Positions 1 through 49,737 of a DNA stretch of 49,737 nt are shown here, one piece after another. A program made the translations under genes and the position numbers. This DNA is from an uncultured Oscillospiraceae bacterium. GTDB lineage: Bacteria > Bacillota > Clostridia > Oscillospirales > Oscillospiraceae. Position 1 is the first letter of the stretch; each line of letters opens with the position of its first letter. The DNA is taken from the NCBI GenBank assembly GCA_944387825.1, contig CALXGL010000009.1:1-49737 (forward strand). Reading direction: 5' to 3'. The notes beneath the pieces were generated by a model that was given only the letters and a program-made list of their open reading frames with translations, had not been told where the DNA came from and did no database searches.

Positions 1-254
<254 letters not shown>

Positions 255-264
255 GGGAGAGCGT

Positions 265-1305
265 ATGAGAGCATATACCTACTACGGCGGCGGCGAGCTG
301 CGGCTCGCGGACAAGCCCATGCCGGAGCTTTCAGGGCCCGGCGACGCCATCGTGCGCGTCACGCTCGCGAGCATCTGCACAAGCGACCTGCACATAAAGC
401 ACGGAAGCGTCCCGCGCGCCGTGCCCGGCGTCACGATAGGGCACGAGCTGGTCGGCGTCGTCGAGGCCGTCGGGAGCGGAGTGACGAAGGTGAAGCCCGG
501 CGAGCGCGTGACGGTCAACGTGGAGACCTACTGCGGAGAGTGCTTTTTCTGCCGCCGCGGCTGGGTGAACAACTGCACCGACCCCGACGGCGGCTGGGCC
601 CTCGGCTGCCGCATTGACGGCGGCCTCGCCGAATACGTGCGCGTGCCGCACGCGGACACCGGCCTCGACGTCATCCCCGAGGGCGTCACGGACGAGCAGG
701 CGCTCTTCACCGGCGACATCCTCGCCACGGGCTACTGGGCCGCCAAGATAAGCGAGATAGGCCCCGAGGACACGGTGCTTATCATAGGCGGCGGGCCGAC
801 AGGCTATTGCACGCTCGAGTGCGTGCTGCTCAAAAGCCCGGCGCGCGTCATAGTCTGCGACCGGCATCCCGAGCGGCTGGAGCTCGTGCGCGCCCACCAC
901 CCAGATGTGCTCACGACCGGCCCGGAGGGCCTGCGAGATTTCACGCTCGCGCACACGGAGCACGGCGGGGCCGACCGCGTCATCGAGTGCGGAGGCTCGG
1001 ACGAGAGCTTCACCCTGGCCTGGCAGTGCGCGAGGCCCAACGCCATAGTCACCGTCGTCGCGCTCTACGACCGCGCGCAGAGCCTGCCGCTGCCGGACAT
1101 GTACGGCAAGAACCTCACGTTCAAGACGGGAGGCGTGGACGGCTGCGACTGCGCCGAGATACTGTGGCTTATCGCCGCCGGGAGGATAGACACCACGCCG
1201 CTTATCACGCACCGCTATCCGCTCAGCGGCATCGAGCGCGCCTTCGAGCTCTTTGAACACCGCCGCGGCGGCGTTATAAAAGTCGCCGTTGAGACAATGA
1301 AATGA
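265..1305 (+). CDS. Zinc-dependent alcohol dehydrogenase (medium-chain dehydrogenase/reductase family)
   Basis: GHE zinc-ligand motif (GHELVGVVEAVG), structural-zinc Cys cluster (CGECFFCRRGWVNNC) and Rossmann motif IIGGGPTG. 346 aa. Confidence 0.85.
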   Translation: MRAYTYYGGGELRLADKPMPELSGPGDAIVRVTLASICTSDLHIKHGSVPRAVPGVTIGHELVGVVEAVGSGVTKVKPGERVTVNVETYCGECFFCRRGWVNNCTDPDGGWALGCRIDGGLAEYVRVPHADTGLDVIPEGVTDEQALFTGDILATGYWAAKISEIGPEDTVLIIGGGPTGYCTLECVLLKSPARVIVCDRHPERLELVRAHHPDVLTTGPEGLRDFTLAHTEHGGADRVIECGGSDESFTLAWQCARPNAIVTVVALYDRAQSLPLPDMYGKNLTFKTGGVDGCDCAEILWLIAAGRIDTTPLITHRYPLSGIERAFELFEHRRGGVIKVAVETMK

Positions 1306-1308
1306 ACG

Positions 1309-1334
1309 AAGCGCCGCCGGAAACGGCGGCGCTT
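1309..1334 (+). terminator. Rho-independent terminator after the ADH gene
   Basis: Hairpin GCGCCGCCG-gaaa-CGGCGGCGC followed by TTT, 4 nt after the stop codon. Confidence 0.7.
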
Positions 1335-1376
1335 TACGTATTAGTCGGCTTTATATAAAAATCTTTTCGTTTCCCC

Positions 1377-1407
1377 TTGACAATAAACCCGCTTTATACC
1401 TTAGAAT
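1377..1407 (+). promoter_or_regulatory. Putative MerR-type promoter (TTGACA, 19 bp spacer, TAGAAT) with a dyad in the spacer
   Basis: TTGACA at 1377-1382 and TAGAAT at 1402-1407, with a 19-nt spacer containing ATAAA-cccgc-TTTAT (1383-1397). It lies 20 nt upstream of the MerR-family gene start. Confidence 0.5.
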
Positions 1408-1426
1408 AGGCGCAGGAGGGAAGCTT

Positions 1427-2920
1427 ATGAACATCAAGGAGATAGAGGAGCGCAGCGGGCTGCCGCGTTCCGGCATAAGATACTATGAAGCGGAAGGGCT
1501 TCTCAATCCTGCGAGGCTCGAGAACGGCTACCGCGACTACACGCAGTCGGATCTTGAAACTCTGCTGAAGATAAAGCGTCTGCGCGGTCTCGGCCTTACG
1601 CTTGCCGGAATACGGGCTGTACAGTCCGGCGAGAGCACTCTTGAAAATGAGCTGCGTGAGGCGCTGGAACGCCTGGGCGAGCAGCGCGGGGACATAACGG
1701 GCGCTGAGGCCGAATGCAGATACCTGCTCGAACGCGGGGCGCGCTGGGACGACCTGCTGAAAATACCGGAGCACCCGGCCCTGCCTGAATATACGCACAG
1801 CTATACGGGAACTGAGCCCTCTTCCGACCGCAGCATAAAATACCACACTGAAAAGCAAAACGCCCCGGACTGGTACTGCTGGGACAGCAAGCCGGGACCC
1901 TGGCGGCGCTTCTTCGCGCGCTCGCTGGACGAACTGCTGATAAATGTACTGCTTGCGCCCTTTATTATCCTTGTACTGCGCGTAAATCCCAATGTAAGCT
2001 CTGCGTTTAACTCGTTTTTGCTGTGGCTTTTCGGCCTGATTATTGTGTACGCTCTGGAGCCGGTCTGCCTGCACTTTTTCGGCGCTACGCCGGGCAAGGC
2101 CCTGCTGGGCATAAAGGTGCTGGCCTGGGACGGAGGATACCTGAGCTTCAGCGACGCCTGTTGGCGTACAAAGCGCGTGCTGATAAGCGGCAATGCGCTG
2201 AACATACCGCTTGTCGATATCTATACATTGGCGCGCTCCTATTACAGGGAAAAGCGCTCTGAGGCCCAGCCCTGGGATGGATATCAGACCTGGGTGCTGG
2301 CAGCAAAGCCCTTCAGGGGTGTTGTGACCGGCGCCGCGACGGCCGTTTTCCTGGCCGTCTGCTTCTGCGCGCTGCTGCTGACGGCCAGAGCGGGCTATAT
2401 GCCCAGGCACGGCGGCGATATAAATACCGAAGAATTTGCCAGGAACTACAACGATTTTGCCGATTACGTAACCGCTGAGACGGTATATTGGAAAATGACG
2501 CCGGAGGGACTAAAAAATGAAACGCCCGTGGGCACGGTGGTAATTGACCTCTCCGACGGCGGCTCAAAGCCGGAATTCAGGTTCACCGAAACGGACGGGG
2601 TGCTGACTCGCGTTGAGTTCAGCGCGCATGAGACGAAAAACGACGGCTTAGTCGGCACATACAGCTCTTTCATGGAGAACTCGGTTCAGGCTTTTATCTG
2701 GGGCCGGCCGGGCGCGGGAATATTTCACTATAAGGACTGCGTAAGCATGCTGGCCTACATACAGGCCCGCCCATGTGAGAGCTTCAGCGCGGAGTGGTGC
2801 GGCGTGCGCGTGAGCTGCACCTATGAGTACAGCGGCTACACCGCGACCAGCGTGGGTCTGCTGCCGGATGAGGATGAGGAACAGGACTTCAGCATATATT
2901 TCGCAATGGAGCTGATATGA
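1427..2920 (+). CDS. MerR-family HTH regulator fused to an RDD-type membrane domain and a C-terminal extracytoplasmic domain
   Basis: N-terminus IKEIEERSGLPRSGIRYYEAEGLL...GYRDYTQSDLETLLKIKRLRGLGLTLAGI is a MerR HTH. The mid region WRRFFARSLDELLINVLLAPFIILV plus further hydrophobic helices is RDD-like. An RBS (AGGAGGG) precedes the ATG. Confidence 0.75.
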   Translation: MNIKEIEERSGLPRSGIRYYEAEGLLNPARLENGYRDYTQSDLETLLKIKRLRGLGLTLAGIRAVQSGESTLENELREALERLGEQRGDITGAEAECRYLLERGARWDDLLKIPEHPALPEYTHSYTGTEPSSDRSIKYHTEKQNAPDWYCWDSKPGPWRRFFARSLDELLINVLLAPFIILVLRVNPNVSSAFNSFLLWLFGLIIVYALEPVCLHFFGATPGKALLGIKVLAWDGGYLSFSDACWRTKRVLISGNALNIPLVDIYTLARSYYREKRSEAQPWDGYQTWVLAAKPFRGVVTGAATAVFLAVCFCALLLTARAGYMPRHGGDINTEEFARNYNDFADYVTAETVYWKMTPEGLKNETPVGTVVIDLSDGGSKPEFRFTETDGVLTRVEFSAHETKNDGLVGTYSSFMENSVQAFIWGRPGAGIFHYKDCVSMLAYIQARPCESFSAEWCGVRVSCTYEYSGYTATSVGLLPDEDEEQDFSIYFAMELI

Positions 2921-2923
2921 GAA

Positions 2924-2952
2924 AGCGCCCCGGACGCAAAGTCCGGGGCGCT
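2924..2952. terminator. Bidirectional terminator hairpin between convergent genes
   Basis: AGCGCCCCGGAC-gcaaa-GTCCGGGGCGCT, a 12-bp perfect stem between stop codons at 2918-2920 (+) and 2958-2960 (-). Confidence 0.7.
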
Positions 2953-2957
2953 CTGAT

Positions 2958-3503
2958 TTATAGCAGGGGAAGCAGCTTCTCTTCAAAGTTATCCGACGCC
3001 CTGAGGCCCACAAAAGGTATTGAGATGCCCGCGCCCTTCAGACGCGCAGACAGCGCGCTCATGAAGAGCCCCGTGCCCGGGAGCTCTACGCCGTCATCCG
3101 AGGTCGTATCGACGCCGCAGTTGGGGGAGCGGTTGACGCCCACAACGGCGACAAGCTCAAAGCCGTGCCTGCGGTATTCCTCAATCTGATACATCGCGCT
3201 GTCAGCAAGCTCGGCCAGCCGTTTGGCAGGTTCGCCGCGCGACATCTCGCGGCGTATGCGCGTGTTTTCAACAGTCACTGGCCTTTCCACGCCGCGCTCG
3301 TCGCCGCGGTCAAGTCCGAGACAGCAGAGCTCAGGGCAGGGCAGCTGGACTATGCCCACATCGGCGTCGAGAAATATGCGTAATACGTCCTTGAAAGCCG
3401 CCGGAAATACGGCTGTGCCGTCCGAAATAGCGTTCTGATTCAAAATGCAGTGCGCGAAAAATACAATGCGCCTGCTGCGTCCGTCGTTGAACATAAGCAT
3501 CAC
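2958..3503 (-). CDS. Uncharacterised Cys-rich protein, possibly DUF523/TudS-like
   Basis: 181 aa with three Cys-containing motifs (AHCILNQN, LPCPELCCLG, NRSPNCGV) reminiscent of DUF523-type Fe-S proteins. The family assignment is from memory only. Confidence 0.4.
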   Translation of the reverse strand: MMLMFNDGRSRRIVFFAHCILNQNAISDGTAVFPAAFKDVLRIFLDADVGIVQLPCPELCCLGLDRGDERGVERPVTVENTRIRREMSRGEPAKRLAELADSAMYQIEEYRRHGFELVAVVGVNRSPNCGVDTTSDDGVELPGTGLFMSALSARLKGAGISIPFVGLRASDNFEEKLLPLL

Positions 3504-3553
3504 CGGACATATTATAGCACGCCGCGGCGGCCCTGCAAAGCCCTATGCCTTCG

Positions 3554-4912
3554 TCAGCGGCGCCGCTGCAATCGAGCGCCGGGACGGAAATAGCGCCGTG
3601 TCTCGGCACGCACCGTACCGCTCAGAAGCAGCAGCGCGAACAGATTTGGGGCGGCCATGAGGGCGTTCAATATGTCGGCAAGCAGCCACACGGCTTCAAG
3701 ACGGACGGCCGCGCCGGCCAGGGCCGCGGCGCAGAAAAGCACACAATAAGGCCGGAGAAAGCGAGGCCCCAGCAGGTAAGCGCAGCAGCGCCCGCCGTAC
3801 ATTCCCCAGCTCAAAAGCGAGGAAAAGGCGAAGAGCGTTATGCTCACGGCGATTATTACCGCTGCCCAGCGCCCTCCGAAGGCGGCTGCGAGCGCCTGAG
3901 TGTTGCGCGCCGTGGTCGGCTCGCCGCCGGACATTGCGCCGCTTGTCAGCAGGGCAAGGCCGGTAAGCGTGCATATCACGATGGTGTCCGCGAAGACCTC
4001 AAATACCCCGGCCATGCCCTGCCGCACGCAGTCGCGCTCCGCGGCCGACGCGTGCGCTATTGGAGATGAGCCGAGGCCGGCTTCGTTGGAGAATATGCCG
4101 CGCCGGAAGCCCCAGCCTATGCATGCCCCGAGCCCCGCGCCCGGCGAAAAGGCGTCGGAAAAGATTTCGCAGACGCTCTGCGCGAAATTGTCCCGGCAGA
4201 CGAAAATTACTGCGGCACAGGCCGCAATGTACAGAAGGCTCATGCCGGGCACGAGAAGTGAGGCGACGTTCCCGAGACGCTTCAGGCCGCCAAGCAGGAC
4301 CGCAGCCGCGAGCAGCGCGACAATTATCCCGACGGCCAGCGGGAAGCCTTCGCCGGTCTGCACATCCAGCGCCCCGGCGAGAGTGGCCAGGGCGCTTTGT
4401 ATTTCAGCCGACTGCACTGCGCTGCCCATGCCCAGAGCCGCAAGAGCGCCGGCAGCGGAAAATATGCCGGCGAGCGGCCGGAACTTTGTTCCCAGGCCGT
4501 TTTTTATGTAGTACATCGGTCCTCCGACGCGCTCGCCTCGCTCATCCCGCTCGCGGAATTTTACAGCCAGGAGCACCTCGGCGTATTTTGTGCCCATGCC
4601 AATGAGCGCGGATACCCACATCCAGAAGAGCACGCCCGGCCCGCCGAGCGACAGCGCGAGGGTGACTCCGGCAATGTTGCCCGTGCCGACGGTCCCGCCC
4701 AGCGCGGTGGACAGGGCCTGCAGGGGCGACATGCCGCCTGTGCCGCCGCTGCGGACAAAGCGCCGGAGCGTCCCGCCAAGACATGCGCCGGGATGCCTGA
4801 ACTGTACAAAACCGGCGCACCGGCTCAGGTATAGCCCCGCTCCTGTGAATATGCCCAGCGATACAGGCCCCCATATGAGCGCACCGAGCTGCCTCAAAAA
4901 TTCCACGCGCAC
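3554..4912 (-). CDS. Alanine/glycine:cation symporter (AGCS family)
   Basis: GMSPLQALSTALGGTVGTGNIAGV...GGPGVLFWMWVSALIGMGTKYAEVLLAVKFRE...GGPMYYI is the AGCS signature region, and the protein is multi-pass hydrophobic. The true start may be the GTG at 4906, which has better RBS spacing. Confidence 0.9.
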   Translation of the reverse strand: MRVEFLRQLGALIWGPVSLGIFTGAGLYLSRCAGFVQFRHPGACLGGTLRRFVRSGGTGGMSPLQALSTALGGTVGTGNIAGVTLALSLGGPGVLFWMWVSALIGMGTKYAEVLLAVKFRERDERGERVGGPMYYIKNGLGTKFRPLAGIFSAAGALAALGMGSAVQSAEIQSALATLAGALDVQTGEGFPLAVGIIVALLAAAVLLGGLKRLGNVASLLVPGMSLLYIAACAAVIFVCRDNFAQSVCEIFSDAFSPGAGLGACIGWGFRRGIFSNEAGLGSSPIAHASAAERDCVRQGMAGVFEVFADTIVICTLTGLALLTSGAMSGGEPTTARNTQALAAAFGGRWAAVIIAVSITLFAFSSLLSWGMYGGRCCAYLLGPRFLRPYCVLFCAAALAGAAVRLEAVWLLADILNALMAAPNLFALLLLSGTVRAETRRYFRPGARLQRRR

Positions 4913-4985
4913 ACCCCCTGACGGAAGTATATGCGTTTCGCGCGGGGATATTGACGCGCGCTACGCCGGGGATTATACTGAACGT

Positions 4986-5723
4986 ATGGACAATGAACTC
5001 GAACAAGTGAAAAAGCGTCTTGCCGAGCTCTCGCGCCGGGCTCAAAAGCGCGGAGAGGCGGCGGCCTCCGACTTCCTTACCCCCGCCGAGCAGGCGGAGC
5101 TGACCCGGCTTGGCCTCGAGCCCTACGTTTTCGACGGCGGCTGGGAGGGCGCGGAGCGGCGCTGCGCCGTTTTCCTGCCGTGGGAGGGCTGCGAGTGGGA
5201 AAGCCGCGTCGTCTGCCTAGAGATAGCGCCCGCCAACGTCAGGTTTGCCGAGGAGCTCACGCACCGCGACTACCTGGGCGCTCTCATGGCCCTCGGCATA
5301 AGGCGGGAGGCCATGGGCGACATCCTCGTGCGCGGCAAGACGGCCTGGCTCTTCTGCCTCGACACCGTCGCGGAGTACGTCTCCGCACAGCTCGGCGAGG
5401 TGCGGCGAACAACCGTGCGGGTGAAAACCGCCGACCCGGCCGCTGTAGAGCCGCCCGAGCCGCCCAAGGAAACGGTGGTAAACGTGAGCTCTCCGCGTCT
5501 CGACGCGCTGGTCGCCGCCGTCTACCGTCTCTCGCGCGCGGAATCGCAGCGGCTCTTTGAGCGCGAGCTGGTGCTTGTGAACTCGCTTCCGGCCCGCGGC
5601 CCGGGCGCAGAGGCGAAGAAGGACGACATCATATCCGTACGCGGGCACGGGCGCTTCCAGTATCTCGGCGGGGCCGGAGAGACGCGCAAGGGCCGGCTCA
5701 AAGCGCGGGTGCGGGTGTATTAG
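4986..5723 (+). CDS. ylmH: YlmH-like RNA-binding S4-domain protein
   Basis: MDNELEQVKKRLAELSRRAQKRGEAAASDFLTPAEQ... plus a C-terminal S4-like segment (RLDALVAAVYRLSRAESQRLFERELVLVN). The ORF-track start at 4590 lies antisense to the symporter gene, so I trimmed to the ATG at 4986. Confidence 0.75.
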   Translation: MDNELEQVKKRLAELSRRAQKRGEAAASDFLTPAEQAELTRLGLEPYVFDGGWEGAERRCAVFLPWEGCEWESRVVCLEIAPANVRFAEELTHRDYLGALMALGIRREAMGDILVRGKTAWLFCLDTVAEYVSAQLGEVRRTTVRVKTADPAAVEPPEPPKETVVNVSSPRLDALVAAVYRLSRAESQRLFERELVLVNSLPARGPGAEAKKDDIISVRGHGRFQYLGGAGETRKGRLKARVRVY

Positions 5724-5755
5724 GCGGCCGTTTTCGACAGTATCAGAGCCGCCGG

Positions 5756-6430
5756 TCATTCCGGCGGCTCGGTTTTATTATATTCGCTTTTGGCCCTGCG
5801 GTCTGCTGTGACAAGCGCGAGAGCAAGGACGCAGACAGAGAGGCAGAGTCCCGCTACTCCGCCGGCCAGCAGGCCGATAAGCACCATGACCGCCCCGGAG
5901 ACGACCAGCGCACGCCCCGCGTGGCGCTGCGCGAGGCTCCATGCGCGCTCGTTCGACATGCTCCACTTTGTGCGGTAGCCGGCGAGGGCGTTCATGCGCA
6001 GCTTCGGCATGAGGTTCCCGACGGGGATGAATACCGCGCCGAGGACTATGTTGGTCAGCTGCCAGATGTCGAGGCCGTAGAGCGAGAGCGCTTCCGCGCG
6101 CGTCACGGCGCAGTAGGTGAAGTAGACGGCCATTGCGTCGAAGAGCGCCAGCACGCAGACGGTCGTCCAGCGCATGACGCGGCGGTTTACGCCGCTGTTG
6201 TCGGGAACCGCGACGGTGAGCACGGCCATGATCCCGCGCACAAAGAGCACAATGAGCGGCCATATTACCAGTTCCCACTTGCTGCCCAGCCTGTCGAGCT
6301 CGCCGGCGGCGTTCCAGTGCCCGCCAATCTGCTCCGGAGCGGCGTAAATCGCGGCGGCGCAGACGGCTATCGGCAGAAGCGTCAGTATATTCGCGGCGAG
6401 CTTGAGGTACTTTTCCGTTTTCCCGTTCAC
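5756..6430 (-). CDS. SdpI/YhfL-family membrane protein (DUF1648 + SdpI immunity-type domain), copy 2
   Basis: N-terminal GGHWNAAGELDRLGSKWELVIWP (DUF1648-like) and C-terminal ...YRTKWSMSNERAWSLAQRHAG... (SdpI-like). The GTG start overlaps the upstream stop (GTGA). Confidence 0.75.
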   Translation of the reverse strand: MNGKTEKYLKLAANILTLLPIAVCAAAIYAAPEQIGGHWNAAGELDRLGSKWELVIWPLIVLFVRGIMAVLTVAVPDNSGVNRRVMRWTTVCVLALFDAMAVYFTYCAVTRAEALSLYGLDIWQLTNIVLGAVFIPVGNLMPKLRMNALAGYRTKWSMSNERAWSLAQRHAGRALVVSGAVMVLIGLLAGGVAGLCLSVCVLALALVTADRRAKSEYNKTEPPE

Positions 6431-7110
6431 TTGTCGTACTCCTCCCGGTTCCCGAGCGTCTTATAATACGCCCATTTTGCGTAGCGGCAGTCGACTATCA
6501 ACATTATGGCGGTCACGGCTAAGAGCGCGATGAAGCTGCGTATGTCGGGCATGAGCTGCGCGCATATTATTATAACGACGCCGCCCGCTATCATGCTTTT
6601 TCCGCCGAAGCGCTGGCAGAGCGCCCAGGTCTCCTCATTCTTCATGCTGTAGCGTGTGCGCAGCCCGACAGTGGAGTTGAGCCGCAGCTTGGGCAGCATA
6701 TTCCCATACGGTATCAGGCTGAGCCCCGCAAGGGACATTGATATCTGCCATACGGCGGAGTTGTAGTCGTCTATGTCGAAGTCCCGGCTGATGGAAAAGC
6801 GCATGAAATACAGCGAGAGGAAATCCATAAGCGCGAGGGCTGCAATTGTTGACGACACTATGTACCGCGCGTTTTTCTCTCCCTCGCGGTCCTTTGCGCG
6901 CACCAGCTTCTCAATTCCGCCGAGCAGCATACGCAGCAGCAGTATGATTCCCGGCCAGAGCAGTATTTCCCACTTGCTCCCCATTCGGTCGGCCTCTCCG
7001 GCAAAATCCCAGTGCGCGGGTATCTCGTCCGGCGCTAGCGCGAGGGCAATTATCGCCGCGGCGAAAGGGAAGAGGGTGAGGAGGTTAATTATTAGCCTTG
7101 ACCGCTTCAT
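6427..7110 (-). CDS. SdpI/YhfL-family membrane protein (DUF1648 + SdpI immunity-type domain), copy 1
   Basis: PAHWDFAGEADRMGSKWEILLWP and ...LRTRYSMKNEETWALCQRFGG... make it a paralogue of the downstream gene. I set the start at MKRSRLIINLL (7110) rather than the ORF-track 7179. Confidence 0.75.
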   Translation of the reverse strand: MKRSRLIINLLTLFPFAAAIIALALAPDEIPAHWDFAGEADRMGSKWEILLWPGIILLLRMLLGGIEKLVRAKDREGEKNARYIVSSTIAALALMDFLSLYFMRFSISRDFDIDDYNSAVWQISMSLAGLSLIPYGNMLPKLRLNSTVGLRTRYSMKNEETWALCQRFGGKSMIAGGVVIIICAQLMPDIRSFIALLAVTAIMLIVDCRYAKWAYYKTLGNREEYDK

Positions 7111-7378
7111 CACTCTCACCCCGGCGCAGCTCCGTGAGCCAGACCAGTGCCTCGTCGAGGACCGTGAGGTCGGGCTCATAGTAGATAAAATTCCCTTTTC
7201 GCGTCTCGCGCACCAGCTCTGATTTCTTCAGCTTCGCAAGATGATAGGAGAGCGCCTGCGGGCTCGTGCCCAGCGTCTCCGCAAGCTCGCCGGCGGACCT
7301 TTGGCCGCGCCGCAGCTCCTGCAATATCTCTCTGCGAGTCTCGTCGGCGAGAGCCGCGAGTATTTCTCTATAGCCCAT
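7085..7378 (-). CDS. ArsR/SdpR-family winged-helix transcriptional repressor
   Basis: ALADETRREILQELRRGQRSAGELAETLGTSPQALSYHLAKLKKSELV is the ArsR HTH signature. 97 aa. Its 3' end overlaps the first sdpI-like gene. Confidence 0.85.
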   Translation of the reverse strand: MGYREILAALADETRREILQELRRGQRSAGELAETLGTSPQALSYHLAKLKKSELVRETRKGNFIYYEPDLTVLDEALVWLTELRRGESDEAVKANN

Positions 7379-7457
7379 CAGACATCACTCTATTTCAAAA
7401 ATTCTTTAAATATAGCTTACCATACTTTCCCTGTAAAGTCAAGACGAAGGGCCGCGC

Positions 7458-7727
7458 TCATGCGCGGCCCTTCAGATGTGCGAATTTTTCCTTGGTTGCC
7501 ATTCCTCCGCGTATATGCCGCTCGGCCTTGTTCTGGTCCAAGAGCTCTCTGACACGGCTGCTCAACTCGGGACTCACGTTTTCGAGCCGCTCGGTGATGT
7601 CCTTGTGGACGGTGGACTTTGAGACGCCGAACTTTTTCGCAGCCGCGCGTACCGTCGCGCGGTTCTCGGTTATGTACTCCGCCAGGCGCAGGGCCCGCTC
7701 CTCTATGTCAGTCCTCATTTTCACCAC
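7458..7727 (-). CDS. spoIIID: Sporulation transcriptional regulator SpoIIID
   Basis: IEERALRLAEYITENRATVRAAAKKFGVSKSTVHKDITERL...NKAERHIRGG is the near-canonical SpoIIID sequence. An alternative start is at 7718. Confidence 0.9.
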   Translation of the reverse strand: MVKMRTDIEERALRLAEYITENRATVRAAAKKFGVSKSTVHKDITERLENVSPELSSRVRELLDQNKAERHIRGGMATKEKFAHLKGRA

Positions 7728-7746
7728 TCCCGGCTAGTCGTGATGA

Positions 7747-7777
7747 AGTATATGAGCGTCACAAGGGCAATTATTCC
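7747..7777 (-). promoter_or_regulatory. Possible sigma-E-type promoter for spoIIID
   Basis: The minus strand reads GGAATAA, then 16 nt, then CATATACT. This is close to the remembered sigma-E pattern (ATA ... CATACAnT) and sits about 20 nt upstream of the RBS GGGAGTGG. Confidence 0.3.
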
Positions 7778-7871
7778 GCAGCCGCTGTCCCATATTTCCA
7801 GCCGGCGGACACGCTTAATACATTCTTAACTTGCCTTGCAGCGCTCTCTGTATTATAATGCTTCATACAGC

Positions 7872-7907
7872 AAAAAAACTGGACTCCGGAAGAATTCCGG
7901 AGCTTTT
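7872..7907. terminator. Orphan bidirectional terminator-like hairpin
   Basis: AAAAAAA-ctgga-CTCCGGAA-gaa-TTCCGGAG-c-TTTT. No convergent gene pair is nearby. Confidence 0.45.
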
Positions 7908-8031
7908 ACGGGAAAGAGCGTGTCGAACTTGCGCGAATATTCCCGACAGGGTTGAAAATTTTTTGAATTCCTGGGTTTATGCTTAAAATACCGGAGAGGG
8001 CTGGCCCTCATCTGTAAAGCCGGGAGGAATC

Positions 8032-9132
8032 ATGAAGTTACTTATACTGACCTGCAGCACTGGCGGAGGACATACCAGTGCTGCTAAAGCGATAGCGCAG
8101 TCGGCCGAAGAATCCGGCTGCGAGTGCGTTATAGTTGACGCGCTGAAGTTTCTGCCTGGGGTTGACGGGAAGGTGATAAGCCATGGCCATACCTTCGTAT
8201 ACCGTCATTTGCCGAGACTCTTCGGAATGGGATATAAATTTGAACGCCGAGGAGGCGCGAGGGCCTTCCGGGTGGAATGCGTGCGCGGGGCAGGGAACCT
8301 TGGAAACTACATAGCGGAGGGCGAATTTGACGCCGTCGTAAGTGTCCATGTGTTCGCGTCCTTTATGCTTGCCGCTCTGAGGAAGCGCGGCCGGCTTGAG
8401 CTGCCGTGCGTAAATGTCGCCACGGACTATACCTGCAGTCCGGGATTCGCGGAGTGCAGGCTTGACCTCAACTGCGTGCCGCATGGACTGAGCGAGGAAT
8501 TTGTAAGCTGCGGGCTTGCTCCGGAAACAGTTTTGGAGACCGGTATACCCGTGGCGAGGGAATACGGCGAGAACCTGCCTCAGGCCCTGGCGCGAAAGAG
8601 CCTCAACCTGCCCGAAGAAGGGGCGCTGGTACTGCTGATGTGCGGTTCGATGGGCTGCGGACCCATGGAGTGGCTGGCCGGAGAACTGAGCCGGGCCCTG
8701 CCGGAGGGGACGCTTGTGGCGGCCCTGTGCGGCACTAATGAAAAGCTGCGGACTGCACTGGAGCGTTCCGGTCCGAAAAGTGTGCTGACTGTTGGATATA
8801 CTAAGCAGGTAAGCCTCTGGATGGACGCCGCGAACCTTATTATTTCCAAGCCCGGAGGACTGACCAGCAGCGAGACAATGGCCAAACGGCTGCCCATGCT
8901 GATTGTAGACGCGGTGCCGGGCGTCGAAACAAAGAACCTCGAGTATCTTACCGGCCGCGGCTGCGCGCTGCATGTCCCGGTTGAGGACATTCCGGCCACG
9001 GCATGCGCGGTCATTGACGGCCGCCTGGATGTCTCGGGCATGAGAGCGAATATTGGGGAGATTTTTCCCCATGGCGCCGCAAAGCGCGTAACTGAAGCAG
9101 TTTTTGAACTTGCGAGGGTGAAACAGGGGTAA
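8032..9132 (+). CDS. MGDG-synthase/UgtP-like diacylglycerol glycosyltransferase (GT28 family)
   Basis: N-terminus MKLLILTCSTGGGHTSAAKAI matches the MGDG_synth N-terminal signature. The C-terminal ...ISKPGGLTSSETMAKRLPMLIV... is a GT-B nucleotide-sugar binding region. Confidence 0.8.
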   Translation: MKLLILTCSTGGGHTSAAKAIAQSAEESGCECVIVDALKFLPGVDGKVISHGHTFVYRHLPRLFGMGYKFERRGGARAFRVECVRGAGNLGNYIAEGEFDAVVSVHVFASFMLAALRKRGRLELPCVNVATDYTCSPGFAECRLDLNCVPHGLSEEFVSCGLAPETVLETGIPVAREYGENLPQALARKSLNLPEEGALVLLMCGSMGCGPMEWLAGELSRALPEGTLVAALCGTNEKLRTALERSGPKSVLTVGYTKQVSLWMDAANLIISKPGGLTSSETMAKRLPMLIVDAVPGVETKNLEYLTGRGCALHVPVEDIPATACAVIDGRLDVSGMRANIGEIFPHGAAKRVTEAVFELARVKQG

Positions 9133-9137
9133 TTCCA

Positions 9138-9713
9138 TTGAATAAGGATATAATCAGGGAGTATTTTTCCATACCTAATCTCCTGAGTTACTTCAGGCTT
9201 ATACTGATACCGGTCTACCTGCTTGTGTATTTTAATGCCGAAGAGCCGAAGGACCTCGTATGGGCGGCTCTTGTAATCGCGGTTTCGGGCCTTACCGACA
9301 TGTTCGACGGGAAAATAGCGCGGCACTTCAACATGATAACGGAGTGGGGCAAGCTCATTGACCCGGTGGCGGACAAGCTGACGCTGGCCGCGGTGGCTTT
9401 GAGCCTGGCCTTCCGTTTCCCTCTGATGCGCCTCGTTTTCGCGCTTTATGTGGTTAAGGAGGCCTTCATGGGCGTTATGGGCCTTATAATGCTCAGGCGG
9501 GGCTCGAAGCTGAATGGAGCCATGTGGTACGGAAAGGTATGCACTGCTGTGACATATCTGGTCATATTTGTACTGCTGCTCTTCCCTGAACTGCCGCCCT
9601 GGGCGCAAACTCTGCTTATAAGCCTGCAGATTGCCGTCACGCTGATGGCCTTCGTGCTCTATGCAGCGTATTACCGCCGCGCATGGAAAGACGCAAAGAG
9701 GAAAAAAGCATGA
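9138..9713 (+). CDS. CDP-alcohol phosphatidyltransferase (PgsA-like)
   Basis: Motif DMFDGKIARHFNMITEWGKLIDPVADKL matches D-G-x2-A-R-x8-G-x3-D-x3-D. The protein is multi-pass, with a TTG start 6 nt after the upstream stop. Confidence 0.85.
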   Translation: MNKDIIREYFSIPNLLSYFRLILIPVYLLVYFNAEEPKDLVWAALVIAVSGLTDMFDGKIARHFNMITEWGKLIDPVADKLTLAAVALSLAFRFPLMRLVFALYVVKEAFMGVMGLIMLRRGSKLNGAMWYGKVCTAVTYLVIFVLLLFPELPPWAQTLLISLQIAVTLMAFVLYAAYYRRAWKDAKRKKA

Positions 9714-9763
9714 ACAAAGCCGCCCGTACAAACGGGCGGCGTTTTTGTCAGGAGGGATTTTTG

Positions 9764-10402
9764 ATGGATTTGGAGCTTTGGCTTGAGAATTGGAAAACCG
9801 CGGTGCTGGCTTCGTTCGGAGCCGGACGGGTGCGCTTTATGGGCATACAGGGCAGCCGCGCTAGGGGAGAAGCGAAGGAGGGCAGCGATATAGACGCCGT
9901 GCTCATACTAGACGAGCTGTCGGCGGAGGATTTGCGTGAGTACAGAGATTGTACGGCTGGACTGCCTGAGCGTGACAGGCTCTGCGGCTTTGTTTCGGGC
10001 GAAACGGAGCTCATGAGCTGGCCCCGGTCAGAGCTCTTTTCGTTCTTCCTTGATACCGTTCCGGTTTACGGCGCGCTTGACGGATATGCCGGGCGCATAA
10101 CGCGGGAGGATGTGCGGACGGGGGCGCATATTGCGGCCGGCGGGATATACCACGCGTGCGTACACGGAGCGCTGTTTGAGAGGGAAGAGGCATTGCCGGA
10201 CGAGCTGTGCAAAAGCGCTTTCTTCGCTCTTCGCGCCGTACATTACCTTGAGACCGGAGAGAGGCTGCGCACGCGCTGTGAGCTGGCGGATGCAAGGCCG
10301 TATGAACGGGATCTGATATACGGCGATTTGAGCGGAGATTTGGACGCCCGTTTAAGCAGGCTTATGACCTGGTCCGCCGCCCTGATGAGGAGGCTGGCCT
10401 GA
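9764..10402 (+). CDS. Nucleotidyltransferase-domain protein (Pol-beta superfamily), substrate unknown
   Basis: GIQGSRARGEAKEGSDIDAVLILDE matches the G-S ... D-x-D minimal nucleotidyltransferase motif. I trimmed the start to the ATG at 9764. Confidence 0.7.
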   Translation: MDLELWLENWKTAVLASFGAGRVRFMGIQGSRARGEAKEGSDIDAVLILDELSAEDLREYRDCTAGLPERDRLCGFVSGETELMSWPRSELFSFFLDTVPVYGALDGYAGRITREDVRTGAHIAAGGIYHACVHGALFEREEALPDELCKSAFFALRAVHYLETGERLRTRCELADARPYERDLIYGDLSGDLDARLSRLMTWSAALMRRLA

Positions 10403-10409
10403 AAACGGA

Positions 10410-10461
10410 AAGCAAAATGAACGGTTCCCGGGAGGTTGGGAGACCGTTCATTTGCTTTTTT
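10410..10461. terminator. Bidirectional terminator between convergent genes
   Basis: AAGCAAAATGAACGGT ... ACCGTTCATTTGCTT, a 15-bp stem with one bulge, followed by TTTTT. Confidence 0.65.
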
Positions 10462-10471
10462 GCGGACGCTC

Positions 10472-12363
10472 TCAGCGTTCGGATTTCCAGCCGAGCAGGA
10501 AGGCGGAGTTCACTATAACCAGTACGCTTCCGGCGTTGTGTACGAGCGCGCCGATTACGGGGCCCAGTATGCCCGTAATAGCCAGGCCTATGGCCAGGAA
10601 GTTCAAAAACATTGAGAAGGCGATATTCAGCCTGATAGTCCTCATCATTCGCCTGGAGAGTCTGAGAAGATGGGGGAGCTCGGATATGTCGTCGTTTACA
10701 AGCGCTATATCCGCCGCGTCTATGGCTATGTCGCTGCCTATTCCGCCCATGGCTATGCCGGTGTCCGCGCGCTTGAGCGCGGGAGCGTCGTTTATGCCGT
10801 CGCCTATCATGCAGACGGGAAAGCCTTCGGCACGGTAACGGTCTATGTAATCTATCTTGTCCTGCGGAGGCACTCGGCGTGTACGTCGTCAATGCCGACT
10901 CTGGAGGCGATGCCGTGAGCTGCGCCGGGGTGGTCGCCGGTCAGCAGCACGGGCACGGCTCCGGCCTCTTTTATGTTGAGTATGACCTCCGGAGCGTCGG
11001 CTCTGAGCGTGTCTGACAGGGCAATAATTCCGGCCGCCCTGCCGTCCACGGCGAGATAAACCGCCGTGGCGCCCTCGTCCGTCAGCCTGGATGCAGCCGC
11101 AGACATCCCGCCGGTTACCACGGCGCCGGACTCGCTGAGCAGCTCGGCGCGTCCCGCGAGAACCTGACGGCCGTCTACGGCGGCGCTGACGCCGCGCCCG
11201 GGAAGCATTCTGAATTCTGCGCTGTCAGGGATTTGCAGTCCGCTTTTGCGGCAGCAGTCAACTATCGCGCGGCCGAGGGGATGCTCGCTGCGCGCTTCCG
11301 CGCCCGCGGCAAGGGCATAAAGCTCCACGTCGCTCAGCTCCGGCAAAAAGCTTTTAATGCAGGTCACTTGCATTTCACCGCGCGTCAGCGTGCCGGTTTT
11401 GTCAAAGCAGACGCGCTTGACCGTGGCCAGGCGTTCAAGAGCGTCGCCCTCGCGCACGAGGAAGCCGTGCCTGGTGGCGTTGCCTATGGCCGCCATTATT
11501 GCCGTCGGCGTGGCAAGCACAAGAGCGCAGGGGCAGAACACGACAAGAATGGTTACGGCGCGGAGGATTTCTCCTGTCACGCCCCAGGTGACTGCGGCGG
11601 CGCTGAGCGCGATTACGACTATCCAGGTTGCCCATCTGTCCGCCAGACCGACTATCTTGGCCTTGCCGGCGTCGGCGCTCTGTACGAGACGTACCATCCT
11701 CTGTATGGAGCTGTCCTCTCCAACGCGTGTGGCACGCATGTCGAAAGAGCCGAAGCGGTTCACGGTGCCGGAACTGACCTCGTCGCCGGCCGACTTGTCA
11801 ACGGGCAGACTCTCGCCGGTCATGACGCTCTGGTCTACGGAGGTGCTGCCGGAAATGACGACGCCGTCCACGGGAATCGTTTCGCCGGGAAGGACACGCA
11901 GTATGTCTCCGGCTTTTACATCCGTGGCGGGTATAAGCTCTTCGCCGCCGCCGGCAACGCGCCGGGCGGTCTGCGGAGTCAAATGTACCAGCCGCTCAAT
12001 TCCAGCGCGGGCCTTTGAAACGGTCAGGTCCTCCAGCAGCGCGCCGAGCTGCATTATGAATGCGACCTCGCCCGCGGCAAAATCCTCGCCGGTGCACACC
12101 GACGCAATCAGCGCAAGGGAGACAAGCACGTCCGCCTTAATGTCAAAAACCGTTATCAGCCCTATGACGGCCTCCAGAATTATCGGCACGCCGCACAGGA
12201 TGATGGCGGCCCACGCCGCATCGAAAGGAAGAGGCGGGAGGTCAAAGAGACTTATCAGCAGCGAAAGGCCTCCGATAACCAAAAAGGCAATTTCCCGCTT
12301 TATACCTCCGAATTCCACAACGGCCTCAAGGACTTCAGCCACTTTATACCTGACAGATTTCAT
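10472..12363 (-). pseudogene. Heavy-metal-translocating P1B-type ATPase, split by a -1 frameshift near 10865-10872
   Basis: Motifs are CPC (VVFCPCALVLATP), DKTGTLT, and in the second ORF GDGINDAPAL. ORF1 ends ...VHAECLRRTR* while ORF2 continues (M)PPQDKIDYIDRY, so the expected AECLPQDK needs one extra C in CTCCG. There is no N-terminal CxxC metal-binding domain. Confidence 0.8.
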
Positions 12364-12375
12364 TCGCAGCACCTC

Positions 12376-12428
12376 ATATACCTATGGGGGTATGGGTATA
12401 TAGTAACAGGAGACGGCCGGACTGTCAA
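12376..12428 (-). promoter_or_regulatory. Sigma-A-type promoter with a CsoR-type operator controlling the ATPase gene
   Basis: On the minus strand, TTGACA (12428-12423), a 17-nt spacer and TACTAT (12405-12400). Immediately downstream is the pseudo-palindrome ATATACC-TATGGGGGTATG-GGTATAT (12376-12401), i.e. AT-rich arms around a G-tract, as in described CsoR boxes. Confidence 0.55.
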
Positions 12429-12456
12429 GTAAAAAAGGCCCGGACAGCCGGGCCTT
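12429..12456 (-). terminator. Rho-independent terminator after csoR
   Basis: On the minus strand, AAGGCCCGG-ctgt-CCGGGCCTT followed by a T-run (TTTTTTAC), 6 nt after the csoR stop. Confidence 0.65.
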
Positions 12457-12461
12457 GAGCT

Positions 12462-12734
12462 TTAGAAATTGGAGAAGCGCTCCACGGCTTTCGTGAAGCT
12501 CTCTATGGTCTTTTCGGCGTCGCCGTGTTCAATGCCGTCACGGACGCAGTGCTTGATGTGCCCCTCCAGCACCACCTGACCGGCCTTGTGAAGGGCGCTC
12601 TTGGCGGCGTTTATCTGGGCGAGCACGTCTTCGCAGGGGACGTCCTCGTCTATCATCCGGTCTATGGCCTGCACCTGGCCGATGATGCGCTTGAGCCTCC
12701 TGTGGAGATTCTCGGAATCCATACACTGCCTCAT
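12462..12734 (-). CDS. csoR: CsoR/RcnR-family metal-sensing repressor with a C-H-C (Cu(I)-sensor type) fingerprint
   Basis: LHRRLKRIIGQVQAIDRMIDEDVPCEDVLAQINAAKSAL...GHIKHC. This has Cys in helix 2 and H-x3-C in helix 3. 90 aa. Confidence 0.85.
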   Translation of the reverse strand: MRQCMDSENLHRRLKRIIGQVQAIDRMIDEDVPCEDVLAQINAAKSALHKAGQVVLEGHIKHCVRDGIEHGDAEKTIESFTKAVERFSNF

Positions 12735-13411
12735 TGCGCGTCCTCCTCGTCAAAGGCCCTCAGGCCGGCGACAGAGCTTATAGGCAGCGAGAAGGTCACT
12801 GCGCCCGCCTCTGTGCCGGGGCCGCAGTTCTCGGTTATTGCGCGCATTATGGCGGCCTTTTCTATTGAGCGGGCGACAATGATTATAAGCTCTTTTTCGT
12901 CCGCCAGATGTACGCCGAGGAACTTTTCACTGAGCTTTCCGCCGGTGCCCTTCGCGTGAAGCACCGTGCCGCCGGACGCTCCCGCGGAACGGGCCGCATC
13001 CATAACCGGGTCGGTGTGGCCCTCGTTTATGACCGCCAGGATGAGCTCGTGGTCGAACTTGAAATCAGGCGCGCCTTCATCAGGCTTTGCGCCGCCGGTT
13101 ATATATGCCAATGTGCGTCCACCTCCTACGGACTTTATGGGTATTGCAAGCAGTATGCCGTTGCCGGGCACGTCAATGAAGAGCCTGCGCTTCGCGAGAC
13201 GCATGAGCTGGCCTGTCATGCTTCCGGAAGCGACGGTCATGAGAAGCGCTTTTTCCTTGGCCTCCAGGCCGTACAGGTCGAGCGTTTCGCTGCTTGCCGT
13301 GCCGCGCGCCAGCATGGCGAGCACAATAGGAAGGCCCTGGCCCTCAAACAGCTCCGACATGGCCTCGGCACGGTCACGGTCAACTACGGCCGCTATCAGA
13401 TTCAAAATCAT
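12731..13411 (-). CDS. Tandem PII-like (two ferredoxin-like repeats) protein, partner of the DUF1538 membrane protein
   Basis: Two related halves: LIAAVVDRDRAEAMSELFEGQGLPIVLAMLARGT and LILAVINEGHTDPVMDAARSAGASGGTVLHAKGT. ATGA start/stop overlaps are present at both ends. Confidence 0.7.
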   Translation of the reverse strand: MILNLIAAVVDRDRAEAMSELFEGQGLPIVLAMLARGTASSETLDLYGLEAKEKALLMTVASGSMTGQLMRLAKRRLFIDVPGNGILLAIPIKSVGGGRTLAYITGGAKPDEGAPDFKFDHELILAVINEGHTDPVMDAARSAGASGGTVLHAKGTGGKLSEKFLGVHLADEKELIIIVARSIEKAAIMRAITENCGPGTEAGAVTFSLPISSVAGLRAFDEEDAQ

Positions 13412-14949
13412 GCGCCCACCTCCCAGAGCTCTATCACGTCGTCGCCAAGGCTCTCGACAGCCTGCTCTAGCGCGGCTTCACGCTCGGCTGCGCGGCTGGA
13501 GCGCAGCTTGAAGATGACGCCCATAATCTGCACTGTTATGAGAGGAGTCATGGCCACGAGGGCTACAAGCCCGAAGGCGTCGGTCATGACGTTGCCGCCG
13601 GCCGCATCCGCCGCTCCCATGGCGAGAGGCAGCATAAAGGTCGCCGTCATGGGGCCGGAAGCGACGCCGCCGGAGTCGAAGGCGATGGCCGTAAACATTT
13701 TGGGCACGAAAAAGCTCAGCGTCAGCGCCAGCACATACCCGGGCACCAGGAACCAGAGTATGTTGATGCCGATGAGCACCCGCAGCATGGCCAGACCGTT
13801 GGCGGCGGCGATGGCGGCGGAGAGACTGATGCCCATAGCCTTTTCGCTGACCGCCCCGGCGCTCATCTCCTCAACCTGCCTGTTCAGCACGTGCACCGCG
13901 GGCTCCGCGCGGATTATGAACCAGCCCATAAGCATGGCGACCGGTACCAGCAGCCAGCTCCAGTCGCTTGCAGCTATTTCGCTGCCGAGCAGCGTGCCCA
14001 GGGACGAAAATCCGACGTTGACGCCGGTAAGAAAGAGCACCAGGCCGACATAGGTGTACAGCACGCCTATTACTATCTTCAGAAAGGGCAGGCGCCTGAG
14101 CTTGAGCGAGACAAGCTGAAAAATGAGGAAAATCACTACAATGGGAGCAAGAGCCATTGCAACCTCGAACATGTAGTGAGGTATGGCGGTTATGTAGCTT
14201 GTGCCCAGAGCGACGGTATCCGACCATGAGGTTACCGCCTGAGCGGACATGTCCGCCGTTTCGCCCTCGTAGGCGAAGCCGAGCGTGAGAACCGCCAGTA
14301 TCGGGCCTATGGAGCACAGGCCGACGAGGCCGAAGGAATCGCTCTCCGCGTTCTTATCCGAACGTATTGAGGCAACGCCGACGCCGAGCGCCATTATGAA
14401 CGGCACGGTCATCGGCCCCGTGGTTACTCCGCCGGAATCAAAGGCGACGGAGAGGAAGTCGGGGTCGGAAAAGGCTGCGACGGCAAATACTATGATGTAG
14501 AAGCCTATCAAAAGCCACTTGAGGTCAATTCCAAACAGTATGCGCAGCATGCTAAGCACCAGAAAGAAGCCCACGCCCACGCTTACCGTCAGCATAAGCA
14601 CCCAGGTGTTGATGTGCGGAACATTGTTGGCCAGCACCTGCAGGTCCGGCTCCGCGACAGTAATCGCTATGCCGAGAATGAAGCTGAGTACGATAATCAG
14701 CGGCAGATTGCGGGACTTTGTCATGCGCGAGCCGAGATGGTTTCCTATCGGAGTCATGCTCGCTTCCGTTCCGAGCGTGAAAAGCCCCATGCCGGCGATA
14801 AGCAATATGACCGCAATGACGAAAGCCAGCATAAGGTCGGTTGAAACCGGCACGAAGAAGAGACAGAGCAGCGCGACAATCAGGGCGATAGGCGCGACGG
14901 ACGCTACGGATTCACGAAGCTTTTCATTCAGTATTGTTTTTATCCGCAT
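13408..14949 (-). CDS. DUF1538-family polytopic membrane protein (internally duplicated), putative transporter of unknown substrate
   Basis: A repeated motif, AFDSGGVTTGPMTVPFIMALGVG in the first half and AFDSGGVASGPMTATFMLPLAMG in the second. 513 aa and very hydrophobic. Confidence 0.75.
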   Translation of the reverse strand: MRIKTILNEKLRESVASVAPIALIVALLCLFFVPVSTDLMLAFVIAVILLIAGMGLFTLGTEASMTPIGNHLGSRMTKSRNLPLIIVLSFILGIAITVAEPDLQVLANNVPHINTWVLMLTVSVGVGFFLVLSMLRILFGIDLKWLLIGFYIIVFAVAAFSDPDFLSVAFDSGGVTTGPMTVPFIMALGVGVASIRSDKNAESDSFGLVGLCSIGPILAVLTLGFAYEGETADMSAQAVTSWSDTVALGTSYITAIPHYMFEVAMALAPIVVIFLIFQLVSLKLRRLPFLKIVIGVLYTYVGLVLFLTGVNVGFSSLGTLLGSEIAASDWSWLLVPVAMLMGWFIIRAEPAVHVLNRQVEEMSAGAVSEKAMGISLSAAIAAANGLAMLRVLIGINILWFLVPGYVLALTLSFFVPKMFTAIAFDSGGVASGPMTATFMLPLAMGAADAAGGNVMTDAFGLVALVAMTPLITVQIMGVIFKLRSSRAAEREAALEQAVESLGDDVIELWEVGA

Positions 14950-16471
14950 CAGTTTCCCCCTTTACATTCTGCTTTGCCGCCATTCGAAGGCAGGCCATGC
15001 CTATGCCGAGTACGATTGCGAAGGCGAAGAGCACACGTGGATAAAACCAGATGTACTCGAAAATTGAGAGCACGGCTATTCCGCAAAAGGCGGAGCATGT
15101 GGCCATAAGAGCATATCTGAGCTCGCGGCTGCGAGTGCGTATTATGGCGAAGCAGCTGTCTTTAACATGCCTGAGCATGAGCCACATGAAACCGGCAAAG
15201 CCGACGACGCCCCATTCGACGAAGAGCTCAAGGTAAAGCATCTGCGAGTGGTAAACGCCCTTGGTGGCTCCGGCCAGGGCATATTCGGGATAGAGGCAGG
15301 CAAAGGTATTGGGACCCATGCCGATACCGGTGAGGCCGTAGTCGCCTATCATGTGCAGTATGCCCTGCCAGGCCACAATGCGGTGGTTGGCAGAGGAGTC
15401 GTGCGAGTTGAAGATGGTGGAAAAGCGGGTCAGTATGCTGTCGGGCAGGAAGGGCACGGCCAGCAGGCAGACGACTATTGCGGGCGGAATAAGGCGCTTG
15501 TCCAGATAGTAGACAAAGACGAGCGCAGAGACCATTATGCTCAGCCAGCCGCCGCGGCAGTAGGTCATCACAAGCGCCAGCAGAGGGAGGCAGAGCGCGC
15601 CGCAGGCGAAGAGCCGCGCCGTGGGGTTTTTCCTCTGCATGGCCCAGGAGACGCACAGCGGCGTGAAGAGCACCAGAAATTCCGCGTAGTTATTCGGGTT
15701 ATCCAGAGTGGAGTAAACGCGGCCGGGCACGCCGACGTTGAGCTCAAGGTCGGTGTACGATGCGCTGACGTCCACGCCTATGAAGCGCTGCGCAACTGCG
15801 TAAAGGGCCGTGAAGATAACGGCGGAATATATCCAGCGCATAACGCGCTCCAGCCTGCGCGTATCCGCCAGATCGGCCGCGGCGATGTACGTCAGCAGAA
15901 AGGCGGTCGCAAAGAACATGAGCACGCGCACGCTGTCGCCCAGGTCGCTTGTGAAGATAAGGCTGGTGAGACATGCTATTACGAAAAGCAGGAACGGAAA
16001 GCCAAGCTTGAGCGGGCTCAGCGCCTCACGCGCGCCGGACGCGGCCATAAGAAAATACAGGGCGAAGAGCCCGAGCGCGCCGAGCAGAGCATAGCCGTTG
16101 GACCAAAGGGCATGGGGCGCGCAGAACATGACGAATATGAAGGCGCAGAGCAGGAATTCAAAGCTGCAGATATGCGAGCCGGACGCTGCGCGTACCAGCA
16201 GGCTAGTCCGCGCGGGAGTCCTGAGCGCGTTCATGAGTCGGGAAAAGACGCCGACGAGCCGGCGCCAGACGAAGTCTATTACCCTGCCGGTTACGCTGCA
16301 CGCGTAATAGACCTCAAATCTGGGCGCGCGGGCCAGGAAGCGAACTATGCCGCTGTGATGAAACGCGCGGGAAAACGGGCGGTAAATTGCCCGAAGCAGG
16401 CTGAAAATGGCGCTGCACAGCCAGAAGCCGTACAGCTTGCCAAGGACGCTTGTGCGAAGCAACGGATTCAC
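14924..16471 (-). CDS. O-antigen ligase/polymerase-like (Wzy_C-type) polytopic membrane protein
   Basis: 515 aa with more than 10 hydrophobic helices and a central loop ...TYCRGGWLSIMVSAL... typical of the O-antigen ligase family. It sits in glycosyltransferase context. Confidence 0.7.
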   Translation of the reverse strand: MNPLLRTSVLGKLYGFWLCSAIFSLLRAIYRPFSRAFHHSGIVRFLARAPRFEVYYACSVTGRVIDFVWRRLVGVFSRLMNALRTPARTSLLVRAASGSHICSFEFLLCAFIFVMFCAPHALWSNGYALLGALGLFALYFLMAASGAREALSPLKLGFPFLLFVIACLTSLIFTSDLGDSVRVLMFFATAFLLTYIAAADLADTRRLERVMRWIYSAVIFTALYAVAQRFIGVDVSASYTDLELNVGVPGRVYSTLDNPNNYAEFLVLFTPLCVSWAMQRKNPTARLFACGALCLPLLALVMTYCRGGWLSIMVSALVFVYYLDKRLIPPAIVVCLLAVPFLPDSILTRFSTIFNSHDSSANHRIVAWQGILHMIGDYGLTGIGMGPNTFACLYPEYALAGATKGVYHSQMLYLELFVEWGVVGFAGFMWLMLRHVKDSCFAIIRTRSRELRYALMATCSAFCGIAVLSIFEYIWFYPRVLFAFAIVLGIGMACLRMAAKQNVKGETDADKNNTE

Positions 16472-16499
16472 CTCGCTTTACATTTTGTCCGCCGCGTCC

Positions 16500-16982
16500 T
16501 TACTCAATCACTTCAATTCCGGCTATGTCAAGAAAGAGCTTGCAGTCGCCGAAATAGACGCTTGCCGACTGGCCCACGCCGTAGAGCACGCCGCCGATGG
16601 TGACGCCGTGGCTGCTGACGGTGCCTGTGCCCTCGCAGACCAGGCGCACGGAGCGGTAGCCCTCGCGGGCTATCTCCACGACCTCGCCGTTGGCGTCGGT
16701 AATGGCGCTCATGGAGTCGCCGGTCGTCCAGTCTACGAGAGTGCCGAGCGTGACCTGATTGGAGGAGTCCCAGGCCTCGCAGCCGGCCTCAAGCTGGTCT
16801 ACCACAAAGGTGGGGGATTCCTCGCAGAACATGGTTATGCGCACGTTCTGGGTGTTGGCGGCTGTGCTGTCCGGGCCGAAAAACTTCATGCCTATGAAGG
16901 CCGCGGCGGCGAGGATGATTATAACTATCAGCAGGTCCACGATGTTGACCTTGCCAAAGAGTCTGCCTTTTTCGTCAATCAT
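16500..16982 (-). CDS. DUF4330-like single-pass membrane protein
   Basis: MIDEKGRLFGKVNIVDLLIVIIILAAAAF... is an N-terminal anchor followed by a beta-rich domain. The family call is from memory. Confidence 0.6.
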   Translation of the reverse strand: MIDEKGRLFGKVNIVDLLIVIIILAAAAFIGMKFFGPDSTAANTQNVRITMFCEESPTFVVDQLEAGCEAWDSSNQVTLGTLVDWTTGDSMSAITDANGEVVEIAREGYRSVRLVCEGTGTVSSHGVTIGGVLYGVGQSASVYFGDCKLFLDIAGIEVIE

Positions 16983-17006
16983 TTGTTTTTACCTCCGGGG
17001 TTAATC

Positions 17007-18089
17007 TTATTGATAAGCGCGGAAAACGTCCCAGGCCAGTTTGCCAAGGTCAAATTCCTCGTCGATTTTCCTTCCTGCCGCTGCGGAGAGCTCCGCGCGC
17101 AGGCTGTCGTTCTCCATTATCTCCAGAATTGACCGTGCAAAGCCGTCGGCGTCTCCGTAATTCACGACGCGTCCGCAGACAATCCCGGTCTCGGCGAGGT
17201 CGCGGTTGCCGCCGACGTCGGTGACAACCAGGGGCAGGCCCGCATTCATGGCCTCGAGTATTGCGAAGCTCATTGCCTCGTTGCAGCTGCTGGTGTTGAG
17301 ATAGAGGTCGCTTGCGCGCAGAATCTCCGCCGTGTCGCTGCGAAAGCCGGCCTGTATGACCCGGGCGCCCAGGCCCAGCTCATGCCTGCGCTGCGCTATG
17401 TGCTCGTAGAGCTCTCCGTCGCCGCATATTACGCAGCGCCATGGCCTGTCCGTGAGCTCGCTGAGCCGCGCGAGAGAATCGAGCAGGAAGTCGAGCCCCT
17501 TTTCCGGCGCGTAGCGGGCGAAGATGCTGAGCATGAAGTCGCCGTCCTGAACCCCAAGCGTGAAGCGCGCAGTGTGGTCGCGCGAGCGGTCGAGCGCGGG
17601 CTCTACGCCGTTATAGATGACCTCTATGCGTTCGGGGCAGACGCCGTTTTCAATCATTATGTCGCGTCCCTCGCGGCAGACGGCGATAATCCTGTGATTG
17701 CCCGGCGTAAAAATACGGTTCAGTATGCGCCAGCGCGCCCCGGAGCGAATGGTCAGGTGATTGGTGTACACCACGCGCACGCCTTTATACCGCCTCCGTG
17801 CGAGCAGGGCGATAATGTTCTCGCGCGGGTACTGGGCATGTATTACCTCTATGCCATGTCGGGCACAGTAGTCCGAGAGCTTGACCGCGCTTTTGAGAGC
17901 GCCGGACCGGTCCATGTCCAGCCGCAGCGAGGGGATGCCCATAGCGGCCATTTTCTCACTGAGCTCGCCGGGGACATTGTAGGCGAAATGGCACTCATGG
18001 CCGGCTTCGGAGAAAATGCGCACAAGATTCTCAACATATTTTTCTGTTCCGGCTTTTCCGGCAAAGTTAATCAGATACAGCAGCTTCAT
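17007..18089 (-). CDS. Glycosyltransferase family 4 (GT-B fold)
   Basis: N-terminus MKLLYLINFAGKAGTEKYVENL and C-terminal ...SSCNEAMSFAILEAMNAGLPLVVTDVGGNRDL (E-x7-E-type region). I trimmed the start to the ATG at 18089. Confidence 0.85.
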   Translation of the reverse strand: MKLLYLINFAGKAGTEKYVENLVRIFSEAGHECHFAYNVPGELSEKMAAMGIPSLRLDMDRSGALKSAVKLSDYCARHGIEVIHAQYPRENIIALLARRRYKGVRVVYTNHLTIRSGARWRILNRIFTPGNHRIIAVCREGRDIMIENGVCPERIEVIYNGVEPALDRSRDHTARFTLGVQDGDFMLSIFARYAPEKGLDFLLDSLARLSELTDRPWRCVICGDGELYEHIAQRRHELGLGARVIQAGFRSDTAEILRASDLYLNTSSCNEAMSFAILEAMNAGLPLVVTDVGGNRDLAETGIVCGRVVNYGDADGFARSILEIMENDSLRAELSAAAGRKIDEEFDLGKLAWDVFRAYQ

Positions 18090-18177
18090 ATTGCAGCCTC
18101 CGCAAAGCAATCCATAAAATTATATAATAATTTCCCCTTAAACGTCAAGGCGGCTGTTGTTAACAGACCGTAAATAT

Positions 18178-18296
18178 GGTATCATATCCGCAAAGCGGAT
18201 ATGATACTTGGATTTCAGATCCTTTTTCTCGCCCCTGACGGGGCAACCGAAAAAAGATGACACATTATACCATAACGACCGCGCCGTTATGGTATA
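18178..18296. other. Three perfect hairpins in the divergent GT4/alaX intergenic region
   Basis: ATCATATCCGC-aaa-GCGGATATGAT (18181-18205, extendable to 18178-18208), GCCCC-tgac-GGGGC (18231-18244), and TATACCATAACG-accgcgc-CGTTATGGTATA (18266-18296, overlapping a TATAAT at 18293-18298). Confidence 0.6.
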
Positions 18297-18332
18297 ATAG
18301 TCCGGCCGGAGACGGAGAACGGAGTGAAAGAA

Positions 18333-19481
18333 ATGACTGAAAAGCTTTATTATACAGACGGAGAAATGCGTTCGTTTACCGCCCGCGTCGTGAGCTGCGA
18401 GCCGGATAACGGAGCCTACGCCCTGGTGCTGGACCACACCGCGGTTTTTCCCGGGGGCGGCGGACAGGAGGCCGATTCGGGCAGTCTCAACGGCCTGTCC
18501 ATAATCGGCATGCGCGAGGATGGCGGGACGGTATATCACATTCTGCCGGAGCCCGTTGAACCCGGGAGCTGCGTTAAAGGGACGGTGGACTGGACGCTCA
18601 GGTTCCCGCGTATGCAGGGCCACTCCGGAGAGCACATTTTTTCCGGAACGGTGCACCGCCTCTTCGGGGGAGAAAACGTGGGCTTTCACATGGGCGCCGA
18701 GGTCATGACGCTGGATTTTTCCGTGGAGCTCGGCGCCGCTGAGCTGGCCCGCTGCGAATATGAGGCCAACCGCGCCGTGTGGGCCAATCTGCCCGTAAAG
18801 TCCCTGCTTCCGGCGCCGAAAGAGCTTGAGGCTATGGAATACCGCAGCAAGAAGGAGCTCGACGGACTTGTGCGCATAGTGGAGATACCAGGGGTGGACC
18901 GCTGCGCCTGCTGCGCGCCGCATGTTGCCCGCACGGGGGAGATAGGCGCAATAAAGGTCCTGGATTCCATGCGCCACAGAGGCGGGACGAGAATAAGCCT
19001 CGTCTGCGGGGAGCGCGCGTACAGGGATTATGCCGCGCTGCACGGCGTGAACGCGCGCGTCTCGGCGATGCTTTCCGCCAGGCGGCTTGAGACCGACGCC
19101 GCCGTCGAGAGGATGCAGCGCGAAGGCGAGGCGCAGCACGCGGAAATAACCCGCCTGCGCCGCGAGCTGCTTGCGCTCAAGGCAGCGGCCCTGCCCGAGA
19201 CGGAGGGGAATATCTGCATATTTGAGCCGGACATGGACAACGTAACTCTCCGCGAGCTGGTAAACGCCGGGGTTGAAAAATGCGGCGGCGTCTGCGCGGC
19301 GTTTTCCGGAACTGACGGGGAATATAAGTACATAATAGGCAGCAGGACAGCCGACCTGCGCGCGGCGTCCCGGGAAATAAATGCGGCCATAGACGGCAGG
19401 GGAGGCGGCTCAAGCGCGATGATACAGGGAACCAGCCGCGCCCGGCGCGAAAAAATTGAGCATTTCTTTCTGAGCGAATAG
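18333..19481 (+). CDS. alaX: Alanyl-tRNA editing protein AlaX-L type (AlaRS editing domain + DHHA1-like C-terminus)
   Basis: HSGEHIFSG and CCAPHV zinc motifs of the AlaRS second additional domain, and a C-terminal GRGGGSSAMIQG. An alternative GTG start is at 18324. Confidence 0.8.
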   Translation: MTEKLYYTDGEMRSFTARVVSCEPDNGAYALVLDHTAVFPGGGGQEADSGSLNGLSIIGMREDGGTVYHILPEPVEPGSCVKGTVDWTLRFPRMQGHSGEHIFSGTVHRLFGGENVGFHMGAEVMTLDFSVELGAAELARCEYEANRAVWANLPVKSLLPAPKELEAMEYRSKKELDGLVRIVEIPGVDRCACCAPHVARTGEIGAIKVLDSMRHRGGTRISLVCGERAYRDYAALHGVNARVSAMLSARRLETDAAVERMQREGEAQHAEITRLRRELLALKAAALPETEGNICIFEPDMDNVTLRELVNAGVEKCGGVCAAFSGTDGEYKYIIGSRTADLRAASREINAAIDGRGGGSSAMIQGTSRARREKIEHFFLSE

Positions 19482-19502
19482 CCGGATGTGTGCAAAGCGC
19501 TC

Positions 19503-19531
19503 TTGTATTTGGCCGCCCGCGTTGTTATAAT
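19503..19531 (+). promoter_or_regulatory. Sigma-A-type promoter (TTGTAT, 17 nt spacer, TATAAT)
   Basis: TTGTAT at 19503-19508 and TATAAT at 19526-19531, with a 17-nt spacer, upstream of the M50 protease gene. Confidence 0.45.
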
Positions 19532-19548
19532 AGGCGTTGAGGTGTCAC

Positions 19549-20238
19549 ATGAACGATTTTGAAGCCATATTGCGCGGCCTGGACTGGTCGGTGCCCGTTC
19601 AGCTGCTGCTGTCCGTGCTGCCGGCGCTCATCTGCATAACCCTGCACGAGTGCGCCCACGGATATGCCGCGTACCGCCTGGGCGACGATACCGCCAGGCG
19701 CGCCGGAAGGCTTACGCTCAACCCTTTGAAGCACATTGACGTGATGGGCCTTCTTATGCTGGTGGTGTTCCGCTTCGGCTGGGCAAAGCCCGTGCCGGTG
19801 AACATGTATAATTTTAAAGACCCCAGGGGCGGAATGGCCATAACCGCCGCCGCAGGGCCGGTTGCGAACCTGCTGATTTCAATAGCCGCGCTTTTTATAT
19901 ACGGACTGCTGTTCATACCGCTTGCCGGGAAAGAGTGGGGCTGGTATGTGCTCGAGAGCGTGTACATGACTGCCTATCTGAGCCTGACCCTTGCGCTTTT
20001 CAACATAATACCGATACCGCCGCTGGATGGAAGCAAGGTGCTGTACTCGTTCGTCTCCGAGCGCAGCTACCGCAAGCTGATGTATTACGAGCGCTACGGC
20101 ATGATAGCGCTGCTGATACTGGTTGTTGTTTCGAACCGGCTGCCGGTTGACCCGCTCAGCGCCGCGGCAAACTGGGTGTTTGACAGAATCTTTATTGCTG
20201 CGCAGTGGGGCTTTGACCTTGTGAGGCTGTTTGTATGA
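19549..20238 (+). CDS. Site-2 protease family (peptidase M50) membrane metalloprotease
   Basis: HECAHGYAAYRLGD (HExxH), LNPLKHIDVMG and the NIIPIPPLDGSKV motif. Confidence 0.85.
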   Translation: MNDFEAILRGLDWSVPVQLLLSVLPALICITLHECAHGYAAYRLGDDTARRAGRLTLNPLKHIDVMGLLMLVVFRFGWAKPVPVNMYNFKDPRGGMAITAAAGPVANLLISIAALFIYGLLFIPLAGKEWGWYVLESVYMTAYLSLTLALFNIIPIPPLDGSKVLYSFVSERSYRKLMYYERYGMIALLILVVVSNRLPVDPLSAAANWVFDRIFIAAQWGFDLVRLFV

Positions 20239-21029
20239 GTATGGACCCTACTTTCCGCCTTGAAGGCGTTGTACACGAGCGCGATACGCTCGCAGACTTT
20301 GAAGGCCCGCTGAGCCTTATTCTGCAGCTGCTGAGCAAGAACAAAATAGAGATACGCGACATCTCCGTAAGCGAGATACTGGAGCAGTATCTCGCCTATC
20401 TGGACGAGATGCAGCGCATGGATTTGGAAATCGCAAGCGAATTCGTCCAGATGGCTGCCTATCTGCTGTACATAAAGACGCGGACGCTGCTGGCGGCCGA
20501 AAAAGAGGTAAGCGAGCTCGAACAGCTGATGAGCAGCCTCGAGCAGCTGAAGGCCAAGGGGGCCCGTGAGGCGCTGAAAGCCATCCTGCCGCAGTTTGCC
20601 GAAATGAGCGAGAACGGCAAGGACCTCTTTACCCGCGCGCAGGAGCCTCTCTCGCCGGCGGCCAGGGTGTATGATTACCGGCACGAGCCCGCGGAGCTGC
20701 TTGCGGCGCTCTGCTCGGTGTTTATGCGTCCGGACGTAAAGCCGCCCGCTCCGCGCGAGCTGGCCAGGCTGGCCCCGAAGCGCATTGTTTACGGCGTTAG
20801 GGACAAGTCCCGCGAGATAATAGAGCGCCTTACCGCGAGAGGCCCGGCAACGCTGGGCGAGCTGTGCGCCGAGAGCCGCAGCCGCAGCGAGGTGGTCGCC
20901 ACATTTCTCTCCGTGCTGGAACTCTGCGCAATGGGCAGCCTTACGATAACCGAGCGGGACGGAGCGCTGCTGCTGGAGTTTACCGGCGGCGATACCGATA
21001 AGATTCTGGAAGCGATAGAGGAAGAATAA
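20235..21029 (+). CDS. scpA: Segregation and condensation protein A
   Basis: FEGPLSLILQLLSKNKIEIRDISVSEILEQYLAYL is the ScpA N-terminal signature. It is followed directly by scpB. Confidence 0.9.
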   Translation: MSMDPTFRLEGVVHERDTLADFEGPLSLILQLLSKNKIEIRDISVSEILEQYLAYLDEMQRMDLEIASEFVQMAAYLLYIKTRTLLAAEKEVSELEQLMSSLEQLKAKGAREALKAILPQFAEMSENGKDLFTRAQEPLSPAARVYDYRHEPAELLAALCSVFMRPDVKPPAPRELARLAPKRIVYGVRDKSREIIERLTARGPATLGELCAESRSRSEVVATFLSVLELCAMGSLTITERDGALLLEFTGGDTDKILEAIEEE

Positions 21030-21640
21030 TGGACGTCAATTCACTTATCCCGGCGCTTGAAGCGGTGCTTTTCGCTTCGGGCGAGCCTGTGCCGTCGGCG
21101 CGGCTGTCGCTGGTATTCGGAGTGCCGGAAGAGGATATAATCGATATGGCGGAGACGCTTGCGCGCGAGTACGAGGAGCAGCGCCGGGGCGTGCGTCTGC
21201 TGCGACTGGGCAAATCGCTTCAGCTGTGCTCCGCGCCCGAGTATGCCAAACTGATTTCCAAGGTCATAGAGCACCGCGCGGCGCCGAAACTGTCGCCCTC
21301 CGCTCTGGAGGCGCTCGCGATAATTGCGTATTTCCAGCCGGTGACCCGCGCCTATGTGGAGCAGGTCCGCGGCGTGGACAGCTCATATACCGTCTCCAGC
21401 CTGGCGGAAAAAGGTCTCATTGAACCGGCGGGAAAGCTTGAGGCGCCGGGCCGCCCGACGCTTTACCGCACAACTGAGGCTTTCCTGCGGGTGATGGGCG
21501 TCTCGTCGCTGGACGAGCTGCCGGCGCTGCCGGATATGAACGAGACGGACGGGCTGGAAAAGCTTCAGGACGCCGTGGAAAAGCTCAAAAGCCGCGGCGA
21601 ACAGCTTGAAATAGCCATGGACGGGGATAAAACGGAATAA
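21029..21640 (+). CDS. scpB: Segregation and condensation protein B
   Basis: LEAVLFASGEPV... and LSPSALEALAIIAYFQPVTRAYVEQVRGVDS match ScpB winged-helix repeats. Confidence 0.9.
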   Translation: MDVNSLIPALEAVLFASGEPVPSARLSLVFGVPEEDIIDMAETLAREYEEQRRGVRLLRLGKSLQLCSAPEYAKLISKVIEHRAAPKLSPSALEALAIIAYFQPVTRAYVEQVRGVDSSYTVSSLAEKGLIEPAGKLEAPGRPTLYRTTEAFLRVMGVSSLDELPALPDMNETDGLEKLQDAVEKLKSRGEQLEIAMDGDKTE

Positions 21641-21664
21641 ATACATCCGTCAGGAGCTCTGGAG

Positions 21665-22345
21665 GTGATGGAACTGGTCGGATTGATAATACTCGCGGTG
21701 ATAGCGGCTCTGCTGCTTTTGCTGCTGTTCACGCCGCTTGGCGTCTCCGTGGATTACGGGGCGGACGGGCTGAGGCTGGCCGCAAGGGTCATGGCTTTCA
21801 ATCTGCAGCTCTATCCCAAGCCGGACAGGAAGCAGCGGGCCGGGAAGAACGCCGCGCCGGAAAAGAAGAAAAAGCAGGGGAAGGCAAAGGCCGGCAAGCC
21901 CAAAAAGGAAAAGCCGCCGCTTGTCACTCAGGACATGCTGCCCGAGCTGCTGAAGCTCGCCGGAAAAACGCTCTCCCGCTTCCGCCGCAAGCTTACGGTG
22001 AACCGCTTCGTCATGCACATCGTCGTCGCCGGCGAGACTGACCCATATAACGCGGTGATGACGTACGGGGCCATAAATTACGCCGTCGCAACCGTGGGAA
22101 GCGCCGCCGGACACGCCTTCAATGTGAAGAAGAGCGACATTCAGACCGGTATGGACTTCTCGGCCGCAAGCACGAGCGTAGAGGCCGGAATCACGATAAC
22201 CATAAGCATAGCGAGAATCCTTGCCGTGGCGGCAGCGGCCGGCATAGGCTTTTTGAAAATCAAACGACACGCGGCGAAAGCGCAGAAAGCCGCCGCCGGG
22301 GAAAGGAAGGAAAACAATGGAACAGATGCAGACTCCGATGGCTGA
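21665..22345 (+). CDS. DUF2953/YtfI-like sporulation membrane protein
   Basis: An N-terminal anchor followed by LGVSVDYGADGLRLAARVMAFNLQLYP, then a Lys-rich linker. The position upstream of a gerW/ytfJ-like gene is as in Bacilli and Clostridia. Confidence 0.65.
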   Translation: MMELVGLIILAVIAALLLLLLFTPLGVSVDYGADGLRLAARVMAFNLQLYPKPDRKQRAGKNAAPEKKKKQGKAKAGKPKKEKPPLVTQDMLPELLKLAGKTLSRFRRKLTVNRFVMHIVVAGETDPYNAVMTYGAINYAVATVGSAAGHAFNVKKSDIQTGMDFSAASTSVEAGITITISIARILAVAAAAGIGFLKIKRHAAKAQKAAAGERKENNGTDADSDG

Positions 22346-22730
22346 ATTTCTGAAAAACAGCATAGCTAAAATCAAGGAAATGGTCGACGCCAATACTGTG
22401 GTGGGCGATCCCGTGACCACGCCCGACGGCGTGACGCTGGTGCCTGTTTCCCGCGTGAGCCTGGGCTTTGCCGGCGGCGGCGGAGACCTTGTCAAGCAGC
22501 GCGACGGCTGCGTCGGCGGCAGCGGAGCCGGCATCAGGATTGAACCCGTCGGCTTCCTTGTGGTCAGGGACGGCGTCGTGCGCATGCTCAACATACAGCC
22601 GCCCGCGGTCACCACTCTGGACCGCGTAATCGACCTGGTTCCCCAGCTTCTGGACAGGGCCGAGGCCTTTATTGACAAGAAGTCCGCGCCGGCGGCCCCG
22701 GCCGCCGCAGAGGACGCGCCTCAGGCATAA
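22317..22730 (+). CDS. gerW: GerW/YtfJ-family sporulation protein
   Basis: IKEMVDANTVVGDPVTTPDGVTLVPVSRVSLGFAGGGGD is the YtfJ/GerW signature. The start is uncertain (ATGs at 22317, 22326 and 22338). Confidence 0.85.
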   Translation: MEQMQTPMAEFLKNSIAKIKEMVDANTVVGDPVTTPDGVTLVPVSRVSLGFAGGGGDLVKQRDGCVGGSGAGIRIEPVGFLVVRDGVVRMLNIQPPAVTTLDRVIDLVPQLLDRAEAFIDKKSAPAAPAAAEDAPQA

Positions 22731-22784
22731 GACAGCAAAAAATGCAGACAATAGCACCGCCTGACAGAAAAAGGTGGTGCTATT

Positions 22785-23909
22785 TTGAAGAGATTTTTAA
22801 CCGCCCTGCTGCTTTGCACGGCAGTTTTGTGCCCAAAGGCGCTGGCGGACGCCTCCTCGCCTCCGCAGATCAGCGCAAAAGCGGCCATAGTGATTTGCGC
22901 TGATAACGGGAAAGCCGTCTTCGAGCTCAATGCCGACGACCGCATGCTGATAGCCAGCACGACGAAGATTATGACGGCCGTTGTAGCGCTGGAGAGCTGC
23001 GGGCTTGATGAGAGGGTGAGGATTGATTCGCGCAGCGCGGGCACCGAGGGCTCGTCCATGTATCTGCGCGAGGGAGACGTCCTCACTGTTGAAGAGCTGC
23101 TGTACGGCCTCATGCTCTGCTCGGGGAACGACGCCGCAAGCGCGCTTGCGATACATGCAGTCGGGAGCGCGGAGGAGTTCGCGCGGCTGATGAATGAGAA
23201 GGCAGAGGAGCTGGGGCTGGAGGGCACGCATTTTGCAAATCCTCACGGACTTGACGCGGAAGGGCACTACTCCACGGCCGGGGACATGGCGCGCCTCGCC
23301 GCATATGCTATGCAGAATCAGGACTTCGCGCGCATAGTTTCCACTAAAAGCGCGGTAATACAGGGGCGGGAGATACAGAACCACAACCGTCTGCTCTTTG
23401 AATACCCGGGCTGCATAGGCATAAAGACCGGGTATACCATGGCGGCCGGACGAACGCTTGTGAGCTGCGCGCAGCGCGGCGATACAAGGTTTATCTGCGT
23501 AACGCTATGCGACCGCGACGACTGGCGCGACCACGAGGCCCTCTACGACTGGGCGTTTGAAAACTATGAGTACAGGAAGGTAATTGACTCAGCTGTCTGC
23601 TACCGTGTCAGCGCGGTAAACGGAGGGGCGCCGTACGTCCGGGCGCAGGCCGAAAATGACCGCGGCGTCCTGCTCGAAAAGGGAGAAGAGGCCGAGCTTG
23701 AAATTGAGCTGCCGCCGTTCGTCATAGCGCCGGTTTCAAACGGGGAGACCGCCGGGGCCATTCGCGCCGTGAGCGGCGGGGAGACGCTGTGCGAAGTCCG
23801 GCTTGTATATACGCAGGCGCTGCCTCCGGAGGAGAGGAGCGGCCTGCTCGCCCGGGCCGCGGAGTGGCTGCGCGGTCTGGGAAAGCCCATTTATCTGACA
23901 GAGGAATAG
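22785..23909 (+). CDS. D-alanyl-D-alanine carboxypeptidase (peptidase S11, DacB/DacF-like)
   Basis: Signal peptide MKRFLTALLLCTAVLCPKALA, then STTK (SxxK), SGND (SxN) and KTGYT (KTG). TTG start. Confidence 0.85.
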   Translation: MKRFLTALLLCTAVLCPKALADASSPPQISAKAAIVICADNGKAVFELNADDRMLIASTTKIMTAVVALESCGLDERVRIDSRSAGTEGSSMYLREGDVLTVEELLYGLMLCSGNDAASALAIHAVGSAEEFARLMNEKAEELGLEGTHFANPHGLDAEGHYSTAGDMARLAAYAMQNQDFARIVSTKSAVIQGREIQNHNRLLFEYPGCIGIKTGYTMAAGRTLVSCAQRGDTRFICVTLCDRDDWRDHEALYDWAFENYEYRKVIDSAVCYRVSAVNGGAPYVRAQAENDRGVLLEKGEEAELEIELPPFVIAPVSNGETAGAIRAVSGGETLCEVRLVYTQALPPEERSGLLARAAEWLRGLGKPIYLTEE

Positions 23910-23910
23910 T

Positions 23911-24624
23911 ATGAAGGAAAGACTTCAAAAACTCATATCCGGCGCCGGTATTTGTTCAAGGCGCGCCGCGGAGGCCATGATACTGGCCGGACGCGTTAGA
24001 GTGAACGGGGAGACCGCCACGCTTGGCATGGCGGCGGATCCGGATTTGGACGCAATCGAATTGGACGGCGCGCCGCTGAAGCTGCCGAAGGAGCGCATGT
24101 ATATAATGCTGAACAAGCCGCGCGGATACGTGACGACGCTGTCGGATGAGAAAGGCCGGCACACGGTTGCCGAGCTGGTGAGAAACGCCGGGCGCAGGCT
24201 GTATCCCGTGGGCAGGCTCGACTTGAACAGCGAGGGCCTGCTCATACTTACGGACGACGGAGAGGCGGCAAACGCCCTGATGCATCCGGCGCACGAAGTG
24301 GACAAGGTATATAATGTGACCGTGGCGGGGAAGGTCACGTCCCGTCAGATTTCGGCCATGGAGGCGGTGCGCGCCGTTGACGGCAGGCCGATACGCCCGC
24401 CTGCGATAAAGCTGCTGTCCTCCAGCCCGGACAGCAGCCGGCTGCGCTTTACCATACACGAGGGCCGAAACAGGGAAATACGCCGGATTTGCGAGAGCGT
24501 GAACCTGACGGTCACACGCCTTGTGCGCGTTTCGGAGGGCGAGCTGCATCTGGGAAATCTGCCCGCGGGAAAGTGGCGGGAGCTGACGCCGGCGGAGCTC
24601 GAATACTTATACGGCCTGCGCTGA
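23911..24624 (+). CDS. rluB: Pseudouridine synthase, RsuA/RluB family
   Basis: N-terminal S4 domain (RLQKLISGAGICSRRAAEAMILAGRVRVNG) and catalytic GRLDLNSEGLLILTDDG. Confidence 0.85.
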   Translation: MKERLQKLISGAGICSRRAAEAMILAGRVRVNGETATLGMAADPDLDAIELDGAPLKLPKERMYIMLNKPRGYVTTLSDEKGRHTVAELVRNAGRRLYPVGRLDLNSEGLLILTDDGEAANALMHPAHEVDKVYNVTVAGKVTSRQISAMEAVRAVDGRPIRPPAIKLLSSSPDSSRLRFTIHEGRNREIRRICESVNLTVTRLVRVSEGELHLGNLPAGKWRELTPAELEYLYGLR

Positions 24625-24784
24625 TGCGAATAAAGCCGCCGGCCCGGCCGGAAAGCATACTCAGGCGCCTGAATAAACTTCAAGTGTTTACATTCTGCCA
24701 CTTGTAATATCAACAAAAACTGTGTAGAATAACTTCGATTAACGTTTCGCCGCTCACGGCGGCTTTACATATGGGGGCTGCAAA

Positions 24785-25648
24785 ATGGATAAGGATATTC
24801 TGACTCTAATTTCCCGGGACAACTCGGGTTTTTCCAAGGGGCAGAGGCTGATTGCAAAATATATTCTGGAAAATTACGACAAAGCCGCATTCATGACGGC
24901 CGGAAGACTCGGCAAGACCGTGGGCGTGAGCGAGTCCACGGTCGTACGTTTTGCCGCCGAACTGGGCTTTGACGGCTATCCCGGCATGCGCAAGGCGCTG
25001 CAGGAGATGATACGTTCCCGCCTCACGAGCGTGCAGCGCATTGAGGCCGCGAAGGACATGCTCGACGACAGGAATATTCTCAAGGCCGTGCTGAGCGACG
25101 ACATAGACAAGCTGCAGTCCACGCTAGAGGAGATTGACCAGTCCAGCTTCGAGCTGGTTGTAAAGAGCATTATATCTGCGAATGAGATATACATCTTCGC
25201 CTCGCGCACTTCGCGCTCACTCGCGGATTTCCTTGCGTATTATCTGGGGCTTATACGCGCGGGCGTCCACCTGGTGGACGACAACAGCGCTGCGGAGGCC
25301 TATGAGCAGCTGCTGCGCATTGGAAAAGGGGACCTGTTCATAGGCTTTACCTTCCCGAGGTACTCCTCGCGCTCCGCTAAAATCATGGGATTCGCCAAGG
25401 ACAGGGGCGCGGCCACAATAGGGCTTACGGACAGCGAGAGCTCGCCGTTTTACGGCATGGCCGACGTATGCCTTTTTGCCAAGAGTGAGATGGTCTCCTT
25501 CGTCGATTCGCTTGTTGCGCCCATGAGCCTGGTAAACGCAATTATAATTGCCGTGGGAGCCGCCTCGCGAGACGCCCTTAGCGACACCTTCAAAAAGCTC
25601 GAGCAGGTCTGGAGCGATTACAAGGTCTTTGAAAATGTCGATGGCTGA
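24785..25648 (+). CDS. MurR/RpiR-family transcriptional regulator (HTH_6 + SIS domain)
   Basis: QRLIAKYILENYDKAAFMTAGRLGKTVGVSESTVVRFAAELGFDGY plus a SIS-type C-terminal half. Confidence 0.85.
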   Translation: MDKDILTLISRDNSGFSKGQRLIAKYILENYDKAAFMTAGRLGKTVGVSESTVVRFAAELGFDGYPGMRKALQEMIRSRLTSVQRIEAAKDMLDDRNILKAVLSDDIDKLQSTLEEIDQSSFELVVKSIISANEIYIFASRTSRSLADFLAYYLGLIRAGVHLVDDNSAAEAYEQLLRIGKGDLFIGFTFPRYSSRSAKIMGFAKDRGAATIGLTDSESSPFYGMADVCLFAKSEMVSFVDSLVAPMSLVNAIIIAVGAASRDALSDTFKKLEQVWSDYKVFENVDG

Positions 25649-26873
25649 CGCTGTTATAATCGGGGGAGGCGCGGCGGGGACGCTTTGCGCGGCGCTAGCC
25701 GCCGGCCGCGGACTCCGCACCGTTCTGCTGGAGCCGAACCGGGAGTTGGGACGAAAGCTGCGCATAACCGGAAAAGGCCGCTGCAATGTGACAAACGACT
25801 GCACGCCGCGCGAGTTTATAGAGGCCATACCCGGTGACGGACGCTTCCTGCAGAGCGCCGTCCACCGCTTCTCGGCTCAGGACGCGATGGCCTTTTTTGA
25901 GAGCCTGGGCGTGCCGCTGAAAACCGAGCGCGGAAGACGCGTTTTTCCGGAGAGCGATAAAGCCGGGGACATAGCGGGAGCGCTTACGAGATTGTGCCAT
26001 ATTAACGGGGTCGAAATCCTTCATGAAAAGGCGAAAAGCATAAAAGCCGGCGGCGGGGGAGTGGAGGCCGTTATAACCGGGCGCGGCGAAATACCCTGTC
26101 GCAGCGCGGTAATCTGTACCGGAGGGCTCAGCTATCCCGGAACCGGCTCAACCGGCGACGGATACCGAATGGCGCGCGAGCTCGGACATGCGGTGAATCC
26201 GTGCCGGCCGAGTCTTGTGCCGCTGGAATCCGGCGACGCATACTGCCGCGATATGCAGGGCTTTTCTCTCCGAAACGTCACGCTGTCGGCTTACGAGGAC
26301 GGCAGACTGATTTACAGGGATCTGGGGGAGATGCTGTTTACCCATTTCGGCGTCTCCGGCCCGCTTGTGCTTTCAGCTTCGGCGCATATGAGAAACTTTG
26401 GGAAGTCCGAGTACAGGCTGAGCATAGATTTGAAGCCCGGGCTGGATGAAAAGAAGCTGGACGCGCGAATTCTGCGCGACCTTGAAAAATATCAGAACCG
26501 CGAGTTCCGCAACTGCCTGAACGACCTGGCCGGACGTGCCATGGTTCCGGTGCTCGTCAGGCTGAGCGGCATACCGCCGGAGGAGCGGGCAAACTCCGTA
26601 ACACGGGAGCAGCGCGCGAGGCTCGTGAGCCTGTTCAAGGCTTTCCCGGTGAGCGTATCCGGCCCGCGGCCGATTGCCGAGGCCATAGTTACGGCCGGAG
26701 GCGTAAGCACGAAGGAGATAAACCCGCGCACCATGATGTCCAAGCTGGTACCCGGCCTCTATTTTGCCGGCGAGGTGCTTGATTTGGACGCATATACCGG
26801 CGGCTACAACCTGCAGATAGCCTGGTCTACGGCCTACGTTGCGGCCAATTCCCTCAGGACGGAGGAAGAATAA
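25641..26873 (+). CDS. NAD(P)/FAD-dependent oxidoreductase, HI0933/BaiN-like flavoprotein
   Basis: AVIIGGGAAGTLCA dinucleotide motif, GKGRCNVTN and a C-terminal GLYFAGEVLDLDAYTGGYNLQIAWSTAY. I trimmed the start to 25641, which overlaps the rpiR-like stop. Confidence 0.8.
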   Translation: MADAVIIGGGAAGTLCAALAAGRGLRTVLLEPNRELGRKLRITGKGRCNVTNDCTPREFIEAIPGDGRFLQSAVHRFSAQDAMAFFESLGVPLKTERGRRVFPESDKAGDIAGALTRLCHINGVEILHEKAKSIKAGGGGVEAVITGRGEIPCRSAVICTGGLSYPGTGSTGDGYRMARELGHAVNPCRPSLVPLESGDAYCRDMQGFSLRNVTLSAYEDGRLIYRDLGEMLFTHFGVSGPLVLSASAHMRNFGKSEYRLSIDLKPGLDEKKLDARILRDLEKYQNREFRNCLNDLAGRAMVPVLVRLSGIPPEERANSVTREQRARLVSLFKAFPVSVSGPRPIAEAIVTAGGVSTKEINPRTMMSKLVPGLYFAGEVLDLDAYTGGYNLQIAWSTAYVAANSLRTEEE

Positions 26874-27562
26874 TGGAAGAGACACACTACTCGGTGGCAA
26901 TAGACGGCCCCTCCGGCGCCGGCAAAAGCACGATAGCCAGGGCCGTGGCGGAGCGCTTCGGTTTCCGCTATGTCGATACCGGCGCCATCTACCGCACAGT
27001 TGGGCTGGCGGCGAAAAGGGTCGGATGCGCCATGGGGGATGAAGCGGCCGTAAAAGCCCTGCTGTCCGGACTGGATGTGAACATCGGCTATGGCGTGAAA
27101 GGCGAGCAGAGGGAATACCTCAACGGCGAGGACGTAACCGAGCTCATACGTACTCCGGAAATATCGAAGCGCGCGTCCGACGTGTCCGCCATGCCCTGCG
27201 TCAGAGCCTTCCTGCTGGAGATGCAGCGCAGCCTGGGACGCAGGATGAGCGTCGTCATGGACGGGCGCGACATAGGCACGGTAGTTCTGCCGGACGCGAA
27301 TATAAAAATCTTCCTCACGGCGAATGTTGAGCGCCGGGCCGAGCGCAGGTACAGGGAGCTCCGGGAGGCCGGCCTGCCCGTCAGCCTGGAAGAGGTCCTG
27401 CGCGATATTGAGGCCAGAGACGAGCACGATACAAAAAGAGCGGCGGCGCCGCTCTCCGTGGCGCCGGGCGCCATAGTAGTGGATACAAGCGACTTGACGC
27501 TCGCTGAGAGCATTGAAGCGGTGTGCGGCGTTGTAAGCGCCGGGCTGGGAGCGAAGGCATGA
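26873..27562 (+). CDS. cmk: Cytidylate kinase
   Basis: VAIDGPSGAGKSTIARAVAERFGFRYVDTGAIYR. Confidence 0.9.
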   Translation: MEETHYSVAIDGPSGAGKSTIARAVAERFGFRYVDTGAIYRTVGLAAKRVGCAMGDEAAVKALLSGLDVNIGYGVKGEQREYLNGEDVTELIRTPEISKRASDVSAMPCVRAFLLEMQRSLGRRMSVVMDGRDIGTVVLPDANIKIFLTANVERRAERRYRELREAGLPVSLEEVLRDIEARDEHDTKRAAAPLSVAPGAIVVDTSDLTLAESIEAVCGVVSAGLGAKA

Positions 27563-28185
27563 CGGGGAAAGCACAGGAAAAGAAGACAGCGAGGGAACAG
27601 ACGCATCGCTGGTTTAACATCGTATATTCCATAGTTATACCTCTGGTCAAGCTGGTATTTCGCATTCGCTGCAGGGGCAGGGAGAATATTCCGCAGGGCC
27701 CTGCGGTGGTCTGTGCCAACCACTCCAATTTGCTTGACCCCCTTATTGCGGCGGGCGCCTTCGGAAAGAGGCACTTCATGCACTTTATCGCGAAGAGGGA
27801 GCTGCAAAACGTCCCGATTATAGGCAAGGTCATAGAATTGTGCGGCGTCTGCTTCGTAAACCGCGGAACCGGGGATATTACGGCTATGCGCAGCATGATG
27901 CGTTACCTTAAAAATGGGGAAAAAGTCTTTATATTCCCTGAAGGCACACGCGCGGAGGAGGACAACATGGTGGATGCTAAGACGGGAGCGGTCCGCCTCG
28001 CCTCCAAGCTGGATGTGCCCATAGTCCCGGTGTATATCCCTCGCCGCAAGCACGTTTTCGGGCGGATAGACGTGCTGATAGGCAGGCCGTATCGCGTAAA
28101 GGGCAGCAACCATGATGAGTATGAGTCCCTGTCGGACGGCATCATGGAGCATATCTATGAGTTGAGGGACGGTAAAAGCGCATGA
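27559..28185 (+). CDS. plsC: 1-acyl-sn-glycerol-3-phosphate acyltransferase
   Basis: NHSNLLDP (HxxxxD) and FPEGTR motifs. ATGA overlap with cmk. Confidence 0.85.
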   Translation: MTGKAQEKKTAREQTHRWFNIVYSIVIPLVKLVFRIRCRGRENIPQGPAVVCANHSNLLDPLIAAGAFGKRHFMHFIAKRELQNVPIIGKVIELCGVCFVNRGTGDITAMRSMMRYLKNGEKVFIFPEGTRAEEDNMVDAKTGAVRLASKLDVPIVPVYIPRRKHVFGRIDVLIGRPYRVKGSNHDEYESLSDGIMEHIYELRDGKSA

Positions 28186-30407
28186 GTACAATAACGGTGG
28201 CCGGGAGCGCCGGCTTCTGCTTCGGCGTGTCGCGCAGCGTGGAAATGGCGGAAGAGCAGCTGAAGGACGGCCCCTGCCTGAGCTTCGGCCCGCTTATTCA
28301 CAATGAGAACGTAGTGGAGCATCTCTCCGAGCTGGGCCTGAGGGTGATTTCTTCGCCGGATGAGGTGCGTTCGGGCGACCGCGTCATTATCCGTTCTCAT
28401 GGCGTGCCGTCGGCAGTGGAGGACGCTCTGCGTCAGGCCGGGGCGGAAATAGTAGACGCGACCTGCCCTAATGTCGCGCGCATACACAGGCTCGCGGCGG
28501 CAGCGAGCGCCGCCGGGCGCAGGGTTATAGTAATCGGCAGCTCCGGGCACCCGGAGGTGCAGGCCATCTGCGGCCGCTGTACCGGCGCATGCGTGGCCGG
28601 GAACGCACAGGAACTGGAAAAAATGCTCGAGACAAGCCCTGAAATGCGCTCGGAAGCCGTAACGGTTGTCGTACAAACCACTCAGACTGAGAAAAATCTG
28701 AAAGAGTGTGAAAAATTAATAAAAAAACTGTGTACAAACGCGGAAATATTTGATACAATATGTTCTGCTACGTCCACGAGGCAAAGTGAAGCAATCGAGC
28801 TGGCCTCAAAATGTGACGCAATGGTAGTCATCGGCGGCAGGGACAGTGCGAACAGCCTGCATCTCGCGCAGTTGTGCGCTGAGCGCTGCGCCAACACTCA
28901 GTTCGTTGAAAACGCCGAGACGCTGGATACAACAGCGTTAATTGGCGCAAACGCCATAGGCGTAACGGCGGGGGCGAGCGCTCCCTCGTGGATAATCAAG
29001 GAGGTACTGGAAAAGATGAGCGACGAGATCCTGATTCAAGAGAACCCGGCAGAAGAGACCGCGGCAGAGCCCGCAGTCGAAGCGGCAGAGCCCGTAACCG
29101 AGACGGTGGAAGAAACCGCCGCCCCTGTTGAAGAAGCCGCAAACGCGGTCGAGGAGACCGCAGCCGCAGAGAAGCCCGCGGCAGAGAAGAGCTTCGACGA
29201 AATGCTGGAGGATTCTCTTAAAACTATATATAATGGCGACAGGGTATCCGGCACTGTAGTGGCTATTACGCCCACTGAGGTCAGCGTGGACCTCGGCACG
29301 AAGTATTCCGCTTTCATTCCCACGACGGAGTTCACCAACGACGGCGCCGTCAACGTTGAGGACGCCGTTAAGGTTGGCGACAGCGTTGAGGCTATCGTAG
29401 TCCGCGTGAACGACATCGAGGGCACCGCCCAGCTCAGCAAGAAGCGTCTCGACGCGGCCAAGAGCTGGCAGGTCATCGAGCAGGCCCAGGCCGACGGCGA
29501 GATAGTCGAAGGCGTGGTAACCGAGGAGAACAAGGGCGGCGTCGTTGTCAACGTCGGCGGCGTGCGCGTGTTCGTACCGGCCAGCCAGAGCGGCCTGCCG
29601 AAGGACACTCCCATGACCCAGCTCGTTAAGACCACCGTCCGCCTGAAGATTACCGAGGTCAACCGCGGCCGCCGCCGCGTTGTAGGCTCCATCCGCGCCG
29701 TGCAGCAGAAGGAGCGCCGCGAGAAGGCCGACGCCGTCTGGAATGAGATAGAGGTTGGCAAGACCTATCACGGCACTGTGAAGAGCCTGACCAGCTATGG
29801 CGCTTTCGTCGACATCGGCGGTATTGACGGCATGGTTCACGTCAGCGAGCTGAGCTGGAACCGCATCAAGAACCCGGCCGAGGTAGTTTCCGTGGGCCAG
29901 GAGATTGACGTCTATGTTATCGGCTTCGACCGTGAGCAGCGCCGCATCTCCCTCGGCTTCAAGAAGGCCGAGGACAACCCCTGGACCAAGTTCGTCAACA
30001 CCTGCTCCGTCGGCGACGTGGTCAAGGTCAAGATTGTCAAGCTTATGCCCTTCGGCGCTTTCGCCGAGGTTATGCCCGGCGTTGACGGCCTTATCCACAT
30101 CAGCCAGATTGCCAACCGCCGTATCGGCAAGCCCGACGAGGTCCTGACCGTCGGCGACATCGTCGATGCGAAGATTACCGCTATCGACACTGAGAAGCAG
30201 AAGATAAGCCTCTCCATCCGCGCCCTGAGCGAGCCCGAACCGGCTCAGCGCCGTGAGCGCCGCGAGCGCAGCGAGCGTCCTGAGCGCGAGCATCGCGAGC
30301 GCCGTCCCATCGTCCCTGAAGAGGACGCCCTGGTTTATGAGGTCAGCGAGACCGGCGAAGCCAAGGGCAACATTCCCGACTTCGTTGACGACGAGACCGA
30401 GGAGTAA
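28182..30407 (+). CDS. ispH: Bifunctional 4-hydroxy-3-methylbut-2-enyl diphosphate reductase (IspH/LytB) / 30S ribosomal protein S1 fusion
   Basis: The N-terminal ~280 aa is LytB-like (GFCFGVSRSV, HNENVV, ATCPNV, DTICSATSTRQ). An Ala/Glu-rich linker follows, then four S1 repeats (e.g. GTVKSLTSYGAFVDIGGIDGMVHVSELS). Confidence 0.9.
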   Translation: MSTITVAGSAGFCFGVSRSVEMAEEQLKDGPCLSFGPLIHNENVVEHLSELGLRVISSPDEVRSGDRVIIRSHGVPSAVEDALRQAGAEIVDATCPNVARIHRLAAAASAAGRRVIVIGSSGHPEVQAICGRCTGACVAGNAQELEKMLETSPEMRSEAVTVVVQTTQTEKNLKECEKLIKKLCTNAEIFDTICSATSTRQSEAIELASKCDAMVVIGGRDSANSLHLAQLCAERCANTQFVENAETLDTTALIGANAIGVTAGASAPSWIIKEVLEKMSDEILIQENPAEETAAEPAVEAAEPVTETVEETAAPVEEAANAVEETAAAEKPAAEKSFDEMLEDSLKTIYNGDRVSGTVVAITPTEVSVDLGTKYSAFIPTTEFTNDGAVNVEDAVKVGDSVEAIVVRVNDIEGTAQLSKKRLDAAKSWQVIEQAQADGEIVEGVVTEENKGGVVVNVGGVRVFVPASQSGLPKDTPMTQLVKTTVRLKITEVNRGRRRVVGSIRAVQQKERREKADAVWNEIEVGKTYHGTVKSLTSYGAFVDIGGIDGMVHVSELSWNRIKNPAEVVSVGQEIDVYVIGFDREQRRISLGFKKAEDNPWTKFVNTCSVGDVVKVKIVKLMPFGAFAEVMPGVDGLIHISQIANRRIGKPDEVLTVGDIVDAKITAIDTEKQKISLSIRALSEPEPAQRRERRERSERPEREHRERRPIVPEEDALVYEVSETGEAKGNIPDFVDDETEE

Positions 30408-30412
30408 TTTTG

Positions 30413-30452
30413 AAAAAAAACAGCGCCGGGTACCTTCCGGCGCTGTTTTTTT
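30413..30452. terminator. Strong rho-independent (bidirectional-looking) terminator
   Basis: AAAAAAAA-ACAGCGCCGG-gtacctt-CCGGCGCTGT-TTTTTT. Confidence 0.8.
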
Positions 30453-30483
30453 ATGTTTTTTTAGAAATTTCACCTCTTTTTCC

Positions 30484-30512
30484 TTGCTAAAAAATATTTT
30501 CAAGTGTATAAT
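30484..30512 (+). promoter_or_regulatory. Sigma-A-type promoter (TTGCTA, 17 nt spacer, TATAAT) for the carD-like gene
   Basis: TTGCTA at 30484-30489 and TATAAT at 30507-30512, with a 17-nt spacer. Confidence 0.5.
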
Positions 30513-30555
30513 TGTTAATGTATTAAGTGTAAGCGTTCGGGAAACGGAGGTAAAA

Positions 30556-31038
30556 ATGACTTTCCGGGTAGGCGACCGGATAGCTCACCCGATGCACGGC
30601 GCCGGGATTATCGACAGTATTGTTACCAAGAGGATAAACGGTACGGACAGGGAGTACTATGTGCTGAAACTGCCTGCGGGGGACATGCTTGTGATGGTTC
30701 CCGTGGAGACCTGTGAAGCCATCGGGGTCAGGCCGATTGTAAAGCCGGATGAGGCAGAGAGAATTATGGGAGCAATACCTGCCATAACTGTCGAGATGAC
30801 CTCAAACTGGAACAAGCGCTACCGTGAGAATATGCTGAGGATAAAAAGCGGCAACCTTATGGAAGTGGCGTCTGTTGTGAAGGGCCTGATGCAGCGCGAC
30901 AGGGAGCGTGGGCTTTCCACCGGAGAACGCAAGATGCTGCACTCGGCCAAGCAGATTCTCATATCTGAAATCGTGCTCTCCGAGTGCTCCAGCTATGAAG
31001 AAGTGGAACAACGTTTGGACATTGCAATGGGTCAATAA
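30556..31038 (+). CDS. CarD/CdnL-family RNA-polymerase-binding transcriptional regulator
   Basis: MTFRVGDRIAHPMHGAGIIDSIV...REYYVLKL is a CarD_TRCF N-terminal domain. I trimmed the start to the ATG at 30556, which has RBS GGAGG. Confidence 0.85.
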   Translation: MTFRVGDRIAHPMHGAGIIDSIVTKRINGTDREYYVLKLPAGDMLVMVPVETCEAIGVRPIVKPDEAERIMGAIPAITVEMTSNWNKRYRENMLRIKSGNLMEVASVVKGLMQRDRERGLSTGERKMLHSAKQILISEIVLSECSSYEEVEQRLDIAMGQ

Positions 31039-31057
31039 CAGGACTTGAATAACCGGC

Positions 31058-31087
31058 GGGCGCATCGAAGCGATGCGCCCGTTTTTA
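31058..31087 (+). terminator. Rho-independent terminator
   Basis: GGGCGCATCG-aag-CGATGCGCCC followed by GTTTTTA. Confidence 0.75.
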
Positions 31088-31197
31088 TTGCCGGAGATGA
31101 AGCCTGCTGAAAAAGGTCAATGTACGCCGCGAGCTTTACAAGCATGTGTGAGCTGCGCTATAATTAACCCATGACACCCTGGAAACGAGGTAAAGCT

Positions 31198-31914
31198 ATG
31201 CATATAAAGGCAAAAAAACTTCAGACGCGGCCGTATTGCTCCGCAGTTATCGTGGCTGCCGGGTCCTCAAGCCGCATGGGTGAGGACAAGCTGCTGATTG
31301 AACTCGGCGGCCGCACGGTTATAGAGCGCACGATGCTTGCATTTCAGTCCAGCGAGTACATTGACGAGATAGTGGTGGTAACCCGTGGGGAAAAGATACC
31401 GGTTTTCGCCGGGATTGCCCGCGACGCCGGAGTCAGCAAGCTGAAGAGCGTGGTTACCGGCGGGGCAGACAGGACGTCGTCCTCCTGGGCGGGCGTGCGT
31501 GAGTGCTCAGAGAACGCGGGCCTAATAGCGATACACGACGCGGCCAGGCCGCTTGTGACGGGGGAAATCATCGCCCGCGCGGTGACCGCGGCGCAGCAGC
31601 GCGGCGCGGCGGCGCCGGCGATAAACGTCAAGGACACAGTTCGTCAGGCGCGCGGCGGACGCGTGCTGCGCACGCTCGAAAGAGATGAGCTGTTCCTTAT
31701 GCAGACACCGCAGGTTTTTCGCTCCGACCTTATAAGGGCGGCCCTGTCGGAAGCCGTTAAGCTGCAGCTTTCTCTGACCGACGACTGCGCGGCGGTAATG
31801 CTGCTGGACGCTGAGGTCTTTCTGGTTGAAGGCTCGGAGGAAAACCTCAAGCTGACGACTCCGTCAGACATATATGCGGCGGAGTCCATATTGGACAGAA
31901 GGGGGGAGCTGTGA
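31198..31914 (+). CDS. ispD: 2-C-methyl-D-erythritol 4-phosphate cytidylyltransferase
   Basis: [21 protein letters not shown] and QTPQVF motifs. Confidence 0.9.
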
Positions 31915-32384
31915 TGTTCAGGGTCGGGCACGGATATGATGTGCACAGGCTGGTCGAGGGACGCCGGCTGATTCTGGGAGGCGTGGACATACCGTATGAG
32001 CGCGGCCTGCTCGGACATTCGGACGCCGACGTCCTGGTTCACGCGGTCATGGACGCCCTTCTGGGCGCCGCGGCGCTTGGGGACATAGGAAAGCTGTTTC
32101 CCGATACGGACGAGCGCTACTCGGGCGCGGACAGCCTCAGGCTGCTCGCCGCGGTGATGGAAGCGCTGCGCGGAGCCGGGTGGTCGGTTTCAAACATAGA
32201 CGCAACAATCATAGCGCAGAGGCCGAAGCTTGCCCCGTACATAGCTGAAATGCGCGCGAGAATAGCCGCCGCCGCCGGTATAGAGAGCTCGCAGGTGAGC
32301 GTCAAGGCCACGACGGAGGAAAAACTCGGATTTACCGGAGAGGGACTGGGCATAGCCGCCCATGCCGTCGCGCTTATATATTGA
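31911..32384 (+). CDS. ispF: 2-C-methyl-D-erythritol 2,4-cyclodiphosphate synthase
   Basis: [12 protein letters not shown]...[26 protein letters not shown]. Confidence 0.9.
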
Positions 32385-32462
32385 GCTGACAATTGCATAG
32401 GCGCTGCATAGAATGACACAAGGGCCATCGCCCTGCACTTCATGGTGGAGGTTTGTCTATAT

Positions 32463-32717
32463 ATGCAGCGCTATTTGATAATGTGCCGCTCTCTGACATA
32501 TGCCCAGCGGGCGGCGGCGGCATTGGAGCGGGCGGGAATAACCGCGCCGGTGTCCCGCGCGCCGCAGGGCCTCACGGGCAACGGCTGCGGCTACTGCGTC
32601 CGCGTAAATGAAAACCGGTTTTCATCTGCGCTGAACGTATTGTCCAAAGCCGGCGTGCCGCATGGGAGGCTTTACCGCGCCGAGCCCGACGGAAGATATG
32701 TCGAGGTGGCGTCATGA
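32463..32717 (+). CDS. DUF3343-like small protein (putative S/Se-handling accessory protein)
   Basis: About 84 aa. YLIMCRSLTYAQRAAAALERAGITA...GCGYCVRV resembles DUF3343. It overlaps the start of the following cysteine desulfurase-like gene. Confidence 0.55.
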   Translation: MQRYLIMCRSLTYAQRAAAALERAGITAPVSRAPQGLTGNGCGYCVRVNENRFSSALNVLSKAGVPHGRLYRAEPDGRYVEVAS

Positions 32718-33850
32718 TATACCTCGACAGTGCGGCCACGTCGCTCCAAAAGCCGCGCGCCGTGGCGGAGCAGACTGCCCTGGCCATACGGATGATGGCA
32801 AGCCCGGGCCGCGGCGGCCACCGCCCCGCGAGGCTGGCGGGGGAAAAGGCCTTCGAATGCCGCGCGGCGCTGGCGGAGCTGTTCAATTTTGCCGAACCCG
32901 AAAACGTGGTGTTCACAATGAACGCCACTCACGCTTTAAATATAGCCCTGGCCTCAACCGTGCCGGCGGGCGGGCGGGTCGTGGTCTCCGGCTGGGAGCA
33001 CAATGCCGTCACGCGTACTTTAAACATGCTGAAAGCGGATGTGGATACGGCGAAAGCCCCGCTTTTTGACAGCGGAGCGACGCTCGAAGCGTTTCGCGAA
33101 CGCATTCCCGGGGCCGCGTGCGTGGTGTGCACGCATGTGTCAAACGTGTTTGGCTTTGTACTGCCCGTATATGCCATAGCGGGGCTGTGCCGCGAATACG
33201 GCGTGCCCTTTGTGCTGGACGCGTCGCAAAGCGCGGGGGCCGTTGAGGTGGATGCCCGGAAGCTGGGCGCTGCTTTCATAGCAATGCCCGGGCACAAGGG
33301 ACTGCTGGGCCCGCAGGGCACCGGCGTGCTGCTCTGCGGGGCGCCGGCCGCGCCGGTTATGGCCGGCGGCACGGGCTCGGACAGCCGGGCCCAGACAATG
33401 CCGGAATTCCTGCCCGACCGTCTGGAGGCCGGGACGCACAATATACCGGGAATAGCCGGCCTGCTCGCCGGAGTCCAGTATGTAAAGCGCCGCGGGGCGG
33501 AGGCGATAGGCGCCCACGAACGCGCGCTGGCGCGCGCTTTGGGAATGCAGCTCAGAAGCATACCGGGGCTTGAGGTGTTCCTGGCCGATGATGAATCGGC
33601 GCAGGCCGGCGTAGTGTCTGTCCGGCATTCGTCGGTGGGTTGCGAGGAGCTGGGAGCGGCCCTGGCAAGCCTGGGCGTGTGCGTTCGCGCGGGGCTGCAC
33701 TGCGCTCCTCTGGCGCACTGGAGCGCCGGTACGCTGGAGACGGGCACGGTGCGCCTGAGCTTTTCGCCATTCAACACAGTCCAGGAAATAAGGCGTGTTC
33801 CGGCCCTGGTCGAGCGCGCCGTACGAATTGCCGCAGCGGGAGAAATATGA
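32714..33850 (+). CDS. Class V aminotransferase / cysteine desulfurase-family PLP enzyme
   Basis: MIYLDSAATS..., SNVFGFVLPV, and PGHKGLLGPQGTG (PLP-Lys region). 378 aa. Confidence 0.8.
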   Translation: MIYLDSAATSLQKPRAVAEQTALAIRMMASPGRGGHRPARLAGEKAFECRAALAELFNFAEPENVVFTMNATHALNIALASTVPAGGRVVVSGWEHNAVTRTLNMLKADVDTAKAPLFDSGATLEAFRERIPGAACVVCTHVSNVFGFVLPVYAIAGLCREYGVPFVLDASQSAGAVEVDARKLGAAFIAMPGHKGLLGPQGTGVLLCGAPAAPVMAGGTGSDSRAQTMPEFLPDRLEAGTHNIPGIAGLLAGVQYVKRRGAEAIGAHERALARALGMQLRSIPGLEVFLADDESAQAGVVSVRHSSVGCEELGAALASLGVCVRAGLHCAPLAHWSAGTLETGTVRLSFSPFNTVQEIRRVPALVERAVRIAAAGEI

Positions 33851-33861
33851 GGCCCCCTGTG

Positions 33862-33906
33862 AGCCGCGGCATCCTTGGAAGCAAGGATGCCGCGGCTTGC
33901 TTTTTT
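33862..33906 (+). terminator. Strong rho-independent terminator (left boundary of the hydrolase cassette)
   Basis: AGCCGCGGCATCCTTG-gaag-CAAGGATGCCGCGGCT, a 16-bp perfect stem, followed by TGCTTTTTT. Confidence 0.8.
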
Positions 33907-34064
33907 GTACTAAACGTCAAATATAAACCATAAAAATGGCACACAAAGAAAAATAATACAGCAAAATTGCCGTATTATTCGACATCATTGTTACGTGTTT
34001 TTATACTTAATTTACATTATACTAAAAACAAGAAATTAATATTTGCCCGGAGGAGGAGAGAGAA

Positions 34065-35057
34065 GTGGCAAGACGTGGTGCGGATTTAAAGACTCTGCTT
34101 GATATCCCTATGTGGGAAAAAATACAAGACGAGCTGGCGAAACTTACCGGCACCGCGATTATTACGGTAGACTATAAGGGTAATCCCATAACCAAGCACA
34201 GCGAGCGCACGGAGTTCTGCAGCGTTATACGCGAAAACCCGGTCTCAAGAAAACGCTGCTACCGCTGCGATGCCCTTGCCGGACTGGAGGCCGTGCGTTT
34301 GGGACGTCCCTACGTCTATCTCTGCCACTGCGGAATAGTAGACGTGGCCGTGCCTGTGATTGTCGGAGACAAATATCTGGGCGCCGTCATGTTCGGCGAA
34401 GTACGCCTGCCCAAAAACGCCGAGGCCGAGGAGAAGGTTGAGCGCCTCGTCAGCGAGATAAGCTCTTTCCAGGCCGAGGGCGACAGCATCCGCAGCGACC
34501 TCCTCGAGAAATATGAGCGCCTGCCCGAAATGGAGTACAGCCGCATAGTGCAGGTGGCCGATACCATCAAATCCATAGTCAATTATATCATCGACCGCGC
34601 GGTCAGCCGTGAAAACGAAATGCTTACATACGAGTATCTGCTCCGTGGGATATCGGAGCGCAATACCGTGCGCCCTCATGAGATTCAGGAGCACGCCGTA
34701 GCGGACGAACATCAGGAGGAGAGCAGCCTCCCGCAGAGCAGCGCGGTTTATCCTGCCGTTGAATACGTCAGGAGCCACATGCATGAAATGGTCAGGATGG
34801 TGGATATGGCGCACCTCTGCCATCTCAGCCCCAGCTACTTTTCACGTATTTTCCACCGCGATGTCGGCGAGAATTTTATCAACTGGATGAACCGCCAGAA
34901 GGTCGAGGAGGCCAAGCTCCGCCTGCGCGGCGGCAACGACACCGTAAATCAGATAGCGCTGGATCTGGGGTACATGGATTCCAGCTATTTTATCAATGTC
35001 TTCAGGCGGTTTGAAGGCATAACTCCGCTCGTATACAGGCAGTATAACGGGAAATGA
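34065..35057 (+). CDS. AraC-family transcriptional regulator with an N-terminal PocR-type sensory domain
   Basis: The PocR-like N-terminus is WEKIQDELAKLTGTAIITVDYKGNPIT...FCSVIR...CYRCDA...YLCHCGIVDVAVPVIVGDKYLGAVMFG. The C-terminal AraC HTH is LSPSYFSRIFHRDVGENF...IALDLGYMDSSYFINVFRRFEGITP. GTG start with RBS GGAGGAGGAG. Confidence 0.85.
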   Translation: MARRGADLKTLLDIPMWEKIQDELAKLTGTAIITVDYKGNPITKHSERTEFCSVIRENPVSRKRCYRCDALAGLEAVRLGRPYVYLCHCGIVDVAVPVIVGDKYLGAVMFGEVRLPKNAEAEEKVERLVSEISSFQAEGDSIRSDLLEKYERLPEMEYSRIVQVADTIKSIVNYIIDRAVSRENEMLTYEYLLRGISERNTVRPHEIQEHAVADEHQEESSLPQSSAVYPAVEYVRSHMHEMVRMVDMAHLCHLSPSYFSRIFHRDVGENFINWMNRQKVEEAKLRLRGGNDTVNQIALDLGYMDSSYFINVFRRFEGITPLVYRQYNGK

Positions 35058-35097
35058 CCTCTGACAGAAAAATTGTCGTCATGCACAATTATCAAGT

Positions 35098-35123
35098 ACT
35101 TGCTTTGAGCAAGTTATTTTTTT
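35098..35123 (+). terminator. Terminator-like hairpin after the regulator gene
   Basis: ACTTGCT-ttg-AGCAAGT followed by TATTTTTTT. Confidence 0.55.
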
Positions 35124-35139
35124 ATCTATTTCGCACAAC

Positions 35140-35185
35140 AAATATGACATATAAATCAAATATGACGTATGCATATGTCATATTT
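35140..35185 (+). promoter_or_regulatory. Three copies of an 11-bp motif (two direct, one inverted): candidate AraC/PocR operator
   Basis: AAATATGACAT (35140-35150), AAATATGACGT (35158-35168) and the inverted ATGTCATATTT (35175-35185). Copies 2 and 3 form a 28-bp near-palindrome centred on TGCA. Confidence 0.5.
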
Positions 35186-35207
35186 GAGGACTATTTTGAA
35201 TATTTAC

Positions 35208-35258
35208 TTTGCAGCAGCGCTTTTATATCCTAAATGTAGAAAGCGCAGCTGCTGCAAA
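35208..35258 (+). other. Long leader hairpin between the operator repeats and the RBS of the first hydrolase gene
   Basis: TTTGCAGCAGCGCTTT ... AAAGCGCAGCTGCTGCAAA, a 16 bp stem with a 3-nt bulge, followed by an A-run rather than a T-run. Confidence 0.5.
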
Positions 35259-35283
35259 AAAACTATAAAAGGAAGGGATGAAA

Positions 35284-37494
35284 ATGAAAAAGTTCTTCAA
35301 GTCGCATCTGTTTACGGCTGTTATGTGCCTGTGCCTTGTGGTTATGCTGATAACCGGACTTGTCGTTTCCGGGACGCTGTCGGACCACGGGGACTACATT
35401 GTGCGAGAAACGAGAATACAGAACGACGGCTACACTCTGACCGGTACGCTGTATGTACCCAAGGCTGCGCTTGAGAAGGACGACGATATTACATCGTACA
35501 AGAATGGAAACAACACCAATAAAGTGCCCGCAATCATCACGCATGGCGGAGGAAGCGCGAACAGATACTTCCAGCAGAATCACATTGTCGAACTCGTGAA
35601 GAGGGGCTTCGCCGTATTTGCGATAGACGCCTACACTCACGGGGAATCCGACAATTACACCGAGGGCTGGGGCATCTATTCACATGTGCATGACGCCGTC
35701 GAATACGTCCACAGCCTGAACTTCGTAGACGACGCCCAGGTGGGCTACGTGGGACATTCGCAGGGCGGCAGCGCCACAATGATGGCGCTTAAAGTTTATG
35801 CGGGCTATTATACGCTGGAAGACGAGCTCTTCAATATGCTGCACGACGAACTGGGAGTTGAGATCACGCGTGAGCAGGTCGAAGCCCAGGACCCCGACGC
35901 GGTTGCAGCCGGGCTCGACGAGCATGACCGCGGATACTACGAGGGACGCAAGATTGAGATAACGGAGAGCTATAACGACCTTCGCATAAGCTTTGGCGTA
36001 ATGGAAGGCATGGCCACCGGCACCGCGCCTCCGATAACCTCCGGAGAGAGGAACAATGTTGACCCGATGGTGGTCGAGGTAGGCGGAGTGCCCGTAATGA
36101 GGGATATACAGGCCAATATATGCACCTCCATAGCGTCAACCGACGAGTCCACCGGAGTAAACGCGCTTGGAGGACTGGGGATTTCCGGCACGGACGAACT
36201 GCCCGAGGCCGAAATAACCCGCACCTTCTATGGCACGGGCGAGGAACCGGTTGCGCTAGACACGCTCTATTCTGTGAATATGTCGTCCACGGAGGAGCGG
36301 CTTGCGAGCACGGTGATAGGAACATTCGATGAAAACAGCTGGCAGGATGCCGCCGTGCAGGAGGCCGCGGCAAACAAGACGCTGCGCCTGCTCGTCATGT
36401 ATCCCGGCTGGCACAACACCAACCACTATTCTGAGACCGACATAAGCACGGTGGCCAACTTCATGTCCATCGCAGCCGGATATAATAACGGCTATATCTC
36501 CGAAACCGGCGGCGAAAATGCCGCGGCGTTCGGCGACACCGGCACGTGGAAGACCACGGTCGCGTTCAATGCCATCGCTTTCATTGCGGCCATAATCTTC
36601 TGCGTATCGCTGCTCGCGGTGCTGCTCAGGACCAGATCCTTTGAGTGCGCCTGCAATGAGCTTCCGGCCCCGCAGGCCAGCGCAAAATCGCCGCTTACCT
36701 GGGTGTTTACTCTGGTAGTCGTCATCCTGCCGGTGCTTTTAATAACGCCGCTGATGAACAACAGCCTGATGCCCTCGTCCTGGTTCGCAAAGTTCGACCG
36801 CATAAATCCCATAGCCTTCTGGTCGATGAGCTGCGCCGTAATACTGCTTGTGCTCATAATCATCAAGTGGAATGTGCTGGACAAGAAGAATACTGCGCTG
36901 AAGTTCAGAGATTATTACGGCCTGCGCTGCAGCGTGAAATCCGTGCTGCTTACGCTGCTCGCGGTGTTCCTCGTAAGCGTGGCCCTGACGGACGTCATCA
37001 ATCTCTATTACAAGGCGTTTAACGGCGCGAACTTCATGATAGCGCTGCCGCTGCTGAATATACCCATCCAGCTCACGCCTATATCTGCCGACAGGTACAT
37101 AGACTGGGTGTGCTATTTCCTGTATTTCCTGCCGTACTGGATAGTGGGCGGCATGCTTGTAAATTCGGCCCGCATGAAGGATATGCCCGGCTGGCTGAAC
37201 ACAATAATTCTAGCTCTGCTCAACTTCCTGCCGATTGCCGTATTCATTTACGTACAGTACTTCGGCTATCTGGGCAACGGAGGCACAGCGCCCGTCCTCG
37301 GATTGAACTGGGCCACGATAATTCAGATGCAGGGCCTTGTCCTGATAGTTCCCATAGCGGTTATTGTCTCCAGGGTGATGTATAAGCGCACGGGCTCCTG
37401 CCTGACCGGCGCGATACTTAACTCCATGATGTTCTCTCTGCCGTTCATGTGCAACGTGATTGCGTATACCGTCAGCAGTATGCCCAGTCAATAA
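35284..37494 (+). CDS. Membrane-anchored alpha/beta serine hydrolase fused to a C-terminal eight-helix membrane module (paralogue A)
   Basis: N-terminal anchor, THGGGS, and nucleophile elbow GHSQGG (Ser codon 35758-35760). There is a conserved GWHNT His and about 300 aa of C-terminal hydrophobic helices. RBS AGGAAGGG favours the ATG at 35284 over 35278. Confidence 0.8.
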   Translation: MKKFFKSHLFTAVMCLCLVVMLITGLVVSGTLSDHGDYIVRETRIQNDGYTLTGTLYVPKAALEKDDDITSYKNGNNTNKVPAIITHGGGSANRYFQQNHIVELVKRGFAVFAIDAYTHGESDNYTEGWGIYSHVHDAVEYVHSLNFVDDAQVGYVGHSQGGSATMMALKVYAGYYTLEDELFNMLHDELGVEITREQVEAQDPDAVAAGLDEHDRGYYEGRKIEITESYNDLRISFGVMEGMATGTAPPITSGERNNVDPMVVEVGGVPVMRDIQANICTSIASTDESTGVNALGGLGISGTDELPEAEITRTFYGTGEEPVALDTLYSVNMSSTEERLASTVIGTFDENSWQDAAVQEAAANKTLRLLVMYPGWHNTNHYSETDISTVANFMSIAAGYNNGYISETGGENAAAFGDTGTWKTTVAFNAIAFIAAIIFCVSLLAVLLRTRSFECACNELPAPQASAKSPLTWVFTLVVVILPVLLITPLMNNSLMPSSWFAKFDRINPIAFWSMSCAVILLVLIIIKWNVLDKKNTALKFRDYYGLRCSVKSVLLTLLAVFLVSVALTDVINLYYKAFNGANFMIALPLLNIPIQLTPISADRYIDWVCYFLYFLPYWIVGGMLVNSARMKDMPGWLNTIILALLNFLPIAVFIYVQYFGYLGNGGTAPVLGLNWATIIQMQGLVLIVPIAVIVSRVMYKRTGSCLTGAILNSMMFSLPFMCNVIAYTVSSMPSQ

Positions 37495-37525
37495 GCATAA
37501 GGTCAAAAAGAAAGGGTGAAAAAGT

Positions 37526-39634
37526 GTGAAAAAAGAAAAACTGTTCACATTGAAAACGCTGCGGGGCTGCATGAGGCTGTTCGCGCTGATGCTGTGCCTG
37601 GTGCTCGTTTTCAGCTTCGTCGCCCGTCTGATTTCAACGGACGGCGGCAAAGTAAAGATCAGCCGTGTGTCTATCGATTCGAGGGGCGCAATCATAGACG
37701 CGGACCTCTATTATCCCGTCGGAACCGACGACACGGATAAGCTGCCTGCGGTAATCGTAGCGCATGGCGGCGGCGTGGAAAAGGGCGTCGTCCGCGGAAC
37801 GGCCGAGGAGCTGGCCAGAAGGGGCTTCGTTGTCCTGAATCCCAATGCCTATGGCGTCTCCATGAGCGAGCAGCCTGTGTATGACGAAGGCGGCCAGGGC
37901 ATAGACGGCTTCAACAACCAGCTTACGCCCAGCGGCATCTACGACTGCCTGACCTTCCTCAGGACGCTCAACTTCGTCGATCAGACCCGAATAGGCCTGA
38001 CCGGTCACTCCATGGGCTCCAGGCGTACGGCCTACGCCAGCATCATGGACTGCGGCCACTACACTTATAACGACCTCATGATAAATGTTCTGTATGATAC
38101 CTTCGGACAGACCTTTACAGAGGAAGAAATCACTATGGACGCCGACGCTCTGGCCGCCGAAAGGCTCAATGAAGACCAGCTGAAGCACTATAACGAACTC
38201 AAGGAAGAGACAAGGACCTATTACGATACCAGGGTCAAAGCCCTTTGCCTTATGGGCAGCGACGCCAACCTTATCGGCATACCCGAAACCGTGACGGTCG
38301 GCGGACATGAAGTCGTCCGCAACTGCCAGGTCAATATAGGCATAGTAGACGGCCAGTGGGACTATAGCTACAGGGACTACCCCGAGCGCGACACCACGAA
38401 GGAGGCCTGGCACACCGAGGACATTCAGGCCGAGACCTGGTACTCCATTGACGACGTCAACGGCACCAGCACGCTTATTGGCAGCATCAGCGAAGTCCAG
38501 GCTCAGGATAACGAGGAGTTCCAGTCGGCTCTCTACAACCGCACCCTCAGGAGCTTCCAGCTCAACAAGGAGACCCATTCCAAGAACTTCTTCTCCAACG
38601 CCACTACCTCCGACGTGGTAAAATTCTTTGAGCAGACTCTTGGATACAATAACGGCGAGCTTGGCGCAGCCGACGCCAACCCGGTATCCGCCGACAGCAT
38701 GATTTTCATGGTCCGTGAGGTCTTCAACTTCCTCGCGATGCTGGCCATGGTCGGCATGCTTATGCCTCTGGCAGGCATGCTGCTCAACTGCAAGTTCTTC
38801 AAGCCCTGCACCGCTGCCGTGAGCGTCAAGGTCTCGGCTCCGGTGAACAAAAAGAAATACTGGCTGTTTGCGCTGCTGGGCATTGTCATCGAGTTCATAG
38901 CCATACATCTTGCGAACGGAGTATTCGTGCCCGGCCTGCCTGCCACAAGCTTCCTGCCGTTCTTCCCGAGCTGGTGGCTGACCTTCATATTCATTGCGAT
39001 TCTCGCAGTTGGCTCCGCCGTCATGCTTGTCCTGTTCAAGGTCACCGACAAGCAGAACTGCTCCTTCTCCGCGCTGAACGTAAAGATGAAGGTCGTAAAC
39101 GTGCTCAAGACGGTACTGCTTTCAGCGATACTCCTGGCCGCCGCCTATCTGCTGCTGACTCTGGTAATCGACCTCTTCAACGAGGACTTCCGTCTCTGGA
39201 TGGCTGTGTTCACCGAGATGAAGGTGGAGTACTGGGGCTACGTCTGGAGGTATGCTCTCTGCATGCTGCCGTGCTTCCTGCTCATAGGCGCGAGCACAAA
39301 CTACACCATCCGTACGGACATGGCTCAGTGGAAGGATACGCTTATCACCGTCGTGGTGAACTCTCTCGGCGTATATCTCTGCTGCCTCGTCAACTACCTC
39401 ATGCTCGTCGGCGCCGACAATCTCTGGAGCTCGTTCATCTCCACCTACGGCATGCTGGTGATTGTGCCCATTACGGTCTACATTACCAGGAAAATGTACC
39501 TGCTCACCAACAGCATCTGGCTCGGCGCTCTTACGAACGCCTTCCTCGTCAGCTGGACTATCTGCTCGGCTATGGGCCTCAACTGCAACATATATAACGC
39601 GCAGACCTGGTTCAGCAACTTCTTCAGCCTGTAA
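37526..39634 (+). CDS. Membrane-anchored alpha/beta serine hydrolase fused to a C-terminal eight-helix membrane module (paralogue B, diverged)
   Basis: N-terminal anchor, AHGGGV, GHSMGS (Ser codon 38009-38011), ETHSK His and a C-terminal polytopic module. GTG start. Confidence 0.8.
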   Translation: MKKEKLFTLKTLRGCMRLFALMLCLVLVFSFVARLISTDGGKVKISRVSIDSRGAIIDADLYYPVGTDDTDKLPAVIVAHGGGVEKGVVRGTAEELARRGFVVLNPNAYGVSMSEQPVYDEGGQGIDGFNNQLTPSGIYDCLTFLRTLNFVDQTRIGLTGHSMGSRRTAYASIMDCGHYTYNDLMINVLYDTFGQTFTEEEITMDADALAAERLNEDQLKHYNELKEETRTYYDTRVKALCLMGSDANLIGIPETVTVGGHEVVRNCQVNIGIVDGQWDYSYRDYPERDTTKEAWHTEDIQAETWYSIDDVNGTSTLIGSISEVQAQDNEEFQSALYNRTLRSFQLNKETHSKNFFSNATTSDVVKFFEQTLGYNNGELGAADANPVSADSMIFMVREVFNFLAMLAMVGMLMPLAGMLLNCKFFKPCTAAVSVKVSAPVNKKKYWLFALLGIVIEFIAIHLANGVFVPGLPATSFLPFFPSWWLTFIFIAILAVGSAVMLVLFKVTDKQNCSFSALNVKMKVVNVLKTVLLSAILLAAAYLLLTLVIDLFNEDFRLWMAVFTEMKVEYWGYVWRYALCMLPCFLLIGASTNYTIRTDMAQWKDTLITVVVNSLGVYLCCLVNYLMLVGADNLWSSFISTYGMLVIVPITVYITRKMYLLTNSIWLGALTNAFLVSWTICSAMGLNCNIYNAQTWFSNFFSL

Positions 39635-39657
39635 TAAGAGGAAAACCGGACTCATTG

Positions 39658-39683
39658 CAGGAGCCGCCAAGCGGCGGCTCCTG
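39658..39683 (+). other. GC-rich intercistronic hairpin without a U-tract
   Basis: CAGGAGCCGCC-aagc-GGCGGCTCCTG, an 11-bp perfect stem 24 nt after the paralogue B stop. Confidence 0.5.
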
Positions 39684-39750
39684 TGTCATAAGCAAAACGG
39701 GCAGCAAACATAAAGCAAATATTTACAGCCGCGCTGAGGAGGGAACGTAA

Positions 39751-41943
39751 ATGAAAAGCTGGCTTAAAAGCAATCCTTTTGTATCGATTTTGTGTATATG
39801 CCTTGTGGTGATGTTTGTAACGGGCCTTGTCGTGTCAAATACCTTGACAGACAATGGGAATTACCTTGTAAAAGAGACCAGAATTCAGAAAGACGGCTAT
39901 ACGCTCGCGGGCACGCTGTTTATACCCAAAGCGGCGCTTGAAAAAGACGGAGACGTCACAGCGGCCAAAAATGGAAACAATGTCAACAAAGTTCCCGCCG
40001 TCATAACTCTCGGCGGCGGCACGGCGAACCGGTATTTCCAGCAGAACCATGTGGTTGAGCTGGTCAAGCGCGGATTCGTTGTGTTCGCCATAGACGCGTA
40101 CAATCATGGCGAGTCCGATGATTTCTCGGGCTGGAAAGTATATTCGCACATCCATGACGCGCTCGAATACGTCCACAGCCTCAACTATGTGGACGACGCG
40201 CAGGTCGGCTTCTTCGGGCACTCGCAGGGCGGCAGCGCAACTATGCAGGCGCTTAAAAACTATGCCGGGTACTATACGCTGGAGGACGAAATCCTGAACA
40301 TGCTGCACGACGAGCTGGGAGTCGAGGTCACGCGTGAACAGGTGGAAGCTCAGGACCCGGACGCTGTGGCTCAGGTGCTCGATGAGCACGACCTGGGCTA
40401 TTACGAGGCGAGGAAACAGGAAATAATAGACAGCTACAACGACATGCGCGTCAGCTTCGGCGTCATGGAGGGCATGGCAAACGGCTCCGCGCCTCCCATA
40501 GGCTCCGGTGAGACGAACGACGTAACCCCGACGGTCGTAGAGGTGGCCGGGGTGCCCGTGTTCAGGGACATCCAGGCTAATATAGCCACCTCCATGTCGC
40601 TCACCGACGAAACCGTAGGCGTGAACGCGATTGGATTTATGGGCCTGGACGGCGCGGACGAGCTGCCCTCAGCCGAGTCTATCCGAGCTCTGTACGGCAC
40701 CGGCGAAGACGCCGTTGAGCTTGGCATGCTTTACTCCGTGAATATGTCTTCCACGGAAGAGCAGCTTTTGAGCACGGCGCTGGGCGAATTCAACGCCGAT
40801 ACTTGGGCAGGCGAGGAAGCCGCGCAGGCCGCGGCCGACAAGAGCCTGAGGCTCATGGTAATGTACCGCGGCTGGCACAACACAAGCCACTACAGCCAGC
40901 TGGATATAAGCACCGTGGCGAGCTTCATGACTCTGTCCACCGGCTTCAACAACGGCTACGTCGCTGAGACCGGCGGCTCCGGAGCCATAGGCTTTGATGA
41001 TGTGGGCACGTGGAAGGTTACAACGGCCGGAAACGCGGTTGCGTTTTTCGCGCTGATAATCTTTGCGCTCAGCTTCCTGTGCGCCGTTATAAAGACGCCG
41101 ACCTTCGCCGCCGCGGACAGGGCTGTGGTCGAGGCTCCGGCGAGCAGGAAGTCTCCGATGGCATGGATATCCATGATATTCTTCGTCGTACTGCCGGTTG
41201 TGCTTATGCCGGTGATAATGAACAACAGCCCGATTAAGTCGTCCTGGATTACGAGGTTCGAAGAGATTAACGCCATAGTCTTCTGGGCTCTCTGCTGCGC
41301 GGTAATCCTGCTTGCGCTGATAATACTCAAGTGGAATCTTTACGACAAAAAGCGCGTGAGCATAAGCTTCAGGGACTTCTATGGCCTTAACTGCAATGTC
41401 AAATCGGTGCTGTTTATGCTGCTCGCCGTGTTTTTTACCGCGGTGACGGTCATTGTCGTGATAAACATCTACTCGCAGACCTTCAGCAGCGCCAACTTCA
41501 TGATAGCGATGCCGTATCTGAACGTCCCCATGATGTTCACGCCGGTGTCGGCCGGCAGGTATCTGGACTGGATTTGCCTCTTTATAACATTTATTCCGTA
41601 CTGGATTATCGGAGGCATGCTTGTCTGCTCGGCCAGAATGAAAGACATGCCAAACTGGCTGAACACCATAATCCTCACAATAATCAACTTTATACCCGTC
41701 GCCATATTCGTGTATGTGCAGCATTTCGGGTATAACGGCAACGGCGGAACACAACCTGTGCTCGGAATAAACTGGGGCGTGCTTATCAACATGTCCAGTC
41801 TGGTTCTCGTCATACCGGTGTCCGTGGTTATGTCGAGGGTGATATATAAGCGCACCGGCTCCAGCCTGCCCGGGGCAATATTCAACGCGATGCTCTTTAC
41901 GCTTCCGTACCTGTGCACCTGCCATTCGTGCGCGACGTTTTGA
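39751..41943 (+). CDS. Membrane-anchored alpha/beta serine hydrolase fused to a C-terminal eight-helix membrane module (paralogue C, close to A)
   Basis: N-terminal anchor, TLGGGT, GHSQGG (Ser codon 40222-40224), GWHNT and a C-terminal polytopic module. RBS GAGGAGGG lies 7 nt upstream. Confidence 0.8.
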   Translation: MKSWLKSNPFVSILCICLVVMFVTGLVVSNTLTDNGNYLVKETRIQKDGYTLAGTLFIPKAALEKDGDVTAAKNGNNVNKVPAVITLGGGTANRYFQQNHVVELVKRGFVVFAIDAYNHGESDDFSGWKVYSHIHDALEYVHSLNYVDDAQVGFFGHSQGGSATMQALKNYAGYYTLEDEILNMLHDELGVEVTREQVEAQDPDAVAQVLDEHDLGYYEARKQEIIDSYNDMRVSFGVMEGMANGSAPPIGSGETNDVTPTVVEVAGVPVFRDIQANIATSMSLTDETVGVNAIGFMGLDGADELPSAESIRALYGTGEDAVELGMLYSVNMSSTEEQLLSTALGEFNADTWAGEEAAQAAADKSLRLMVMYRGWHNTSHYSQLDISTVASFMTLSTGFNNGYVAETGGSGAIGFDDVGTWKVTTAGNAVAFFALIIFALSFLCAVIKTPTFAAADRAVVEAPASRKSPMAWISMIFFVVLPVVLMPVIMNNSPIKSSWITRFEEINAIVFWALCCAVILLALIILKWNLYDKKRVSISFRDFYGLNCNVKSVLFMLLAVFFTAVTVIVVINIYSQTFSSANFMIAMPYLNVPMMFTPVSAGRYLDWICLFITFIPYWIIGGMLVCSARMKDMPNWLNTIILTIINFIPVAIFVYVQHFGYNGNGGTQPVLGINWGVLINMSSLVLVIPVSVVMSRVIYKRTGSSLPGAIFNAMLFTLPYLCTCHSCATF

Positions 41944-42015
41944 CCGGTTTTGAGCAGGCAGAATGCGGCGTTGCAGAAACATGCCGGATGAATCTATAAA
42001 GGAACGGAGAAAAAT

Positions 42016-43254
42016 ATGATACTAGATACCTCCAAGTATACTGGATTATGCGAATGCGGAAGGACACATGAGCTGCGCACCAAGCTTGTCGTGTGTGAAG
42101 CCGGGGCGCTGCAGAAATTCGACAAGTATATGCAGGATTGCGGCCTTTCAGGCTTCAGTACCATCATATATGACACAAATACGTACAATTTGCCAGGAGT
42201 AACCCGTCCGGCTGCTGGGCAGGAAATAGTCCTCGATGCGGCGGGCCTGCACAGCGAGAAGGGGCTCATTGAAAACATGATGAAGGACTTCGTCAGAAAG
42301 CCCGACTACGTAGTGGCTGTCGGCGGAGGCACGATAATGGACTTCGGACGGTACAGCGCGTACCAGCTGGGGATACCATTCGTTGCGGTGCCTACAATCG
42401 TGAGTTCTGATGGTTTTACGGCAAATATATGCTCGATTATAATCGACGGCCAGAAGAAATCGATTCCCATGCTCGCGCCGGACGCAGTTATATGCGATTT
42501 GAATGTCGTATCCTCGGCGCCTGAATTCCTTACTGTGGCCGGCGTGCAGGACATTCTGGCAAAGTACATATCCATAGCCGACTGGAAAATAGCCAGTCTG
42601 GTGACAGGCGAATACTTTTGCCCGCGCGTATGCGCAATGGCTCAGGAGGCGCTTGACATCATGGCCGGCTGCGCGGAGGAACTCAGGAGGGGCGAAAAGC
42701 CGGATCATGAGCGGCTCGCCTACGCGCAGATGCTGTCCGGCCTGACCATGCAGATACTCTCCAATTCCCGCGCGGCTTCCGGCGCGGAGCATCTGATTGC
42801 GCACCTTGTTGAAATGAAGCCCAGAGGCTTTGAAAATGCCCACGGACTTCACGGCGAGTGCGTAGGTGTGGGCACGGTAATATGCGCGGAGGAATATCAC
42901 CGCCTGGCCATGAACGAGACTATTGAAACGAAGCCGTTTGAGCCGCTTGACCGGCAGTGGGTGGAATATGTGTTCGGCAGCATGACGGATGGAATCATGA
43001 AGGAAAACGAGAACGACGTACTCATGACCGTTGACACAGAAAAACTCAGGAACTGCTGGCCGGAAATCCGCAGGATAATATCTGAAATACCTTCTGCCGA
43101 TGAAATCAGGACGCTTTTCAAAGAGATTGGAGCAAAATACACCTTGTCTGATCTCGGCATAGACGAGAGCCTGGGGCGGGAGGTCCTGAAAATATCCGCG
43201 GCGATACGCAACCGCATGACCCTGTGCCGGCTTGAACGGCTGATTGTGGAGTGA
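42016..43254 (+). CDS. Iron-containing-ADH-superfamily enzyme, sn-glycerol-1-phosphate dehydrogenase (AraM/EgsA)-like
   Basis: [24 protein letters not shown] and SGAEHLIAH...HGECVGVG match the G1PDH/glycerol dehydrogenase-type nucleotide and metal-binding pattern. 412 aa. Confidence 0.65.
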
Positions 43255-43259
43255 TGCAG

Positions 43260-44741
43260 ATGAAATATATAATGACTTTGGACCAGGGCACAACCAGCAG
43301 CCGCTGCATACTTTTTGACCTCAACGGGTCGGCGGCGGCCATGGCGCAGCGCGAATTTACTCAGTATTTTCCGCAGCCCGGCTGGGTTGAACATGACCCT
43401 GAGGAAATTTGGGACACCACGCTGGCGGTCTCCAGAGAAGCCATGTTCAACGCCGGCGCACGGCCGGAGGACATAGTGGCCATTGGCATTACCAACCAGC
43501 GCGAAACCACTGTTTTGTGGGAAAAGACATCCGGCCGGCCCGTGGCCAACGCTATTGTCTGGCAGTGCAGGCGTACGTCGAAAATCATTGACAAACTTGT
43601 ACAGGACGGCGCGGGGGATATGATACGCGAGAAAACCGGACTGGTGCCGGACGCGTATTTCTCCGCTTCAAAGATAAAGTGGCTGCTGGACACCGTCCCG
43701 GGCGCCAGGAAAATGGCGGATAATGGCGAGCTGCTGTTCGGTACGATTGACAGCTGGCTCATATGGAAGCTGACCGGCGGAAAGGCGCATGTAACCGACT
43801 ATACGAACGCGAGCCGGACCATGCTGTTCAACATCGAAGAGCTGCGCTGGGATACCGACCTGCTCAAGCTTCTGGACATACCCGAGTGCATACTTCCCGA
43901 GGTGAAGCCGTCCTCCTGCGTATACGGATACAGCGTAAGAGAGCTCTACGGCGGAGAAATTCCGATAGCCGGCGCGGCGGGCGACCAGCAGAGCGCCCTG
44001 TTCGGACAGTGCTGCTTCCTTCCGGGCGAGATGAAGAACACATACGGCACGGGCTGCTTCCTGCTTATGAACACGGGCAGTGAGCGCGTCCGCAGCAAAA
44101 ACGGGCTTGTCACAAGCATTGCGGTGGGATATCAGGACCATGTGGAGTATGCGCTGGAGGGCAGCATCTTCACTGCAGGCTCCGCCGTCCAATGGCTGAG
44201 GGATGAGCTGAGCATAATACCGACGGCATCCGACAGTGAAAGGATAGCCTGCTCGGTGGCCGACACAGCCGGCGCGTATATCGTTCCCGCGTTCACCGGG
44301 CTGGGCGCGCCGTACTGGAAGCAGGACGCGCGCGGAGTAATAACCGGCGTAACACGCGGCTTTTCACGCGCACACCTTGTGAGGGCTACGCTGGAATCCC
44401 TGGCGTATCAGACGCACGACATTGTGCGCGCGATGGAGCGGGACGCGAAAATGGATATAACCGCCCTGCGTGTGGACGGCGGAGCAAGCGCGAACAACTT
44501 CCTCATGCAATTCCAGGCGGATATCCTAAACGCCGACGTTATACGGCCCGAGTATATAGAGACTACCGCTCTAGGCGCGGCATATTTGGCCGGCCTGGCC
44601 ATGGGAGTGTGGAGCGGTACGGCTGAAATACGGAGCCTGCGTGCATCCGACCAGGTGTTCAAAAGCGCAATGGCTGCAGAAAAGCGCGAAGAGCTTTTGA
44701 AGGGCTGGCAGAAGGCCGTGCGCTGCGCGCTCGTGGATTGA
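43260..44741 (+). CDS. glpK: Glycerol kinase
   Basis: [43 protein letters not shown], and [13 protein letters not shown]. Confidence 0.92.
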
Positions 44742-44759
44742 GAAGAAATCAAAGGTATA

Positions 44760-44792
44760 CAAGGACGCCTGCTCTTGCGGCAGGCGTCCTTG
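44760..44792 (+). terminator. Terminator-like hairpin after glpK (weak U-tract)
   Basis: CAAGGACGCCTGC-tcttgcg-GCAGGCGTCCTTG, a 13-bp perfect stem. Confidence 0.45.
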
Positions 44793-44923
44793 CTGCGTGA
44801 AGACGCGGTTTGTGCGGAAAATTTTCAGTTGCACTTTTCACTTCGGTATTATATAATATGATGAATTGACGTGTGCACGGAAAACCGTGCCGCACATGTA
44901 TTAAATCACAAGGTGATTTGTCC

Positions 44924-45811
44924 ATGGGATTTAGCGAATACTTTTCTAACTCCATTAATTATATACTGACGATGAGCTTTTCGGATATCATAGATATCCT
45001 CATTGTAGCGATACTCATATATGTCTGCATAAAGCTCATCCGCCGTACGAACGCCATACGCCTGGCGAGGGGCATAGTAATCGTTCTTTTGGCGCTGGTT
45101 GTATCCGACCTGCTCAATCTGCGGATGATAAACTCGCTTTTCAGACGTATAGTTGAGCTTGGCCTTATTGCCATCATTATTATTTTCCAGCCGGAGATAC
45201 GCAGGCTTCTGGAACGTATGGGCAGCGGAAAGTTCTCTTACTTTTTCGGAGTGCCGGGCGTGCCGGCAACCACGGAGGCCGCCATTAACCAGACTGTCCT
45301 CGCGTGCACGAGAATGGCGGAGAGCCGGACGGGCGCGCTCATAGTTTTTGAACGTACAAGCAGCCTGAACGACGCAATGGTGACAGGAACCATCGTCAAC
45401 GCCGACGTTTCCAGCGAGCTTCTCAGGAACATATTCTTTGTCAACTCGCCTCTGCACGACGGCGCGGTTATTATGCGCGACGGACGCATTGCCGCGGCCG
45501 GCTGCATGCTGCCGCTTTCAAAGAACGCCTCTCTCAGCTCCGACCTCGGCATGCGGCACAGGGCCGGAATCGGCGTCAGCGAGCAGTCTGACGCCGTGGT
45601 AGCGATTGTGAGCGAGGAGACCGGCTCCATATCCGTAGCCATTGACGGTATGCTCAAGCGGCATCTTACCGCGGAGGCTTTTTCAAAAATCCTGCATAAC
45701 GAGCTCATCCCGGATTCCGGTACTCAGGTGAAAAAGCGCGGCATCCCCGGCCTTATCGATTCCGTCAAGGGATTTATGGTGAAGAAGAATGACGAAAAAG
45801 AGAGCGAATAA
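44924..45811 (+). CDS. cdaA: Diadenylate cyclase CdaA (membrane-anchored DAC domain)
   Basis: Three N-terminal TM helices and a DAC domain: GALIVFER..., SPLHDGAVIM, GMRHRAGIGVSEQSDAVVAIVSEETGSIS. I trimmed the start to the ATG at 44924. Confidence 0.9.
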   Translation: MGFSEYFSNSINYILTMSFSDIIDILIVAILIYVCIKLIRRTNAIRLARGIVIVLLALVVSDLLNLRMINSLFRRIVELGLIAIIIIFQPEIRRLLERMGSGKFSYFFGVPGVPATTEAAINQTVLACTRMAESRTGALIVFERTSSLNDAMVTGTIVNADVSSELLRNIFFVNSPLHDGAVIMRDGRIAAAGCMLPLSKNASLSSDLGMRHRAGIGVSEQSDAVVAIVSEETGSISVAIDGMLKRHLTAEAFSKILHNELIPDSGTQVKKRGIPGLIDSVKGFMVKKNDEKESE

Positions 45812-47036
45812 GCTGTTTGACAGCAATATATTCTGGTTGATTATCTCTCTGCTTGCGGCGCTTGTCATATGGGTTTATATGACCGGCACGCAGGAAGAGG
45901 TTATAAAGCGCACGCTCAATGATGTCGAGGTCGTTTTTGAAGGTCAGGAACGGCTGCAGGCTCAGCGCGGCTTCGTAATCACAGACGCAAGCGCCCAGAC
46001 CGTTGACGTGGTTATCGAGGGCAGGCGGCTGGACGTCAGCAGGCTTTCAAGCGAGGACGTAAAGGCGGTAATAAACGTCGCCGGAATAACCAGCACCAGC
46101 AACTACACTCAGGACTACACCCTTTCCTACCCGGACAACGTGGACGCCGGCAATATCACTTTCGTGTCCGGGACGCCCAAGAATATAAGCTTCCAGGTCA
46201 CGCTGATGGATGAACGGCAGTTCCCGGTGGAGGCCGCTTTCGTCGGCAGCGTGGCGGAGGACCACATGCTCGGCGATATAGAGTTTGAGCCCAAGACCAT
46301 AACCGTCCGCGGACCGCAGACCGTGCTGGAAACCATAGACCATATTTATGCGGAGATTTCTCTCACGGACCTGGACGAAACACGCACTGTCGAGTCCGGC
46401 TTCACGCTCATAGGCAAAGACGGCGCAGAGGTGCCGGGCGAGGGCCTTGAGTTTGACTTCAATACGATTTCCGTCACAATACCTGTCAGCGTTGTAAAGA
46501 CGGTGCCTATATATGTGACGCTCATCGAAGGGGCGGGAGCGACGAGGAACAATACGAAGATAGAGCTCGACGTGGACGAGATAACCATTGCCGGCGACGC
46601 CTCCGAGGTTGACAGCATCAACCGCATCGAGGTTGGCCCCGTAGACCTGACGAGCTTCGACCTCACATATGAGGACGATTTGGACGTCGTTTTGTCAAAC
46701 GAGGTGGAGAACGTCTCTGGCATAGAATCCGTTCACGTGGCCGTGCAGGTTACCGGGCTGGCCATAAAGGAATTTACGGTTACAAATCTCAGCTATGACG
46801 GCCTGCCGGACGGATATGCGGCCGAACTTGTGACGCAGTCGCTGACGGTTCGCATACGCGCGCCGCAGGAGGTGCTCGACCAGCTCAACTCCACCAATAT
46901 TCGCGCGGTGGCCGACCTATCGAATACGACGGCTACAGGCACGATGGACACCTCGAGAGTCAGGGTTGTGGTAGACGGCGCGCTGCAGGCCGGAGCGGTT
47001 GGAACATACAGACTGACGTTTAACATAAGCAGATAG
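45789..47036 (+). CDS. cdaR: CdaA regulatory protein CdaR (YbbR-domain repeats)
   Basis: N-terminal anchor and repeated YbbR-like beta modules. It overlaps the cdaA 3' end, as is typical. Confidence 0.85.
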   Translation: MTKKRANKLFDSNIFWLIISLLAALVIWVYMTGTQEEVIKRTLNDVEVVFEGQERLQAQRGFVITDASAQTVDVVIEGRRLDVSRLSSEDVKAVINVAGITSTSNYTQDYTLSYPDNVDAGNITFVSGTPKNISFQVTLMDERQFPVEAAFVGSVAEDHMLGDIEFEPKTITVRGPQTVLETIDHIYAEISLTDLDETRTVESGFTLIGKDGAEVPGEGLEFDFNTISVTIPVSVVKTVPIYVTLIEGAGATRNNTKIELDVDEITIAGDASEVDSINRIEVGPVDLTSFDLTYEDDLDVVLSNEVENVSGIESVHVAVQVTGLAIKEFTVTNLSYDGLPDGYAAELVTQSLTVRIRAPQEVLDQLNSTNIRAVADLSNTTATGTMDTSRVRVVVDGALQAGAVGTYRLTFNISR

Positions 47037-47046
47037 GAGGAAAGCA

Positions 47047-47466
47047 ATGACTCAGTTCGCTGTCATCAAGAAGCTTACCGCCCCGGATAAAGCGGAGGTC
47101 GAGGTCCTGCGGGGCACGGCCTGCGGCGGGGACTGCGGAAGCTGCGAAACCTGCCATTATGCGAGCAAAATCCGGGTAGAAGCTACGAACGATATAGGCG
47201 CACAGCTTGGCGACAGAGTTGAGATAGAAGCCAGGACTTCCAGAGTGCTGGGGGCGGCTGTGCTGGTGTACGTCGTGCCTTTTGTCCTCTTCTTTATCGG
47301 ATACGCGATTGCGGCAGCCCTTGACTTCGGAGAGGGGCTTCGGATGCTTATAAGCTTTGCGGCGTTCGCGCTCGGCTTCGTTGTTGTCACGATTGTCGGC
47401 AGGAGCCACAGGAAAAATCCGATAACTTACAATATAATAAGCGTAATAGGACACGAGGCGGCGTGA
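47047..47466 (+). CDS. RseC/MucC (SoxR-reducing system)-family small membrane protein
   Basis: GTACGGDCGSCETC Cys cluster, followed by two TM helices. 139 aa. Confidence 0.7.
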   Translation: MTQFAVIKKLTAPDKAEVEVLRGTACGGDCGSCETCHYASKIRVEATNDIGAQLGDRVEIEARTSRVLGAAVLVYVVPFVLFFIGYAIAAALDFGEGLRMLISFAAFALGFVVVTIVGRSHRKNPITYNIISVIGHEAA

Positions 47467-47467
47467 A

Positions 47468-48346
47468 ATGATTAGAAGTATGACGGGCTATGGCTCCGCG
47501 AAGGGCGAGGCGGCGGGCCTATCCCTTAGTGTGGAGCTCAAAAGCGTAAACAACAGATATCTGGACGTCTCCGTAAAACTGCCGCGGACGCTCATGTTTG
47601 CAGAGGAGCCTGTTCGCGCGGCCGTGGCCAGGCATATAAGCCGCGGCAAGGTGGATGTCTTTATAAGCGCCGACGCCAGCGCGTCGGACAGCTTCGAGGT
47701 GCGAATTAACGACGCGCTTCTGCGGGGCTATATAGCGGCGCTTGACGAGGCGCGCGACAGATTTGGACTCGTTGACGACCGGAGCCTGATGAATCTCTGC
47801 CGGCTTCCGGACGTCTTGAGCACGGAACGCAGGGAACTGGATGCGGACGAGCTTACGAGCGGCCTTCTGGATATACTCGAGCGTGCCCTGGACGGATACG
47901 ACGCAATGCGTGAACGCGAAGGCGAAAAGCTGCGCGACGATGTTTTAAGCCGCCTTGCCGAAATCGAGAGGCTGACCGGTATCGTCGAGGAGCGCGCGCC
48001 GCAGACGGTGCAGGAGTATCGCGCCAGGCTAGAACAGAAGCTGCGCGAGACGCTTGAAGGGATGCAGGCCGATGACGCGCGCATCCTGACCGAATGCGCC
48101 ATATTTGCCGACCGCATCGCGGTTGACGAGGAGACGGTCCGCCTGCGCAGCCATATTTCCCAGCTCCGCTCCATGGCGTCCGGCGAGTCGCCGATAGGCC
48201 GCAAGATGGACTTCCTTATTCAGGAGCTGAACCGCGAATCGAATACCATAGGCTCAAAGTGCCAGAACGCCGAAATTGCTAGAGTTGTGGTCGATCTGAA
48301 AGCGGAAATAGAAAAGATACGCGAACAGATACAGAATGTGGAGTGA
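47468..48346 (+). CDS. yicC: YicC/YloC-family stress-induced protein (endoribonuclease family)
   Basis: MIRSMTGYG...ELKSVNNRYLD at the N-terminus and C-terminal GRKMDFLIQELNRESNTIGSK. Confidence 0.9.
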   Translation: MIRSMTGYGSAKGEAAGLSLSVELKSVNNRYLDVSVKLPRTLMFAEEPVRAAVARHISRGKVDVFISADASASDSFEVRINDALLRGYIAALDEARDRFGLVDDRSLMNLCRLPDVLSTERRELDADELTSGLLDILERALDGYDAMREREGEKLRDDVLSRLAEIERLTGIVEERAPQTVQEYRARLEQKLRETLEGMQADDARILTECAIFADRIAVDEETVRLRSHISQLRSMASGESPIGRKMDFLIQELNRESNTIGSKCQNAEIARVVVDLKAEIEKIREQIQNVE

Positions 48347-48349
48347 CCC

Positions 48350-48619
48350 ATGGCACTTATAAATATTGGTTTCGGCAGCTTCACCGCGTCGGAACGGATT
48401 GTAGGAGTGCTGAACCCCGACTCCGCGCCGATTAAACGGATGATACAGGATGCGCGTGAGCGCGGCAGCCTTATTGATGCAAGCTACGGACGCAAAACGC
48501 GCTGCGTGCTTGTGACTGACGGCGGCTATATAATCCTCTCCGCTCTTACCAGCGAGAGTCTGGCGGAGAGGATTGACCCTGACGTACAGCTTGGAGGCGG
48601 CAATGATGAACTCATTTGA
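48350..48619 (+). CDS. remA: RemA/DUF370-family regulatory protein
   Basis: LINIGFGSFTASERIVGVLNPDSAPIKRMIQDARERGSLIDASYGRKTR. Confidence 0.85.
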   Translation: MALINIGFGSFTASERIVGVLNPDSAPIKRMIQDARERGSLIDASYGRKTRCVLVTDGGYIILSALTSESLAERIDPDVQLGGGNDELI

Positions 48620-49220
48620 AAAGGGAAAGCTTCTCGTTATATCCGGCCCATCGGGCGCGGGGAAGAGCACCGTTATCGGCAGGCTTATGGAGCTCAGGGA
48701 CGACGTCTGCTTTTCCGTGTCTGTGACGACCCGTCCGCCGCGCCCCGGCGAAGAGGACGGAAAAGACTATTTCTTCGTGACTCCTCAGCATTTTCAGGAG
48801 CTGGCCGAGGGAGGCTATCTTCTGGAGTACGCCGAATACGTGGGCAACCGTTACGGAACCCCGCGCGGATATGTGGAACAGCGGCAGCTGGAGGGCAAGA
48901 GCGTCATACTGGATATTGAGGTCCAGGGCGCCGGCCAGATTTGCCGCAACTGCCCGGACGCGGTGAGCGTGTTCATCCTGCCGCCCTCGGGTGCCGAGCT
49001 GGAGCGCCGCCTGCGCCACCGGAATACGGACTCCGACGAAAAAATACGTGAACGTCTGCTTCAGGCAAAGCGCGAATGCGCCGAAGCCGGGAAGTATGGC
49101 TATATAGTCGTCAACGACGACCCCGACGCCGCCGCCCGCGAGGTCAATGCGATTCTGACCGCAGAAAAATGCCGCGCGGCCGACAGGCTTAATCTTGTTA
49201 CAGAGGTGCTTATATCATGA
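48603..49220 (+). CDS. gmk: Guanylate kinase
   Basis: LLVISGPSGAGKSTV, SVTTRPPRPGEEDGKDYFFV and YGT motifs. Confidence 0.92.
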   Translation: MMNSFEKGKLLVISGPSGAGKSTVIGRLMELRDDVCFSVSVTTRPPRPGEEDGKDYFFVTPQHFQELAEGGYLLEYAEYVGNRYGTPRGYVEQRQLEGKSVILDIEVQGAGQICRNCPDAVSVFILPPSGAELERRLRHRNTDSDEKIRERLLQAKRECAEAGKYGYIVVNDDPDAAAREVNAILTAEKCRAADRLNLVTEVLIS

Positions 49221-49414
49221 TGCTCTATCCCCCCATGTCCGAACTTGTCAACAAAGTCGGCAGCCGCTACCTGCTCGTCAACCTGGTTGCCCGCCGTGCA
49301 AGAGCCATCTCGCGCAAGGCGGAAGAGGACGGCGAACCGCTTGAGCGCAAGCCGATTTCCATCGCTATCGATGAAGTGTATACCGGTAAGCTGAAAGTTA
49401 TGGAGGAGCAGTGA
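49217..49414 (+). CDS. rpoZ: DNA-directed RNA polymerase subunit omega
   Basis: SRYLLVNLVARRARAI is the omega-subunit signature. It sits in the gmk-rpoZ arrangement. Confidence 0.85.
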   Translation: MMLYPPMSELVNKVGSRYLLVNLVARRARAISRKAEEDGEPLERKPISIAIDEVYTGKLKVMEEQ

Positions 49415-49456
49415 CGGCCTTGCCGCCACTGCCCTTTCGCGCGTATGGATGTGTTG

Positions 49457-49737
49457 ATGCCTGAAGCAAAAGTGGCCAGAATAGCGGTCTCCGGCGTGCC
49501 CTACAGGCTGGACAAGCCGTATGATTACAGCATACCGGAGAGCCTGGCCGGCAGGCTGGTCCCGGGCGTGCGCGTGGAGGTGCCTTTTACCAGGGCCAAC
49601 CGCCGCACGGAGGGAATTGTCCTCGCCCTTACATGTGAAAGCGGCTTCGACCGGCTCAAGCCGGTGTCCGCCGTGCTGGATGAGCAGCCGGTGCTGGATG
49701 AAAAGCTCCTGAGCCTTGCCATGTGGATGCACGAGCG
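49457..49737 (+). CDS. priA: Primosomal protein N' (PriA), N-terminal part (3'-truncated by window edge)
   Basis: My own translation gives MPEAKVARIAVSGVPYRLDKPYDYSIPESLAGRLVPGVRVEVPFTRANRRTEGIVLAL..., a typical PriA N-terminal 3'-DNA-binding domain. The frame is open to the window end. Confidence 0.75.
   Translation, partial: MPEAKVARIAVSGVPYRLDKPYDYSIPESLAGRLVPGVRVEVPFTRANRRTEGIVLALTCESGFDRLKPVSAVLDEQPVLDEKLLSLAMWMHE

Follow-up and report, generated by a model that had tools for sequence, protein, structure and literature searches.

The glycerol operons whose gene content lies closest to the locus considered here are the B. subtilis operon, ordered glpP-glpFK-glpD, and the clostridial clusters encoding GlpK, FAD-G3PDH, Pyr_redox and DUF1667 proteins. 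Individual components of the locus also have described relatives, among them Salmonella PocR, which controls the pdu/cob regulon in response to 1,2-propanediol; archaeal EgsA and B. subtilis AraM, the latter known from the araL-araM gene pairing; the soluble alpha/beta-hydrolase esterases and lipases; and the SagB-SpdC and LnsA-LnsB complexes of S. aureus. In the last of these, the outer surface of the CPBP protein LnsB is capped by LnsA, and LnsB can do without its CPBP motifs (PMC13559823). A 49,737-nt stretch from an uncultured gut Oscillospiraceae bacterium (GCA_944387825.1, contig CALXGL010000009.1, positions 1-49,737; hereafter the window) carries a six-gene block that resembles the known glycerol operons in joining GlpK to an enzyme able to reach DHAP and in being subject to small-molecule-responsive control. 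Unlike them, it has no GlpF but, in the corresponding place, genes for large proteins here labelled HYD (three in the block, one to three across cassettes), a PocR/AraC regulator rather than GlpP or GlpR, and an iron-dependent dehydrogenase (Fe-ADH) of the G1P-dehydrogenase branch (DH) in place of the flavoprotein G3PDH. With moderate confidence, the block is best explained as an inducible system that scavenges glycerol esters and breaks down the glycerol they contain.

All six ORFs lie on the + strand, and they are real and placed as a first-pass annotation had described them (Table 1; the glpK ORF spans 43251-44741). They encode the regulator, three HYD proteins of 700-740 aa (Hyd1, Hyd2 and Hyd3), DH and a bona fide GlpK. 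Of the flanking core genes named in that annotation, those for IspD, IspF, the cysteine-desulfurase-family protein and CdaA were recovered, as was its observation that the window contains neither glpF nor glpD; homologues of FAD-G3PDH, Dak and GldA were likewise absent from the rest of the window.

Table 1. Features of the block and its surroundings, in window coordinates
Feature	Coordinates	Strand	Evidence
Flanking genes: IspD, IspF, cysteine-desulfurase-family protein, CdaA			
Strong intrinsic terminator of upstream cysteine-desulfurase-family gene; left boundary of block	33859..33906	+	19-bp stem and T-run
PocR-sensor/AraC-HTH transcriptional regulator, 330 aa	34065..35057	+	Pfam, NCBIfam
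Terminator-like hairpin and T7 run, 3' of regulator gene	35098..35124	+	Terminator scan
Candidate operator, CAAATATGACATAT x3 upstream of Hyd1	35139..35186	not assigned	
Hyd1, 738 aa: TM anchor, predicted extracytoplasmic alpha/beta-hydrolase (Ser161/Asp289/His379), 8-TM module	35278..37494	+	Pfam, AF2, Foldseek
Hyd2, 702 aa: divergent paralogue, member of a widespread ~710-aa subfamily	37526..39634	+	Sequence comparison
GC-rich 12-bp hairpin in Hyd2-Hyd3 gap	39657..39684	+	Folding; no T-run
Hyd3, 730 aa	39751..41943	+	64% identical to Hyd1; Pfam
Fe-ADH_2 dehydrogenase (DH), G1P-dehydrogenase (EgsA/AraM) branch, 412 aa	42016..43254	+	Pfam, NCBIfam, PDB matches
Glycerol kinase GlpK	43260..44741	+	TIGR01311, NF000756
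14-bp GC hairpin 3' of glpK; right boundary of block	44760..44792	+	Folding

The regulator shares with Salmonella PocR the combination of a PocR sensory domain and an AraC HTH, and its assignment as a PocR-type AraC protein is upheld by Pfam matches to PF10114 (PocR, E 3.6e-45) and PF12833 (HTH_18/AraC, E 1.6e-19). It differs from Salmonella PocR in scoring only 181 bits against the NCBIfam PocR cut-off of 500 bits and in being accompanied by HYD and glycerol genes instead of pdu or cob genes. Orthologues 55-62% identical to it adjoin HYD genes in L004, L012, L048 and L049, PocR/AraC genes called by Pfam do so in L089-L092, and at least 12 related loci share with this one the pairing of a PocR regulator with HYD and glycerol genes. 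The identity of GlpK is well supported (717 bits against a TIGR01311 cut-off of 590; NF000756, 796 bits). The first codon of its ORF is a GTG (43251), but translation likely starts at the ATG at 43260, and its RBS (GGAG, 43248-43251) lies, as had been claimed, within the 3'-terminal part of the DH gene.

DH has the Fe-ADH_2 fold of EgsA and AraM (PF13685, E 1e-26), and its best PDB matches are G1PDHs (9h4x, 4rgq), with which the SDG, EH..H and HGE motifs, presumably metal-binding, align. The earlier assignment to an AraM/EgsA-like G1PDH family thus holds at the level of the branch and fails at that of the equivalog, since the best NCBIfam match, G1P dehydrogenase NF002022, reaches 171 bits against a cut-off of 413 bits. 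Also unlike EgsA/AraM, DH is translationally linked to a kinase, GlpK, whose product, sn-G3P, is the opposite enantiomer, and it showed no association with ether-lipid genes; were DH a true G1PDH, its activity would be stereochemically mismatched with that of GlpK. Downstream of DH, sister loci carry genes for a HAD-IIA phosphatase, an arrangement reminiscent of araL-araM, and a PMT_2 membrane glycosyltransferase, in some cases with neither HYD nor GlpK present; upstream of it are genes for a PlsC-like acyltransferase and an SDR. One locus (L096) retains PocR-DH-HAD-PMT without HYD and GlpK, and a close DH orthologue resides in a sugar operon (L093). Because DH travels with HAD-IIA and PMT_2 in these loci, its role may not be simply catabolic.

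The block had been proposed to be a terminator-bounded cassette. Its strong upstream terminator was confirmed (hairpin 33859-33900 followed by a T-run; -39.2 kcal/mol, z -6.8), and folding of the 72-nt Hyd3-DH gap gave nothing terminator-like, in agreement with the same annotation. The hairpin after glpK also exists (-35.8 kcal/mol including a second small hairpin, z -5.5); however, it was not called by the terminator scan and, lacking an immediately following T-run, does not qualify as a canonical intrinsic terminator. Transcription of the whole block as one unit is improbable, because the regulator gene is followed by its own terminator-like site, an energetically weak hairpin with the sequence ACTTGCTTTGAGCAAGT, then TATTTTTTTA; the regulator gene is therefore probably a separate transcription unit. 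Between this site and Hyd1, two direct copies of CAAATATGACATAT spaced by 18 nt and one inverted copy form a putative operator, a role proposed only tentatively since the motif is not kept in the other loci examined. The hairpin between Hyd2 and Hyd3 may act in processing, contribute to stability or terminate transcription in part.

The HYD proteins share one architecture and the same catalytic residues, even though Hyd2 is only 26-29% identical to Hyd1 and Hyd3; relatives 30-56% identical to Hyd2 are found in many Clostridia and Spirochaetes. Anaerobacterium chartisolvens DSM 27016 is among the carriers of HYD genes. Each of the three shows weak alpha/beta-hydrolase Pfam matches around a GHSxG motif. 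The AF2 model (pLDDT 83.8, pTM 0.85) reproduces the anchor, hydrolase and eight-helix arrangement originally suggested for them, with an anchor helix at residues 2-34, a hydrolase domain at ~40-400 and eight membrane helices at 423-726. The ectodomain can be assigned with confidence, on this model, to the alpha/beta-hydrolase fold. Foldseek matched it to feruloyl esterases, cutinases/PETases and the TTL lipase with a monoacylglycerol intermediate (7q4j), and the top PDB matches also include acetyl-xylan esterases and S9/S15 peptidases; such matches do not discriminate among lipase, feruloyl or acetyl esterase, cutinase and S9/S15/S33 peptidase. The triad that had been postulated is conserved across 73 diverse HYD members, with Ser161 and His379 present in all 73 and Asp or Glu at position 289 in 68 (93%). 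The commonest family match, in 58 of the 73, is Hydrolase_4, the Pfam family that holds the monoglyceride lipases. The ectodomain is acidic, and K+R residues number 17-18 in the predicted cytoplasmic segments versus 2 in the predicted external loops. As modelled, HYD would constitute an uncharacterised family of membrane-embedded esterases.

For the membrane module, no sequence match was found in Pfam or the PDB. The one fold match of note, a weak one, is to SpdC, a non-catalytic CPBP scaffold (probability 0.97, TM-score 0.36-0.44), and matches to transporters stayed below a probability of 0.2. The module matches 527 clusters at 50% identity, and almost every full-length protein listed has a 300-400 aa N-terminal part ahead of it, which marks it as dedicated to the HYD fusion. 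Its most conserved motif, R699-x-x-Y-K-R-T-G-S...G-A-x-x-N, lies at the predicted cytoplasmic face, and its helices contain few conserved polar residues. The segment KRTGSxLxGAxLN resembles RKTGSVYACFLVHGVLN, a motif of a real CPBP protein (L031). The CPBP motifs EExxxR and FxxxH are absent from the module, with Asn in place of the CPBP His, and PF02517 was detected in none of the 73 members (hhalign probability 0.1). To judge from its sequence, the module carries no recognisable catalytic motifs of its own.

Gene neighbourhoods link the family to glycerol much more strongly than the first-pass annotation could know. HYD motifs, used on their own, retrieved 80 species-representative loci, and in about 21 of them genes of glycerol catabolism lie no more than 6 kb away. 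Four routes are represented (GlpK with FAD-G3PDH and DUF1667; GlpK with GlpD; GldA with Dak; and GlpK with a DH of the window type), and the neighbours called by Pfam include the GlpP antiterminator and G3PDH genes (DAO+Fer2_BFD) that characterise known glycerol operons, together with Pyr_redox_2, DUF1667, GlpD, Dak1/Dak2 and Fe-ADH. In Clostridia, Chloroflexota and other bins, HYD and glpK share a strand and are separated by less than 200 nt; in a Microbacterium locus (L088) a GlpD-like gene is 119 bp from HYD and glpK is 3 kb away on the opposite strand. The gene order GlpP-GlpK-HYD-DH at L077 parallels B. subtilis glpP-glpFK-glpD, with HYD at the GlpF position, and several glp clusters that are complete in other respects (L010, L051, L056, L063, L087) encode HYD as their one predicted membrane protein. 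No glpF was found in the 20-odd glpK loci searched, nor any MIP/GlpF in the window, in L001-L088 (88 loci) or in L098, using an E. coli GlpF sequence as query. In glycerol operons, HYD thus apparently occupies the usual site of the glycerol-channel gene. Roughly three in four HYD loci lack a glycerol gene in the vicinity and many are tandem arrays (six copies at L019), so the family as a whole must have substrates of more than one class. The synteny of the large genes with PocR/AraC and glpK recurs in many other genomes, as PocR/AraC-HYD-GlpK (L004-6, L048, L049), PocR-HYDx2-DH-GlpK (L012, L089/90) and PocR-HYD-DH-GlpK (L091/92); PocR-GldA-Dak-HYD occurs in L007, with the same genes clustered in L064 and L078. 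PocR-HYD(1-3)-DH-GlpK is therefore a recurrent Oscillospiraceae cassette with a variable number of HYD genes. No literature on the family or the cassette was found.

The first-pass hypothesis of induced de-esterification is partly supported: it withstood two of its three refuting conditions, those on synteny and on fold, and its link to glycerol is strengthened, whereas the block is probably not a single transcript and the gene combination is not unique. In the favoured reading, the regulator, made from its own transcript, would sense glycerol or some similar small diol or triol, thereby controlling a Hyd1-Hyd2-Hyd3-DH-GlpK operon. HYD, anchored N-in, would expose its Ser-Asp-His hydrolase on the membrane's outer face, seated on the fused module, and strip acyl groups off glycerol esters, most likely mono- and diacylglycerols or other membrane-partitioning esters. 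The module may position the enzyme on its membrane-embedded substrate, conduct the product, or both; with deacylation occurring at the membrane in this way, the locus would need no GlpF. GlpK would trap the glycerol and, together with DH, convert it to DHAP, either with the kinase acting first and DH then oxidising the glycerol phosphate or in the reverse order.

The vacancy left by glpF invites the alternative that HYD is itself a GlpF substitute, the module serving as a channel or transporter for glycerol or the whole ester and the hydrolase as its gate or front end, which would make HYD chiefly the operon's uptake component and not an esterase anchored at the surface. The L077 gene order, the absence of glpF from the glpK loci searched and the status of HYD as the only predicted membrane protein of several glp clusters fit this idea, and the cytoplasmic-face motif would suit hand-over to a cytoplasmic partner. 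Yet the module resembles no known channel or transporter fold, its best match being the non-transporting SpdC; conserved polar residues within its helices are few; and the invariant Ser and His mark catalysis as the selected function. Uptake is on balance considered unlikely.

Still less probable is a role, not in nutrition, but in remodelling envelope lipids or teichoic acid, in which DH would be a true G1P-former supplying glycerol phosphates with GlpK, and HYD would act by deacylation or transacylation on lipids of the cell's own membrane. The G1PDH/AraM affiliation of DH, its acyltransferase, SDR, phosphatase and glycosyltransferase neighbours in sister loci, the HYD-free L096 arrangement, and the service of SpdC and LnsB to envelope enzymes (PMC13559823) all point that way. 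Against it, HYD sits in plainly catabolic operons of other taxa (with the G3P-responsive antiterminator GlpP, FAD-G3PDH, or GldA with Dak), no HAD, PMT or PlsC gene adjoins the block in the window, and an HYD copy number of 0-3 under an inducible regulator suits scavenging better than housekeeping. That HYD acts instead as an esterase or peptidase on a glycerol-free substrate, such as feruloyl or acetyl esters of the plant wall, a polyester or a peptide, its adjacency to glycerol genes being functionally meaningless, seems very improbable: the adjacency spans bacterial phyla and reaches an archaeal locus (L068) with a GlpD-like gene 3.2 kb from HYD; it involves four non-homologous glycerol routes with tight same-strand spacing; and it affects ~26% of loci as against ~1% per random 14-kb window, the latter a rough guess rather than a computed value. 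This reading draws on the esterase, cutinase and peptidase matches of the ectodomain, the lack of glycerol genes at most family loci and the alpha-amylase genes near two members.

Two groups of known proteins come close to HYD, which recurs in glycerol-breakdown operons of many microbes. With the soluble esterases and lipases (Hydrolase_4/MGL, feruloyl-esterase and cutinase groups; 7q4j, Est1E 2wtm, PET46 8b4u, E. coli YcjY 5xb6) HYD shares the fold, the GHSxG nucleophile elbow, the Ser-Asp-His triad and a helical lid insertion following the nucleophile helix. It differs in its identity of only 9-17%, its N-terminal anchor, the insertions that enlarge the domain to ~390 aa and the fused eight-helix module; none of its solved relatives carries an anchor or membrane module. 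With SagB-SpdC (6u0o) and LnsA-LnsB it has in common an eight-helix, apparently non-catalytic membrane protein whose outer cap is a hydrolase or acyltransferase acting on a membrane-embedded substrate, and the positioning role proposed for the HYD module is the job that these CPBP scaffolds perform for SagB and LnsA. There is no relationship at the sequence level, however, and HYD joins enzyme and scaffold in one polypeptide, in the context of glycerol catabolism rather than that of the cell wall.

The block at 34065-44741 carries, all on the + strand, the six open reading frames that the first-pass annotation had claimed, at exactly the coordinates assigned to them: a PocR/AraC regulator gene, three genes for a family of 700-740 aa proteins here termed HYD (Hyd1, Hyd2 and Hyd3), a Fe-ADH_2 gene (DH) and a glycerol kinase gene (GlpK). 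The successive intergenic gaps measure 220, 31, 116 and 72 nt, and DH and GlpK are 5 nt apart or overlap; genes for IspD, IspF, a cysteine-desulfurase-family protein and CdaA flank the block. Of the two terminators thought to bound it, the upstream one proved strong by terminator scan and folding; the hairpin after glpK is present but lacks an adjacent T-run. Because of the two further hairpins listed in the table, one behind the regulator gene and one between Hyd2 and Hyd3, the block probably comprises a separate regulator gene and a five-gene operon rather than a single unit; the second hairpin, internal to the presumed operon, might terminate transcription in part or influence how the mRNA is processed or how stable it is. 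The ribosome-binding site of GlpK does lie within the 3' end of the DH gene, as had been proposed, and the likely GlpK start is an ATG 5 nt past the DH stop codon.

Features of the block and of the Hyd1 protein (nucleotide positions in the window; all genes on the + strand)
Feature	Position	Remarks
Regulator gene	34065-35057	PocR/AraC
Hairpin with T7 run	35098-35124	3' of regulator gene; terminator-like; overlooked in the first-pass annotation
CAAATATGACATAT repeats	35139-35186	three copies between regulator gene and Hyd1; two direct, 18 nt apart, one inverted
Hyd1 gene	35278-37494	
N-terminal helix	Hyd1 residues 2-34	AF2 model
Alpha/beta-hydrolase domain	Hyd1 residues ~40-400	AF2 model; helical insertion 180-233
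Eight membrane helices	Hyd1 residues 423-726	AF2 model; beta-hairpin 586-599
Hyd2 gene	37526-39634	
12-bp GC-rich hairpin CAGGAGCCGCCA...	39657-39684	116-nt Hyd2-Hyd3 gap; no T-run; overlooked in the first-pass annotation
Hyd3 gene	39751-41943	
DH gene	42016-43254	Fe-ADH_2
GlpK ribosome-binding site, GGAG	43248-43251	
GlpK gene	43260-44741 (likely start)	
Hairpin after glpK	44760-44792	

Homologues of GlpF, GlpD, FAD-G3PDH, Dak, GldA and GlpP are all absent from the window outside the block, in agreement with the earlier reading that the window holds no glpF or glpD. Rfam returned no known RNA or riboswitch at E<=1 in the intergenic regions over 33500-45200. The GC content of the cassette (~0.54, against 0.54-0.63 in the flanks) differs too little for it to be called a compositional island. 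Upstream, at 28182-30407, the window also encodes a bifunctional IspH-ribosomal protein S1 fusion (NF000907, 684 bits); with the DH and GlpK orthologues at 70-77% identity, this gene is consistent with a contig from Clostridia of the Oscillospiraceae type.

The three HYD proteins (702-738 aa; Hyd1 and Hyd3 64% identical, Hyd2 26-29% identical to either) share a single Pfam signal, a weak alpha/beta-hydrolase match around GHSxG, with Hyd1 above the gathering scores for Abhydrolase_6 and Abhydrolase_1. In a confident AlphaFold (AF2) model of Hyd1, for which 21 relatives were used (pLDDT 83.8, pTM 0.85), the ectodomain matches many esterases at a Foldseek probability of 1.0, which upholds the hydrolase fold assigned to it at first pass. 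The structures matched are esterases and lipases only (E ~1e-5, 9-17% identity), among them feruloyl esterases, cutinase/PETases, acetyl-xylan esterases and the TTL lipase with a monoacylglycerol intermediate, and PDB sequences searched by profile give the same picture. All three window paralogues carry a nucleophile elbow, GHSQG or GHSMG. Across 73 diverse family members Ser161 and His379 (Hyd1 numbering) are the sole invariant residues, and position 289, located after the strand expected to bear the catalytic acid, is Asp or Glu in 68. Given this conservation of the putative triad Ser161/Asp289/His379, which was assigned from conservation and sequence position, selection appears to maintain the family as an active serine hydrolase. 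The scores against Hydrolase_4 (PF12146; monoglyceride lipase) all fall below the cut-off of 27 bits (Hyd1 23.2, Hyd3 21.5, Hyd2 16.9), and 58 of the 73 members match at E<=0.01; the match is thus best treated as a lead, not as membership. Lys and Arg number 17-18 in the predicted cytoplasmic segments versus 2 in the predicted external loops, and the hydrolase domain is strongly acidic, as would be expected if the anchor is N-in and the hydrolase faces outwards.

The C-terminal eight-helix membrane part of HYD, hereafter the module, has no Pfam match, either among isolated C-terminal domains or in any of the 73 members, and no PDB sequence match. Modelled alone (pLDDT 78.8), it has one notable structural match, a weak one, to SpdC (6u0o_A; Foldseek probability 0.97, but E 0.04 and TM-score 0.36-0.44), a CPBP-family protein that partners the SagB glucosaminidase and is not itself catalytic. 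All remaining Foldseek matches, those to bile-acid and Na+/H+ transporters and GPCRs included, have probabilities below 0.35, and a known transporter fold was rejected for the module. Its most conserved motif, R-x-x-Y-K-R-T-G-S-x-L-x-G-A-x-x-N, lies at the cytoplasmic end of helices 7 and 8. Among the comparison loci fetched from other genomes (L001-L098), L031 carries a genuine CPBP/Rce1-like gene (7276-7977; PF02517, 54 bits) 0.5 kb downstream of a HYD gene, and the C-terminal motif of its product, RKTGSVYACFLVHGVLN, resembles the HYD motif KRTGSxLxGAxLN. Membership of the module in CPBP/Abi (PF02517), prompted by this sequence motif and the SpdC fold match, was rejected: PF02517 matches none of the 73 members, hhalign against a real CPBP protein gives a probability of 0.1, the PDB sequence search is empty, and the CPBP motifs EExxxR, FxxxH and HxxxN/D are not conserved, with Asn in place of the CPBP His and no conserved Glu-Glu or His. 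The CPBP likeness may serve as a functional lead by analogy, and nothing more. In LnsA-LnsB of S. aureus, an outer-face enzyme caps the non-catalytic CPBP protein LnsB and acts on a membrane-embedded substrate; the LnsB motifs are dispensable, and the acyl chain comes from phosphatidylglycerol (PMC13559823). SagB-SpdC (6u0o), also of S. aureus, in which the enzyme lies on the outer face of a non-catalytic CPBP protein, provides a second scaffold precedent for HYD.

The family is widespread. Close relatives of Hyd1 numbered only 23 in a word-indexed search; a pattern scan limited to a single genome for each species gave 230 relatives, and among 1.84 billion representatives a module-only profile matched 527 clusters (50% identity). 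In nearly all full-length matches the module forms the C-terminal 300 residues of a 590-795 aa protein, and open reading frames called in 80 loci have a common layout of anchor, hydrolase and 7-10 hydrophobic segments; since diverse carriers share this layout, the module belongs specifically to the hydrolase fusion. Carriers include Clostridia, Christensenellales, Spirochaetes, Acholeplasmatales, Chloroflexota, Actinobacteria (Microbacterium), haloarchaea and Asgard archaea, and among them are the cultured Anaerobacterium chartisolvens DSM 27016, Pseudoflavonifractor sp. MSJ-30, Subdoligranulum variabile, Microbacterium sp. Marseille-Q6965, Halomicrobium katesii and Haloarcula litorea. Databases name the proteins 'hypothetical protein' or 'alpha/beta hydrolase family protein' and nothing else, and a literature search on the family and the cassette found nothing relevant. 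The anchor-hydrolase-multi-TM architecture occurs in the archaeal loci L068 (Promethearchaeia; 6012-7778), where a GlpD-like gene lies 3.2 kb from HYD, L057 (Halomicrobium) and L097 (Haloarcula litorea plasmid; 7980-9716), the last annotated solely as 'alpha/beta fold hydrolase'. Annotated plasmids gave only two matches in all ('alpha/beta fold hydrolase' or unannotated), neither with glycerol genes nearby. Tandem HYD arrays with no glycerol genes nearby, six copies in L019 (14-12112) and three each in L017 and L055, look like diversification of substrate specificity. L009, titled Bacteroides thetaiotaomicron, holds a Clostridia-like HYD matched at the same 45% as P0018, and L051, titled Corallococcus sp. 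MAG, holds a Firmicutes-style glpP - G3PDH - DUF1667 - glpK - HYD cluster; both assignments may be binning errors.

The evidence turns above all on gene neighbourhoods. The first-pass annotation had linked HYD to the regulator and glpK, and synteny of the three in related genomes is clear, because the cassette and the adjacency of HYD to glycerol genes recur across loci. PocR/AraC - HYD - GlpK occurs on contigs with a 59%-identical Hyd1 homologue, and L007 (3057-15570) has PocR/AraC - GldA (glycerol dehydrogenase) - Dak1/Dak2 kinase - HYD. The cassette sits in differing genomic contexts, in L007 within a mobile-element region, with MobC/relaxase genes on one side and a large serine recombinase on the other, a placement which suggests that such cassettes move horizontally. 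In 80 loci retrieved by HYD motifs alone, which were searched with the window proteins and whose neighbouring open reading frames were clustered and identified by Pfam, the recurrent neighbours are GlpP (a G3P-responsive antiterminator), a DAO+Fer2_BFD G3P dehydrogenase, Pyr_redox_2, DUF1667, GlpD, Dak1/Dak2 and a Fe-ADH glycerol dehydrogenase. The HYD family therefore accompanies four non-homologous catabolic routes: GlpK with FAD-G3PDH/DUF1667, GlpK with GlpD, GldA with Dak, and GlpK with the window-type DH. HYD and glpK mostly share a strand with gaps below 200 nt in Clostridia, Chloroflexota (L070, L079) and several unclassified bins; in L088 (Microbacterium) HYD and a GlpD-like gene are separated by 119 bp, and glpK is 3 kb off on the opposite strand. 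In three loci of the GlpK-HYD-DH type, a LOG/'possible lysine decarboxylase' gene (PF03641) lies directly 3' of the dehydrogenase gene (L014 3582-4220, L035 10680-11276, L077 11782-12375); the window has no such gene.

The regulator combines a PocR sensory domain (PF10114, E 4e-45) with an AraC helix-turn-helix (HTH_18); it has the two-domain architecture of the PocR equivalog NF047788 and scores 181 bits against it (cut-off 500). The pairing of PocR with HYD is kept in at least 12 loci. The CAAATATGACATAT repeats are a candidate binding site for the regulator. As a conserved operator they were rejected, the repeats not being common to the HYD upstream regions of L004, L012, L048 and L049.

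GlpK is a bona fide glycerol kinase (TIGR01311, 717 bits, cut-off 590; NF000756, 796 bits, cut-off 498; FGGY_N and FGGY_C). DH aligns with solved glycerol-1-phosphate dehydrogenases (G1PDHs) at 138-99 bits and with glycerol dehydrogenases at 52 bits or less, its closest structures are G1PDHs, and it keeps the SDG, EH..H and HGE motifs, presumably metal-binding; for these reasons a phosphorylated substrate is more likely than free glycerol, and DH and GlpK together could carry glycerol to DHAP. The product of GlpK is sn-G3P, the enantiomer opposite to that used by G1PDHs, so that a G1PDH-type enzyme translationally coupled to this kinase poses a puzzle. DH and the FAD-G3PDH system never occur together in HYD-glpK loci, which suggests replacement of one by the other, although the exclusion may merely reflect lineage. 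Orthologues of DH (73-77% identical) are abundant in Oscillospiraceae, with DH and GlpK orthologues together at 70-77%, and two of five DH contexts read PocR/AraC - HYD(x1-2) - DH - GlpK - HAD-IIA - PMT_2, which is the cassette of the window with another number and subfamily of HYD. L095 has DH-GlpK-HAD-PMT without HYD, and L096 PocR-DH-HAD-PMT without HYD or GlpK. The Oscillospiraceae loci L089-L092, L095 and L096 (~8001-13450 each) share DH - (GlpK) - HAD-IIA phosphatase - PMT_2 glycosyltransferase, with genes for a PlsC-like acyltransferase, an SDR and a PemK toxin upstream; the variable parts are HYD (0, 1 or 2 genes) and GlpK. This adjacency of DH and HAD-IIA recalls araL-araM of B. subtilis. 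In L093/L094 (1-9239) a 73%-identical DH orthologue ends a sugar-type operon (ABC transporter, DeoC, AP_endonuc_2, three GFO_IDH_MocA oxidoreductases, GH1, ABM) without GlpK or HYD, which shows that DH occurs outside the glycerol cassette as well. We conclude only that DH is probably a metal-dependent polyol-phosphate-type dehydrogenase, functionally tied to GlpK in the window.

Taken together, fold, conservation and synteny tilt the balance modestly towards an inducible locus for glycerol-ester hydrolysis at the membrane. The regulator, whose inducer would be glycerol or some similar small molecule, would turn on three outward-facing esterases differing in specificity; these would act at the membrane surface to free glycerol from its esters, with the fused module keeping the active site on a membrane-partitioned substrate, conducting a product, or both, and GlpK and DH would then turn the glycerol into DHAP. 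Acylglycerols are favoured as the substrate because GlpK, GldA and Dak need free glycerol, not a glycerophosphodiester.

Could the module itself be the glycerol conduit? HYD is the only predicted membrane protein of the complete glycerol clusters, and L077, ordered GlpP-GlpK-HYD-DH, has the layout of the B. subtilis operon glpP-glpFK-glpD with HYD at the glpF position. In tblastn searches with an E. coli GlpF sequence as the MIP/GlpF query, L001-L088 gave no match at E<=1e-3 and the window none better than E 0.76, with likewise none in L098. The one notable fold match of the module, a weak one, is to a scaffold-type protein, and we consider the conduit rather unlikely. A block for envelope remodelling with true G1P synthesis would suit the kinship of DH with G1PDHs; the best NCBIfam model of DH is indeed G1P dehydrogenase (NF002022), at 171.5 bits, below the equivalog cut-off of 413. 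This reading seems very unlikely. As for a fortuitous linkage of HYD to glycerol genes, glycerol-catabolism genes lie <=6 kb from HYD in ~21 of the 80 loci, over a background put at ~1% by a back-of-envelope estimate, and chance association strikes us as extremely improbable.

Glycerol-ester hydrolysis at the membrane, the favoured reading, would give a nameless protein family a testable role, and the cultured carriers make its predictions directly testable. Anaerobes of the gut and rumen are not known to oxidise long-chain fatty acids, and lipolysis serves them mainly for glycerol; to our knowledge, the access of the abundant Oscillospiraceae to the glycerol of dietary or host acylglycerols is essentially uncharted. 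It is enticing, if quite unlikely to prove right, to go further and regard HYD as a new class of hydrolysis-coupled uptake system in bacteria and some archaea, an outward esterase fused to an eight-helix conduit, so far undescribed, through which glycerol freed from esters would pass directly to GlpK in the cytoplasm, in place of GlpF in glycerol operons, with the G1PDH-family DH of Oscillospiraceae recruited as an NAD-linked catabolic glycerol-phosphate dehydrogenase. If so, that recruitment would imply that stereospecificity, the hallmark of the G1PDH family, has been switched or relaxed.

The membrane domain of HYD is a new one, found in neither Pfam nor the PDB. Eight-helix scaffolds that carry an enzyme are known to us so far only from staphylococcal pathways of the cell wall and of lipoproteins, with scaffold and enzyme as separate proteins; the HYD loci suggest that the arrangement, here fused, also serves to acquire nutrients. 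Neither a glycerol operon nor a membrane-anchored esterase is unusual in itself. The novelty lies in a fusion family, widespread and without a name, whose membrane domain is undescribed and which lies within glycerol operons that lack GlpF, and in a recurrent Oscillospiraceae cassette that couples HYD to a G1PDH-type enzyme.

Follow-up and report, generated by a model that had tools for sequence, protein, structure and literature searches.

Three adjacent genes (A, B and C) of an uncultured Oscillospiraceae bacterium from the chicken gut encode three paralogues of an uncharacterised superfamily, which we regard, with a probability of about 0.6, as membrane-integral surface serine carboxylesterases that free glycerol from esters for catabolism. 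The three open reading frames (ORFs) are intact and lie on the + strand of the window, the 49,737-nt stretch of DNA that was analysed. Together with an AraM-like Fe-ADH_2 gene and glpK, they appear to form one operon behind a PocR/AraC-type regulator, in the order PocR-A-B-C-FeADH_2-GlpK. The genes and the parts of their products, including transmembrane helix 1 (TM1) and a C-terminal domain of eight transmembrane helices (8-TM domain), are located as follows.

34065..35057, + strand: PocR-sensor/AraC-type transcription regulator, immediately 5' of the array (Pfam PocR 3.6e-45, HTH_18 1.6e-19)
35141..35184, unstranded: AATATGACRTAT three times (two direct, one inverted), promoter region of gene A
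35278..37494 (738 aa) or, more likely, from 35284 (736 aa), + strand: gene A, ORF
35308-35379, + strand: A, TM1
35383-36540, + strand: A, ectodomain (residues 36-421)
35758-35760, + strand: A, Ser161
35806-35985, + strand: A, lid
36142-36144, + strand: A, Asp289
36145-36381, + strand: A, insertion 2
36412-36414, + strand: A, His379
36544-37455, + strand: A, 8-TM domain
37526..39634, + strand: gene B, 702 aa, GTG start, common subfamily
37577-37636, + strand: B, TM1
37640-38698, + strand: B, ectodomain
38009-38011, + strand: B, Ser162
38360-38362, + strand: B, Asp279
38576-38578, + strand: B, His351
38702-39568, + strand: B, 8-TM domain
39751..41943, + strand: gene C, 730 aa, paralogue of A
39775-39846, + strand: C, TM1
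39850-41004, + strand: C, ectodomain
40222-40224, + strand: C, Ser158
40606-40608, + strand: C, Asp286
40876-40878, + strand: C, His376
41008-41919, + strand: C, 8-TM domain
42016..43254, + strand: Fe-ADH_2 dehydrogenase, AraM/glycerol-1-phosphate-dehydrogenase-like (Pfam Fe-ADH_2 1e-26)
43251..44741, + strand: glycerol kinase GlpK (TIGR01311 717 bits, cut-off 590)

The ORFs and their alignment bear out an earlier sequence-only reading, which had described three adjacent collinear genes of 738, 702 and 730 aa, with B the more diverged (A-C identity 64%; A-B 29% with MAFFT and 26-27% with BLASTP). For gene A, the second ATG at 35284 is most likely the start, since a GGAAGGG ribosome-binding site abuts 35278, the orthologue in the database has 736 aa, and the 738-aa form is absent from the protein collection searched. 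Independent support for the array comes from separate bird-gut metagenome assemblies, in which A-B-C is intact and free of indels, one 14.1-kb contig covering 33900-44318. A run labelled RNA, which may contain DNA, spans the three genes at low depth in its assembled contigs.

Upstream of gene A, the regulator scores 181 bits on NCBIfam TransRegPocR, which is under the equivalog cut-off, and the three copies of AATATGACRTAT are its only matches in the window (0.12 expected by chance); these repeats are a candidate operator. Downstream, the Fe-ADH_2 protein is related to glycerol-1-phosphate dehydrogenase rather than an equivalog of it (NCBIfam G1PDH 171.5 bits, cut-off 413), and glpK, which overlaps its stop by 4 nt, is the final gene of the apparent operon. 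The intergenic gaps from A to glpK contain no terminator-like site; the + strand matches over this interval are weak (5-7 stem pairs) and fall inside genes.

A, B and C share a common plan, in which an N-in signal-anchor helix is followed by an acidic α/β-hydrolase domain, which is extracytoplasmic, and then by the C-terminal 8-TM domain. The outside location of the ectodomain, which had been proposed from the sequence, agrees with the positive-inside distribution of Lys and Arg, which number 15 in 63 residues of predicted cytoplasmic loops and 2 in 70 residues outside. The 8-TM domain comprises about 300 residues, or about 40% of each protein, and is kept in every full-length family member; it was never convincingly found without the hydrolase, the two short matches looking like fragments. 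Its conserved polar residues (N629, D635, R699, Y702 and T705) are grouped on the cytoplasmic side. The domain may have a role beyond anchoring. This domain and the glycerol-operon context, the more unusual features of A, B and C, were absent from the sequence-only reading.

The identification of the ectodomains as serine α/β-hydrolases holds on several lines of evidence. Judged by Pfam gathering scores, A reaches 35.6 on Abhydrolase_6 (cut-off 26.3) and B 26.0 bits on DLH (PF01738; cut-off 21), the latter over profile positions 7-111 of 217 only. Profile matches in the PDB include MHETase, PET46 and the feruloyl esterase Est1E (E 3e-10 to 1.5e-7); by sequence, the likeness to characterised esterases covers the N-terminal half of the fold and ends at the nucleophile. 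In an AlphaFold2 (AF2) model of A (pLDDT 86.7, pTM 0.87), the G-H-S-x-G motif sits at the nucleophile elbow, with strand 150-160 before it and helix 162-175 after it, and the canonical order β5-Ser, β7-Asp, β8-His is present. Foldseek matches this structure to PET46, TTL lipase, feruloyl and chlorogenic esterases and CE7 acetyl esterases (E ~1e-5, target-normalised TM-score 0.5-0.6, ~390 aligned columns). Modelling, suggested earlier as a way to place the triad Asp, puts D289 of A after strand β7 (D279 in B, D286 in C), with the invariant His after β8, giving a predicted triad of Ser161/Asp289/His379 in A numbering. Across 128 superfamily representatives, Ser is conserved at 99%, His at 100% and Asp at 79%; Asp or Glu occupies the acid site in 21 of 22 close and distant homologues inspected, the sole exception having Asn flanked by Glu. 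The motifs already listed from the sequence are confirmed at residue level: ETRIQ, YSVNMSSTEE and SARMKDMP occur in the order claimed; the oxyanion-type motifs are THGGGS at residue 88 (A), AHGGGV at 79 (B) and TLGGGT at 86 (C); the His motifs are GWHNT at 377 (A) and 374 (C) and ETHSK at 349 (B); and the Ser codons are exactly 35758-35760 (TCG), 38009-38011 (TCC) and 40222-40224 (TCG).

Between Ser and His, where a single large insert had been postulated, a lid is indeed present, but the stretch resolves into two separate elements. The lid consists of four helices (177-236 in A) at the canonical cap position and is the best-conserved part between the copies (A-C 82%, A-B 40%), whereas insertion 2, 79 residues between the acid and β8 (290-368 in A), is the most variable part of the ectodomain (A-C 54%). 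Nor is the Ser-to-His spacing (218 residues in both A and C, 189 in B) unusually long, as had been thought: 190-220 residues are ordinary for capped α/β-hydrolases, and within the family this spacing sets a 'long' subtype apart from 'short' relatives, in which 100-140 residues separate Ser and His.

The family distribution speaks against a simple local triplication in which one copy is older, the history suggested by the sequence. A and C, which are old paralogues, share one rare clade, whereas B falls in a separate, far commoner subfamily (at least 405 clusters, compared with 23 of A type); in other genomes, A and B orthologues each occur singly before the same Fe-ADH_2 gene. At a threshold of 50% identity the superfamily has no fewer than 291 clusters, each either unnamed or called 'hypothetical'; in the source records, every name is 'hypothetical protein' save one 'dienelactone hydrolase family protein', a B-type homologue. 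Tandem arrays of 2-5 paralogues are found at other loci (L039, L041, L045, L050, L059, L065 and L096).

Among characterised enzymes, the best ectodomain matches in both sequence and fold are lid-bearing bacterial esterases of the feruloyl, cinnamoyl and chlorogenic types (Est1E, 2wtm; L. buchneri FAE, 7z2x; 7xri; 8skm), with their relatives PET46 (8b4u) and the MHETase-like 9pjb. Like A, B and C, they open with a β-hairpin and have an HG oxyanion loop, a G-H-S-x-G elbow and a lid that follows helix C. Unlike A, B and C, these enzymes are soluble proteins of ~250-280 aa, and Ser-His spacing in Est1E/LJ0536-type feruloyl esterases is ~120 residues; A, B and C add a larger four-helix lid, a hairpin (264-275 in A), the 79-residue acid-β8 insertion, the N-terminal anchor and the 8-TM domain. 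The Thermoanaerobacter thermohydrosulfuricus lipase TTL (7q4h, 7q4j) and monoglyceride lipases (3pe6 etc.) also match in fold (E ~1e-5, target-normalised TM-score up to 0.59), and one matched TTL structure holds a monoacylglycerol intermediate, in keeping with the glycerol-ester chemistry proposed here; these lipases are soluble, lack a membrane domain and are only 12-20% identical. B matches the first half of the dienelactone hydrolase model (PF01738) above cut-off, but the nucleophile is Ser in A, B and C, whereas true dienelactone hydrolases use Cys.

Gene neighbourhoods were surveyed at 80 non-redundant loci, giving 128 immediate and 95 second neighbours (223). Family genes (FAM) recur in glycerol operons containing GlpK, GlpD/O, GlpP, DhaK and AraM-like Fe-ADH_2, as in GlpP-GlpK-FAM-FeADH_2 (L037, L127), GlpO-GlpK-FAM (L120), GlpP-GlpA-x-GlpK-FAM (L075), PocR-GldA-DhaK-FAM x5 (L041) and FAM-DhaK-TIM (L084). 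L-arabinose operons (AraA/B/D/R) are a further recurrent home, holding a sizeable subset (L039, L046, L057 and L065), with arrangements such as AraR-FAM-AraA-AraB-FeADH2-AraD (L046) and AraC-FAM-FAM-AraB-AraA (L039). FGGY kinases are the commonest immediate neighbours (13 of 128 proteins), followed by AraC-type and AraR-type regulators, AraA, DAO (GlpD/O-type), Fe-ADH and Dak. An FGGY kinase adjoins the family gene in 13 of 80 loci and lies at most two genes away in 16; given the usual number of FGGY genes per genome, chance adjacency would be well under 1%. The FGGY-linked members are only 22-37% identical and come from gut, peat and other habitats. Fe-ADH_2 adjoins family genes in L037, L045, L046, L053, L127, L128 and L129, and a PocR/AraC-type regulator precedes them in L041, L045, L104 and L129.

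Each polypeptide begins with the uncleaved N-in signal anchor, exposes the acidic hydrolase domain, with its predicted Ser-Asp-His triad, H-G-G-G oxyanion loop, conserved four-helix lid and variable second insertion, on the outside of the membrane, and ends in a family-specific bundle of eight transmembrane helices. We propose that the ectodomains would cleave carboxylic glycerol esters at the cell surface, candidate substrates in the bird gut being acylglycerols and phenolic or acetyl glycerol esters, and the freed glycerol would enter the cell, where GlpK would phosphorylate it. The copies differ mainly in insertion 2 and the membrane domain, which may widen the substrate range. Esterase rather than peptidase chemistry, and glycerol as the alcohol released, are what we infer for A, B and C. 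Weighing against this reading, about 60 of the 80 loci, many of them on short contigs, have neither a glycerol nor an arabinose gene up to two genes away; the L-arabinose subset implies that the released alcohol differs between members, so that glycerol is not proven for A, B and C; and weak Pfam matches to models of S9, S15 and S33 peptidases are formally compatible with peptidase chemistry.

How the product crosses the membrane bears on a tentative alternative, hydrolysis-coupled uptake, in which the fused ectodomain would feed the 8-TM domain directly and the latter would be a new channel or facilitator for the freed polyol or pentose, replacing GlpF or AraE. The product may enter the cell through the membrane domain. 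In glpF-glpK-glpD/O operons the transporter is GlpF (MIP), in arabinose operons it is AraE/AraNPQ, and family genes hold the slot usual for these transporters, beside glpK and glpD/O or araA/B/D; FAM is the only membrane protein in the L046, L039, L037, L127 and L120 operons, a transporter gene is usually not adjacent, and MIP is not one of the 25 families that occur most often among the 223 scanned neighbours. The lack of convincing examples of the domain outside hydrolase fusions and its cytoplasmic-face polar cluster also favour uptake. However, family proteins, whose transport is only putative, have no sequence or fold relation to GlpF or AraE; the 8-TM domain matched no Pfam family, transporter families included, and no PDB fold (best E 0.25), and showed no transporter-style internal repeat (hhalign probability 0.9%). 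MFS transporters occur near some loci (2 of 128 immediate, 4 of 95 second neighbours), and glycerol can pass membranes unaided.

It is rather improbable that A, B and C are ordinary anchored esterases, lipases or peptidases, with an incidental link to glycerol genes and the 8-TM domain as an elaborate anchor. The three quarters of loci without glycerol or arabinose neighbours would suit that view, as would the peptidase-model matches, the unrelated neighbours at L043 and the location of the A-type singletons L001 and L002 near alpha-amylase genes; the leading position of FGGY kinases across such divergent members argues against it, and a single helix could do the anchoring, but every full-length member retains the whole domain. 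Acyl transfer or remodelling in the cell envelope, with the membrane domain delivering an acyl donor and the ectodomain adding or removing acyl groups on a glycerol- or arabinose-containing polymer, would be very unlikely. OatA (acyltransferase-3 plus SGNH) and PatA/B follow a logic in which a polytopic membrane domain is coupled to an extracytoplasmic domain of esterase fold, LtaS combines 5 TM helices with a sulfatase fold, and A, B and C resemble OatA and LtaS in pairing a multi-helix module with an outward-facing hydrolase-fold domain, here of Ser-His-Asp type; the G1P-dehydrogenase-like neighbour could also point to glycerol-1-phosphate chemistry, which is linked to lipoteichoic acid. Both modules of OatA and LtaS are nevertheless unrelated in fold to those of A, B and C, the 8-TM domain has no Pfam likeness to acyltransferase-3 or MBOAT, the neighbours are catabolic enzymes and sugar/polyol regulators with no cell-wall genes, and tandem paralogue arrays, with as many as five copies, are what nutrient-acquisition loci typically show. 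That the ectodomains are non-catalytic sensor or binding modules is barely credible: nothing specific favours it beyond the half of the fold recognisable by sequence, and Ser, His, the acid and the Gly of the oxyanion loop are kept throughout the superfamily.

The three neighbouring genes A, B and C, predicted to encode surface serine esterases, are present as the sequence-only reading described them, adjacent and of the lengths it gave; all three lie on the + strand, with intergenic gaps of 31 nt (A-B) and 116 nt (B-C):

35278-37494, + strand: gene A, 738 aa (ORF call)
37526-39634, + strand: gene B, 702 aa, GTG start (ORF call)
39751-41943, + strand: gene C, 730 aa (ORF call)

Gene A contains two in-frame ATG codons 6 nt apart (35278 and 35284), and its true start is probably the second, giving 736 aa, because the ribosome-binding site GGAAGGG abuts 35278, the protein collection does not contain the 738-aa form, and a 99%-identical database protein has 736 aa. 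Assembly error does not explain the locus: an independent 14.1-kb contig from another run covers 33900-44318 and shows no differences other than substitutions, and the locus also turns up in several runs from bird or chicken gut. All motifs cited from the sequence were found in the three proteins, and the G-H-S-x-G serine codons lie exactly at 35758-35760, 38009-38011 and 40222-40224. The claimed collinearity of A and B extends over their full length at 29% identity (MAFFT; 26-27% by BLASTP), and A and C are 64% identical in an alignment of the window proteins.

Significant matches to curated profiles assign A, B and C to the alpha/beta-hydrolase superfamily. The Pfam matches, all above gathering cut-offs, are limited to the N-terminal half of the hydrolase domain (approximately residues 70-175) and end at the nucleophile: Abhydrolase_6 (35.6 bits, cut-off 26.3) and Abhydrolase_1 (26.8, cut-off 25.8) for A, Abhydrolase_1 (28.0) and Abhydrolase_6 (27.5) for C, and DLH (26.0, cut-off 21) for B. 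Matches in the PDB by sequence or profile cover the same half and include the MHETase-like 9pjb (3e-10), YcjY, PET46 (8b4u) and the feruloyl esterase Est1E (2wtm); no solved relative of the C-terminal half or of the membrane domain was retrieved, whether the query was a single sequence, a short-type member or the family profile. With 22 homologues as input, AlphaFold2 gave a confident model of A (pLDDT 86.7, pTM 0.87), which predicts the following elements, numbered by residue of A:

11-34: signal-anchor helix TM1
40-61: b-hairpin
83-89: strand b3, followed by the GGG loop (GGG 90-92)
150-160: strand b5, followed by Ser161 and helix C (162-175)
about 177-236: four-helix lid
239-243: strand b6
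264-275: hairpin
280-286: strand b7, followed by Asp289
290-368: insertion 2, short helices and a hairpin
369-375: strand b8, followed by His379 and helix F
423-726: eight transmembrane helices, with a short extracellular hairpin at 586-599

Searched against the PDB with Foldseek, the model retrieved alpha/beta-hydrolases exclusively, among them PET46, TTL lipase (one of its entries carries a monoacylglycerol intermediate), Lactobacillus feruloyl and chlorogenic esterases and CE7 acetyl esterases, at E about 1e-5, a target-normalised TM-score of 0.5-0.6 and ~390 aligned columns; the comparison with Est1E/LJ0536-type feruloyl esterases, which by sequence covers only residues ~44-175 of A, spans ~390 aligned columns by fold. 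In the model, the G-H-S-x-G motif stands at a nucleophile elbow between b5 and helix C, and Asp289 behind b7 and His379 behind b8 follow the order of the fold and are the candidate acid and histidine of the predicted triad. Among 128 representatives of at least 560 aa, His379 and the oxyanion-loop Gly91 are conserved in 100%, Ser161 in 99% and Asp289 in 79%; the acid position in the curated 22-sequence alignment holds Asp in 19, Glu in two and, in one, Asn flanked by Glu. The GGG of the oxyanion loop lies directly behind its strand and pairs with the HGF stretch of Est1E in the HMMER alignment, the full motif being HGGG in A and B and LGGG in C, where Leu replaces His. The sequence-only interpretation is partly supported, its serine-hydrolase assignment holding, with a predicted triad.

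Two named families were considered and rejected for this domain. The GGG motif recalls the hormone-sensitive-lipase family (GGGX type), yet no Abhydrolase_3 match was found at E up to 1. Dienelactone hydrolase (PF01738) is recognised by a full-length profile match and a Cys nucleophile; B alone matches, over the N-terminal half of the profile only, and the nucleophile is Ser. Source names of the clusters returned 'hypothetical protein' only, and a full-text literature search, which was not exhaustive, found no published description of a membrane-esterase architecture in glycerol or arabinose operons. With this ectodomain a very well-known fold gains a new, elaborated member, and the novelty lies in its fusion to an unrecognised membrane fold and in the operon logic.

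The long stretch between Ser and His, which the sequence-only reading took for a very long insert forming a cap or lid, does include a lid, and the histidine is indeed far downstream (218 residues in A and C, 189 in B). The stretch comprises two parts, however, the lid at the canonical cap position behind helix C and insertion 2 between the acid and b8, and its significance was overrated. A spacing of ~200 residues is common among capped alpha/beta-hydrolases, and the distance here is therefore not extraordinary in itself. Among 101 aligned superfamily representatives it is bimodal, separating a 'short' type (100-140 residues; proteins of ~580-660 aa) from a 'long' type (180-220; ~700-740 aa), and the extra length is real but a subfamily feature. 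The lid is the best conserved segment between the copies (A-C 82%, A-B 40%) and so looks like a fixed functional module. Insertion 2 is the most diverged A-C segment of the ectodomain (54%), and it is there and in the membrane domain (56%) that A and C differ most.

The predicted cytoplasmic loops carry 15 K+R in 63 residues and the predicted outside loops 2 in 70, and the hydrolase domain is strongly acidic (59 D+E versus 21 K+R). By the positive-inside rule, the N-terminus is predicted to be cytoplasmic and the hydrolase domain to lie outside, which makes 'ectodomain', the term chosen from the sequence, the right word. The earlier description lacked the glycerol context and the membrane domain, an eight-helix bundle that makes up ~40% of each protein and was matched by no library. 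Pfam gave no match to this domain of A, B or C at E up to 10, and none for ten distant members at E up to 0.01 except a sub-threshold Mem_trans match in the C-terminal region of the homologue P0244 (19.6 bits, cut-off 25.7, no significant stretch); a PDB sequence search of the domain also gave none. Modelled alone with AlphaFold2 (pLDDT 83.8, pTM 0.84), the domain found no fold neighbour in the PDB by Foldseek (best E 0.25), the GPCR and TMEM16 rows reaching TM-scores of ~0.1-0.28 only, and hhalign detected no internal 4+4 repeat (probability 0.9%). Its conserved positions across the 128 representatives, W424, F455, K554, Y613, N629, R699, Y702, T705 and G711, lie mostly on the cytoplasmic face. 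The superfamily search gave no convincing case of the domain without a hydrolase; two candidate stand-alone proteins, P0196 and P0198, look like truncated gene calls, the latter beginning within the hydrolase C-terminus.

Known membrane families were weighed for the bundle. A CPBP/Rce1 intramembrane protease, prompted by the 'YKRTGS..GA..N' ending, would carry EExxxR, FxxxH and HxxxN motifs, match PF02517 and adopt an Rce1-like fold; it was rejected because Pfam gave no match at E up to 10, the helices have no conserved Glu or His and the PDB search gave no fold match (best E 0.25). An aquaglyceroporin (MIP/GlpF), defined by a six-helix MIP profile with two NPA motifs, was discarded likewise, with neither a Pfam MIP match nor a fold match.

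The three genes belong to a superfamily of at least 291 clusters at 50% identity. Its members come from Oscillospiraceae and other Clostridia, from spirochaetes and from metagenomes of gut, peat and sediment; an exhaustive profile search returned 291 representatives at E up to 1e-30, rising to 853 at E up to 1e-10. B-type proteins are common (at least 405 clusters, mostly from gut Oscillospiraceae such as Candidatus Scatomorpha and Allofournierella) and are named 'hypothetical' or, in one case, 'dienelactone hydrolase family protein'. A/C-type proteins are rare: only 23 clusters were found at 90% identity, and 185,579 species genomes yielded only four full-length relatives, one in an Oscillospiraceae MAG, one in a MAG labelled Bacteroides thetaiotaomicron and two in spirochaetes (23-25% identity). 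The Bacteroides-labelled A-type homologue (45% identical, full-length, on the 200-kb contig JAWZDV010000075.1) suggests a binning error or horizontal transfer, since the remaining close relatives all come from Clostridia.

In a neighbour-joining tree, C is sister to a clade of A and its orthologues P0002 and P0003, and the A/C duplication is therefore older than the species splits of those orthologues; where the residue is conserved, the third codon positions of A and C agree in only 56%. The proposed history of a duplication plus one older, diverged copy needs correction: A and C are paralogues, but the locus does not look like a simple triplication. Orthologues of A and B stand alone elsewhere: a B orthologue (82% identical) in GlpP-GlpK-B-FeADH_2 (locus L127) and an A orthologue (74% identical) in PocR-A-FeADH_2 (L129). 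The order PocR-A-B-C-FeADH_2-GlpK looks like a merger of such loci plus duplication. Arrays of two to five mixed long and short paralogues occur at L039, L041, L045, L050, L059, L065 and L096; in L041 (8001-18124) and L045 (2627-11126), four or five paralogues of ~705-726 aa and ~603-623 aa follow a PocR regulator.

In the window, A-B-C lie behind a PocR/AraC regulator and ahead of an AraM/G1P-dehydrogenase-like Fe-ADH_2 gene and a bona fide glpK (TIGR01311, 717 bits, cut-off 590), and the intergenic gaps from A-B-C through glpK contain no terminator-like site. We surveyed the neighbours of 80 non-redundant family loci, calling genes by codon-usage score in place of longest ORFs, which pick antisense frames in these GC-rich loci; the caller matched most collection gene calls in five loci checked and missed, for example, GldA of L041. 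FGGY kinases lead the immediate neighbours (13 of 128), followed by AraC-type (5) and AraR-type GntR+PBP (4) regulators, AraA, DAO and Fe-ADH (3 each), and Dak and PocR (2 each); second neighbours (n=95) include DAO (5), AraA and MFS (4 each) and FGGY (3). MIP/GlpF is absent from the lists of commonest neighbour families in these loci, and in several operons the family gene (FAM) encodes the only membrane protein. Glycerol- and arabinose-type loci, from gut, peat and other habitats and with members 22-55% identical to B, include:

L075: GlpP - GlpA-like - oxidoreductase - GlpK - FAM
L120: GlpO - GlpK - FAM
L084: FAM - DhaK - TIM
L041: PocR - GldA - DhaK - FAM x5
L046: AraR - FAM - AraA - AraB-like - FeADH_2 - AraD
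L065: AraR - FAM - FAM - AraA - AraB - AraD
L039: AraC - FAM - FAM - AraB - AraA

The link is not universal: such neighbours are missing from about three quarters of the loci, many of which lie on short contigs.

On the best-supported reading, the ectodomains would be carboxylesterases liberating the substrate of their operon from esters outside the cell, glycerol in the window operon and, in other members, L-arabinose; both alcohols are compatible with the fold neighbours (lipase, feruloyl and acetyl esterases). The eight-helix domain may only anchor the enzyme or may, less probably, also conduct the product. We give a probability of roughly one in four to such a conduit and to the full proposal, which sees in the family a new class of 'harvest-and-import' machine, an outward esterase joined to an unseen eight-helix fold that passes glycerol or L-arabinose to a cytoplasmic FGGY kinase and replaces GlpF or AraE in many anaerobes. 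If the esterase reading is right, a widespread, wholly unannotated family would gain a testable role, in which glycerol or arabinose is released at the cell surface from esters such as dietary fats or feruloylated and acetylated plant material, in direct connection with the catabolic operon. The harvest of lipid- and fibre-bound carbon by anaerobes in the gut of poultry and other animals would then include an esterase step. Pfam and structural work would gain a new membrane domain, and biotechnology membrane-displayed esterases akin to PET- and ferulate-active enzymes.

The AraM/G1P-dehydrogenase-like Fe-ADH_2 gene lies directly beside family genes in glycerol and arabinose operons alike:

window 42016-43254: Fe-ADH_2
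L037 10241-11485: Fe-ADH_2
L046 12306-13580: Fe-ADH_2
L127 9259-10503: Fe-ADH_2
L129 8272-8688: Fe-ADH_2

These proteins score 171-186 bits against the G1P dehydrogenase model (equivalog cut-off 413). Because their loci have no GlpD/GlpO-type gene adjacent to glpK, the enzyme might be the glycerol-phosphate-oxidising step in these anaerobes, and its recurrence may explain how strict anaerobes without GlpD beside glpK carry out this oxidation. The FGGY kinases of two arabinose-type operons (L046 10721-12292, L039 10188-11777), beside AraA and AraD, are recognised by none of the NCBIfam ribulokinase models; their sole match is a weak one to XylB (85-111 bits, cut-off 380), and they may represent an unmodelled ribulokinase lineage.

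Upstream of gene A by ~100 nt, three copies of AATATGACRTAT (two direct, one inverted) occur at 35141-35184 and form a palindrome with 14-bp arms at 35156-35187. The rest of the window has no further copy (chance expectation 0.12), and the motif may be the site bound by the adjacent PocR/AraC regulator; it had no exact match in all 129 loci and is therefore not shown to be a family-wide operator. A strong intrinsic terminator with a 19-bp stem (33859-33900), behind a class-V aminotransferase gene, delimits the regulator and esterase block on its upstream side. Across the regulator, esterase and glycerol genes (34001-46000), G+C content is 0.51-0.56 versus 0.56-0.66 upstream; the block may have been acquired, or membrane-protein genes may simply have this composition. 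At 28182-30407, IspH/LytB and four S1 RNA-binding domains are joined in a single ORF, which lies in a housekeeping stretch, with CarD, IspD, IspF and the class-V aminotransferase upstream and CdaA, YbbR, YicC and Gmk downstream, and the window is therefore chromosomal.
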